Source: a virus
Taxonomy: Duplodnaviria; Caudoviricetes
DNA: 37,474 bases
IMG/VR virus record: IMGVR_UViG_3300029787_000142
Span: 1 to 37,474 of that record
Reading direction: 5' to 3' (one strand)
Made by a program: the position numbers and the translations under genes. Of the stretch, positions 1 through 37,474 are shown piece by piece. How positions within the stretch are numbered: position 1 is the first letter of the stretch; every line of letters starts with the position of its first letter. The notes beneath the pieces are model-generated. The model did not search any database, was not told the origin of the DNA, and worked only from the letters and a program-made list of their open reading frames with translations.

Positions 1-106
1 AGGAAAGCAGCTCTAGGAGATCTTGACCTTGTTAAGGAGCTAGACAACTTTCAAAACAACATGGCTGGAAGTGCAGATAAAGCAGCAAAGCTTTTAGATC
101 TTCTTA
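1..106. repeat. Terminal direct repeat, copy 1 (circular assembly overlap)
   Basis: 1-106 is identical to 37369-37474 (aggaaagcagctctagg...gatcttctta). Confidence 0.97.
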
Positions 107-3042
107 GAATACAAAGACAATTTATAGAAATTTCAGACATTCAAGGGTTTAGGCTAGATGTTTTAGAGGATGCTGTTCAGGCAACAATTGATGGAAGATC
201 TATCAATTACAATATTGGAAGCATTCTAGATAAAGACTCTGTTTTAAAAAGCCTGTCCAAAGAAGCCGAACAAAAAAGAAACGAGTTTAGAAAAGCGCTT
301 GCAGCAAACGATGAAACAGCAAAGAAAAAAGCTCTTGATGAAATTGAAGACATAAAATCTAGAAGAAAAAAACGAGAACAAGAAGTAAGAGAAAACGAGC
401 ACAGTTTTTATTCTGCATCTGAAAATCCTGACGAATATAAAATACCTAAAAAAATGTCAGAAGTTTTTAACAATGTTGCAGAAAGCTACGCAAGAACCAG
501 GCTTGCTCTTTTTAAAGTTCTTGACAGAAATCCAGATGCAGATGCAAACAACTTTATTGCTAATGCTATTAAGGAAATTAATGAAAGAGAAATGTCTCTT
601 TATACTGATTTTCTTAGCGATCAAAACATTGCCAAATACGAATCACAATTAAGACAAGAGCTTAAAGAAACAAAGCTATCAGGAAAAGAGCAATCTCTAA
701 TAGACAGAGTTAAAACCAGAGTAGGCAAAATTTTGGAACAGCACCTATCAACATCTGGCTATCGCCCGATTAGAGACATCATGGAAGCTGGTTCTGAATT
801 TGGGACAAACCCTGAAATTTACTACAAAGACTTTACTAATGCTCTCGAAGAAGTTCTTGAGTTTGGAAATTTTGAAAAGCTAACTGAGCTTGTTAACGCT
901 GTAGATTTAATGCCAGGAAACATTGGCAAAATGTTTAAGCAAGAGCTTGGCATTTCTGCAAACAAACAATCTATGTCTTTTGTTGCAAGAGCTGCTGATG
1001 GTGGTGTTGAGCAAAAATCCATTAACTTTGAAAAAGCCAGAGAAGCATTTACCAAAGAAGGAACAATTGACTTAGGAGAGTCAAGAGTTAATGGCGCTGT
1101 TGAGGAAATGAGAGCCACTAAGCTTAAGTTAAAAGATGCATTTAACAAAGCTAGAAAACTGGAAATTGTAAAAAGAGAAGATAATCGAGTACCAAAAACA
1201 ACAGAATATCTTACGTCTGGTCCTTTGGCCTATACTGATGGCGGTTCTTTTTTACCAATTAGGGCTGACCTTGAGTCAGTTTTAAATAGGCTAAACTATA
1301 GTGACGCTGTATTTGATACCAGTCTTGTAGCTAAAGCATTTAAATCAGTAGAAGACATTCAAACATACTTACTTAAAAGCCTTGAGTATGGATCTGTTCC
1401 TGCAAGTGACACAATTAAAAGCGTAATTGAAAAAGATGTAATTGAAATGCTTAGGGCTGACATGAAAAACAGAAGCCGATGGGGGCAAATGGCCAAGCTT
1501 AAGGATGAGTTTGATACAAAAGCTAAAAGGTTTAATTTATTTGACCAGCAAACTGGCAAGCTAACAAAGCAAGTTGGCGATGAAACTCTTGCAGATCCAA
1601 AAGCCTTTATGACTTTTGTTAAAAACTTAGACAATGCAAACAGTGAAATTCTTTTAAAGCAACTTAATGGATACGGAAGAAGCGGCAGAGACTTGCTTGA
1701 AATGATTAGAGCAAACTTTGACGAGGTTGGAATAGAAAAGCCAGGTGTTGCAAGCGGCATTGATAAAAATCTACCTGCTCAAGTTAGATATGGAATTGAG
1801 AAAAAACTAAGAGAAATAGATAAGCTTGGAGTAGATATAAATCCTTCGGTCAGAACAGTTTCAGATCCTCACATGCTTTGGGATTCAAGACTTAAAAGCA
1901 TGATTGACTACTCTTCTGCATCAAGCAACGACCTTGATAAGCTGCTTGCAGAAATAAAAGAAAAGCTACCACTTGCCGAAGCATTTCTTTCTACCAATGC
2001 CAGAAACGAAAACATTGCTAACTCAATTAGCGATCTTGGAAGAGGTGGCGTTCTTGCCACAATGGCTTATTTGGCAACTGGCAGTAAAGTAGCGTCAGCT
2101 GCCGCAGGTGCTGCAGTCGGGGCAAGTAGCATGGCCCTTAACCCTGAAAGATATTTGCAGCTAATGTATCAAATGAAAGTTCTTCATGATGCAAATAAAA
2201 AACTTATCAGCGATTACATGAAGGACTGGGCTGAAAACAAAGTGCCTAAAGCTGCAATTTCAAAAGAATGGGAAAAAAAATCCAGAAGCATGCTTATGGT
2301 TGCATCTCAGCCTTATCAAAGAGACACAAGAGAAGGACGAACCAAGATAAGAAAAAAAGCTGCTCAAAATAGAAACGTTAGCAACTGGTCTAAAAAAATA
2401 GAAGAAGCTTTATCTTCTGAGCTAACAGAGGAAAACTTCTTTGAGTCTAGTACAGCAATAAGTCAGCTTGCATCTAGTAAAATGCTTATGGACAAGTTCA
2501 CAAAAGAAGTAACAAAAATCTTTGAACAAACACCAGACATACGATCAGCAATGCAGGAAACTATTGAGCGTAAGATTAAAATTGCAAACAGCTTAATACC
2601 AAAAGCAAACACAGGCACTGTTTTTTCAGACCCTATTCCTCCAACAACTTTTCAACTTCAAGAGTTTGGCAGAGCCTTGCAGGTATTAAACAGCCCCAAA
2701 GATACAATTCTTACAGCAATGCTTTCAGGAACCTTAACTCCAGAAATGGTTAAAGTCCTTGCTAATGCTTGGCCTCAAATTTATGCAGAAATAGTGACAG
2801 AGGCTATGAGCGCAGCTGACAATAACCGAGGAAGCTTAACCCAGTCTCAGAAAACAGTTCTTGCTACATTGACAGGTGCTTCAATGATGGATGCATCAGA
2901 AGCTGCAAGACTGTCAGCAACCTTTGCTCCTAAGGAAGATGGCCAAAGAGGTGGCCAGCCTGGGCCAAGGCCAGGAGGCATGAGGCAAAGCGTAAATGCG
3001 CTTAGCGCAGGAACAACTGATGGGACGCTTAACAGGCAATAA
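1..3042 (+). CDS. C-terminal part of a ~1375-aa putative ejection/internal virion protein starting at 36283 and crossing the junction
   Basis: ATG 61 corresponds to 37429, which is in frame with ATG 36283 (382 codons, no stop). Helical charged protein with an Ala/Gly hydrophobic patch. Third large gene after the nozzle. Confidence 0.8.
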   Translation, partial: RKAALGDLDLVKELDNFQNNMAGSADKAAKLLDLLRIQRQFIEISDIQGFRLDVLEDAVQATIDGRSINYNIGSILDKDSVLKSLSKEAEQKRNEFRKALAANDETAKKKALDEIEDIKSRRKKREQEVRENEHSFYSASENPDEYKIPKKMSEVFNNVAESYARTRLALFKVLDRNPDADANNFIANAIKEINEREMSLYTDFLSDQNIAKYESQLRQELKETKLSGKEQSLIDRVKTRVGKILEQHLSTSGYRPIRDIMEAGSEFGTNPEIYYKDFTNALEEVLEFGNFEKLTELVNAVDLMPGNIGKMFKQELGISANKQSMSFVARAADGGVEQKSINFEKAREAFTKEGTIDLGESRVNGAVEEMRATKLKLKDAFNKARKLEIVKREDNRVPKTTEYLTSGPLAYTDGGSFLPIRADLESVLNRLNYSDAVFDTSLVAKAFKSVEDIQTYLLKSLEYGSVPASDTIKSVIEKDVIEMLRADMKNRSRWGQMAKLKDEFDTKAKRFNLFDQQTGKLTKQVGDETLADPKAFMTFVKNLDNANSEILLKQLNGYGRSGRDLLEMIRANFDEVGIEKPGVASGIDKNLPAQVRYGIEKKLREIDKLGVDINPSVRTVSDPHMLWDSRLKSMIDYSSASSNDLDKLLAEIKEKLPLAEAFLSTNARNENIANSISDLGRGGVLATMAYLATGSKVASAAAGAAVGASSMALNPERYLQLMYQMKVLHDANKKLISDYMKDWAENKVPKAAISKEWEKKSRSMLMVASQPYQRDTREGRTKIRKKAAQNRNVSNWSKKIEEALSSELTEENFFESSTAISQLASSKMLMDKFTKEVTKIFEQTPDIRSAMQETIERKIKIANSLIPKANTGTVFSDPIPPTTFQLQEFGRALQVLNSPKDTILTAMLSGTLTPEMVKVLANAWPQIYAEIVTEAMSAADNNRGSLTQSQKTVLATLTGASMMDASEAARLSATFAPKEDGQRGGQPGPRPGGMRQSVNALSAGTTDGTLNRQ

Positions 3043-3046
3043 GATA

Positions 3047-3078
3047 TTGCTTGAAGCAATAACTAACGGTACGATAAT
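3047..3078 (+). promoter_or_regulatory. Sigma70-like promoter for the tail fibre/lysis block
   Basis: TTGCTT-17-TACGAT, overlapping TTGAAG-16-GATAAT, in an intergenic gap. Followed by two small hairpins and an AGGAGGT RBS. Confidence 0.5.
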
Positions 3079-3137
3079 ATTAACCATTTGGGATGAAACG
3101 ATATCCCGGCTCAGTCAAGAGCCCTTAGGAGGTAACA

Positions 3138-3755
3138 GTGCAGGTTCATAAATACAGAGAAAATATTGCTGCGGCTACTATTGCAGACAAAAAGGCTCTA
3201 GATCTTAGCCTTTCTACTCATTCAAAAATCACAATTGCAATGCTTGCTACAGGCGCAAACATGAGAATCAAGGTAAACTACATCTTTGATTCTGTTGGAA
3301 CGTCAAGCAATGTAGCATCTGGCGGAGGAGCTCAGTCTGTAACTAGCGCTACTGCAGCAGACCCATGTGTTTACACATCTGCATCTCACGGCTATCTCGT
3401 TGGCGACATTGTAAGTGTTCGAGGAAATAGCTTTGACAGAAACGAAGATGGCACAACAGACACTCCATATATTTCTGCATATGAAGTTGAGTCTGGAAGA
3501 GTTACGGCTGTTCCTGATGCAAATACATTTACCATCGGAGAGCACAGCACCTCTGGAGCTGCTAGCTTTGCAGGCTCAATGACTGCTTACTATGAGGGAA
3601 TGGAGTCTTTGATTCAGCAGATAGACCTTACTGCAGGAACTCTTACTCTTCTAAACTTCGATATGAAAATAGGTAAGATTAGAATTATTCGTGGTCAAAC
3701 AGGTTCTACACCAGGCGCTGGCGTTCTTCGCATCGACGCCACAGCAGCCAAGTAG
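3138..3755 (+). CDS. Virion/tail accessory beta-rich protein
   Basis: AGGAGGT RBS with GTG start. The segment ATAADPCVYTSASHGYLVGDIV...DANTFTI resembles a small beta-barrel module common in phage tail proteins (recall). Confidence 0.6.
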   Translation: MQVHKYRENIAAATIADKKALDLSLSTHSKITIAMLATGANMRIKVNYIFDSVGTSSNVASGGGAQSVTSATAADPCVYTSASHGYLVGDIVSVRGNSFDRNEDGTTDTPYISAYEVESGRVTAVPDANTFTIGEHSTSGAASFAGSMTAYYEGMESLIQQIDLTAGTLTLLNFDMKIGKIRIIRGQTGSTPGAGVLRIDATAAK

Positions 3756-3764
3756 GAGTAAGCT

Positions 3765-5969
3765 ATGTCAGCAAAAATTATTACATATGGATCTGGAATT
3801 ACAGCAGGCACTACGGCTATCCCAGACAACACCAGCGAAGCTCTGGACATAGAAGGGACAGACGCTAACGAATATATTTCTATCGATACGATTGATTCTA
3901 ATGCTTTGATTTCATTAAAAGCGGCCGACGGCAGTCCTGGAAAAGCGTTTGAGGTTAGGTCTGACGGCGCGGTGGGCTTTAATAACTCTAACAGCGGTTG
4001 GATGACTTACGAAGACACCACTGCGACTAATCCTACTGTCGGTCCAAGAAAAAGTGATTGGGATACCGGTATTGGTAGCGCAGCAGCCGACCAGCTTTCG
4101 CTTATTGCGGGTGGTCAAGAAGGTATCAGAGTTACAGAAGCAGGCGATGCGATTACGGAAGTGGCAGTTAAAGGCCGCACAGTCATAACCGCCGATACAT
4201 CGGGCACACCTGACGACTTGGGCGATTTTGATAATTACGCTTTAGTTTTGCAGGGTTCATCAAATACAGACGATGAAACCGCGCTTCTGCTTTCAGGCTC
4301 AAGCAACACCTACGGCGGCAGTGCCATTGTTCATAAAGACACAGGCGCAGGCGGTAAAGGCGAACTAAACTTCTATACAAAGCAGAGTACGGCGGCTGAG
4401 CCCCCGGTTAAAGTCATGACGCTGACCGATGCCGGAAGCGTTCAAACAATCGGCGCAATTTCAACAGCGCTGACCGGCACATTTACAGCAACCAACGGAA
4501 GCGCTGAAATAACCAGCGGAAGCAGTACGGCATTTACAACCGAGTTACATGTCGGTTCAGCCATTGAGCTATTTGAAGGTTCAACCAGCCGGGGCGTTTT
4601 TACAGTTTCAGCAATCGGCAGCGCTACGGCATTGACACTTGACAGTACAGTTTCAGGCTTAAGCAGCAGCCCTAAAACGGGAATGACTGGAAAGGCAGAC
4701 GGCGGCGAACTTTTTGCGGTTAAGACTGGGGACAGTAAAACGTTGTTTAGTGTGACCGGGACCGGGGCTATTCAGGTTGGCAGCGCGGCGGAAGATAGCA
4801 ACGCCAACAACAACATAGCAATTGGAGACAGCGATGCGCTTGACACAATCGAGCAAAGCGGAACTAACGGAATTAAGAATACGATTATTGGTCACGCCGA
4901 TGATAACTATAAATTAACGACCGGATACGGAAATGTTTTCATTGGTTACGACTGTGGAACAGACGTTACGACCGGAAACCAGTGCGTGGCCATAGGCGAC
5001 ATCGCCATGGGTGCCGCTCAAGCTGGGGCTAATCTTACAACCGCAGTAGGTCGAAAGGCTGGATTTAGTGCAGGCAATACTGGAACTTATGTCGGAGCTT
5101 ATGCGGGTGAAGCAGTAACCGGATACAGTAATGTGGCTGTAGGTTATGGTGCGATGGGCTTGAACGGTCCAGACCAAGGTGTAGCCATAGGCCGAAGCGC
5201 TCACGCTAATTGCACAGGCGACAATAACGTGGCCATAGGCGCTTACAGTTTAGATCAGTCTGGATCGGCTGGAAACTCGGTAGCGGTCGGGTATAACGCT
5301 TTAACCGCTGCCACAGGCGATTACAATATAGCGGTCGGGAATCAAGCGGGCGACGGGGTTGGTTCGGGCGGAGGGAATTTGCTCCTGGGCTATCAGGCCG
5401 ATTGTGATGCTTCTGCAAATTATCAAATCGCGATAGGCTTTCAGGTTTCCACTTCAGCAGTTTCAACGGCAGCGATCGGTGATGCAACAAGGACAGCAAC
5501 GCTCAACTTTGGCGCAGCGGGTCAAAGCTGGTCCACGACTTCTGATGAAAGAATTAAGGAAAACGTCCAAGACTCTAAGCTGGGTTTAGATTTTATTAAC
5601 GCTCTGAGGCCGATTACTTACACTGAAATCAACCCCCAAGACTGGCCAGAAGACATTAGGCCGCACGTCTATTTTGACAGAGAAAAAACCCGCACCAACG
5701 AAGACGGCACAAAAGAAACATACATTGAGCCAGCCAAAGAACGGGAAGCAACGTCCACGGCTGTTGTCGATGGCCTCATGGCTCAAGAAGTAAAAGCCGC
5801 AGCCGATGCCGAAGGCGTAAGTTTTTCAGGCTGGGAGCAACAACCTGACGGTTTGCAGCGTTTGCAATATGAGAAATTTGTCTTACCTTTGATTGTGGCT
5901 TGCCAAGACTTAAGCGCTCAGGTCACGGCGTTAACCGCCCGAGTGGCAGAGCTTGAGGCAGGTGACTAA
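3765..5969 (+). CDS. Tail fibre/spike with C-terminal peptidase S74 intramolecular chaperone
   Basis: Repeated NxA(V/I)G beta-roll motifs. SDERIKENV...LDFINALRPITY...GLMAQEV...LQYEKFVLPLI followed by a coiled coil. Confidence 0.9.
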   Translation: MSAKIITYGSGITAGTTAIPDNTSEALDIEGTDANEYISIDTIDSNALISLKAADGSPGKAFEVRSDGAVGFNNSNSGWMTYEDTTATNPTVGPRKSDWDTGIGSAAADQLSLIAGGQEGIRVTEAGDAITEVAVKGRTVITADTSGTPDDLGDFDNYALVLQGSSNTDDETALLLSGSSNTYGGSAIVHKDTGAGGKGELNFYTKQSTAAEPPVKVMTLTDAGSVQTIGAISTALTGTFTATNGSAEITSGSSTAFTTELHVGSAIELFEGSTSRGVFTVSAIGSATALTLDSTVSGLSSSPKTGMTGKADGGELFAVKTGDSKTLFSVTGTGAIQVGSAAEDSNANNNIAIGDSDALDTIEQSGTNGIKNTIIGHADDNYKLTTGYGNVFIGYDCGTDVTTGNQCVAIGDIAMGAAQAGANLTTAVGRKAGFSAGNTGTYVGAYAGEAVTGYSNVAVGYGAMGLNGPDQGVAIGRSAHANCTGDNNVAIGAYSLDQSGSAGNSVAVGYNALTAATGDYNIAVGNQAGDGVGSGGGNLLLGYQADCDASANYQIAIGFQVSTSAVSTAAIGDATRTATLNFGAAGQSWSTTSDERIKENVQDSKLGLDFINALRPITYTEINPQDWPEDIRPHVYFDREKTRTNEDGTKETYIEPAKEREATSTAVVDGLMAQEVKAAADAEGVSFSGWEQQPDGLQRLQYEKFVLPLIVACQDLSAQVTALTARVAELEAGD

Positions 5970-5970
5970 C

Positions 5971-6258
5971 GTGGAAGATGCGTTGTTACAATCCGGAGGA
6001 ACAGCAGGTCTTATCGCTGCAATTTGGGGCGTGGCCGCTGCTATCAAACAACATAAAGAAAAGAATAACGGGGGTTCGACATACACCCGAATAACGATTT
6101 TGGAAAACAAGGTGGGTGAGCTTCAAGAGGAGCTGACACAGGCCAATGAAAAGCTTGTTAAATGCCACCGTGATTTGTGTGAGTTCCGGGAAGAATTTAG
6201 AATTTTTCTTACCCGACAAGAAACACGAGAAGAAATGCGACGGGAGATGTTGAAATGA
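5971..6258 (+). CDS. Single-TM plus coiled-coil membrane protein (holin-like or inner-membrane lysis accessory)
   Basis: GTG 5971 (in frame with track ORF 5953) just after the fibre stop. TM GLIAAIWGVAAAI, then a heptad-rich C-terminus. Confidence 0.55.
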   Translation: MEDALLQSGGTAGLIAAIWGVAAAIKQHKEKNNGGSTYTRITILENKVGELQEELTQANEKLVKCHRDLCEFREEFRIFLTRQETREEMRREMLK

Positions 6259-6518
6259 TTAAAGGTGTTACAAAAGGCGTTAAATCTACAGAGTTTTGGA
6301 TTTCTCTTGTTGGGATGCTTGGCGGGATTGTTTGTGCTGTATTTGCTGAAGCTCAGTGGGCGCAAGTAGCTGGTGCTATCCTATCTGCCGTGTGTGGTAA
6401 ATCGTATGCTGACTCTCGCAAGACAGTTAAGGCTGCAATTGCTCTTGGCGGTGCCAAAGTAGATGCTGCGCGTATCACAGCGGAGGCAACTGAAGCCGTG
6501 GGAAAGTCCGAGAAGTAG
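6255..6518 (+). CDS. Holin-like two-TM protein (87 aa)
   Basis: KSTEFW followed by two hydrophobic segments and a basic stretch. ATGA overlap with the upstream gene. Confidence 0.65.
   Translation: MIKGVTKGVKSTEFWISLVGMLGGIVCAVFAEAQWAQVAGAILSAVCGKSYADSRKTVKAAIALGGAKVDAARITAEATEAVGKSEK
6482..6506 (+). promoter_or_regulatory. Candidate programmed -1 ribosomal frameshift signal
   Basis: G GGA AAG (6500-6506) is correctly phased in the holin frame. Internal GGAGG at 6482-6486, 13 nt upstream. The -1 frame is open to 6730. Confidence 0.7.
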
Positions 6519-6730
6519 CCAGTGTTGTGGCGACAGGCTTGGCAGCGGCGGAGAGTCTTCCGGAAGATACGATTGATCTTATGCTTGGGGCTGTTGTTAA
6601 TCCTGATGGCCCCAGGGGCATTGCTAATATTGATATCTCACTGGGCAAAGACATCGCCGCATTTGCCAGTGGAGAGTTTGCAAACAATACCGATTGGTCA
6701 GCAGCCGCTGGTCTAAAAATGAGGTGGTAA
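6506..6730 (+). CDS. -1 frame extension: helix plus four amphipathic beta-strands ending in Trp (YadA-anchor-like)
   Basis: VREVASVVATGLAAAESLPEDTIDLMLGAVVN-PDG-PRGIANIDISL-GKD-IAAFASGEFA-NNTD-WSAAAGLKMRW. No convincing SD before GTG 6527. Confidence 0.65.
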   Translation, partial: VREVASVVATGLAAAESLPEDTIDLMLGAVVNPDGPRGIANIDISLGKDIAAFASGEFANNTDWSAAAGLKMRW

Positions 6731-6731
6731 A

Positions 6732-7241
6732 ATGGCTTCTCCGAAATACACAGGACAAGGCAGAGCATCCAGAGAAAAGCAAAGAGACGAGCTTCTCATG
6801 GATTTGTATGATCTTGAAAAAAAGAACGCTGATAGTGGGAGACTTTATGACCCAAGAGTTCCTGAGTTTCACAGACAGGAACTAAGAGATGCCATGGATG
6901 AAAATCTGGCTGGGTCAGGAAGCGCTAAAGCCTTTGCAGAAGGAGGTCAGCTTGGCTCTCCTGGCACAACAGACATAGAAGCTCAAAGAATGTCGGAAGC
7001 TGTTTCAATCTTAAGAGGCGAAAGACCTGAAGAAATTGAAGGAAAGTTTCGAGACACTTTAAAAAAAGCAAACAGTTACTTAAGGCCGCCTTCTTCATCT
7101 CCTTCAGAAACAGGAAAAATGACAGAAGCAGACAAAAGATTTCACATGGAAATGACTGGAAAAGGCGGGCAAGGCCCAAGCCTTGATGAAATACTTAAGA
7201 TGCTTGGAAAATCATACCATGACCAAGCAAGGAAAAAATAA
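6732..7241 (+). CDS. Hypothetical hydrophilic protein
   Basis: GAGGTGG RBS, tight gene packing, 169 aa. Confidence 0.75.
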   Translation: MASPKYTGQGRASREKQRDELLMDLYDLEKKNADSGRLYDPRVPEFHRQELRDAMDENLAGSGSAKAFAEGGQLGSPGTTDIEAQRMSEAVSILRGERPEEIEGKFRDTLKKANSYLRPPSSSPSETGKMTEADKRFHMEMTGKGGQGPSLDEILKMLGKSYHDQARKK

Positions 7242-7627
7242 TGGCTGATTACGCAAAGCTAGAAGTTCGAGGCATTTACTCTAAAAGTTCTGATTACTCT
7301 TTGCCAAAAGCAGACTTTAATCCGGCTACTTATGCTTTAACTCCTGATGAATATTTTCATTGCGAAATTCAGGCAGACACAGGCGGTGGCACTACTTTAA
7401 CTACCAGCATTCTTGGTTCTGCTACGCTCCTGGTTGTAAAAAATAACGACGCTGCAAATTATGTAACAGCTACATTTGACTGCGCTGGAATGGGAAGCAC
7501 TGACACCAGTATTCGGATTCATGCTGGCGGTGTTTTCACTACCACTGATTTTACTGTAGCTCAGAATTTAAAATTGGTTGCAAACAGTGCAGCCTGTGAG
7601 TGTGAAATTTTTATCGTAGGAACTTAA
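7241..7627 (+). CDS. Hypothetical beta-rich protein, possibly structural
   Basis: TAATG coupling. Thr/Ala-rich beta-strand pattern. Confidence 0.7.
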   Translation: MADYAKLEVRGIYSKSSDYSLPKADFNPATYALTPDEYFHCEIQADTGGGTTLTTSILGSATLLVVKNNDAANYVTATFDCAGMGSTDTSIRIHAGGVFTTTDFTVAQNLKLVANSAACECEIFIVGT

Positions 7628-7628
7628 T

Positions 7629-7889
7629 ATGCCAGCTAAGCCAAGAAAAGGTAAAGCCAAAGTAAAGGTCACAAAAAGCGGTAAGCGTGTAAGCTACGGC
7701 CAGGCCGGTAAAGCCAAAGGTGGTGGCCCTCGCGTTAAGCCAGGCACTTCTAAAGGCGACAGCTACTGTGCAAGAAGTCTTGGTATTAAGAAAAGACTTT
7801 CTAAGAAAAAACAAAATGACCCTAATAGCCCTAACAACTTGTCTCGCAAAAGATGGAAATGCGTAGGCGCTAAGTCAAAGAGAAAGTAA
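7629..7889 (+). CDS. Small Lys/Arg-rich protein
   Basis: 86 aa, very basic. SYG...GDSYCARS...SRKRWKC pattern that I recall from environmental phages. Confidence 0.8.
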   Translation: MPAKPRKGKAKVKVTKSGKRVSYGQAGKAKGGGPRVKPGTSKGDSYCARSLGIKKRLSKKKQNDPNSPNNLSRKRWKCVGAKSKRK

Positions 7890-8086
7890 TGGCAGCAAAA
7901 AAAAGGTCTAAGCCAAAAAGTCGAGTAAATGAATCTGGCAACTACACTAAGCCAACAATGCGAAAAAATCTTTTTAACAAGATTAAGGCAGCAGGCAAAG
8001 GTGGTAAGCCGGGCCAGTGGTCAGCGCGTAAAGCTCAAATGCTAGCTAAGCAGTACAAGGCTGCTGGCGGAGGTTATAAGTCATGA
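7889..8086 (+). CDS. Small basic protein with GGKPGQWSARKAQ motif
   Basis: TAATG coupling. NYTKP..RK..KIKA.GKGGKPGQWSARKAQMLAKQYKAAGGGY. Confidence 0.85.
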   Translation: MAAKKRSKPKSRVNESGNYTKPTMRKNLFNKIKAAGKGGKPGQWSARKAQMLAKQYKAAGGGYKS

Positions 8087-8208
8087 AAAAGAAACTTAAG
8101 AAAGTATCTAAAGCTTTAAGAAAAGCATCCAGCATGCACAAAGCCCAGGCTAAAACTCTTGATGGTTTGGCTAAAAAGAAAAAAGTTTCTCGCAAAAAGA
8201 AGAAGTAA
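8083..8208 (+). CDS. 41-aa Lys-rich peptide (not in ORF track)
   Basis: GGAGG RBS and ATGA overlap. MKKKLKKVSKALRKASSMHKAQAKTLDGLAKKKKVSRKKKK fills the gap between its neighbours. Confidence 0.8.
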   Translation: MKKKLKKVSKALRKASSMHKAQAKTLDGLAKKKKVSRKKKK

Positions 8209-8210
8209 AC

Positions 8211-8447
8211 ATGGCGCTTAAAAAACCCCAGAAAAGCTTAAAGAAATGGACCAAACAAAAGTGGCGAACCAAGTCAGGTAAGCCCAGCACTCAAGGTCCA
8301 AAGGCAACTGGTGAACGCTACCTTCCTTCTGCTAAGATTAAAAAAATGACAGCAAAAGAATATGCTGCAACCACTAGAAAAAAACGAGCTGATACTAAAA
8401 AAGGTAAGCAGCACAGCAAGCAACCTAAGAAAACTAGGAGATCCTAA
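8211..8447 (+). CDS. Small basic protein with QKSLKKWTKQKWRT...ERYLP motif
   Basis: 78 aa, highly basic, packed in the operon. Confidence 0.85.
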   Translation: MALKKPQKSLKKWTKQKWRTKSGKPSTQGPKATGERYLPSAKIKKMTAKEYAATTRKKRADTKKGKQHSKQPKKTRRS

Positions 8448-8548
8448 TGATGAAAAAGAAAAAGCTAGTAAAGCCAAAAGCCAAAAAAACAATGCCTAAA
8501 AAATCTAAGGCAGTAAAAAAGAAATCTAAAAAAATGACAGGATATTGA
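8447..8548 (+). CDS. 33-aa Lys-rich peptide (not in ORF track)
   Basis: AGGAG RBS at 8436-8440 and TAATG coupling. MMKKKKLVKPKAKKTMPKKSKAVKKKSKKMTGY. Confidence 0.75.
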   Translation: MMKKKKLVKPKAKKTMPKKSKAVKKKSKKMTGY

Positions 8549-8561
8549 GGAGCTAAAAAGC

Positions 8562-8969
8562 GTGGGTAAAGTAGGACAATACTTCTCAGCAAGCGAGTTC
8601 GCTTGTTCATGCTGCGGGAAAACTAACCCTGCTCAATCCCTTGTAAGCGTCTTAGACAGCGTTCGCAAGGTTCTTGGACCATTGCGCATTAACTCGTCTT
8701 ATCGCTGCGAGAAGCACAATAAAGCCGTAGGTGGAACAGATAAAAGCTGGCACCTTCCTCGTGATGGAGTGGTGTATGCTGCTGATGTTACATATGTAGA
8801 TCCATCCAAAAGGCATGGGACATATATGCTTCGCCTGTACATTGAACTGGAAAATGCAGCCAGAAGGCTAGGCCCTAACTATGGCATCGGGTTGTATGAA
8901 AATTTCGTACACTTTGACACCCGCCCAACCAAACCGGCCAGGTGGTTTAAGTATAACTGGCCTCGATAG
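8562..8969 (+). CDS. Peptidase M15A-family endolysin
   Basis: YFSASEFACSCCG...INSSYRC..HN..VGG...SWH...AAD...GIGLYENFVHFDTR. Confidence 0.88.
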   Translation: MGKVGQYFSASEFACSCCGKTNPAQSLVSVLDSVRKVLGPLRINSSYRCEKHNKAVGGTDKSWHLPRDGVVYAADVTYVDPSKRHGTYMLRLYIELENAARRLGPNYGIGLYENFVHFDTRPTKPARWFKYNWPR

Positions 8970-9129
8970 GCTCAGACTCAACTCGCTCTATTTCTTTTAG
9001 AGAAATTCGAACAGCTCGTCCAAGCTTTGCAGCCTTAATGTCTCCGCGCAAATACATTCTCCGAATGTGTGCTTTCGAAACACACCAACGGTCGGCTAAC
9101 TCAGAAACAGTAAAAAATGATTTCTGCAT
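8947..9129 (-). CDS. Excisionase-like (HTH_17/MerR-type) DNA-binding protein
   Basis: FTVSELADRWCVS..HIRRM...G.I.A.KLG..VRI. AAGGAG RBS. Confidence 0.85.
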   Translation of the reverse strand: MQKSFFTVSELADRWCVSKAHIRRMYLRGDIKAAKLGRAVRISLKEIERVESEPIEASYT

Positions 9130-9228
9130 TTAGATCTCCTTGGGTTGCTAATCTGTTAGCCCACTTAACTGACTTAAATAAAAGAGTTAAGCAGGTTAAA
9201 AGTGTTTCAATTAAGTGCTAGGATTAAA

Positions 9229-9382
9229 TGCCCCACCCCCAAGTAAGTTAATTTCATAGGGATTGATAACCACTCACGTTGTTGCGGGAGTGGGACAAAA
9301 TCGAAAATGCCCTGCCTCCTGATAAATAAAACAGGGGGTTAGCTGTCAACATGCGCGTGTTGTTCGTCGCGGAGACAGAGCA
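9229..9382 (-). ncRNA. Two tandem stem-loops (12-bp stems, 45 and 51 nt loops); candidate small RNAs or processing elements
   Basis: Arms 9229-9240/9286-9297 and 9308-9319/9371-9382 pair fully only on the - strand (two G.U pairs each). Confidence 0.5.
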
Positions 9383-9388
9383 AAAACA

Positions 9389-9670
9389 TCATCTTATAAG
9401 AAGCATCCTCATTACAAGGTTTCTTTTTGGCGGGGCCTCCGCTTCAGCAATCTTGCACAGGGCTTCTTCGGCTTCGCTAATTACCCGGTAAGCTTCTCTT
9501 AATTTAACCACAGTTTCTTTGCAGACATCGGATATTTTTGCATCCTCTTCGCCATCCATTAACCAGTTGCGACCTGCAAACTCAGACCCAAAATCAGCAG
9601 CCTTTCTTGCTGCGGTTTCTATTAAGTCAGAAATCGATTTACATGTTTCGTAATCTTGAAGAGACATCAA
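9389..9670 (-). CDS. Hypothetical protein
   Basis: 93 aa, overlaps upstream gene stop, GGAG RBS. Confidence 0.7.
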   Translation of the reverse strand: MMSLQDYETCKSISDLIETAARKAADFGSEFAGRNWLMDGEEDAKISDVCKETVVKLREAYRVISEAEEALCKIAEAEAPPKRNLVMRMLLIR

Positions 9671-9900
9671 TGCTCTCCCAGTATAATTGAAGCCAGGCCC
9701 TTGCGGTCTTCTTCGCTTATGTCTTCAACTTTTTGCTGCTCGCCTACTGCCGCTCTTTCAAGAGCAAAGCTTCGCTGTAGTCCAAGGTGGGCCAGTGTCA
9801 TCAGCACGGCTGCTACAAAAAACATTCCTTTAATCCACCAGTTACCGTCATTCTTTTCTCGATCAAGCGCACTGGTGCGTTTTTGTCCGATATCTCTCAT
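9667..9900 (-). CDS. Hypothetical single-TM protein
   Basis: AGGAG RBS. TM segment WWIKGMFFVAAVLMTLAHLGL. Confidence 0.75.
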   Translation of the reverse strand: MRDIGQKRTSALDREKNDGNWWIKGMFFVAAVLMTLAHLGLQRSFALERAAVGEQQKVEDISEEDRKGLASIILGEH

Positions 9901-9918
9901 AATTTCTCCTGTTAGTTT

Positions 9919-10203
9919 TTATTTGGATTTACGACTGTACCAGCCGAATTTTGCTGTATTTTCATAACCAGCCTGCCGCTTTTCCCTCCAACTAACAGCC
10001 CATCTTCCATTGGAATCAGGGCCATTATACTGCGGCAGGCCAATCATGTTTTTAACACTTGCAGACTCTAGATATCTTTCTTTGGCCATAACAATTGAGT
10101 CAGCATATTGTGTAATCTTGATTTCACTGGATGGTGAACATGGTGCATCATGCTCTCGCACTACCACCCTTTGTTTAAACCAAGGTATTTCCCCCGACAT
10201 CAT
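9919..10203 (-). CDS. Hypothetical protein
   Basis: Start re-assigned to ATG 10203 after a G-rich RBS. In frame with track ORF 9919..10239. Confidence 0.6.
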   Translation of the reverse strand: MMSGEIPWFKQRVVVREHDAPCSPSSEIKITQYADSIVMAKERYLESASVKNMIGLPQYNGPDSNGRWAVSWREKRQAGYENTAKFGWYSRKSK

Positions 10204-10543
10204 CGCTTTCCCCCCGGTAAGCAATTTTAAGTAATTCAATAAAGTAATCTAATCTCATTGAAGCTATTGGTTCTTGTCTGTCCCACTTGCAGATGGCAAC
10301 AGGAGACTTGCCTGTTTTGGCTCCGGCTTCTGCTTCTTCTGCTTGCTCAAGGGCTGCTTTGATGTTGGGTCTTTTGCCAACTTTGCATTCAACCCAGATT
10401 TCGGGACAGTCAACATCGGCTCGAAGATCACCGCTAAAGCATTGTCCAGAACTTCTAGTTGTTCTGGGTCCAAAGACTTCTTTAAGTCTGTTAGCGATTT
10501 CTCTTTCAAACCTAGCGCCTTTGTCGCGACTATACTTTCCCAT
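10175..10543 (-). CDS. Holliday junction resolvase-like PD-(D/E)XK nuclease
   Basis: SRDKGARFEREIA...ADV...IWVECK. Confidence 0.85.
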   Translation of the reverse strand: MGKYSRDKGARFEREIANRLKEVFGPRTTRSSGQCFSGDLRADVDCPEIWVECKVGKRPNIKAALEQAEEAEAGAKTGKSPVAICKWDRQEPIASMRLDYFIELLKIAYRGESDDVGGNTLV

Positions 10544-10544
10544 G

Positions 10545-11252
10545 CTAAGCCCTTAGTGACATTTCATTAAACTCTACATAGCCCCCGCCATGCTTGAATC
10601 CTTCTCGAATCCTATCAGCAACTCGCGCACCATATCTAGTCTGGAAATCATTTGCATTTAGGTTAGTTGTAATAATTGTTTTTCTGTAGTTGCTGTAACG
10701 GTCATCAATAAGTTCATCGAGTCTGTGGTTAAAGTATCCATTCTTATCGAGATACTCTACACCCAGGTCATCAATCACCATCAAAGGCACACTCATCATT
10801 TTTTCAAGATGGTCATTAAACCCACTGACTCTAGCGACCCTGGCAGCTGTCCACCACCGCATGCTTTTGGGAGGAGCAGATGACATTAGCTTTGTTTTAT
10901 CCCACAAGTAGTAGGCTCCAGCTGTGCTTTTGCCGCAACCTTTAGGCCCAGCTAGTACCAGGCACCAGGCTTCTTTGGGTGCATCCATAAACTTTTTTAC
11001 AGTCATTAATGCAGATGTATCTTTTGGTCCTGATTGCAGTGTATCTATAATGCGCTGCGGCATACCTTGAAATCTTAAGGATGATGTAAGCTCATCAGCA
11101 GACATCTCCTTGTTTGTATCTATTGGGTCATCGCAGCTCCAGCCCTTCTGCTTGGCTACTTCTGCAAATGCCATAACCTTGCGCTCAATCTCCGAAACCT
11201 TTTGTCCCCTGACCGAACTCTTCACTCCCAAAACTGTACCCACTTGTTGCAT
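10545..11252 (-). CDS. DnaC/IstB-like AAA+ helicase loader
   Basis: GPKGCGKS Walker A, LMVIDDLG Walker B, DRY..KTIITTN, YGARVADRI. Start moved to ATG 11252 (AAGGGG RBS). Confidence 0.9.
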   Translation of the reverse strand: MQQVGTVLGVKSSVRGQKVSEIERKVMAFAEVAKQKGWSCDDPIDTNKEMSADELTSSLRFQGMPQRIIDTLQSGPKDTSALMTVKKFMDAPKEAWCLVLAGPKGCGKSTAGAYYLWDKTKLMSSAPPKSMRWWTAARVARVSGFNDHLEKMMSVPLMVIDDLGVEYLDKNGYFNHRLDELIDDRYSNYRKTIITTNLNANDFQTRYGARVADRIREGFKHGGGYVEFNEMSLRA

Positions 11253-11646
11253 TTTTTCCCCTTGCTTGTTTTTGAATGAAGCTGTCAAGATTGCCGTCCT
11301 TGCCCATGATGTCCTGTATGCCGTGTCGATTGTGATCAACCCACCATTGTCTCTTGGAGTTTTCAAGAATAGCAGTTTTTAGTTCTTCTGCGCTATAACC
11401 TTGGTCTAGCCTTTTCTTTATAAGCTTCCAATCCACATGGCCGGGGGAGATAGATCTGCCTCGACTTGGGTGGATTGCTTTGTAATAATCTATGATTAGA
11501 TCTATTGACGCATCGTGTTGTGAAACAACTCTTAGCTTAGATGGTTCTTTCTTTTGCTCCAGGTATAAACCTTCAAGCTCATCTCCAAGCTGACGCAGTA
11601 GTCTAACCAGTTTCTTTAAACTGTTAGCGTTGATGTTGATTTGCAT
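11185..11646 (-). CDS. Putative replication initiator
   Basis: IIDYY...LIKKRL..GYS.EELKTAI pattern recalled from phage initiator C-terminal domains. Directly upstream of the DnaC-like gene. Start ATG 11646 with AGGA RBS. Confidence 0.6.
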   Translation of the reverse strand: MQININANSLKKLVRLLRQLGDELEGLYLEQKKEPSKLRVVSQHDASIDLIIDYYKAIHPSRGRSISPGHVDWKLIKKRLDQGYSAEELKTAILENSKRQWWVDHNRHGIQDIMGKDGNLDSFIQKQARGKNATSGYSFGSEEFGQGTKGFGD

Positions 11647-11658
11647 GGAAATCCTAAA

Positions 11659-11738
11659 TGGCGGGGGTGAGCAAAGAGCAGTCAGGTTACAGGAAAAAGA
11701 AATCCTAACCGCAAAGTGGAACATGCCCACCCCCACCA
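11659..11738 (-). promoter_or_regulatory. Structured leader: 15-bp helix enclosing a 50-nt loop, upstream of the initiator gene
   Basis: 11659-11673 pairs with 11724-11738, with two G.U pairs on the - strand. Confidence 0.55.
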
Positions 11739-11750
11739 AGGTTGTATCAT

Positions 11751-12203
11751 TTAGAAGGGAGTGGTGTCATCACCATGAGGGTTACTTGTAACCTCAAAAG
11801 GACCAAGAGGCTCATGCTCTGCTTGGTCTTTGGCGTAATACTCACCAACATCCATATACTTTTCACCGTCTTCAAGCTTGGTTCGAAGGACTCCTTCTTT
11901 GCCAGCCATGTCATCGGTATCTACTTCGCCAGTAGGGTCAAACCCCATCGACTTGCAGAACTGAATGTATCGCCACTTGGCACCCTCGGTAAGATAGATG
12001 TCATCAAACATCTTAAACTCATAACCGTCATGCTCAACGATAAGCTTAACCTCAAGACGAGGCGTGCCTTTGATTGGGCTTGCCCCTGATTCAACATCAG
12101 TAATAACAAACTTATAATTTCCTGGGCCAAACGTGCTCTTGTTAGAGCTTCCACTTGACTGTGCTACATCTTCATCGCTCACTGTAAATCCTACTACTGG
12201 CAT
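11751..12203 (-). CDS. SSB-like protein (DUF669-like)
   Basis: PGNYKFVITDVE...KGTPRLEVKL and an acidic tail ending DDTTPF. Follows the Sak4-like gene. Confidence 0.75.
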   Translation of the reverse strand: MPVVGFTVSDEDVAQSSGSSNKSTFGPGNYKFVITDVESGASPIKGTPRLEVKLIVEHDGYEFKMFDDIYLTEGAKWRYIQFCKSMGFDPTGEVDTDDMAGKEGVLRTKLEDGEKYMDVGEYYAKDQAEHEPLGPFEVTSNPHGDDTTPF

Positions 12204-12943
12204 AATTGCTCTCCCATATGGGACATGTATTCGTCCCAGTTTAATTTAATTTTGTCTGGCATTTCGTACCCGACACGACAACCAGCATCTCTGCCGGGAC
12301 TGCCTAAGAAATGAATCCAACGGTCTTTGCCAAGCTCTTTGGCTTTACCGTCAATAACTTTGAAGTTTGACTGAGCATGACCGATTTGATCTGCCCAATC
12401 CCTAACTCTGTTCCATGCATACTTGCTAAGATTTGGTGCCCACTTCTTGAAGTCATCTCCAAGGGCATTGGCACCTTGCTGCAAGCCGTCATGTGCAATG
12501 AGTATGATGTTCATGTTTTTTCTTTTCCTAATAAGGTCCAGAGCAAACAAGACATCAGTAATCATTTCACCTGCAATGATAGGACCCTTGTAGTAAGCCA
12601 TGTATTTCTCTTGGTTATTTCCAAAAGTATTCTTAAGCACGTGTGCTTGAGCAAGCTGCTCGGCTTTGTCTAGGGTATCAATGATAAGTGTTTGTCTATC
12701 GTGTTCTTGTTTAAGAACCTCACGTAGACACTGCATTAGTTCTTCCCATGACTCGCATGGTGACTCAGGTATCTTAGGTATCCTTAACCCAGCAGCACCA
12801 TCTTCTGTTTGAATTAACAGTGGGTCAGGTGCATTAGATGCAAAAGATGTTTTACCAACTTTGGGCTGTCCATAAATGACTAGCCTGGGAGGTGGAACCC
12901 TAATGTCTACCGGTGCAGATACGATATTAAAACGGGATTTCAT
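12194..12943 (-). CDS. Sak4-like (AAA_24) ATPase/recombinase
   Basis: IYGQPKVGKTS, IQTEDG, TLIIDTLD, IILIAH, WADQIG. Start moved to ATG 12943 (AAGGA RBS). Confidence 0.88.
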   Translation of the reverse strand: MKSRFNIVSAPVDIRVPPPRLVIYGQPKVGKTSFASNAPDPLLIQTEDGAAGLRIPKIPESPCESWEELMQCLREVLKQEHDRQTLIIDTLDKAEQLAQAHVLKNTFGNNQEKYMAYYKGPIIAGEMITDVLFALDLIRKRKNMNIILIAHDGLQQGANALGDDFKKWAPNLSKYAWNRVRDWADQIGHAQSNFKVIDGKAKELGKDRWIHFLGSPGRDAGCRVGYEMPDKIKLNWDEYMSHMGEQLCQ

Positions 12944-13889
12944 CAGCTTCCTTTGGTTTGAAGTGTTCTTTCTTTTGAAACCTTGGGCTTTCGTAAATGT
13001 TTTCAATCCCAATACAGGACTGAAAGAAGGCACAGCCTCCGTAGTTACGACAGCTTTGTGTGTTTCTTTTTGGGTTTCCAAGATAAGCTGCAGCGTTTGC
13101 TTTGTCAGCAATGCTGAGTATCTCTTCCATCCTTCTGTCTCTTGGTCCATCAAGAACTGGAATCATCTTCCTGATGTATTTATTTTCCTCCTTATCCATA
13201 TAGACTTGAGTGATCCTGTCCTCAAACTCTTCAATTGTTTCACGTTCTTTTGTTTTCCTGTTTACAATCTTTGGCTTGGTCGCCGGTGATGTAAGAACAA
13301 CATCATACCATATATACACAGGCTTATTATATTTCTCTTTTAGATACGCAGAGTAGATTGTAAGCTGGTTATTCATAATGAGACTTTGCCAAAATATACT
13401 AGCAGGGTCCTGGCAGTCTTTGCTGGATACGTTCTTGTGCTCCATCAGGACGATGCAATCCCGCTCTTTATCAAGCAGGACTGCATCCATCCTTCCGACA
13501 AACGTTGTGCTTTCACGCTTAAGCTTAAAGTCTTCCTCGATAGAAAGAACCTCAAACCTTTTGTTGGTAAATGCATCAGCGTCTGAAACCTCCCACGCCT
13601 CATAGTATCCTTTAATGTATGCTCTTAGCTTTGGAAGGAATAATAAATCTTCGTGCCATGATTGAGCTTTAACTTCTTCTTCGATGGAATTAATAACAGC
13701 GCTACAGTTGTGACCCTGAAGGTACATCTCCTGGGCATCATGCATCATGAGCCCAGTTTTAAGTCCGTTACTTGTTGCCTTCAGCTCCCAGCCTTCACTG
13801 TATTCGTAGTGAGCTTTCATCTCGCACTGTTCTATTGTTGATATTGCGCTGGCGCTAAAGACATTTTCATCTATACAAGTTCTACTCAT
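12927..13889 (-). CDS. PD-(D/E)XK (RecB/Cas4-like) exonuclease with Cys cluster
   Basis: SASAI....QC, G..MH, E..F, GRMDAV, MEHK, QLTIY, C-terminal C..YGGCAF...C. Start ATG 13889 (GAGGAG RBS). Confidence 0.88.
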   Translation of the reverse strand: MSRTCIDENVFSASAISTIEQCEMKAHYEYSEGWELKATSNGLKTGLMMHDAQEMYLQGHNCSAVINSIEEEVKAQSWHEDLLFLPKLRAYIKGYYEAWEVSDADAFTNKRFEVLSIEEDFKLKRESTTFVGRMDAVLLDKERDCIVLMEHKNVSSKDCQDPASIFWQSLIMNNQLTIYSAYLKEKYNKPVYIWYDVVLTSPATKPKIVNRKTKERETIEEFEDRITQVYMDKEENKYIRKMIPVLDGPRDRRMEEILSIADKANAAAYLGNPKRNTQSCRNYGGCAFFQSCIGIENIYESPRFQKKEHFKPKEADEIPF

Positions 13890-14214
13890 TCTTAATTTTC
13901 TCCTCGTGTCTGGCATAAGCTTCATCAAGAATCATATCCACCACTTCTACGATTGGCGTATCTTCGAACATAATGGCCAGGGCCTCTAACAGCCTTAGTG
14001 AGTCTGTTAAAAGGACGACCGGTTTTGAGTCTCCGTGCAACTGTTTTAAATCCAGCACTATTGATTGTGCCACTCTGGTGTGTACGCTCATTTTCATATT
14101 GGGATATGCGTACTGAACCCCCGAAAGGTCGCATAAATTCTTCGCACTTTGGTTCGGCCCATCGTAAGTCTTCAGGCCATCCAAGCTTTTCCATGTTATA
14201 TTTTTTTTACTCAT
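13882..14214 (-). CDS. Hypothetical protein
   Basis: Start ATG 14214 overlaps the upstream stop. 110 aa. Confidence 0.6.
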   Translation of the reverse strand: MSKKNITWKSLDGLKTYDGPNQSAKNLCDLSGVQYAYPNMKMSVHTRVAQSIVLDLKQLHGDSKPVVLLTDSLRLLEALAIMFEDTPIVEVVDMILDEAYARHEEKIKNE

Positions 14215-14521
14215 CTTCTTCATCCTTTTCTGTGTTGTCTTCACAAAGTTCAGCGTTACCTTCGCCAAAGTTAATCCAATTTTTTAATGACTCTTTACCT
14301 ATGTCCCACATCTCTGCGGCAGTGATTCCGTAAAGACCATCAGAACCTTTGCCTAAACTGTAGCAGTCTGTGCATTTCCAAACGTCACCTATTACATGTG
14401 GCGCCGTTCCGGCATTGACCCAGAAGTTTACATAGGCACCGTTGATTGTAACAATGAATCCAAGCTCCATATCCGCAGCGCAGATAGGCCCGTATTCGAG
14501 AACCTCTTCAATTGTTTGCAT
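14207..14521 (-). CDS. Hypothetical acidic protein
   Basis: AACACAGGA RBS, 104 aa. Confidence 0.75.
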   Translation of the reverse strand: MQTIEEVLEYGPICAADMELGFIVTINGAYVNFWVNAGTAPHVIGDVWKCTDCYSLGKGSDGLYGITAAEMWDIGKESLKNWINFGEGNAELCEDNTEKDEEDE

Positions 14522-14545
14522 TTTTTTTCCTGTGTTAATTGTATA

Positions 14546-14878
14546 TTATGGCTTAGACATTAAGCCAATTATCTTCAAAGCATCTCTGGTTTTCCTGTAG
14601 GCTTTTACTTGTTTGTCAACCATTGGAATGGATGCAATCATAAGCGCATTGCCTAAGCGAAGAAGAGGCACACTGGCATCCACATATGTGTTGTCTTTTA
14701 ACTGGTCTAAATTTCTTTGAGCTCTTTCAATAGACTCTTCAAGTTCTTCAATATAAGACTCAGCTGATCTTGCTTTCTCGGAAGCCTCGTATGCAGCATG
14801 TCTTGCATTTTCTGCATAGTTTCCTACCTCATAAATCTCTTGACTAATTTCCTGTATTTCTTTTTCCATCTCTGACAT
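14546..14878 (-). CDS. Hypothetical coiled-coil protein
   Basis: GGAG RBS, heptad-rich. Confidence 0.75.
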   Translation of the reverse strand: MSEMEKEIQEISQEIYEVGNYAENARHAAYEASEKARSAESYIEELEESIERAQRNLDQLKDNTYVDASVPLLRLGNALMIASIPMVDKQVKAYRKTRDALKIIGLMSKP

Positions 14879-14996
14879 TGCTTTGCTCCATATCTTTCTT
14901 TGCTTCTTTTTTAGCCCACTGCTTTAACTGCTCAGCGAAGTCTGGCTTTGTTAGCACTGGGTTTGCTTTAAGAATATCTTTATCTTTTTGAGACAT
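14844..14996 (-). CDS. 50-aa hypothetical protein (not in ORF track)
   Basis: TAATG coupling and GGAG upstream. MSQKDKDILKANPVLTKPDFAEQLKQWAKK... fills the gap. Confidence 0.6.
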   Translation of the reverse strand: MSQKDKDILKANPVLTKPDFAEQLKQWAKKEAKKDMEQSNVRDGKRNTGN

Positions 14997-15364
14997 TAGT
15001 ATCTCCCTGTTCCATCATAGAACTGAGGGCATGGTTCATAGTCTGGCTCATCTGGCTCATTAAAGTCTTCAGATGCTTTATCAGCCATGTGTTGTTGCCA
15101 TTCAGCCACTTCAGACATATCAGCTTCTGCTGCATATTTTTTAACAGCATCCTCCATGTCCTTTCCTATTTTTGCATAATCAATATTCTTGTTATCAATT
15201 AGCGCCTGGCCAATCTCTCTAAGAATAGAGTCACAAGCTTCAACGATGTCATCATCTTCAACCAGGTAGTCCATGTCTTTTAATCGCCATTCAGCCCATT
15301 CCTGGTCTGTTGGCTCTGGTCCGTCATCATAATCAGGTGGGTCTAAACGTGGTTCTTTTGCCAT
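14996..15364 (-). CDS. Hypothetical very acidic protein
   Basis: GGAGG RBS, Asp/Glu-rich, 122 aa. Confidence 0.78.
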   Translation of the reverse strand: MAKEPRLDPPDYDDGPEPTDQEWAEWRLKDMDYLVEDDDIVEACDSILREIGQALIDNKNIDYAKIGKDMEDAVKKYAAEADMSEVAEWQQHMADKASEDFNEPDEPDYEPCPQFYDGTGRY

Positions 15365-15627
15365 TACTTGCCTCCAAAGATATCTCTGATTTCTTGAATC
15401 AGGAATCTAATAACTACACGACGTGGAACACCAAGCTCCTTGAGGTTATCAAGGGCCATAATGATGTCCTGCTCGTTTACATTAATCTTGTCTACTCGTG
15501 TTAACTCTTTGTCCCAAATCATAGGAATCCTTTCTAGTGTCACTTTGACATCAGACCTTGCGAAAGCAGATGCCTGACTTGGATTCATGTTTTCAAAAAA
15601 CTTTCTATCTATTTTAAGTTTAGTCAT
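15364..15627 (-). CDS. Hypothetical protein
   Basis: Translationally coupled on both sides. Confidence 0.7.
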   Translation of the reverse strand: MTKLKIDRKFFENMNPSQASAFARSDVKVTLERIPMIWDKELTRVDKINVNEQDIIMALDNLKELGVPRRVVIRFLIQEIRDIFGGK

Positions 15628-15814
15628 TGTGTATTACCCTGTTAAATCTATCGTTGATAGCCACAATCAATTCAGATGGCTCCATTCCAAGTTCAAGCAT
15701 ATCACTCATTACATTGCCAAGTTCACCAATAAGAAAGTTAATAGTAATCTCATATTCGGATTCGTAAATACCTTGCTCTTGGATTTTAATTAATTCATTT
15801 TTCATAGCACCCAT
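15620..15814 (-). CDS. Hypothetical protein
   Basis: AGGAG RBS, 64 aa. Confidence 0.7.
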   Translation of the reverse strand: MGAMKNELIKIQEQGIYESEYEITINFLIGELGNVMSDMLELGMEPSELIVAINDRFNRVIHND

Positions 15815-15847
15815 AATAATCTCCTAGTTAGGTGTTGTTTAATAATG

Positions 15848-15939
15848 AGGCCGCCAATACCTAAGCCCTAGCTGGCGACCCTATGTGAGTGTAGACCTCA
15901 GATGGTATCCACCCTTTCTGGATGGCCGGGCCACTACAC
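15848..15939 (-). other. Two intergenic hairpins
   Basis: 15848-15881 (G.U pairs on the - strand) and 15889-15939 (GTGTAG/CTACAC with inner ATCCA/TGGAT). Confidence 0.45.
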
Positions 15940-15952
15940 AGGCTTAATTCGA

Positions 15953-16168
15953 TTATCCGAAGAACGCATCCTGGCACACTTGGCACCAGGCGCTAATTTT
16001 ATACTCAGCTTTAGAAACATCATCCTTAAACTCGTCGGCTGGTTTGCCGCATTTTGCACAAGTGTTTCCTGTAAGAGCGACAGTTCTAGTCGTTCCATTT
16101 GTGGAATATTTTTTAGCTATATTTCCTGAGAGTCTATCTAGGAGTTGAATATTTTTTTCACTCTTCAT
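15953..16168 (-). CDS. Small Zn-finger protein (CxxC...CxxC)
   Basis: CAKC...FKD..S..EYKIS.WCQVCQD.FFG. Start ATG 16168 with GAGGGAG RBS. Confidence 0.75.
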   Translation of the reverse strand: MKSEKNIQLLDRLSGNIAKKYSTNGTTRTVALTGNTCAKCGKPADEFKDDVSKAEYKISAWCQVCQDAFFG

Positions 16169-16282
16169 TCTCTCCCTCTTTTCTTTTTTTATCCTCTCCC
16201 AAAATATTTGGTCAGAGGTTTGAAATTTTGTATTTGGCCCTATTAACATGGGACAGTGAAAATCCTGCGGGTTGCGGTGGGC

Positions 16283-16976
16283 CTCGCAGAGCGGGTCTTA
16301 GGGCAGAGCCCTCACGCCCTCCGCGAAGGAGTTGGTCGCTCCTGCGGGACTGCCAGAGGCTATCCGGATTGAACAGGATGTTCACTGCCAGAGGCTAATG
16401 GATTCTTAAGGCATTGCCTTGAGAGCCCTCCGGCTTGAGGACGGGTTCCTAGGGCGGAGCCTTAGGCACTCTCCGTGGGGAGAGCCCTTCGGCTTGAGAA
16501 CCGGTCGCTCCTGCGTGACCGCCGGGGGCAACCCGGATCCAACAGCATGTTGGTCAATCCATCGGAACGGTGGAGCCCTCCGGCTTGAGGGCCAATCCAA
16601 CGGAACGTTGGTCGCCGATAGGCGAAACGCCAACCACCTACGAGGACAACCGAATCAGGTCCCCTCAAGGGGCCTGGGTTGGCCGAGTCCTGGATCCGAC
16701 CCTGTGTCGGTGCGTGTGGTTTCGGTTACCGAGTGGCGGGGTCCGGGGCTGGCAAGTCCCGTGTTAACCGACCAACAGCCCCGTGCTGTTTGGTCAAATA
16801 GGTCATGACCGAAGGGCATGTCCATGCGTTGGGGCGGGGGCCTGCCCGAAGGGCACAAGCGTCTCGCCTTAGCGAGTCGTTCAAGGCTGGGGTGCCGGGC
16901 TCTTAGGGCGGCTGGTGTTCGGCTGGGATCGAGGGCTCGGCTCGCGGGGATGCTCGAAGGGGCAGAGCCCCTTCGA
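16283..16976 (+). other. GC-rich non-coding array of triloop hairpins and short repeats
   Basis: At least 12 short hairpins with GNA/AGA triloops. G.T wobbles favour the + strand. No credible ORF. Confidence 0.75.
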
Positions 16977-16989
16977 AAGGTATCAGGCC

Positions 16990-17013
16990 AAAAAAAAGCC
17001 CGCTTTCGCGGGC
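16990..17013 (-). terminator. Intrinsic terminator
   Basis: GCCCGC-GAAA-GCGGGC followed by U8, downstream of 17039..17746. Confidence 0.9.
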
Positions 17014-17038
17014 CTTGATTTTGGTTACTGGTTACTTG

Positions 17039-17746
17039 TTACGCTGATTTACTAAGCCGTCGGTCGAGTTCATCCCGCTTCGCGAACTCTTCTTTTAACA
17101 AGTCGTCGGTGTCTGGCTCGCTGGCGTCGCCCACTTGTCGAGCCGCTTTCAAGTCGTCCTGGCTGTCGATGGCGTGTGTGTACTCGGGTGATTCTCCCGG
17201 CTCCTTTTCCGCTTCGACTTCGTTTGCAGAGTCAATTTCACTCTGGATGATTTTTACCACCTGGGCATAGTGGGCGGTGGTTACGGTTTTGAAGTCGAGC
17301 CGACGAGCCGCATCAAGCCTAACTTCTGGCAGAGCTTCAAGCCGTCCGCAGATTGCCCCGAATGCAGCCTTATAAGTTGGCGTCGACATTCCCTCCTTGA
17401 GGTACTGGCGGCGCTTTAGTGACAACTCGCCGAACTTTGATTTGAGCACTGTTTTGATATCCATTTTATTCTGATTGTGAGTCTTTGCGATTTCAGCTCC
17501 CTCCGGTGCTCCTGTTTCTTCGAATAGCAATACATTGATATCTTCCGCTTCCATTTCTGAGAGCATTTCCTGAAGTGGGGCGATGTTATCATCAAACCAC
17601 TTCTGGGCTCTCCACTGGTTCATAGCGACAATGCGCTGGTCACTGAGGCTGACCGATGAGAAGCGCGACGTCGGGCGCTCCTTGCCTGCTTTCTCGTTTC
17701 TGAGTGCGTCTGCCTGGGCTTTGATTGATTCAATTGAGTAAGTCAT
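17039..17746 (-). CDS. Hypothetical (putative immediate-early) protein
   Basis: 235 aa, AACACAGGA RBS, own terminator, acidic C-terminus. Confidence 0.85.
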   Translation of the reverse strand: MTYSIESIKAQADALRNEKAGKERPTSRFSSVSLSDQRIVAMNQWRAQKWFDDNIAPLQEMLSEMEAEDINVLLFEETGAPEGAEIAKTHNQNKMDIKTVLKSKFGELSLKRRQYLKEGMSTPTYKAAFGAICGRLEALPEVRLDAARRLDFKTVTTAHYAQVVKIIQSEIDSANEVEAEKEPGESPEYTHAIDSQDDLKAARQVGDASEPDTDDLLKEEFAKRDELDRRLSKSA

Positions 17747-17751
17747 AATAA

Positions 17752-17781
17752 TTCCTGTGTTCTGCCGGTGTTCCGTCCGGC
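17752..17781 (-). promoter_or_regulatory. Leader motif copy 1: hairpin with ACGGAACA loop plus AACACAGGAA RBS
   Basis: GCCGG-ACGGAACA-CCGGC-AG-AACACAGGAA. Confidence 0.65.
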
Positions 17782-17785
17782 GGGT

Positions 17786-17808
17786 GAAAGAAAGCCCCCG
17801 AAGGGGCT
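17786..17808 (-). terminator. Intrinsic terminator/attenuator
   Basis: AGCCCC-UUCG-GGGGCU followed by UUCUUUC. Confidence 0.7.
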
Positions 17809-17829
17809 ACTGGTGCTATATTTTGGTGA

Positions 17830-18060
17830 TTACCAAGGGCAAGTCGAGAAAGTCTTGTTAAGTCTTTCCGCTTCTTTTGCGTTCGCTTCCTTGAGTCTGG
17901 TGATATAATCACTCATTTGCTGAATGGTTTTGAAGTAGTGTCCGTTGTGTAGCGTGTTATCGATTAGCAAATGAACCGAATATGGAAGGGCGGCGTTTGG
18001 TCGTTTGGATGCCTGGTACTGAAAGATCGCAGAATCAAAAATCTCAATTACTTGGTACAT
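17830..18060 (-). CDS. Hypothetical protein, first gene of the early arm
   Basis: 76 aa, AACACAGGA RBS, directly downstream of a consensus-like promoter. Confidence 0.75.
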   Translation of the reverse strand: MYQVIEIFDSAIFQYQASKRPNAALPYSVHLLIDNTLHNGHYFKTIQQMSDYITRLKEANAKEAERLNKTFSTCPW

Positions 18061-18066
18061 AATGTT

Positions 18067-18098
18067 TTCCTGTGTTGTTGGTGAGTGTTCCGTCTCAC
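18067..18098 (-). promoter_or_regulatory. Leader motif copy 2
   Basis: GTGAG-ACGGAACA-CTCAC-CAAC-AACACAGGAA. Confidence 0.65.
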
Positions 18099-18101
18099 AT
18101 G

Positions 18102-18129
18102 ATTATAAAATCACAGTTGGGCCATTCAA
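18102..18129 (-). promoter_or_regulatory. Early sigma70-like promoter
   Basis: TTGAAT-16-TATAAT. Confidence 0.7.
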
Positions 18130-18722
18130 GCAATATCCTGATATGTGTATAAACTTTACACGTACGCGCCTATTATATGCTTAATATTGCCTATCGTCTC
18201 TCCGTGGAGATCTCGACAAATGAATACTAGGGGATCAAGGCAGCTCGAAACCGCTTAGAAACGATTCTCAGGGCTCCTGTGGTGTATTGTTTACGTTTAC
18301 AATAATGCCTGCGATTATAAGGATTTGCTTCATGCCCCGCCGATCCCGGTTAGCAGTGAATCCGATGAGCGTGAGTCATACGAACGGAAGGCTGGTGTAT
18401 TGGTTGGTCGAGCACTCGGTCGTTATCCCAGCCGTGAGCAAACCAGTTAGCTTGGTGGCACCACGATGAAGCACTGAGCCGTTCCACTGCCGGTAGTTTA
18501 CGGCGCTAGAGTCTATGGTTTTTATGCAGTATTTGTATCGTGTTTTGTACCACTGGTGAAACTCGGTATCTAATAACTACAGTAGGTTAGAAGATTAGTG
18601 GATTAATATTCCCATTTGTTACCGGGGATGTGTCGAACATTCTTACCTGAAACATGTACTTTTTATAATCCATTCCCCTCTCTATTCCTATCCCGCTACG
18701 TATATATCTCTATATTTGTATT

Positions 18723-18736
18723 GGGGGGTACCCCCC
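18723..18736. repeat. Perfect 14-bp palindrome GGGGGGTACCCCCC (candidate packaging/terminus signal)
   Basis: Lies in the ~1-kb non-coding gap upstream of the terminase genes. Function is inferred from position only. Confidence 0.45.
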
Positions 18737-19042
18737 TTTTCAAGATGAGGGAATTCAGGCCAAACACCCTCTACGAATTTTTATCCAATTTGACTCTAGC
18801 GCACTGCGTCGAAGATAAGCACAACACCCCCCCCCGGATCTACTAGCTGAAAACCGCAGGATTGGTTACCTGTATTGTGCTTCACTGGTGAGTTACTTCC
18901 AGTGTCGTATATGGAATCTATCTGGGTGTTGCTGATTGTCTAGTTAGTCAGCCAGTAGGCATATACGAGTCCGCGTCCGGCTCTAGGGAGGATTAACCTC
19001 TGCCGTCTACTCCGTAACTCGCACTATTACGTTAACCAAGAG

Positions 19043-19078
19043 TTGAAACTTAAACAATAGCTCACTAGAATCTATTGT
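19043..19078 (+). promoter_or_regulatory. Late-arm promoter with overlapping inverted repeat
   Basis: TTGAAA-17-TAGAAT, then 7 nt, then ATG. ACAATAG-N11-CTATTGT brackets the -10. Confidence 0.65.
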
Positions 19079-19519
19079 ATGAAAGATGACGCTATTGAGA
19101 CTGAGATTGTAAAGCAAAAGATTACTAAAGGTACATCTGATACCCCAACTACCCGAGCAGGCCGCAGGGCCAAGTCTGGCAAAGCCACTGTTACTAAAGA
19201 CGGTGTTAAGAAAAAGGCCAGGTCTACTGGCACCTATGGCATCTCTGGCAGCAAAGTTCAGATACTACAGACTCAAGATAAGCATAAATTATGGGCAGAT
19301 CTGTTCTCTATTACCGAAAGTCAGATAGGTTCATTAAAAGAAAAAATTGAATCTGGCCTAGAACTAGACTCAAAAGACATGTCTAAGCTTGATAGCTGTT
19401 ATAACGGCATGAAAAAACTACTGGAAATAGAAACTGTACTTAAATCTGACGCCATTGCTTCTATGTCTACAGAAGAACTAAAGCGAATGGCCAAGAAAGC
19501 AATTAGAGAATCCAAATGA
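19079..19519 (+). CDS. Putative terminase small subunit
   Basis: Position ahead of TerL, basic N-terminus, helical C-terminus ending MSTEEL..MA. Positional inference. Confidence 0.5.
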   Translation: MKDDAIETEIVKQKITKGTSDTPTTRAGRRAKSGKATVTKDGVKKKARSTGTYGISGSKVQILQTQDKHKLWADLFSITESQIGSLKEKIESGLELDSKDMSKLDSCYNGMKKLLEIETVLKSDAIASMSTEELKRMAKKAIRESK

Positions 19520-19965
19520 TTAGAAGCATTGAACAAATTGACGAAGACTTTATATACCATTCTTGGCTGCATTCCGTTAAATGCCCCACCAAATCAGTCT
19601 CAAACATGACCAGATACCTTATAGACTCCCTGGTTGCAGACAAAAACATTGCTATTTGGTGCCCAGATGACGACAAAAACCACATTGTTGGGTGGATGGC
19701 GTATGGAAAAATAGAAAATACACCCCTGTTTCACTACATGTTTGTAAAGAAAAACTTCAGAAAAAACTCTGTTGGTAAAGAATTGCTATACAATGTGTAC
19801 CCTGACAGAGATATTCAGGTGTTTTGCACCTACTGGTCGCACCATATGCAAGCAATGAACGCTCGTAATAAATGGAATGTTAAGTTTGCATCCAACCTTT
19901 TGCCAGCAGTTATTCATAATCTTCATGCTAACAAGGATTTAGAGGTTTATCGTGGCGCTGCCTAA
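19516..19965 (+). CDS. GNAT-like acetyltransferase
   Basis: MIR....D..FI, IVGW, HYMFVKKNFRKNSVGKELL resembling GNAT motif A. Confidence 0.65.
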   Translation: MIRSIEQIDEDFIYHSWLHSVKCPTKSVSNMTRYLIDSLVADKNIAIWCPDDDKNHIVGWMAYGKIENTPLFHYMFVKKNFRKNSVGKELLYNVYPDRDIQVFCTYWSHHMQAMNARNKWNVKFASNLLPAVIHNLHANKDLEVYRGAA

Positions 19966-21433
19966 GATAACCTTAACGGATAGAGAGATTTATGAGGCCC
20001 TAGCGGTAAGGTCTAACGCCACAAAGCCCAGTAGTCAGGCCGAAAAAGAGCAACGAAAATCTCACGCGCTTAACTTGTCTAAGACATTGTTTAAAGAACA
20101 AGTCGATTTTATTCAAGATCCCTCTAAAAGAAAGGCTGCTATATGCAGTCGCCGGTCTGGGAAAAGCTATTCTGCTGGACGATACCTGATTAAAGAGGCC
20201 CTGGAAGATGCAGGTACTACATGTGTCTACATTGCCAGAACCCGCGAGGCAGCTAAACGTATTCTGTGGAGCTCCCTTAAAGAAGCAAACCAGCGTTTTA
20301 GGCTTAACATTAAATTTAACAATGCTGACCTAATAGCTACTTTCCCCAACCAGTCTAAAATTATGTTTACTGGGGCCAACGATGCCAGTGACGTAGATAA
20401 GCTTCGTGGTGCTGCGTTTAGCCTGGCCGTTTTGGATGAGGCCGCATTCTTTAATATTAATTTAAAAGAGCTAGTAAACGAAGTCCTTACTCCTGCCCTC
20501 CTTGATAGAGACGGCAGCCTAGTAATGATTTCAACGCCTAACTCAGCGTGTCATGGATTTTTTTACGACATAACTGAAAAGGGAACTTACAACTTTTCAG
20601 TTCACAGGTGGACAGTCAAAAACAACCCCTACATGCAACACGCTGTCCGAGCTATCCAAAAGGATATCGACAACGGAATCCTCGACCCCTCCGACCCCTC
20701 CTACAAACGCGAGTATCTTGGACTCTGGGTCCGCGATGACCAGGAAATCGTCTATAACTATAGTGAGGACAATTTGTTCGAGGATAGACCAGTCAGTGAC
20801 GAATGGGAGTATGTCCTCGGAATCGACCTCGGATATCATGACGCTACCGCCTTTGTGGTTGTTGCATGGACACCTGACTACCCTTCACTCTACGTGATTG
20901 ACGAATACAAGCAAAGCAAGATGCTAACGTCTGAGGTTGAAGACAAGATTCATAGGTTTATGAATGACTATGACTTTACTTCAATTGTTATGGACTCCGG
21001 CGGCGGTGCGTCAAAAATGCTACTGGAAACATTTAAGCAAAGATCTGGCATTCCGCTTAAACCTGCGCATAAGTCTGGGGATAAGATAGGAATGATTAAG
21101 ATTATGAATTCAGATCTTAAGCAATGCAATATTAAGATTAGGCACGGAATGGAGCTTTTAACTGAGTGGGATAAGCTCCAGTACAACAAGTCAGGCACCG
21201 CCGAAGATAAAAGATTTGATAACCACCTGTCAGATGCTTGTTTTTATGCATGGCAAGAATCCAGGCACTTTATGTACGAAGAGCGAGAAATGCCAATTAT
21301 ACCAGGGTCAAAGGAGTGGTATAGGAGACTTGAAGACGAGATGGAGCAAAAACTGCTTGAGAGAGACGAGCAAGAACAGTATGATCCTGATGTATGGGGC
21401 GAGGGCTATAGTGAAGCTGACCTATACAATTAG
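19952..21433 (+). CDS. terL: Terminase large subunit
   Basis: SRRSGKS Walker A, LRG, AVLDEA Walker B, ISTP motif, LGIDLG and H.SDA nuclease motifs. Confidence 0.95.
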   Translation: MALPKITLTDREIYEALAVRSNATKPSSQAEKEQRKSHALNLSKTLFKEQVDFIQDPSKRKAAICSRRSGKSYSAGRYLIKEALEDAGTTCVYIARTREAAKRILWSSLKEANQRFRLNIKFNNADLIATFPNQSKIMFTGANDASDVDKLRGAAFSLAVLDEAAFFNINLKELVNEVLTPALLDRDGSLVMISTPNSACHGFFYDITEKGTYNFSVHRWTVKNNPYMQHAVRAIQKDIDNGILDPSDPSYKREYLGLWVRDDQEIVYNYSEDNLFEDRPVSDEWEYVLGIDLGYHDATAFVVVAWTPDYPSLYVIDEYKQSKMLTSEVEDKIHRFMNDYDFTSIVMDSGGGASKMLLETFKQRSGIPLKPAHKSGDKIGMIKIMNSDLKQCNIKIRHGMELLTEWDKLQYNKSGTAEDKRFDNHLSDACFYAWQESRHFMYEEREMPIIPGSKEWYRRLEDEMEQKLLERDEQEQYDPDVWGEGYSEADLYN

Positions 21434-21441
21434 GAGAAGCA

Positions 21442-21732
21442 ATGACTGAAAAAAAGCAATCAAGAGACATGGGCGTAGGTCCAAGCACTAAAAAACTAAA
21501 AAGCATGCTTAAGATTTTATCAGAGCATGGCGTGTCGCGTTATAAAGACAGCGAGTTTGAAATCGAGCTAGCAATAGGATTTCAAGCAGAACCTATTGTA
21601 GAAAAATCAGAATCATTTAGCTTTAGCAATTACGATGAAGAAGCCAGCAATGATGACAAGAAAAGTTTAGAAGTTAGAGACGGGCTTGGTTACACCGAGG
21701 AAGACTATCTTTGGCGGAGCGCTGAAACATGA
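21442..21732 (+). CDS. Hypothetical protein
   Basis: AGGAG RBS, lies between TerL and portal. Confidence 0.75.
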   Translation: MTEKKQSRDMGVGPSTKKLKSMLKILSEHGVSRYKDSEFEIELAIGFQAEPIVEKSESFSFSNYDEEASNDDKKSLEVRDGLGYTEEDYLWRSAET

Positions 21733-23633
21733 GTTACGGAATTTTTGGAGAAGCCTTTTGGTGGCAAGCTGAGTCAGACCCGCACGAGTCTGTTAGCAAA
21801 TTTATCCAAGTTCTACGAGATGAGCAGGACAGCTACTATAACGATATAGTCACATTTATGGGTCTATATAACGGCAGGCCGCTTCATTCTAGGTATGCTC
21901 ATGGCTCAATGCAGTATGCACTGCTAAGACAACCCAGGCTAACCTTCAACATTATTCACTCCCTCTGCCAAGCCGCTACATCCAAAATTGCCAAGCATAA
22001 ACCAGCTGTCAGTTTTTTGACAGAAGGCGGCAATTACTCTCAAAAACGAAAATCAAAACTATTTAGAAAACTTATGCAAGGTCAGTTCTACTCAATGAAC
22101 ATGTACCCGATTGCACAAAAAGTGTTTCTTGATGCCTGCATTACAGGCACTGGTGTTATTAAATACTACACCGAGTTTGATAAAATTAAAGCAGAACGCG
22201 TTCCTGTTCATGAGTTAACGATAGATCCTATTGAAGCTGAAACCGGTAACATGCCGCGTCAAATGTTTCAGACTAAAAAAGTATCTCGACATGTTTTAGC
22301 TGAAATGTTTCCAGAAAAGAAAAACGAAATTCTTTCATCCGACTCTACTGACGAAAACGACTATAACGAAGAAGAACGATTTTCTGACATGATTGAATGC
22401 CATGAAGCTTGGCACTTGCCCAGTGGCCCAGATGCCGGAGATGGCCGTCATGTTATTTGCATAGACTCAGTTACGCTCTTAGACGATGAGTGGGAAAAAG
22501 ACCACTTTCCGTTTACATTTATTCGATGGACTGAAAACCCAACAAGTTTCTGGGGCAATGGTCTTGCGAAAGAAGTTATGGGCATCCAGGTCGAAATCAA
22601 TAAATTGTTGGCTCGAATTCAAGAGCAAATGCATCTTGCAACGCCAAAGGTTTTTATTGAAGATTCTTCTAAAATTGTGCAGTCGCATTTAAACAATCGA
22701 GTCTTTGGTGCAATTAGATACCGAGGAACACCTCCTCAGTTTTTTGTTCCAAGATCTGTCGATGGTGCAATGTTTTCTCACCTTGATAGACTTGTTGATA
22801 GAGCTTACGAAATGACTGGCATTAGTCAGCTTGCTGCTCAGTCTAAAAAACCTGTTGGCCTTGAGTCTGGTCGTGCTCTTCGTGAGTTTTCCGATATTGA
22901 GTCAGAGCGCTTTATGGTTGTTGGTCAAGCATACGAACAATTGTTTATGGATGCTGCTGAAAGAATTATTAACTTAATTAAAGATTCTTACGACAACAAC
23001 AACGAGCATATTACATCTAGCTTTGACAGCAAGTCAGGTCTTGAAAAAATTAAATGGTCTGAGATTGATCTTGATAAAGATGAATACGTTATTCAGATTA
23101 GACCTATTGGCTCTTTGCCACAAACTCCATCGGCCAAGCTAGCATCTGTTTCTGAAATGCATATGAATGGATTTTTCTCTACAGAAGAAGCTCATCAGCT
23201 ATTAGATTTTCCAGACTTAAACAAAGCCAACAATCTCAAAGTGGCACACATTGAAGTTTTAGATTTAATTGTAGAAAAAATTATAGAAAAAGGAGAATAC
23301 ATATCTCCTGAGCCATACATGAATTTAGAGCTTGGCATTCAACGAGTTCAGCAAGCATACAACATGGCTATTCTTGATGAAGTAGCAGAGCCAAGAAAAG
23401 AACTTCTTAGAAGATGGATTACTCAGGCAAATGGATTGCTTGAAGAAAAAATCCTAAAAGCAAAACAAGCGTCAGCTCCGGGACCAGCTCCAGGGGCAAT
23501 GCCAGGGGCTCCACCGGCGCCACCGCAGGCAGGAATGATGCCACCCGGAGCACCTTCTCCTGGTCCAGCGCCACAAGGAGCGCCTGGTCCTGGAGGAATA
23601 CCACCTGAATTATTAGCACAATTAGCACAGTAA
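21729..23633 (+). CDS. Portal protein
   Basis: 634 aa after TerL. FNII, DACITGTG..K, FWG.G...E....Q.EIN, TGIS....G, SGRAL motifs. Pro-rich tail. Confidence 0.9.
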   Translation: MSYGIFGEAFWWQAESDPHESVSKFIQVLRDEQDSYYNDIVTFMGLYNGRPLHSRYAHGSMQYALLRQPRLTFNIIHSLCQAATSKIAKHKPAVSFLTEGGNYSQKRKSKLFRKLMQGQFYSMNMYPIAQKVFLDACITGTGVIKYYTEFDKIKAERVPVHELTIDPIEAETGNMPRQMFQTKKVSRHVLAEMFPEKKNEILSSDSTDENDYNEEERFSDMIECHEAWHLPSGPDAGDGRHVICIDSVTLLDDEWEKDHFPFTFIRWTENPTSFWGNGLAKEVMGIQVEINKLLARIQEQMHLATPKVFIEDSSKIVQSHLNNRVFGAIRYRGTPPQFFVPRSVDGAMFSHLDRLVDRAYEMTGISQLAAQSKKPVGLESGRALREFSDIESERFMVVGQAYEQLFMDAAERIINLIKDSYDNNNEHITSSFDSKSGLEKIKWSEIDLDKDEYVIQIRPIGSLPQTPSAKLASVSEMHMNGFFSTEEAHQLLDFPDLNKANNLKVAHIEVLDLIVEKIIEKGEYISPEPYMNLELGIQRVQQAYNMAILDEVAEPRKELLRRWITQANGLLEEKILKAKQASAPGPAPGAMPGAPPAPPQAGMMPPGAPSPGPAPQGAPGPGGIPPELLAQLAQ

Positions 23634-23645
23634 AGGATTCCTATA

Positions 23646-24566
23646 ATGGAAACAGAAGCACAATCAGCGCCAGCGCCAGCACCAGAGCCAACACTTGGTG
23701 AGACTTCTCAACAGGCAAGCGAGGTTGAACAAGTTCAAGAGGCTCCGCAAACGCCAGAGTCTTTTAATATTTTTTCAGATGAGCCAAGCCCTGCAATTGC
23801 TGAAAGCAATAAAGCAGAACCAGACGATAGGCCAAAAAAAAGCAAACAGTTTTTAGAAAACCTAAAACGAGACAAGCAGTTAAGGCAGCAAGAAATTGCC
23901 TTAAAACAACGTCATCAAGAAATTGCTCAAAAAGAACAACAGCTTGCTCAGCTACAACAAAGCCAGCAGCATTTAAAAAATAATCCTGATGAGTTTTTTA
24001 AATCTCAAGGCATTGATCCTATGGAATACTATAGGACATGGACAGAACGACTTATTAATACGGATGGAGAACCGTCTCTTGAGCGTCAACTAGAAGGCAC
24101 CAGGGAAGAAGTTGAAAAACTTAGAGAAAAAATTCTTTCAAAAGAAGAGCAAGAAAAACAAGCTATTGCTGCTAGAAAACAAACAACAGCCTACAACACT
24201 CTTTGCAGCCAAGTAGAGCAATATGCGTCTAGCAATGATGGTTACGATGCAATTAAAGAAAGTTGCACTGCTAAAGACATTGTTAATGGAATGGTGCAAC
24301 ATTTTAAATCAACTGGCGAAGAGCTAACAATCGAAGAAGCATTTGAAAAGATTGAAACCGGACTACGGAAGCGTGAAGAGGATTTTTACAAAGACCCTAA
24401 AGTCATTGCAAAACTCCAGAGATACAACCCAGAAGCATTAAAAACATCGCGAGGCCCGCAAGCAACGTTATCGGCCAGATTTAAAGAGCAACCAACTAGG
24501 ACAGATCCAACTGATATGCCCTACGAGGAAATCCGAGACTATTGGAAGGGTAAACTCTTCACGTAA
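23646..24566 (+). CDS. Capsid scaffolding protein
   Basis: Acidic/coiled-coil protein between portal and capsid. Confidence 0.75.
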   Translation: METEAQSAPAPAPEPTLGETSQQASEVEQVQEAPQTPESFNIFSDEPSPAIAESNKAEPDDRPKKSKQFLENLKRDKQLRQQEIALKQRHQEIAQKEQQLAQLQQSQQHLKNNPDEFFKSQGIDPMEYYRTWTERLINTDGEPSLERQLEGTREEVEKLREKILSKEEQEKQAIAARKQTTAYNTLCSQVEQYASSNDGYDAIKESCTAKDIVNGMVQHFKSTGEELTIEEAFEKIETGLRKREEDFYKDPKVIAKLQRYNPEALKTSRGPQATLSARFKEQPTRTDPTDMPYEEIRDYWKGKLFT

Positions 24567-24585
24567 CTAAGAAAGGAGGGATCCT

Positions 24586-25836
24586 ATGGGTTCCTTTAAT
24601 TTAACAAACTTTGATGCGGCCATGAAACACATGTACCCGTATAAAAAAGTTGAAAACATGGTTTATCAAAACAACCCTCTGTTTTCAATGATTCCTAAAG
24701 AAACACACTTTGCTGGTCGAAATGCGACTTATGCAATTGAGTACGGCATGACCAGTGGTCGTAGCGCAAACTTTGCAACTGCTCAAAACAACCGTAGCGG
24801 TACAAAGCTTGAAGACTTTGTCGTTACACGCGTAAAAGACTATGCAGTAGTAAGCGTAGACAACGAAACTTTGCTTGCCGCTGATGGCAGTGAAGGTTCT
24901 TTGCTTGACGTTGCTAAAGCAAAGACTGACTCAGCTCTTCATGTGCTTGCACGCACAATGGGCCGAGACATTTACCGTAGCGGCACTGGTGCTGTTGGTC
25001 AGGTTCATGGAAGCACGGCTCCAACCACATCAACATTGCTAACGCTTACTGAAGGCTCTGCTGTTAACTTTGAAGTTGGCATGCGTCTTAAGGCAAGCGC
25101 TACTGACGGCAGTGCGCTGTATTCAGGTGTTCTTGAAATTGTTGGAGTAGACCGCGATGCGGATACTCTTACAACTAATGTTAACACTACAACCGGCATT
25201 CCGTCGCTTACTACATCTGATTTCCTATATGTTGAAGGCGATGCTGCAAACGGTGGATCTAACGTTAAGATGTCTGGTCTTGATGCTTGGATTCCGTCTT
25301 CTGTTACATCTTCATCATTCTTTGGTGTAGACCGTACATTGGACAAGACTCGCCTCGGCGGTCAGCGTGAAACTTTTAGCAGCACTGTTCATGAAACAAT
25401 TATTAAAGCAGCTGTAAAAGTTGGCCGCGAAGGTGGTCGTCCAGATGCAATGTTTATTAACCCAACTGACTGGGCTCAACTTGCTCTTGACCTTGAAGGT
25501 AAAGCTGCAATTGGATCAAGCGGAGCTACTCATAACCGACGTTATGACCCTAGTGACCGTAAAGGCCAGTTTGGTTTCTCAAGCTTGAGCATCGCTACTC
25601 CTACGGGAATGGTTGATGTTTATGCAGATCATAACTGCCCACTTAACCTTGGTTATCTTCTTCAAATGGATACTTGGAAGTTTAAGTCTCTTGGACCAGC
25701 TCCTCGTATGCTTGACTTTGACGGCCTTAAGGGAATTCGACAATCATCGGAAGATGGTGTTGAGTACCGCTGGGGATATTACGGTAACCTTTTATGCACT
25801 GCGCCGGGATTTAACTGCCGCATTACATTAGCGTAA
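24586..25836 (+). CDS. Major capsid protein
   Basis: 416 aa, strong AAGGAGG RBS, biased codon usage, position after scaffold. Confidence 0.88.
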   Translation: MGSFNLTNFDAAMKHMYPYKKVENMVYQNNPLFSMIPKETHFAGRNATYAIEYGMTSGRSANFATAQNNRSGTKLEDFVVTRVKDYAVVSVDNETLLAADGSEGSLLDVAKAKTDSALHVLARTMGRDIYRSGTGAVGQVHGSTAPTTSTLLTLTEGSAVNFEVGMRLKASATDGSALYSGVLEIVGVDRDADTLTTNVNTTTGIPSLTTSDFLYVEGDAANGGSNVKMSGLDAWIPSSVTSSSFFGVDRTLDKTRLGGQRETFSSTVHETIIKAAVKVGREGGRPDAMFINPTDWAQLALDLEGKAAIGSSGATHNRRYDPSDRKGQFGFSSLSIATPTGMVDVYADHNCPLNLGYLLQMDTWKFKSLGPAPRMLDFDGLKGIRQSSEDGVEYRWGYYGNLLCTAPGFNCRITLA

Positions 25837-25846
25837 GGAGATAACT

Positions 25847-26203
25847 ATGGGTTTTCCAAACTCTATGCAAAGCAGCACCAGTCCTGTGATTGTTGCTGGT
25901 TCTTTTAATAACGGTCTAACCGTTGTTCGCGGTGATGGATTTAGCGTTGCTGAAGCCAGCCGAACTTACACAATTACTTTTGACCGCGAATATGATGGCA
26001 TCATTAGCGCTACTGCAACGTTGCTTAACGCAACGCCAACAGGCAATGAAGCGATTAGCGCGGTTATTAAATCTCACAGTGTAACAGCTGATACTGCTGG
26101 TGGAACTCTTGTTATCCACTTGGTTGATGATGCTGCGGCAATTGATGCCAACACTGCTGATGTTGAAGTCCACTTTATTGCGGTTCTTTCAGCGGATACA
26201 TAA
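25847..26203 (+). CDS. Capsid decoration/minor structural protein
   Basis: Beta-rich 118 aa directly after MCP, followed by a terminator-like hairpin. Confidence 0.6.
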   Translation: MGFPNSMQSSTSPVIVAGSFNNGLTVVRGDGFSVAEASRTYTITFDREYDGIISATATLLNATPTGNEAISAVIKSHSVTADTAGGTLVIHLVDDAAAIDANTADVEVHFIAVLSADT

Positions 26204-26214
26204 CAATCCTGGGA

Positions 26215-26241
26215 GGGGGGCTCCGGCCCCCTAACCATTTT
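26215..26241 (+). terminator. Terminator-like hairpin after the capsid block
   Basis: GGGGGC-UCCG-GCCCCC, then a weak U tract. Confidence 0.55.
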
Positions 26242-26254
26242 ATGGAGATTTAAA

Positions 26255-26491
26255 ATGGCTAAAGAATCAGGTATTGCGCTTATTCTTGGTGACAACAAGA
26301 AAGAAAGCAGTAAAGACAATTTGATGGGTTTTGACCCTGAGTCTGACAGTATTGGAAGCGAAGATGCTTTTGAGGATGCAGCCAGTTCTGTTCTTCAGGC
26401 AATTCAAGAAAACGACCTGGAAGCTTTTGCAGATCATTTAAAAGACGCTATTGAAATCTGCATGATGAAAAGTGAAAGCGGAGAGTACTGA
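26255..26491 (+). CDS. Hypothetical acidic protein
   Basis: GGAG RBS, 78 aa. Confidence 0.75.
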   Translation: MAKESGIALILGDNKKESSKDNLMGFDPESDSIGSEDAFEDAASSVLQAIQENDLEAFADHLKDAIEICMMKSESGEY

Positions 26492-27183
26492 TGTCTACCT
26501 TGCTTGAACTAAGAACTAGAGCCCGCAGGCTTGCTGATGCTGTTGGTAATGAGTTTTTTTCTGATGCAGAAATTAACGATTACATTAACACTGGCCTTGG
26601 TGAGCTTCATGATATTCTTGTTTTAAAATTTGAAGATTATTACGTTAGCTCTATTTCTTTTAATCTAGCAGGAGACACGTCTTCTTACTCAATTGAGTCT
26701 ATAGGGTTAAATAACCTTTATAAAATTATGGGTGTAGATCTAAAACAAGGAGCCGAAACAGTTCGTGTTCCTAGATATTCTTTTCAAGAAAGAAACACCT
26801 TTAAGTCAAGCCAGGCACTCTACTCTGACCGAGGGCACACAAACCATCGGTACAGTTTAACTGGAAAGAACCTAAACTTTATACCTACTCCAACATCTAC
26901 TGATGAGGTAACCGTTTGGTACATTCCTACATATGTAAAGCTTGTAAATGATTCAGACTCAGTGGATGACAGAATTGCATCCAACTGGGAAGATTACGCA
27001 GTTTGTTCAGCAGCAATTAAAATGAGGCAAAAAGAGGAAACATCTACAAAACCTCTTGAGCTTGAGCACGATAAAATTACAGCGAGAATTGAAAACGCAG
27101 CAAGAAACAGAGACGCCGGTGAGCCTTTTGGAATTACCGACGAAGATATGGGTGTTTTGGCAGGTTACGGACCTTTCGGTTAG
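26491..27183 (+). CDS. Head-tail adaptor
   Basis: TLLELR.RAR...D....FSDAEINDYIN.G...P.P...V.Y pattern of podoviral adaptors. Confidence 0.75.
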   Translation: MSTLLELRTRARRLADAVGNEFFSDAEINDYINTGLGELHDILVLKFEDYYVSSISFNLAGDTSSYSIESIGLNNLYKIMGVDLKQGAETVRVPRYSFQERNTFKSSQALYSDRGHTNHRYSLTGKNLNFIPTPTSTDEVTVWYIPTYVKLVNDSDSVDDRIASNWEDYAVCSAAIKMRQKEETSTKPLELEHDKITARIENAARNRDAGEPFGITDEDMGVLAGYGPFG

Positions 27184-27191
27184 AGGCAGTT

Positions 27192-27509
27192 ATGACTCTT
27201 AGAAAATTCGAAAGAGTCTCAACTGATGACTCAACACTCAATCGTATTCAGGAAAGAGTTGAGGATGCTTTTGTTCCTGTTTTAAGCTCATCTATCCTTG
27301 ATGGAAAAATCATAAACGATGTTGATCTAGCGTCTGGATCTACAACAATAGTATCTCACGGCCTAGGAAGAGTTATTTCTGGCTGGATTGTTGTTAGTAA
27401 AAACGCAGCTCAACACGTTTATGATGTCCAGTCTTCAAATAACAATAAAGATAGATTCTTACACTTAACTGCTGGCGGTACAGTTACTGTTAGCTTGTGG
27501 GTTTTCTAA
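27192..27509 (+). CDS. Small tail-associated protein
   Basis: HGLGR motif, beta-rich, lies between adaptor and nozzle. Confidence 0.6.
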   Translation: MTLRKFERVSTDDSTLNRIQERVEDAFVPVLSSSILDGKIINDVDLASGSTTIVSHGLGRVISGWIVVSKNAAQHVYDVQSSNNNKDRFLHLTAGGTVTVSLWVF

Positions 27510-30500
27510 TGCCATTAAAGAAAAAAGTTGCAGTCATACCTTTTGGTAAAGGTGTCCAGTCGAAAAAGACTGACATTACCCTTGAGGCTGGTGAGCTTGA
27601 GGTTTTAGAAAATGGAATCTTTGACAAGCTAGGCCATATTGCAAAACGAAAAGGTCATTCTGAATCTGCATGGAGCATTAGTTCTGTTGGTAAACCCCAG
27701 GCATTTTTTCAATTCCAGGGAGCTATTTACTGGCTTACTTCAATGGGTAGCGTTTACCGCTTAAACCCAAACGATTTAACTTCTTTTGATTATCTTGGTG
27801 CATACTCTCCTGTTCATACTGAAACATTTACTGCATCTGGCGAGTCTGCTCTTCACCATCAAGAAAATCCTCATATTGCATTAAGCGGAAATGGAAATTA
27901 TCTTTGTGTTGTCTACACTGAAGCTGATTATGATTACACAAACAATGCGATTAATTACAAGTATCGATGGGTTGCTGTAGATACGGCAACAATGAAAATT
28001 GTAGATACAAAGTCAGGCAGAACTGCCGATGCTCTTGCTCGATATACATTCAATGGCAGAGTTAAAGTTGCAGCCGTTGGAAATACTCATTTTGCAATTT
28101 ATTGGGAATACAATAATGGTGGCAGTTACGAGTTAAGACGGGATGAAATGGTCCCAAACAGCACAGGACAACAACCGTCTTTTGCTAGCGGGGGCGTTGT
28201 TATTGCTGCATCCAGTAATGATTATAACCAGACTCCAGCTCAGCAATCATTTGATATTTCTGAGACTGCATCCATAGGGTCTGTTCACGTTGCTTATTAT
28301 AAAACAAACAGCGGTTCTCATTCTGTTCGATATGTTAAAGACAATGCTCCTCTTGATAATACAAGTTCTGCTGATCTTGATTATGGAACTGATTTTAATG
28401 GTGGTCTTTCCGGCACTGCTCCAGTATCCCCTCTTGCTATCGGAAGATCTGCGCTAGGTGCAGAAAGAATTTATATTGGATACCGGACTGATTCATCTAG
28501 CACTATAAGGGTTTATCTGTTTCCTGAGGGAGTAGCTTCTTCTACCGCATTAACAGCAACTGATTATCATTCATCGTCTCATTTTATTCCCCATGGGTTT
28601 GTTGACTATCGGCCAACCCCTGGAGTCTTAACAACTGATTATGTTGCTTTTGTTTACCAGTCAGGGTCAACAAGTTCTCCTTACGCTCAAAATGCAAGAT
28701 ACATTCAAGATCCATCTGGTACTCCTGCTTTTGTTGCAGGAGTAAAAGCAGGAATAAACGGAAGACACAGCATTGGCCCGTTTGCTTTTACAACTGGTTC
28801 AGACAGCATGAAATCAATTGTTGTAGGAGCAGGAGATCAATACACTGCAGATTCAGAGTTTGGCTCAATTGTTTTTAACGGTACACTTGGAGCAAATGTT
28901 GGGGATGAATGGACTGGGGTATCTGCTGTTAACTCTTTTAAATACGAGCACTCTGCTGATTCCTGCAGAACAGTAACAGGTTCAGGTGTTGCGTATTCTG
29001 CTTTTCCTCGATCAAGCAATATTAACACATTTCCTGATGGGTCTGGCGGATCAACAGTTGTAACAAACTCAAACATAAATGTTCTTAAGTTTACTCCAGG
29101 CATTCCTGAATGGGGTGTAAGATATGCTTCCCTTGGAAAATCTGTATTTTTTAATGTTGGAAATGCTATTTATCGAGATTCATTTGGAAATAATTTAGAC
29201 ATATTGGGAATGCCTAAGCCTGTAATTAAATCAGCAACAGCTAGCTCAGGTGGAAGTCTTGATGAAGCAGATTACAAGTATAAGGCTGTTTTTGAAAAAG
29301 AAGACGCTCAAGGCAACCTTTACAGGTCTGAGCCATCAGATGAGTTTAGCGTAAGCACTACAAGTTCAAATAAAACAGTTACGGTTCTTGTGCATAATAT
29401 GCACGATATAAAAGCAGGAGGAACATACAGGGTAGCTCTTTATCGAACAGAAGGCGGGGGAAATATTTTCCATAAGGTTCAAACAATTAACGGAACAAGT
29501 GCATCAAACCTAACAGTATCCTTTGTTGATGATATCGCTGATAGCTCAGTTCTTGCTGGCGCATTTCTTTACACCGAAGGAGGCGAGCTTCCTAGCACCA
29601 GGTGCCCTGCCTCATTTTATGTTGAAGCTCATCGAAACAGATTGTTTGTAATTTCGGAAGACAATCGAATCTTTTTTTCTAAAGAGTACCAGGAGGGGTT
29701 TGGGGTATCGTTTACCGACACATTCTTTGTTCCTCTTGATGGACTAGATGACGATAAACCAACTGCTCTTGGAAGTGCAGGCGGAACTATTTACTTGTTT
29801 AGAGAAAACTCAATTTGGGCTCTTAGTGGCGATGGCCCTGATAAAACAGGAACCGGTAATTACTATACTCCGCAGCTAGTCAGCAACAGTATTGGCGCAC
29901 TTAAGGGTAGCCCTACTATTTTTACAGATGAAGGTCTTTTCTTTCAAAGCACTAAAGGTATTTTCTTGGTAGGCTCTGGCGGAATTACTTATGTAGGAAG
30001 CCCAGTAGAGGATGTTCTTGGGACATCAAGAATTATAGATATGATTCAAGATCAAGAAACTTCTACTATTAGATTTATTACAGACTCAAATGTCATTGCT
30101 TACAACTACAGCACCAAGCAATGGTCTAATTACACGTTTTCTACATTAGGTGATTACAAAATTATTGGCGCTGGAAATGCTGATGGGGATATTTATCTTT
30201 CAACAAACAACAGCAAGTTATGGAAAGAGTCTGGATATAAGCTAGGCACAACTTACTTGCCTCTTAGCTTAAAAACAGGGTGGATATCGTTTAACGAAAT
30301 TCAAGGATTTGGTAGAGTCTATAGATTTGCATTGCTTGGTAAAAGCAAAGACAAGCATACTCTTACTGTTAAGGTGTATTATAATTACGATGACAACTCT
30401 ACGCCTGACATCTACACCTTTACTACAACTTCTGCAGATGACGCAGTGCTTCAATTTAGAGCACACATGAAGCAGCAAAAATGCGAAGCAGTTAAGTTTG

Positions 30501-30628
30501 AAATTTACGACGCAGACAACAGCGCCTCTACTGGTGATGGGTTTGTAATTGAAAGCATTGCCTTAGAAATTGGAACTAAGCGAGGCATCTTTAGAACGTC
30601 AGAATCTAACACAATTGGAGCGAACTAA
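27509..30628 (+). CDS. Tail nozzle/tubular protein (beta-propeller)
   Basis: LENG.F...G.I.KRKG N-terminus, HRNRLF..IFFS, LKTGW. Start moved to the TAATG-coupled ATG 27509 (1039 aa). Confidence 0.8.
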   Translation: MPLKKKVAVIPFGKGVQSKKTDITLEAGELEVLENGIFDKLGHIAKRKGHSESAWSISSVGKPQAFFQFQGAIYWLTSMGSVYRLNPNDLTSFDYLGAYSPVHTETFTASGESALHHQENPHIALSGNGNYLCVVYTEADYDYTNNAINYKYRWVAVDTATMKIVDTKSGRTADALARYTFNGRVKVAAVGNTHFAIYWEYNNGGSYELRRDEMVPNSTGQQPSFASGGVVIAASSNDYNQTPAQQSFDISETASIGSVHVAYYKTNSGSHSVRYVKDNAPLDNTSSADLDYGTDFNGGLSGTAPVSPLAIGRSALGAERIYIGYRTDSSSTIRVYLFPEGVASSTALTATDYHSSSHFIPHGFVDYRPTPGVLTTDYVAFVYQSGSTSSPYAQNARYIQDPSGTPAFVAGVKAGINGRHSIGPFAFTTGSDSMKSIVVGAGDQYTADSEFGSIVFNGTLGANVGDEWTGVSAVNSFKYEHSADSCRTVTGSGVAYSAFPRSSNINTFPDGSGGSTVVTNSNINVLKFTPGIPEWGVRYASLGKSVFFNVGNAIYRDSFGNNLDILGMPKPVIKSATASSGGSLDEADYKYKAVFEKEDAQGNLYRSEPSDEFSVSTTSSNKTVTVLVHNMHDIKAGGTYRVALYRTEGGGNIFHKVQTINGTSASNLTVSFVDDIADSSVLAGAFLYTEGGELPSTRCPASFYVEAHRNRLFVISEDNRIFFSKEYQEGFGVSFTDTFFVPLDGLDDDKPTALGSAGGTIYLFRENSIWALSGDGPDKTGTGNYYTPQLVSNSIGALKGSPTIFTDEGLFFQSTKGIFLVGSGGITYVGSPVEDVLGTSRIIDMIQDQETSTIRFITDSNVIAYNYSTKQWSNYTFSTLGDYKIIGAGNADGDIYLSTNNSKLWKESGYKLGTTYLPLSLKTGWISFNEIQGFGRVYRFALLGKSKDKHTLTVKVYYNYDDNSTPDIYTFTTTSADDAVLQFRAHMKQQKCEAVKFEIYDADNSASTGDGFVIESIALEIGTKRGIFRTSESNTIGAN

Positions 30629-33447
30629 TGGCTAGTGCACAAGCAGCAGGCTACGGCGAAATGCTAAGAGAAGAAGAAGATGATGAGCAGGGGCTTGTTT
30701 CTGCAGCAGCAGGAGGCCCTCAGGAAACTCAGCCAATGTCAGGTGACAATCCTTTTGGTGGTGGCGACCCTATTACTGACAATTTAGACACAAGCCCAAT
30801 TAATAGCGGCGACCCTACAGGAGTAGCGTCAAGCCCTGGCGGAGGTATTGATCTTAATGCTGTTGCCCCAGGAATACCGGGAGCAAATGTAAGCTCTCCA
30901 GAAGATGCGCCAACACCACCATCTGTTGCAGGAACAGCAATAAATACTGGAGCTAATGCAAACGTATCTGCTCAAGCTCCTATGTATTATGAAGATGAGT
31001 TTATTGATCCTCTTATTAAAAGAGACGTTCTTCAAAGAGAAGACGCTCAGCTCAGCGCAGAAGGATTTGATGCAGCAAACGTTGGCAGCGCACTTGGTGA
31101 AACAGGCATTACAGCCGGAGATTTTACAGGCGCTGATTTAAACGCCCAGGACCAAATGGGAAGGTCTGCACAACAAACCCAGATGGAGCTGCTAAAACAA
31201 GCAGCAGCAGGTCAAATGAGCCCTGCCATCCAACAGCAACGAGACAGAGCAACACAAGATGCACTTGCCTTGATGGCAACTCAACGAGGTGTTCCTGCGG
31301 CAGCAGCTATGCGTACTGGCATGCAAGGTATTTCTGAAGCAGGAAGACAAGCAACAGAGGCTGCGGCCCAGCAACAGCTCCAGGCAACTCAAATGCTTGG
31401 CGATGCAGGAACTCAGTTTAGACAACAAGAAATCGCAAAAGCGTCAGAACAGGCCCAGTTAAACCAGCAAGCAACAATAAGACAAGCAGAGCTTGATCTT
31501 GAAGCAATGACATCAACCGCTCAAATAGAACAAGAGCGGTTAAATCTTATTGGCAACTTCCAGCAACAAGCAAACTTAACCAATGCTCAAATGGCAGATG
31601 AGATGGCTTTAGCAGAAGCTCAAGTAAACGCTCAGCTTGAAAATCAAAGAGACCAAATGGTTACTTCTTTAACAAGCCTTGGTGTTGAACGAGACATGGC
31701 TGAAATGCAAATAGCTTCAGAAATGGAAAGACTTAAAGAAGAGCTTCTTTATAAATTCTGGGCAGGAAAACTTGGTGCAGCCACTCAAATTGGTACTGGG
31801 CTTATGGAAGCAGCCAGTGATTCAGAAGATATTTTTGAACAATTTATTGAAGAAGGCTCTGTCTTTAATATCTTTGGAGGATATCAAACCCCTGAAGGTT
31901 ACGAGGTTGGCGGAGCGCAAATTACAGGGCCATTAGGATATCAGGGTGACTTAGGCCCAGGCTTTGGAGCTGTTCCAGGAGCAAACCAGCCAGGTGCAGT
32001 TTACGATGTATCATCTACTGAAGGAGCACCGGTAGTTGTTAACCCAACTGAAGCAGAAGTTTCCGGCATAGAAGCAAAACAAAACATTGCGCCAATTGGA
32101 ACCAGGGACGAGTTTTACAGAAAACGTGAGCCTACTAGGTTTGGTCAAATGGAAAACTCGCCTACGGAATTTGCAGGAAATATTTCTGCTACAGATCCAA
32201 TGGCAATGAACAAGGTAGGCACATCTAAACTTGGTCAAGTAAACAGAGGTCTTCTTAAGTCTGAGCAAAAAGACCTACTAAAAGCTGCAACAGCAGACCC
32301 TTATCAAACAAGAGCTAAGCCATCTGCAGCGTTCAGAGGAGGCATGCAGACTGTATCTGATTTTATGGAATATGGTTCATTGGGTGCAGCTGCTTCTGGG
32401 TTAGCAAGCTCAAACAAAGAAGAGCGAGAACAGTCAGCTCATGCTCTTGGAAGATATGGAGCTCAAAAAGCGCTCGAGGCCGGAGTAGAAGAAGCTTCTG
32501 AATACATCGACAAAGTAAGCAAAGAGGTTGGTGAGGAAGCAATTAAGCTTGGCGATGTTGCAAAAGAAACAGCCAGCATTGCAGGCAAAGCTTCTGAAGA
32601 AACTTTAAAGTCAGCCGGAGAAAGAGCTGCATCGGAAGCTGCTCCAATTACAGCGGCTCAGGCAGCGCCATACATTGGCGGAACATTACAGTTTCTTTCA
32701 AGCACTCTTCAGGGAGACCAAACAGGCCCTGCCGCAATTAGAGCTGGCGGTGCAACGCTTGGTGGTTTAGCAGGCGCAGGCGTAGCTTCTGCGCTTGGTC
32801 AAGCAGCGGCAACAGGCGCAGCAGCAGCAGCCATGGGTGGAGCTACAAGTGGCGCCGCAGCAGGCTCTGCGCTTCCGGGTATTGGGACAGCAATCGGTGC
32901 AGGTGTAGGCGCACTTTCAGGCGCACTTGGCGCTGCAGCTGGTTCTGCAGGAGCAGAGCCTCTTGCCAGAAAAGCAACTAAGCAACCTAGAAAACCATTA
33001 AGCTTTCAGGGAATTAGAGACCCTGAATCAATGGTTGGTGCGCCTTCGGCCCCAGGAGTCTATTCTGGGCTTGAAACTAAAAGGTACATTGAAGATCTTA
33101 CCCCAGTATCATCAAGCATGAGATACGGTGAAATCTCTGACGAAAATGCAAAAACAGGAATTGGCCCTTCGCAAGATGAGCTTTCTGGTTTCTTGAGAGA
33201 GCTTAATCCTGTTAAGTATGACTATAAGCCAGAGTATGGTGGGGAAAAGAATCAATACGGAATCATTGCTCAAGATGCACAAAAGACTCCAGTAGGAGAT
33301 TCCTTTGTTAAGCAAAATGGTGATGGCACTCATGTAATTGATACAGGAAAAGCAACTATGGTTAACATGGCTGCATTGGCTAACCAGCAAAGAATTCTTG
33401 ATAGACAAGACATGTTAATTGCTGAGCTTCTGAAAGGAAGAGGATAA
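30628..33447 (+). CDS. Putative ejection (DNA delivery) protein with C-terminal S74-like chaperone domain
   Basis: Gln/Ala-rich helical core and a Gly/Ala zipper. SDENAK..I...LNPVKYDYK...GIIAQD. Confidence 0.72.
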   Translation: MASAQAAGYGEMLREEEDDEQGLVSAAAGGPQETQPMSGDNPFGGGDPITDNLDTSPINSGDPTGVASSPGGGIDLNAVAPGIPGANVSSPEDAPTPPSVAGTAINTGANANVSAQAPMYYEDEFIDPLIKRDVLQREDAQLSAEGFDAANVGSALGETGITAGDFTGADLNAQDQMGRSAQQTQMELLKQAAAGQMSPAIQQQRDRATQDALALMATQRGVPAAAAMRTGMQGISEAGRQATEAAAQQQLQATQMLGDAGTQFRQQEIAKASEQAQLNQQATIRQAELDLEAMTSTAQIEQERLNLIGNFQQQANLTNAQMADEMALAEAQVNAQLENQRDQMVTSLTSLGVERDMAEMQIASEMERLKEELLYKFWAGKLGAATQIGTGLMEAASDSEDIFEQFIEEGSVFNIFGGYQTPEGYEVGGAQITGPLGYQGDLGPGFGAVPGANQPGAVYDVSSTEGAPVVVNPTEAEVSGIEAKQNIAPIGTRDEFYRKREPTRFGQMENSPTEFAGNISATDPMAMNKVGTSKLGQVNRGLLKSEQKDLLKAATADPYQTRAKPSAAFRGGMQTVSDFMEYGSLGAAASGLASSNKEEREQSAHALGRYGAQKALEAGVEEASEYIDKVSKEVGEEAIKLGDVAKETASIAGKASEETLKSAGERAASEAAPITAAQAAPYIGGTLQFLSSTLQGDQTGPAAIRAGGATLGGLAGAGVASALGQAAATGAAAAAMGGATSGAAAGSALPGIGTAIGAGVGALSGALGAAAGSAGAEPLARKATKQPRKPLSFQGIRDPESMVGAPSAPGVYSGLETKRYIEDLTPVSSSMRYGEISDENAKTGIGPSQDELSGFLRELNPVKYDYKPEYGGEKNQYGIIAQDAQKTPVGDSFVKQNGDGTHVIDTGKATMVNMAALANQQRILDRQDMLIAELLKGRG

Positions 33448-36272
33448 TGGCAGGACCACAAAGAAGCTTACCTCAATCAACAGTTGGCTCAGGAACAATA
33501 AGTGATTCTGAGTCTGGTTTTTTTGAAACCAGGGCTAAAAGAGAAGCAAGTGAGCTTAATGAGCGTCTTGCGCAAATGACCCCAGAGCAAAGAGCAAAGC
33601 AATTTGAAGGAATGCAATCGTCTAGGCCAAACATAATGCTTAGACAAGGTCGAATTGATCCAGAGCTTTTGCAAAGCAGACCAGAAGATGAAGATGCTGT
33701 TATGGCTTCAATTAGGTCTCCAAGAGATCCTTACCTTGAAAGCTTAGCTGAAGGAATTCGCTCAGATCAGGATCTTCAACAATCTATTTCTCGTTCTGCT
33801 GAAACTCAAGAAACTGGCCCATATTCTGGCGAGCTTGGAGGCTTTTCCGCTCCTGCAATTGATGACAGTTTGCCCGATGATGCAGCTACAAGGCTAGCAG
33901 AAGCTACTGGGATGCCAGTAGAAAAAGCAAGGCTTGCTTTGGGCATTACTGGAAAATCTACTGGAGTTAGTAAAGAAGTTGCAGATGGACCAAATCCAGG
34001 AGAGCCAGGGAGCGCTGGCCAGGACCCTAATGATCCTATGGCTATTGACCCTATGGATGACAAGCAAGTTCTTGAAAAAGCAAGAATGCTTGCGTTTGGA
34101 AAAAATAGTCCATTCGAAAAATATGGAGAAATCCAAGCAACTGCAATGTCAGAAATTGCCAAAAGCCAAAACAGGGTAAAGCAGCTTAAGCAAGAGTCTA
34201 TGGATGCAGGGTTAAATATAAGAAACCTTAATGAGGCAACTCAGGCTGAAAGAATCCTGTCAGAAAATTTTGCTCAAACAACAAGAAACGAAGAACTTGC
34301 ACTTCAATTAGAGCAAGAAGAAAGAAAAAAAGAATCATACGAAGAAGTCTTTGGAAGAGAAGGCGTTGCAACAAAATGGATGGAAACTAAAAAGCGTTAC
34401 ATGGATAACATCAAGGCTACTTCTCATATTGATGAAAGTGGTGCTTTTGGTTTTTCTACATGGGGTGAAACTTTTAGAACAATTGGAGCCGTTGTTGCAA
34501 TGGGCGCTCAAGTTGCCGGTAAAATTGCACTTGAGAAAAAAGGCTTAGGGGCAGCTTTGCCTAACATAGTTATGCCTTTAATTATGAAAGCAATTGATGC
34601 TGACATTAGAAGAGATGAAACAGCTTACAATCGAGCAAGGCAAGAAGGCGTAGAGCACTCTGGCTTAATAGATGACTTTTTAAAAATTTACGACAAAAAA
34701 GATGCAGCAATTAATGCTGTTTATGAGGTTGGAATTAATGCTGCAAGAGCAAGGCTTGCACACTTTAATAGCTTGCTTCCAGGCACTCCTGATAGTCAAT
34801 TAAGAAAAGATTACTATCAAGTAATTTTAGATCAACTTAATGAAAAAGCCATAGAGAAAGAAACAAATCAACTTAAAGCATTTGATGAACTTGAAAAATC
34901 ATTCTTAGCATCTTCTCTTGATAGCGAAGGAGCTATTAGAACTGCACGCTCAGCGCAAACTGCGCGCGGGCTTTCAATGATGAATGCTTACAAGGTTCTT
35001 AATGCTAAAGGCGAAGAAAAAACAGATAAGCTTCTTTGGGGCAATCTTGAAAAAGAAGCTGAAAAATCAGAAAGAGCATTTATAAGCAGAGCAAGAGAAA
35101 TTAAAGCTCTTTCGTCTGCTGTTATTGCTGAAGCTGGTGGAGAATTTGGATCTGTTCAGCAAATGCTTCTTATGTCTATTCAGGAAATTACAGATAGATT
35201 TGGCGACAAAATGCCTCCAGGCTTAACGGGAAAACTTTCTCAGCTTGAAGGTCTTATGAATACCCAAATTACAGCTTTTGCTAAAACCTTTGAAAACAAA
35301 CTCACAGAAGGTGACATTAAAAGATACGAAGCAATTCTTGGCAGCTTAAAAACTGCAAGTCTTGTTAATGTTTTAGCGAATCATTCACGCGCAGAGTATG
35401 CAGTTATGGAAAGCTATTTAACAAGAATGGCTATTTCTAGAAACTCTGGGGATTATGATCGTTATCGTCCTGCTTTTGTTGCGGCAATAGGAAACCCAGA
35501 AGAAGCTTTGTCTCGTTATGAGGATTCAATTAAAAGAAGACTTGAAATGGGTAAAGCCGGGGTTCTTAGAAGGCTAGATGTAGGATTGACTCCTTTTAGC
35601 ATTGCTTTAAGCCAGGGCCAGGAAATGAGTAATCTTACCAAGCTTGAAATAGAAAGAAGAATTAACGAGCCTGCTCAAGGATCTTTTAAATCTGATTTTG
35701 ATTCTATGAAAGAAGAGGCTCAAAGAAGAACAATTAGCAGACAAAAAGCAAAAAATGACTCTGCTGCACCTGCAAGCGTAAGCCTTACAGGAATGCCTAC
35801 AACTCCAGGCGGAAACCCTCAGCCTAAAAAAGAAGCAAATAACTACACTGCTCCTTTGGCTAACATGAAGTTAACTAGCAAGTTTAATAAGCCTGGAGAA
35901 TACAGAACACATAAAGGCAAAAAATCTAGACACAAGGGTGCTGACTTTAGAGCAAAAGTAGGAACTCCTTTATACTCTCCATTTAATGGCACAATTATAG
36001 AAGCAAAAATGACAGGAAATAAAACACCAAACGGAAACTACATTCGAATAAAGGATGATAAAACAGGTTACGAATGGGCCTTTATACACTTAGATGCATT
36101 TGACGAATCTCTTGCTGAGGGAAGAAAAGTTCCTCCAGGATTTGTTCTTGGAAAAACTGGCAAGTCAGGAAAAGGAAACGTAGATGCTCACCTGCATATT
36201 CAGGTAAAAGATGCAAAAGACAATATAATTGATCCTGCTCCGCTGTTAGCCCAGTACTTGGGAAATAGATAA
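33447..36272 (+). CDS. Putative ejection protein with C-terminal M23 peptidase
   Basis: HKGAD (HxxxD), GTP..SP..G, GNYI.I, FIHL, G.SG, HLH. Confidence 0.85.
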   Translation: MAGPQRSLPQSTVGSGTISDSESGFFETRAKREASELNERLAQMTPEQRAKQFEGMQSSRPNIMLRQGRIDPELLQSRPEDEDAVMASIRSPRDPYLESLAEGIRSDQDLQQSISRSAETQETGPYSGELGGFSAPAIDDSLPDDAATRLAEATGMPVEKARLALGITGKSTGVSKEVADGPNPGEPGSAGQDPNDPMAIDPMDDKQVLEKARMLAFGKNSPFEKYGEIQATAMSEIAKSQNRVKQLKQESMDAGLNIRNLNEATQAERILSENFAQTTRNEELALQLEQEERKKESYEEVFGREGVATKWMETKKRYMDNIKATSHIDESGAFGFSTWGETFRTIGAVVAMGAQVAGKIALEKKGLGAALPNIVMPLIMKAIDADIRRDETAYNRARQEGVEHSGLIDDFLKIYDKKDAAINAVYEVGINAARARLAHFNSLLPGTPDSQLRKDYYQVILDQLNEKAIEKETNQLKAFDELEKSFLASSLDSEGAIRTARSAQTARGLSMMNAYKVLNAKGEEKTDKLLWGNLEKEAEKSERAFISRAREIKALSSAVIAEAGGEFGSVQQMLLMSIQEITDRFGDKMPPGLTGKLSQLEGLMNTQITAFAKTFENKLTEGDIKRYEAILGSLKTASLVNVLANHSRAEYAVMESYLTRMAISRNSGDYDRYRPAFVAAIGNPEEALSRYEDSIKRRLEMGKAGVLRRLDVGLTPFSIALSQGQEMSNLTKLEIERRINEPAQGSFKSDFDSMKEEAQRRTISRQKAKNDSAAPASVSLTGMPTTPGGNPQPKKEANNYTAPLANMKLTSKFNKPGEYRTHKGKKSRHKGADFRAKVGTPLYSPFNGTIIEAKMTGNKTPNGNYIRIKDDKTGYEWAFIHLDAFDESLAEGRKVPPGFVLGKTGKSGKGNVDAHLHIQVKDAKDNIIDPAPLLAQYLGNR

Positions 36273-36282
36273 GAGGCATTAA

Positions 36283-37474
36283 ATGGCACAGCTTTGGAAT
36301 AAAAAAGAGCAACGCATTGAAGAAAACGTTGCAGATTCAGATGTTCAGGAAAGAGTTTTTTCTGGATCTTATGATTTTCTTGGCGGCCCTAATGCTAACA
36401 TTGCATTAGACCTAGGAGAAGGAAGTCCTACCTACGTTCCCGCATCTAACGCAGCTAAGTATATACAGTCTGGTGCAACTTACTTAACTCCTGTTCAAGT
36501 TCGCCAGATGAAAGAAAACCGGGAGTTCGCTGAAAGTGGACTAGGGGCCTTGTCTGCTATTGCTACAGGAACAGACCAGTATCTTTTTGCAGGAGCTGGT
36601 AGTCATGTTCTTGAGGCAATGGGAATAATTCCTGAAGGGCAAGTAGAAGCAATTCAGCATGCAAGCCCTTACATCAATCACGGTGCTGGCTTAGCCACCA
36701 GCATACTTGGCGCACTTGGGTCATTCGGAACAAGCGCAGCTGCACAGGCAGGGATAAAAGGAACTGCTGCTGCAACAAGAGGCGCAACTGCTATGGCCCA
36801 AAAAGCAGCTGCACAACAAGCGCTAGATAGGTCAGCTAAGTCTATTGTCTCCAAGGGTTATGACGCTACAAAAACAGCTTTATCAAATTACACACTGCCA
36901 GGCATTGGAACCAAGGCAGCGCTTGCAGTAGAAAAAGGAGCCAACAAATGGCTCATGAGGCAAGGCGATAAGCTTGTTCCTAAAAGATTAGCCAGTAGCG
37001 AAATTGCAAAAAGATATGGGCCAGCAGCCGCTAAAATAACATCTGCAACTATTGGGGCTGGAGTCGAGGGTGGAATCTGGGGCTTAGGAGAAGGCGTTTC
37101 TGAGGCAATTGTAGGAGCACCTGAAGAGTCAGCAGAGCATATTCTTGATTCAGTTGGAACAAATATGCTTCTTGGAATGGCATTGGGCGGTGGAGTTGCT
37201 GGAATTGTTCCTTTTATTACCGGGGCAAAAGGTGCTGCCGTAAACATTGCTGATAAATTTTTAGATTTTTCAGGAAGCAAAACCTCAGCACTTAGCAAAA
37301 AATTTGAGCCTTACTTAACTGCGGTTGCAGAAGCAGGCGGAGAGTCGCCAGAGTCTGTTGCTTGGTTAAGGAAAGCAGCTCTAGGAGATCTTGACCTTGT
37401 TAAGGAGCTAGACAACTTTCAAAACAACATGGCTGGAAGTGCAGATAAAGCAGCAAAGCTTTTAGATCTTCTTA
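36283..37474 (+). CDS. N-terminal part of the ~1375-aa junction-spanning protein (absent from ORF track)
   Basis: GAGG RBS. MAQLWNKKEQRIEE... is open to the window end and continues in frame to 3042. Confidence 0.85.
   Translation, partial: MAQLWNKKEQRIEENVADSDVQERVFSGSYDFLGGPNANIALDLGEGSPTYVPASNAAKYIQSGATYLTPVQVRQMKENREFAESGLGALSAIATGTDQYLFAGAGSHVLEAMGIIPEGQVEAIQHASPYINHGAGLATSILGALGSFGTSAAAQAGIKGTAAATRGATAMAQKAAAQQALDRSAKSIVSKGYDATKTALSNYTLPGIGTKAALAVEKGANKWLMRQGDKLVPKRLASSEIAKRYGPAAAKITSATIGAGVEGGIWGLGEGVSEAIVGAPEESAEHILDSVGTNMLLGMALGGGVAGIVPFITGAKGAAVNIADKFLDFSGSKTSALSKKFEPYLTAVAEAGGESPESVAWLRKAALGDLDLVKELDNFQNNMAGSADKAAKLLDLL
37369..37474. repeat. Terminal direct repeat, copy 2
   Basis: Identical to 1-106. 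Confidence 0.97.

Follow-up and report, generated by a model that had tools for sequence, protein, structure and literature searches.

A putative frameshift-made holin-barrel protein in the lysis region of uncultured aquatic phages

Introduction

Can a phage link the inner and the outer membrane of its host at lysis without a lipoprotein? In the sections of the survey by Kongari et al. (2018; PMC6139136) on which we draw, no spanin was identified in 91 of 677 phage genomes and the possibility is raised that an outer-membrane protein could act as o-spanin. A locus that brings up this question lies in a stretch of phage DNA of 37,474 nucleotides (IMG/VR record IMGVR_UViG_3300029787_000142), which was analysed as a whole and is called the window throughout. 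An original prediction, made from the letters of the window alone, proposed that a holin-like membrane gene is extended by a frameshift into a YadA-type beta-barrel anchor and that the long product forms part of a spanin-like lysis system. Here we compare the locus with its relatives and discuss how it may work.

Results

The window is a complete phage genome (100% complete) with direct terminal repeats and overlapping ends, and it carries genes for a terminase, a P22-like portal and a major capsid protein. No close cultured relative was found; among the matches listed the best terminase is 27% identical. The metagenome runs with shares of at least 0.2 are, among the matches listed, from marine or seawater samples, plus one from freshwater. 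The genome collections gave a single match, on a contig of 8.7 kb from a MAG with the label Parvibaculum, which we did not count as host evidence. Of two large late genes of the window, that at 30628-33447 carries an S74 chaperone-like domain at its end and that at 33447-36272 an M23 peptidase domain. The features of the locus are collected in Table 1.

Table 1. Features in and around the putative lysis module of the window
Feature	Position	Strand	Description
Tail-fibre-like gene	3765-5969		S74 domain; upstream of the lysis module
Gene U	5971..6258	+	N-terminal hydrophobic segment, predicted helical tail; overlaps the start of A; candidate holin or holin accessory
Gene A, unshifted product	6255..6518	+	87 aa, two hydrophobic segments, Ala-rich tail
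SD-like GGAGG	6482..6486	+	Possible stimulator of the frameshift, 13 nt 5' of the slip site
Slippery heptamer G GGA AAG	6500..6506	+	-1, in the phase of A, just before the stop of A
Extension B	6506..6730	+	-1 frame, 74 aa; predicted helix 6509-6553, four predicted beta strands 6569-6727, terminal W
Weak hairpin	6517..6539	+	3' of the slip site, covers the start codon of C; possible stimulator, poorly supported
Gene C	6522..6716	+	In the +1 frame of B (the frame of A); start two codons after the stop of A
Peptidase M15 endolysin	8562..8969	+	No visible signal peptide; 1.8 kb downstream of B; PF08291 E 1.8e-13, phrog_894 E 2.2e-26

The two hydrophobic segments of A, H1 and H2, span approximately residues 14-30 and 36-50. 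The two-helix layout recurs in a family of 233 homologs and, together with a KPGxKxxEFW start, is common to homologs that are followed by extension B (barrel-bearing) and homologs that are not (barrel-less). Like the class II holins, A is small, has two helices and basic termini and lies near an endolysin gene. The matches of A homologs to holin families are below threshold (PF06946, E 0.0059; PF23778, E 0.019; phrog_2359, E 0.01), and the Atlas lead for A is PF04531 at 0.83. The short product had been proposed to act as holin or regulator. With a two-helix layout near an endolysin and weak profile hints, A is a candidate holin.

The 3' end of ORF A reads G GGA AAG TCC GAG AAG TAG. The -1 frame is open from 6494 to 6730, and a slip would join 84 residues of A to the 74 residues of B, giving a product AB of 158 aa with the C-terminus AGLKMRW. 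On the plus strand of the window GGGAAA[GC] has a single match, at 6500..6506. Searches of viral, metagenome and genome collections yielded 125 loci with a match to the extension, the window included; after removal of 41 duplicates and of 25 loci lacking the junction, 59 distinct junctions were left, which are related and not independent sequences. All 59 have an in-phase slippery heptamer, located at one of five offsets and reading GGGAAAG in 35 junctions and AAAAAAG in the other 24, and none has an off-phase heptamer; more distant homologs have AAAAAAA, TTTAAAA and CCCAAAG as well. As a control, an in-phase heptamer was found within the last 45 nt of 4 of the 44 window genes. When heptamer and extension were compared over 76 of 80 A-homolog loci (four near-duplicate or truncated loci were omitted), all 28 heptamer-bearing loci had a -1 extension, which ends in W or F in 27 and is cut by the contig end in one, and the heptamer occurred in 0 of the 48 loci without such an extension.

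B has no conserved start codon, and in six of the 59 junctions there is none at all in the first 15 codons. In codons 48-70, which lie beyond the overlap with C, a share of 0.84 of the single-base codon differences is synonymous when read in the frame of B, as compared with 0.19 and 0.11 in the other frames. Because the heptamer is conserved in phase and the downstream frame is under coding selection, we strongly infer from these sequences that a programmed -1 slip produces AB. The frameshift off ORF A that the original prediction called for is thus well supported, and the motifs it quoted (GLAAAESLP, PDG, GKD, NNTD and the end AGLKMRW) are all present. Upstream SD-like elements are known as frameshift stimulators, and such a word precedes the slip site in 34 of the 35 GGGAAAG junctions versus 1 of the 24 AAAAAAG junctions. 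The hairpin of Table 1 has a consensus energy of -7.7 kcal/mol and a double change in 1 of 11 pairs.

Several other accounts of the -1 frame were rejected. Four sequencing runs are without an indel at 6500-6506, which argues against an assembly error at the slip site. B as a separate gene would start from GTG 6527, a start that is unconserved and has no nearby equivalent in 6 of the 59 junctions. Readthrough of the stop of A into the frame of C is disfavoured by the variation of this stop (TAG, TGA or TAA) and by the conserved start that C has of its own. An antisense ORF at 6475..6768 is interrupted by stops in some relatives. No in-frame fusion of A and B was found among the 59 junctions or among the longer relatives of A. 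The database proteins P0001 and P0002 (an upstream-extended -1 frame; a single-contig record without H2) were treated as artefacts. In P0001, a single-contig protein, H1 is in frame with the -1 frame and B, and H2 is missing, probably by an assembly artefact or a deletion.

The last residue of B is W or F in all 57 complete copies; in the alignment W or F is last in 46 of 46 rows and a Gly stands at position -6 in 45 of 46. A terminal aromatic motif of this kind is the BAM signal of outer-membrane barrel proteins. A model of B built from 17 close sequences had a pLDDT of 50, and the model from 25 diverse rows had a pLDDT of 91 and a pTM of 0.72, with a helix at residues 2-16 and strands at 22-32, 35-47, 50-60 and 63-72. 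The helix and four strands that had been read from the window alone are recovered in a confident model, and the terminal aromatic in the family. On the apolar side of the four strands, 1% of the residues at 22 positions are charged; on the inward face, as assigned by alternation and not by a barrel model, 31% are G/A/S and 32% D/E/K/R (18 positions, 25 rows). We count the helix-plus-four-strand fold and the one-sided apolarity as shown by the comparative data.

In a Foldseek search of the PDB with the model of B, ranks 1-4 were anchors of Hia and YadA (E 0.04-0.1, probability 0.96-0.99, TM about 0.45); neither the PDB nor the viral library gave a match at E<=0.001, and in the viral structure library the top named matches are YadA-type anchors or adhesins of phages. 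VIA likewise placed Hia first (Z 6.4, rmsd 3.7, 59 aligned), with methyltransferase sheets tying within 1 Z unit. The Pfam family YadA_anchor (PF03895) scored 16.1 bits against the extension of L137 and 13.5 against that of L134 (cut-off 22.7) and did not match the window. When sets of 17 and 35 close B proteins were run against Pfam, no YadA match appeared, and a PDB sequence search with B profiles returned nothing credible. YadA_anchor is an Atlas lead for B at 0.88; a further Atlas lead, Phage_OMP (PF24653), matched none of five records and was rejected as the family of B. The proposed YadA-type anchor thus holds as far as the nearest solved folds are those of Hia and YadA, but these structural matches are weak, the Pfam scores are sub-threshold and the residues assigned to the lumen are not mostly small. 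We predict from the models that B contributes a segment to an outer-membrane barrel and carries a BAM signal; it would work like a trimeric autotransporter anchor yet is not classed as one on the features tested. A scan of 1.84 billion representatives gave nine matches to B, and the family is therefore small and mostly unannotated. In three divergent barrels (L145:5237-5443, L150:5219-5425 and L202:5228-5398) most of the helix before strand 1 is missing; L202 has no gene C and its heptamer is CCCAAAG.

The locus is richer than the original prediction had it, which overlooked a third gene, C, embedded in B. Its predicted product has a basic N-terminus followed by a hydrophobic segment. The start two codons past the stop of A is found in 59 of 59 junctions (ATG in 44, GTG in 15), with an SD-like word before it in 48 of them, that of the window itself being weak. 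In all 59 the frame is open for at least 36 codons, with every stop past codon 36, and encodes 36-66 aa with a net charge of +3 to +9 over the first 17 residues; the hydrophobic segment has 19 residues and a KD of 1.9-3.0. Only the first 36-40 codons of C are constrained. Because C overlaps in the frame of A, the third positions of B are constrained as well: fourfold-type third positions have on average 5.4 parsimony changes in codons 4-39 versus 9.7 in codons 48-72 (p = 0.006). In the overlap the synonymous share of C goes up to 0.36 and that of B down to 0.49. When B was recoded at random with synonymous codons, 5000 times for each of 10 sequences, not one draw combined the start, open frame, charge and hydrophobicity of C; for 12 distant loci, whose starts were picked by eye, the probability that start, open frame and hydrophobicity coincide by chance is 0.0003-0.017. 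Some distant loci deviate, as C has a net charge of 0 in L145 and L150, is absent as an open frame in L202 and has a shifted start in L135 and L136, B being kept in all of them. RNA structure alone is not favoured as the reason for the frozen codons, since no more than a weak, short consensus structure is predicted and the constraint reaches approximately codon 41. Profile searches gave no family match for C, which is likely an inner-membrane timing or topology factor.

Upstream of A, gene U has a weak profile match to a holin (phrog_1296, E 0.042) and homologs in 9 of 18 other records examined, all nine belonging to the barrel group. Its charges are acidic before the hydrophobic segment and basic after it, so that U is likely oriented N-out/C-in with a cytoplasmic tail and is not an i-spanin. 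The role of a partner that had been envisaged for 5971..6258 is hence unlikely in the periplasm. Of 70 barrel loci, 52 have an endolysin gene at most 4 kb downstream, one has none and the other 17 are too short to tell; in 17 barrel loci it directly adjoins the module. These figures bear out the proposed lysis setting. The endolysins beside the module come from three unrelated families (M15 peptidase, amidase and phrog_3000/33083-like), and examples of such swaps are L049:4805, L134:2312 and window 8562. In six of the 12 barrel-group records, neither terminase nor portal nor capsid matches the window, five of the six being 98-100% complete; the presence of the module in phages without head-gene similarity suggests that it has moved between phage lineages. 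Between B and the endolysin the window has a run of five small, very Lys-rich ORFs (7629-8548), whose number and identity differ among relatives; two match PHROGs 17747 and 14910, whose function is unknown, and close to the end of the ORF at 8447-8548 there is likewise an in-phase AAAAAAG.

Barrel and lipoprotein were not found together. Of 81 A-homolog loci, 30 have only B, 37 have only a spanin-like lipoprotein, none has both and 14 have neither; among these 14 are contigs that are cut short, two loci whose barrels are divergent and three with lipoproteins of other kinds. In whole records the spanin-like lipoprotein is present in 0 of 18 of the barrel group versus 6 of 8 others, and B in 11 of 12 of the barrel group versus 0 of 8 others. 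Barrel-less A homologs are typically followed by an amphipathic ORF of about 60 aa that is overlapped by a lipoprotein gene with an invariant Cys, a layout like that of overlapped spanins; the spanin profile match of the lipoprotein is weak (phrog_456, E 0.011, in one of four tested). The mutual exclusion with spanins that the original prediction had suggested looking for in relatives is therefore seen, with a lipoprotein that is itself weakly identified as a spanin. At L159:4166-4426 and L154:3444-3740 a Trp/Val-rich lipoprotein family overlaps the ORF just after A and possibly forms an undescribed spanin pair; the N-terminus of the ORF of about 60 aa is amphipathic there and not clearly transmembrane.

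No conserved lipobox was found in A, B, C or U, the six lipobox hits in barrel loci being unconserved Cys residues inside A or C. Nor was a credible lipoprotein found in the window, by scans whose recovery of known positives was 16 of 37 and 2 of 5; the remark that this genome has no Rz/Rz1 lipoprotein is therefore upheld with moderate force. Among 18 records compared, the genome G012 has the terminase closest to that of the window. Its A gene is without slip site and barrel, and it has no recognisable spanin pair, from which it follows that a relative can do without both systems. A lipoprotein of G012 was rejected as o-spanin, as it sits in the early region and has no partner. The case of G012, which is close to the window by terminase and portal and has no other clear lipoprotein, is that of L151:4989-5228 and L217:11097-11294.

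In barrel-bearing as well as barrel-less A the N-terminus is basic, the loop acidic and H2 followed by basic residues. This charge distribution predicts an N-in/C-in orientation that leaves B in the cytoplasm, precisely the difficulty which the original prediction had raised for two transmembrane segments under the positive-inside rule, and it is the greatest weakness of a link to the outer membrane. The segments themselves differ between the groups (20 barrel-bearing versus 28 barrel-less related proteins): by the KD hydrophobicity scale, H1 is stronger in barrel-bearing A (median 2.23 versus 1.94, p 5e-5), H2 is weaker (median 1.27 versus 1.44, p 0.003) and the tail is longer (p 3e-6). A strong H1, a weak H2 and a longer tail are as expected if H2 is exported. 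The exclusivity and the hydrophobicity contrasts may represent a single evolutionary event, because the two groups are separate related lineages, possibly with different hosts. Between H1 and strand 1 there are 53-74 residues; for spanins, periplasmic lengths down to 62 residues are reported in the sections cited of PMC6139136.

Discussion

We suggest that the locus is a lysis module, likely with three products, and that AB is a lipid-free spanin substitute, a reading to which we give roughly even chances. The comparative data that point to it are the slip signal, the selection on B and C, the lysis context and the lack of co-occurrence with the spanin-like lipoprotein. According to this reading, ribosomes that do not slip would translate A and, two codons on, start again at C, and ribosomes that slip would make AB, so that the slip sets the ratio of the products. 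H1 of AB would serve as an uncleaved inner-membrane anchor and the weak H2 would be exported. BAM would recognise the terminal aromatic of AB and assemble a small oligomeric barrel in the outer membrane, with the helix remaining periplasmic and not being threaded outward. A lumen crowded for three helices would fit such a periplasmic helix. After A and/or U have released the cytoplasmic endolysin and the wall is destroyed, helical zippering of AB could draw the membranes together and lead to their fusion or tearing. A larger claim appears possible, though on the whole doubtful: that the locus of 476 bases stands for a new class of lysis machine, in which ribosomes are split between a holin with an embedded regulator and a tethered, BAM-assembled holin-barrel chimera that fuses the membranes without a lipoprotein, possibly via the pull of stalled autotransport.

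What AB does at the outer membrane could be explained differently. If H1 were a cleaved signal peptide, AB would be a free mini autotransporter-like protein or a small outer-membrane pore that makes no membrane link, and it would weaken the outer membrane at lysis or alter the cell surface, for example for the exclusion of other phages. We consider this rather unlikely. Of the two segments of barrel-bearing A, H1 is indeed the stronger one, and small residues come after it (VFA-E in the window); an inward face with 32% D/E/K/R would suit an aqueous pore, and YadA-type anchors occur in other phage proteins. However, cleavage would also affect the short product A and deprive it of its membrane role, barrel-less homologs share the two-helix layout and the KPGxKxxEFW start, and the -3/-1 pattern of small residues is not uniform. 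Taken at face value, the positive-inside topology of A leads elsewhere, namely to both helices of AB staying in the inner membrane and B forming a collar on its cytoplasmic face that times or sizes the holin lesion as antiholin or activator, with the outer membrane not being the target. Soluble sheets score nearly as high as Hia against B, a fixed minority long form fits a regulator, and G012, which does not carry B, has no visible replacement for it. Yet the invariant terminal W/F with Gly at -6, the face with 1% charge over 22 positions and the exclusivity with the lipoprotein would all be left unexplained, which makes the collar unlikely in our view.

It is also conceivable that C is the protein that acts on the outer membrane, as a cationic disruptor with AB as an accessory. 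The model for this is the disruptin gp28 of phage phiKT, a cationic peptide of 56 aa that complements a spanin mutant according to the parts cited of 10.1101/515445, and C has a suitable size and charge (36-66 aa, net +3 to +9, 59 of 59 junctions). Against it, a 19-residue hydrophobic segment with a KD of 1.9-3.0 is typical of an inner-membrane anchor, the basic charge of C is lower in distant loci, with a net value of 0 in L145 and L150, and B is kept where C has no frame (L202) or a shifted start (L135 and L136); we regard this explanation as very unlikely. Finally, AB might be a virion component or otherwise have no role in lysis, its position being incidental to the order of late genes. 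The module does come after a tail-fibre gene, and the known phage frameshifts are mostly in structural genes. But it is common to phages without similarity in terminase, portal and capsid (6 of 12 barrel-group records) and adjoins three different endolysin families, and a non-lysis role appears to us hardly credible.

Returning to AB as a lipid-free spanin substitute, the module would be a concrete and cloneable candidate for an outer-membrane-protein anchor in spanin-less phages. It is found in dozens of uncultured aquatic phages, some of them unrelated in their head genes, and gene callers miss two of its three products. A description of an A/AB/C system was not found in searches of the open-access literature of PubMed Central and bioRxiv. 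With the unimolecular spanin T1 gp11 and the Rz/Rz1 spanins, as presented in the sections cited of PMC6139136, the locus shares the site in the lysis cassette, the proposed inner-outer link, an embedded gene in the +1 frame and a periplasmic length within range. Unlike spanins, the AB module has no lipoprotein, its outer anchor consists of predicted beta strands, and it is the product of a frameshift from a holin-like gene. The polarity of AB is reversed with respect to T1 gp11, the inner anchor being N-terminal, and the embedded gene encodes an inner-membrane-type peptide and not, as in Rz/Rz1, the outer component. Two further small extra lysis factors bear a likeness by description in the parts of the reports cited: phiKT gp28 (10.1101/515445) is cationic like C, and Lcc6 of LambdaSo (10.1101/2024.01.23.576932) has a membrane helix and a cytoplasmic tail like U. 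What sets C apart is the length of its hydrophobic segment and its location inside another coding region in a different frame.

The anchors of Hia (PDB 2GR8, 3EMO) and YadA (2LME) and the family PF03895 have one helix and four antiparallel strands, a terminal aromatic and an alternating apolar face, as has B. In the sections cited of PMC3297439, the lumen of trimeric autotransporters is lined by small residues, mostly Gly and Ala, and the helix of true members runs through the pore with the N-terminus outside. An N-terminus outside is the opposite of a tether and thus counts against the AB link. B, in contrast to these anchors, is below the Pfam cut-off, and its inward face is bulky and charged, not Gly/Ala. 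No passenger-type domain was found in AB, where H1 could serve as signal, and the helix is shortened or replaced in L145, L150 and L202. On the features tested, the AB locus therefore falls outside both the spanin and the trimeric autotransporter families.

The frameshift itself has well-known counterparts. The gpG/gpGT proteins of lambda are made by a -1 frameshift at GGGAAAG, and E. coli dnaX slips at AAAAAAG with an upstream SD element. The same two heptamers are found in phase before the stop at the A/B junction, and there as here a short and a long product share the N-terminus. What differs at the A/B junction is that the shifted gene is a holin-like membrane gene, that the extension is a predicted membrane barrel module and that a third gene lies within the extension. 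If our reading is true, recoding would serve a new purpose here, as the frameshift equips a lysis protein with a module for membrane targeting and the extension houses a third gene.

Follow-up and report, generated by a model that had tools for sequence, protein, structure and literature searches.

We report a structured noncoding element of ca. 700 nt in the early region of a tailed phage, whose hairpin structure is real, conserved and strand-specific. The way in which its helices, loops and mismatches vary between homologues makes it probable that the array folds as single-stranded DNA, whatever its function. By analogy with priming sites of plasmids and small phages, we tentatively propose that the element is an enlarged single-strand initiation (ssi) signal at which the host primosome would load helicase and primase.

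Genome setting

The window (the whole stretch of DNA analyzed, 37,474 nt) is a complete circular tailed-phage genome of 37.4 kb, assembled as a single contig with a 106-nt terminal repeat. Out of 117 listed open reading frames, 44 genes were scanned against PHROGs, which assigned terminase, portal, capsid, tail spike, endolysin and RusA as well as the replication and recombination genes listed below. No primase, helicase, DNA polymerase, RNA polymerase, reverse transcriptase or HUH enzyme was found among the 44 scanned genes. Likewise, a test for a retron revealed no adjacent reverse transcriptase gene in this set, which covers phage genes, a host reverse transcriptase being possible. Early genes are transcribed leftward, from ca. 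18060 to 9389. The element occupies the gap that lies 3′ of the first two early genes and their terminator, before the block leading to the replication genes. Both flanking genes are on the − strand, and the + strand is thus antisense to both, as the preliminary description of this DNA had stated. The features of the region are as follows.

18723-18735, no strand: G6TAC5-type palindrome upstream of terS, family-conserved, kept in many relatives
17039-17746, − strand: flanking early gene, 235 aa, helical, three close homologues
16995-17016, − strand: intrinsic terminator of the upstream early genes, GAAA tetraloop and T run, scoring weakly on the + strand too
16283-16976, + strand: structured noncoding element, ca. 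700 nt, 64% GC, repeated hairpin modules
16220-16249, + strand: σ70-like site TTGAAA-18-TAACAT; the -35-like hexamer aligns in homologues, the -10 does not
15953-16168, − strand: flanking gene, 71 aa, first of the downstream early/replication block
10545-13928, − strand: replication/recombination block encoding a DnaC-like loader, an O-like initiator, SSB, Sak4 and an exonuclease

The 235-aa flanking protein produced no family match and no fold match. No clear iteron array was found in the O-like gene, and the origin was not located. The palindrome likely lies near the packaging site or a genome end. Of 70 terL loci, 29 end 800-2000 nt upstream of terL and 14 end that far downstream; there is a weak hint that a genome end may lie near the palindrome, 1.7-2.4 kb from the element.

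Several other features of the genome were recorded. Between the palindrome and terS (18720-19080), noncoding blocks (the palindrome, ACCCTC..GAATTTT, a C-run and others) are conserved in relatives with 58-95% terL identity and could possibly be a packaging signal or a late leader RNA; the stretch at 18850-18970 folds with a z of about −3.5 and has no Rfam match. A GNAT acetyltransferase-like gene (19516-19965) is located between terS and terL. The 939-aa and 941-aa products of region 30628-36272 are probable ejection proteins with unusual C-termini, a Peptidase_S74 chaperone domain in the former and an M23 peptidoglycan peptidase in the latter. A 1375-aa gene (36283-37474 plus 61-3042) wraps around the assembly join; its product is helical and has six homologues only. 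One terL relative in a MAG was retrieved by the genome scan, which is too little to name the host, and a second exonuclease scan yielded no further contig.

Composition and hairpin modules of the element

The GC content is 64% over positions 16270-16985 versus mostly 35-50% elsewhere (500-nt windows), in agreement with the GC-rich island described earlier. All 12 hairpins listed in that description were found at their positions, the one at 16804 with an internal A·G mismatch. Since repeated modules inflate hairpin counts, they represent ca. 8 module types rather than 12 independent hairpins. Handles beginning with L denote other loci.

16300-16312, + strand: module A copy 1, loop AGA; in L031 the loop is GAA and a stem pair goes from G-C to A-T
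16319-16331, + strand: module E, pentaloop GCGAA/GCGTA, two-sided stem changes
16352-16395, + strand: two module B hairpins (GCC-AGA-GGC) flanking module C copy 1 (16370-16384, loop GGA/GCA)
16429-16441, + strand: module D copy 1, 3-bp stem closing the heptaloop GGCTTNA, which is complementary to the AGCC that immediately precedes the stem
16448-16466, + strand: module A copy 2, loop GGA/AGA, covarying 8-bp stem with G·T
16469-16482, + strand: invariant hairpin, CGTG loop
16488-16529, + strand: module D copy 2 (16488-16500) and module B copy 3 (16521-16529, loop GGG/GAA)
16539-16611, + strand: module C copies 2-4 (16539, 16558 and 16597; loops GCA/GGA/GAA) and module D copy 3 (16579-16591)
16635-16710, + strand: module found also alone near the terminal palindrome in L016
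16804-16855, + strand: two c-GAA-g hairpins (GTA and AAA loops in L044)
16954-16976, + strand: 3′ cap hairpin; a GA-zippered GNA hairpin and an A/T tract instead in L031 and L044

The preliminary description had allowed that the density of triloop hairpins might match that of shuffled controls. We counted 10 purine-N-A triloop hairpins with stems of at least 4 bp on the + strand, compared to a mean of 0.78 in dinucleotide shuffles, none of which (0 of 300) reached as many. A single such hairpin is present on the − strand, where 157 of 300 shuffles were as high, and other 700-nt windows of the genome contain at most four per strand. No GNRA or UUCG hairpins are present in the element. The triloops are in part of the stable GNA type: 3 of 12 are extra-stable c-GNA-g loops and 4 are GNA loops with other closing pairs, while 5 are AGA and fall outside the GNA rule. 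A·A-closed DNA triloops exist.

The cap hairpin of the window has a plain Watson–Crick stem and an AGA loop. The tetraloops of the element are GATA, GGCA and CGTG; the first two fit GNNA, not GNRA, and GATA/GGCA and CGTG fit the DNA classes cGNNAg and cCNNGg, respectively. Module D copies have a 3-bp stem (TCC/GGA, TTC/GAA or CCC/GGG) around GGCTTNA, and module E has an ACGC/GCGT arrangement matching the complementarity between the module D loop and the upstream AGCC. Such complementarity could possibly allow a switch, a pseudoknot or a kissing contact. In L016 (1690-1770), the module of window positions 16635-16710 stands alone ca. 60 nt from the terminal palindrome, which suggests that modules can move. 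Separately, the 11-nt c-GGA-g motif of module A (16451-16461) recurs at the ColE1 origin G-run (L104, 1177-1187), which may be due to chance.

Folding of the whole region gave z values from −6.3 to −10.7 relative to shuffles (both strands, DNA and RNA parameters). The comparison of DNA and RNA folding suggested in the preliminary description thus revealed a fold far better than that of shuffles but separated neither strand nor molecule: since z is strong on both strands and for both molecules, energy alone picks neither.

Homologues and conservation

Profile searches over all fetched loci detected the element at the same place in four other haplotypes: L043/L044, L031 (= L034, L039, L042), L024 (= L029, L036) and L027 (= L030, L037, L041). 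Equivalent arrays at the same position in related phages, which the preliminary description had proposed to look for, thus exist. Over 1725 nt, L040 matches the window exactly; it was not counted as a homologue. The sequences of L024, L027, L040 and L043 end inside the element, and L031 and L044 are the other full-length homologues. A short version of the element was recognized by eye in L065 (E 0.005). Pattern matches in L020-L023, L025, L026, L028, L035 and L038, which came without wider similarity, were dropped.

Purine-N-A triloops on the + strand number 5, 6 and 8 in L031, L044 and L024, respectively (0 of 300 shuffles in each case), with 1-2 on the − strand; GNRA/UUCG hairpins are at zero or chance level in the window and these three homologues. 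The core of the element (16421-16616) is 86% identical in L042, compared to 75% for the gene at 15364-15627, and 91% identical in L036/L037, compared to 75-77% for neighboring genes. Overall, the element is more conserved than its flanking genes in the three more distant haplotypes of the four. A protein-coding role was considered and rejected. Substitutions at codon positions 1/2/3 of the longest + strand open reading frame were 9/8/10, 6/9/7, 7/9/6 and 4/1/3, and indels of 2-3 nt occur, with reading frames breaking between homologues. The lack of third-position bias and the frame-breaking indels indicate that the element is noncoding and under selection.

BLAST against 50,697 phage records returned the terminator as the only match. 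Neither the element nor such an array in a tailed phage is described in the literature covered, a scope outside which most subscription papers fall, including the classic pas papers. A different GNA-rich block of 600-850 nt, with no sequence match to the element, is present in L002 (600-1445), L050 (5788-6648) and L069 (2950-3570), where it is located directly between the first early gene and the terminal palindrome.

Covariation, choice of strand and choice of molecule

Pairing was analyzed in an alignment of five haplotypes comprising 14 helices, 65 pairs and 313 cells. As many as 97.8% of the cells are paired, a value reached by 0 of 500 shuffles, and controls with slid helices gave 33-47%. 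Two-sided changes were observed in 6 of the 65 pairs (4 of 500 shuffles as high), one of the six compensated pairs coming from a helix misaligned in L024/L027. Because of this helix, and because the structure was drawn from the same sequences, covariation is to be taken as support, not proof. The non-Watson–Crick pairs in the 14 helices are G·T (7), A·G (1), G·G (1), C·C (1) and C·T (1), with no A·C. It follows that the + strand is the one selected, and the choice of this strand from G·T wobbles, made earlier on the window alone, holds in homologues.

Loops swap among GAA, GGA, GCA, GTA, AGA and AAA in homologues. In GGA/GCA/GAA/GTA, the middle base is free, G and A are fixed, and the closing pair covaries from A-T to G-C; c-GAA-g, c-GGA-g, c-GTA-g and c-GCA-g were all found. 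The accessible text of PMC13037366 reports that GNA triloops are the only mini-hairpin formers among all 64 triloops, that their RNA versions are far weaker, that DNA mini-hairpins are known at the G4, ssiA and N4 initiation sites, and that they resist 3′ exonuclease and bind SSB poorly. Since a free middle base between a fixed G and a fixed A is the rule for DNA mini-hairpins given there, this variation was counted in favor of DNA. The RNA hairpins of the phage had been said to use GAAA and UUCG loops, and its terminators indeed have GAAA and TTCG loops. Taken together, covariation, loop variation and mismatch types in homologues strengthen the earlier proposal that the + strand folds as single-stranded DNA.

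A one-strand hairpin across the phage family

The array of L031 and of L044 ends in a different hairpin, whose GNA triloop is zipped by tandem G·A pairs; an A/T tract and then the terminator follow. Such a hairpin cannot form on the opposite strand. It was counted in 40 loci merged into 29 clusters, using a pattern chosen after the data had been seen. Upstream of terL (98 kb), 14 copies were found on the + strand and none on the − strand, in 11 of 29 clusters, with 0.06 expected per strand; downstream of terL (195 kb), there were none on either strand. Upstream sequence reached 3 kb or more in 21 clusters; of these, 9 have the hairpin (8 without counting L042) and 12 do not. A wider pattern produced 21 rows, all on the + strand, 18 of them outside − strand open reading frames and several 23-72 nt from the next early ATG. 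Most copies are located in an intergenic gap, shortly beyond the stop of an early gene. Judging by the ratio of 14 to 0 and by this position, the family carries a one-strand hairpin signal in its early region, of which the clade of the window has a greatly enlarged form.

In L073 (4700-5020) and L084 (1290-1750), the GA-zippered hairpin has other duplicated hairpin modules before or around it, which suggests independent expansions at the same site. Perfect DnaA boxes are present in the early control region of distant relatives (L074 at 5808, L093 at 4697, L084 at 1499, L089 and L090), some of them within 40 nt of the hairpin; in the window, a near-box (18144) is located next to the first early promoter. 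A perfect DnaA-box sequence inside terL (+425 to +443 in many loci) is probably a coding coincidence.

Possible link to single-strand priming signals

The 13-nt core of the GA-zippered hairpin is identical to ColE1 positions 1331-1343 (0 of 200 shuffles), on the strand with primer-RNA sense, ca. 140 nt past the G-run/origin motif and just downstream of the origin. We take this ColE1 hairpin to be the n′-pas region, a PriA primosome site. The ColE1-type ssi sequence is not printed in the accessible text of PMC3167613, PMC5778457, PMC5935869 or bioRxiv 10.1101/2022.12.05.519187. From the same texts, pas/ssiA is exposed as a single strand downstream of the origin and recruits PriA (PMC3167613), the phiX174 pas is a hairpin that loads DnaB (PMC5778457), an 82-nt stem-loop ssi lies within 60 nt of oriV (PMC5935869), and ssi signals are non-essential priming aids (bioRxiv 10.1101/2022.12.05.519187).

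A 61-nt segment of L086 weakly matched 1749 plasmid records (E up to 10). Of two plasmid matches inspected, one, in tandem form, is between repE and parA of an F-like plasmid, and the other is beside a lone ATPase gene. Among phages, 13 records matched, the best, also in tandem form, being a noncoding gap of a microvirus, on the gene strand (E 0.04). The matches inspected in plasmids and phages are weak (E 0.04 to 5).

When the element is compared with ssi/pas signals, hairpin DNA specific to one strand is found. The ColE1-type GA-zippered core, whose assignment to pas is our assumption, is found at the 3′ end of the element in L031 and L044 and, among the 29 clusters, in 11, and is absent from the window itself; the pas motif GAAGCGG occurs on neither strand of the element. 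A position on the lagging-strand template downstream of an origin would fit if the origin lies near the O-like gene, where no iteron array was found. The element would work like a single-strand initiation signal and is a candidate member of that family.

The preliminary description had named a priming origin among several possible roles, and this reading gained support from the host-dependent set of replication genes, the counts of the GA-zippered hairpin and the identity of the ColE1 core. Under the proposed mechanism, the phage, which has its own O-like initiator and DnaC-like loader, would need the host helicase and primase. Three situations could expose the + strand: passage of a rightward fork that started at an origin near the O-like gene, for which it would be the lagging-strand template; rolling-circle replication, in which it would be displaced; or 5′-3′ resection of a nearby genome end, which would leave it as a 3′ tail. 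Once exposed, it would fold, exclude SSB and recruit PriA/DnaB/DnaG, and the − strand would be primed from the folded + strand; the extra modules may add binding sites or nuclease resistance. The proposal is held tentatively because the window has no ColE1-like hairpin or pas motif and because 700 nt is much more than an ssi needs: known signals of this kind are 40-140 nt long (40 and 82 nt in the papers cited above).

Transcription and alternative explanations

The region had been described as shielded from early transcription by a strong terminator. A − strand terminator is indeed present (17016-16995) but scores weakly on the + strand as well, and the + strand σ70-like site at 16220-16249 had been overlooked. 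The search of RNA runs listed a single run, X1, whose only high-identity contig in 13000-37474 is inside the element.

16381-16613, no strand: stretch under the single contig of RNA run X1 (233 nt, depth 2.4); the contig gives no strand or level

The abundant + strand RNA that the preliminary description had set against a DNA role did not show up in X1, whose one 233-nt contig, of depth 2.4, may nevertheless come from such an RNA. Because X1 was picked for holding the 3-kb query 15000-18000, a contig would land inside the element by chance ca. 1 time in 4-5, and DNA carry-over is possible. Contigs of 31 nt at 32802, 85-90% alike, were ignored, and stretches without cover prove nothing. A strict σ70 scan, which can miss non-canonical promoters, found no − strand promoter in the gap of the window or in 11 of 14 gaps scanned.

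These data bear on the possibility that the element is a large structured noncoding RNA of the ROOL/GOLLD kind, transcribed from the + strand between the promoter at 16220-16249 and the terminator at ca. 17015, with GGCTTNA loops that may kiss. The bracketing σ70-like site and weak terminator, the X1 contig, an RNA fold z of −8.8, frequent G·T wobbles and a size that fits ROOL/GOLLD according to the accessible text of PMC5737381 and PMC12286853 speak for it. We nevertheless consider it unlikely: no Rfam covariance model matched the element, the tRNA scan found no tRNA nearby, RNA-type GNRA/UUCG loops stay at zero or chance level in four haplotypes, 12 of 22 hairpin loops in the RNA minimum-free-energy fold are 3 nt long, the -10 box is not conserved, and the contig has the shortcomings just given. 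A sponge RNA of the CsrB/RsmZ type was rejected, since such RNAs have a conserved GGA in hairpin loops and the GGA loops of the element change to GCA, AGA or GAA in homologues. An RNA is also part of the picture in a ColE1-like R-loop origin, where a + sense RNA would hybridize to the − strand and the displaced + DNA would fold and load a primosome at the 3′ hairpin. The order of promoter, ca. 700 structured nt with G-runs and ColE1-like hairpin is that of ColE1 (accessible text of PMC3167613 and PMC5935869), and both the RNA contig and the DNA-type loops would be explained. Yet a primer RNA would not fit in compact relatives, conservation of the promoter is poor and the phage has an O-like initiator, which makes such an origin very unlikely.

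Three further readings also start from DNA. Single-strand hairpin promoters, like those of N4 or Frpo, could fire the downstream early/replication operon, with the + strand as template. The element does lie between a strong terminator and the next operon, the hairpin is 23-72 nt from the next ATG in compact relatives, the σ70 scan left the gap without a − strand promoter, and in N4, too, the hairpins have GNA triloops and belong to the template strand (PMC4496689, accessible text). The same text gives N4 promoters a virion RNA polymerase of ca. 3,500 aa; no such gene is present in the complete circular genome, where RNA polymerase family matches are zero and the largest protein has 1375 aa. 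The helical C-terminal part of the latter (993 aa) points weakly to P22 gp16-like ejection proteins and gave no clear polymerase fold match in a low-confidence model. Moreover, the stems are by eye short, GC-rich and unlike the rebuilt -35/-10 stem of Frpo, which restores these boxes in conjugated single strands (PMC9849209, accessible text). GNA triloops are thus present ahead of early genes on the + strand, the template for the leftward operon, but a recognizable virion polymerase was not found, and we regard hairpin promoters as quite unlikely. Folded + DNA exposed by end resection could instead block exonucleases or soak up host single-strand sensors. A distance of 1.7-2.4 kb from the likely end, where the + strand would be a 3′ tail, the exonuclease resistance and poor SSB binding of mini-hairpins (PMC13037366, accessible text) and repeated modules suited to a sponge are in line with this. 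With no target identified, a weakly supported genome end and the identity with plasmid origin hairpins left unexplained, a barrier or decoy is very unlikely. Finally, an ejection-pause signal like the T5 injection-stop region, raised in the preliminary description, lost support. The element is noncoding, rich in repeats and palindromes, and follows the first early genes close to the end that likely enters first, and a few distant relatives (L074, L093/L097) have DnaA boxes beside the hairpin. However, the element itself has no DnaA box (0-1 mismatch), while the T5 region has eight (bioRxiv 10.1101/866236, accessible text), and a double-strand signal needs no one-strand G·T and G·A pairs; this reading is highly improbable.

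Significance

Most of the single-stranded DNA structures with a known function are short signals of plasmids and single-stranded phages. Motif searches based on comparison usually cannot tell such structures from RNA (PMC5737381, accessible text); loop rules together with strand-specific G·A pairs offer a way to do so. The family forms a series at one genomic position, from a 13-nt ColE1-like hairpin to a 700-nt array. If the single-strand initiation signal proposed here does prime DNA, it would show by what means tailed phages that have no primase attract the restart primosome of the host; with another function, it would be among the largest natural DNA folds proposed. At the speculative end, the array may be a natural 700-nt multi-domain folded DNA, a counterpart of ornate RNAs, with tertiary contacts via the triplicated GGCTTNA loops, exposed or released as a single strand during infection by a double-stranded phage and acting as a protein scaffold, decoy or catalyst; we see this as a long shot.

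Comparison with known systems

The element shares with ROOL/GOLLD its size, intergenic phage location, dense structure and possible loop-loop contacts, but has no Rfam match or tRNA island and carries triloops instead of RNA tetraloops. Like the T5 injection stop signal, it is a repeat-rich noncoding block after the first early genes; unlike it, it has strand-asymmetric pairing and no DnaA-box array. With the promoters of N4 virion RNA polymerase, it has in common template-strand GNA triloop hairpins near the likely first-entering end; the phage has no 3,500-aa virion polymerase, and many different hairpins take the place of the one conserved −17 to +1 sequence of N4. Compared with the DNA mini-hairpins d(GCGNAGC), many loops are AGA/AAA or have A-T/G-C closing pairs, and longer stems are set inside a multi-module fold, whereas the GNA loops with a free middle base and the c-GNA-g variants in homologues are alike. 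PriA sites and ssi signals (ColE1 n′-pas = ssiA, phiX174 pas, G4 origin, RSF1010 ssiA) differ in that the element is in a double-stranded tailed phage, is ca. 700 nt long and modular, and in the window is without the GA-zippered core or GAAGCGG. They resemble it in being one-strand hairpin DNA with GNA mini-hairpins, the family core is letter-identical to ColE1 1331-1343, and the phage replicon, too, relies on host priming proteins.
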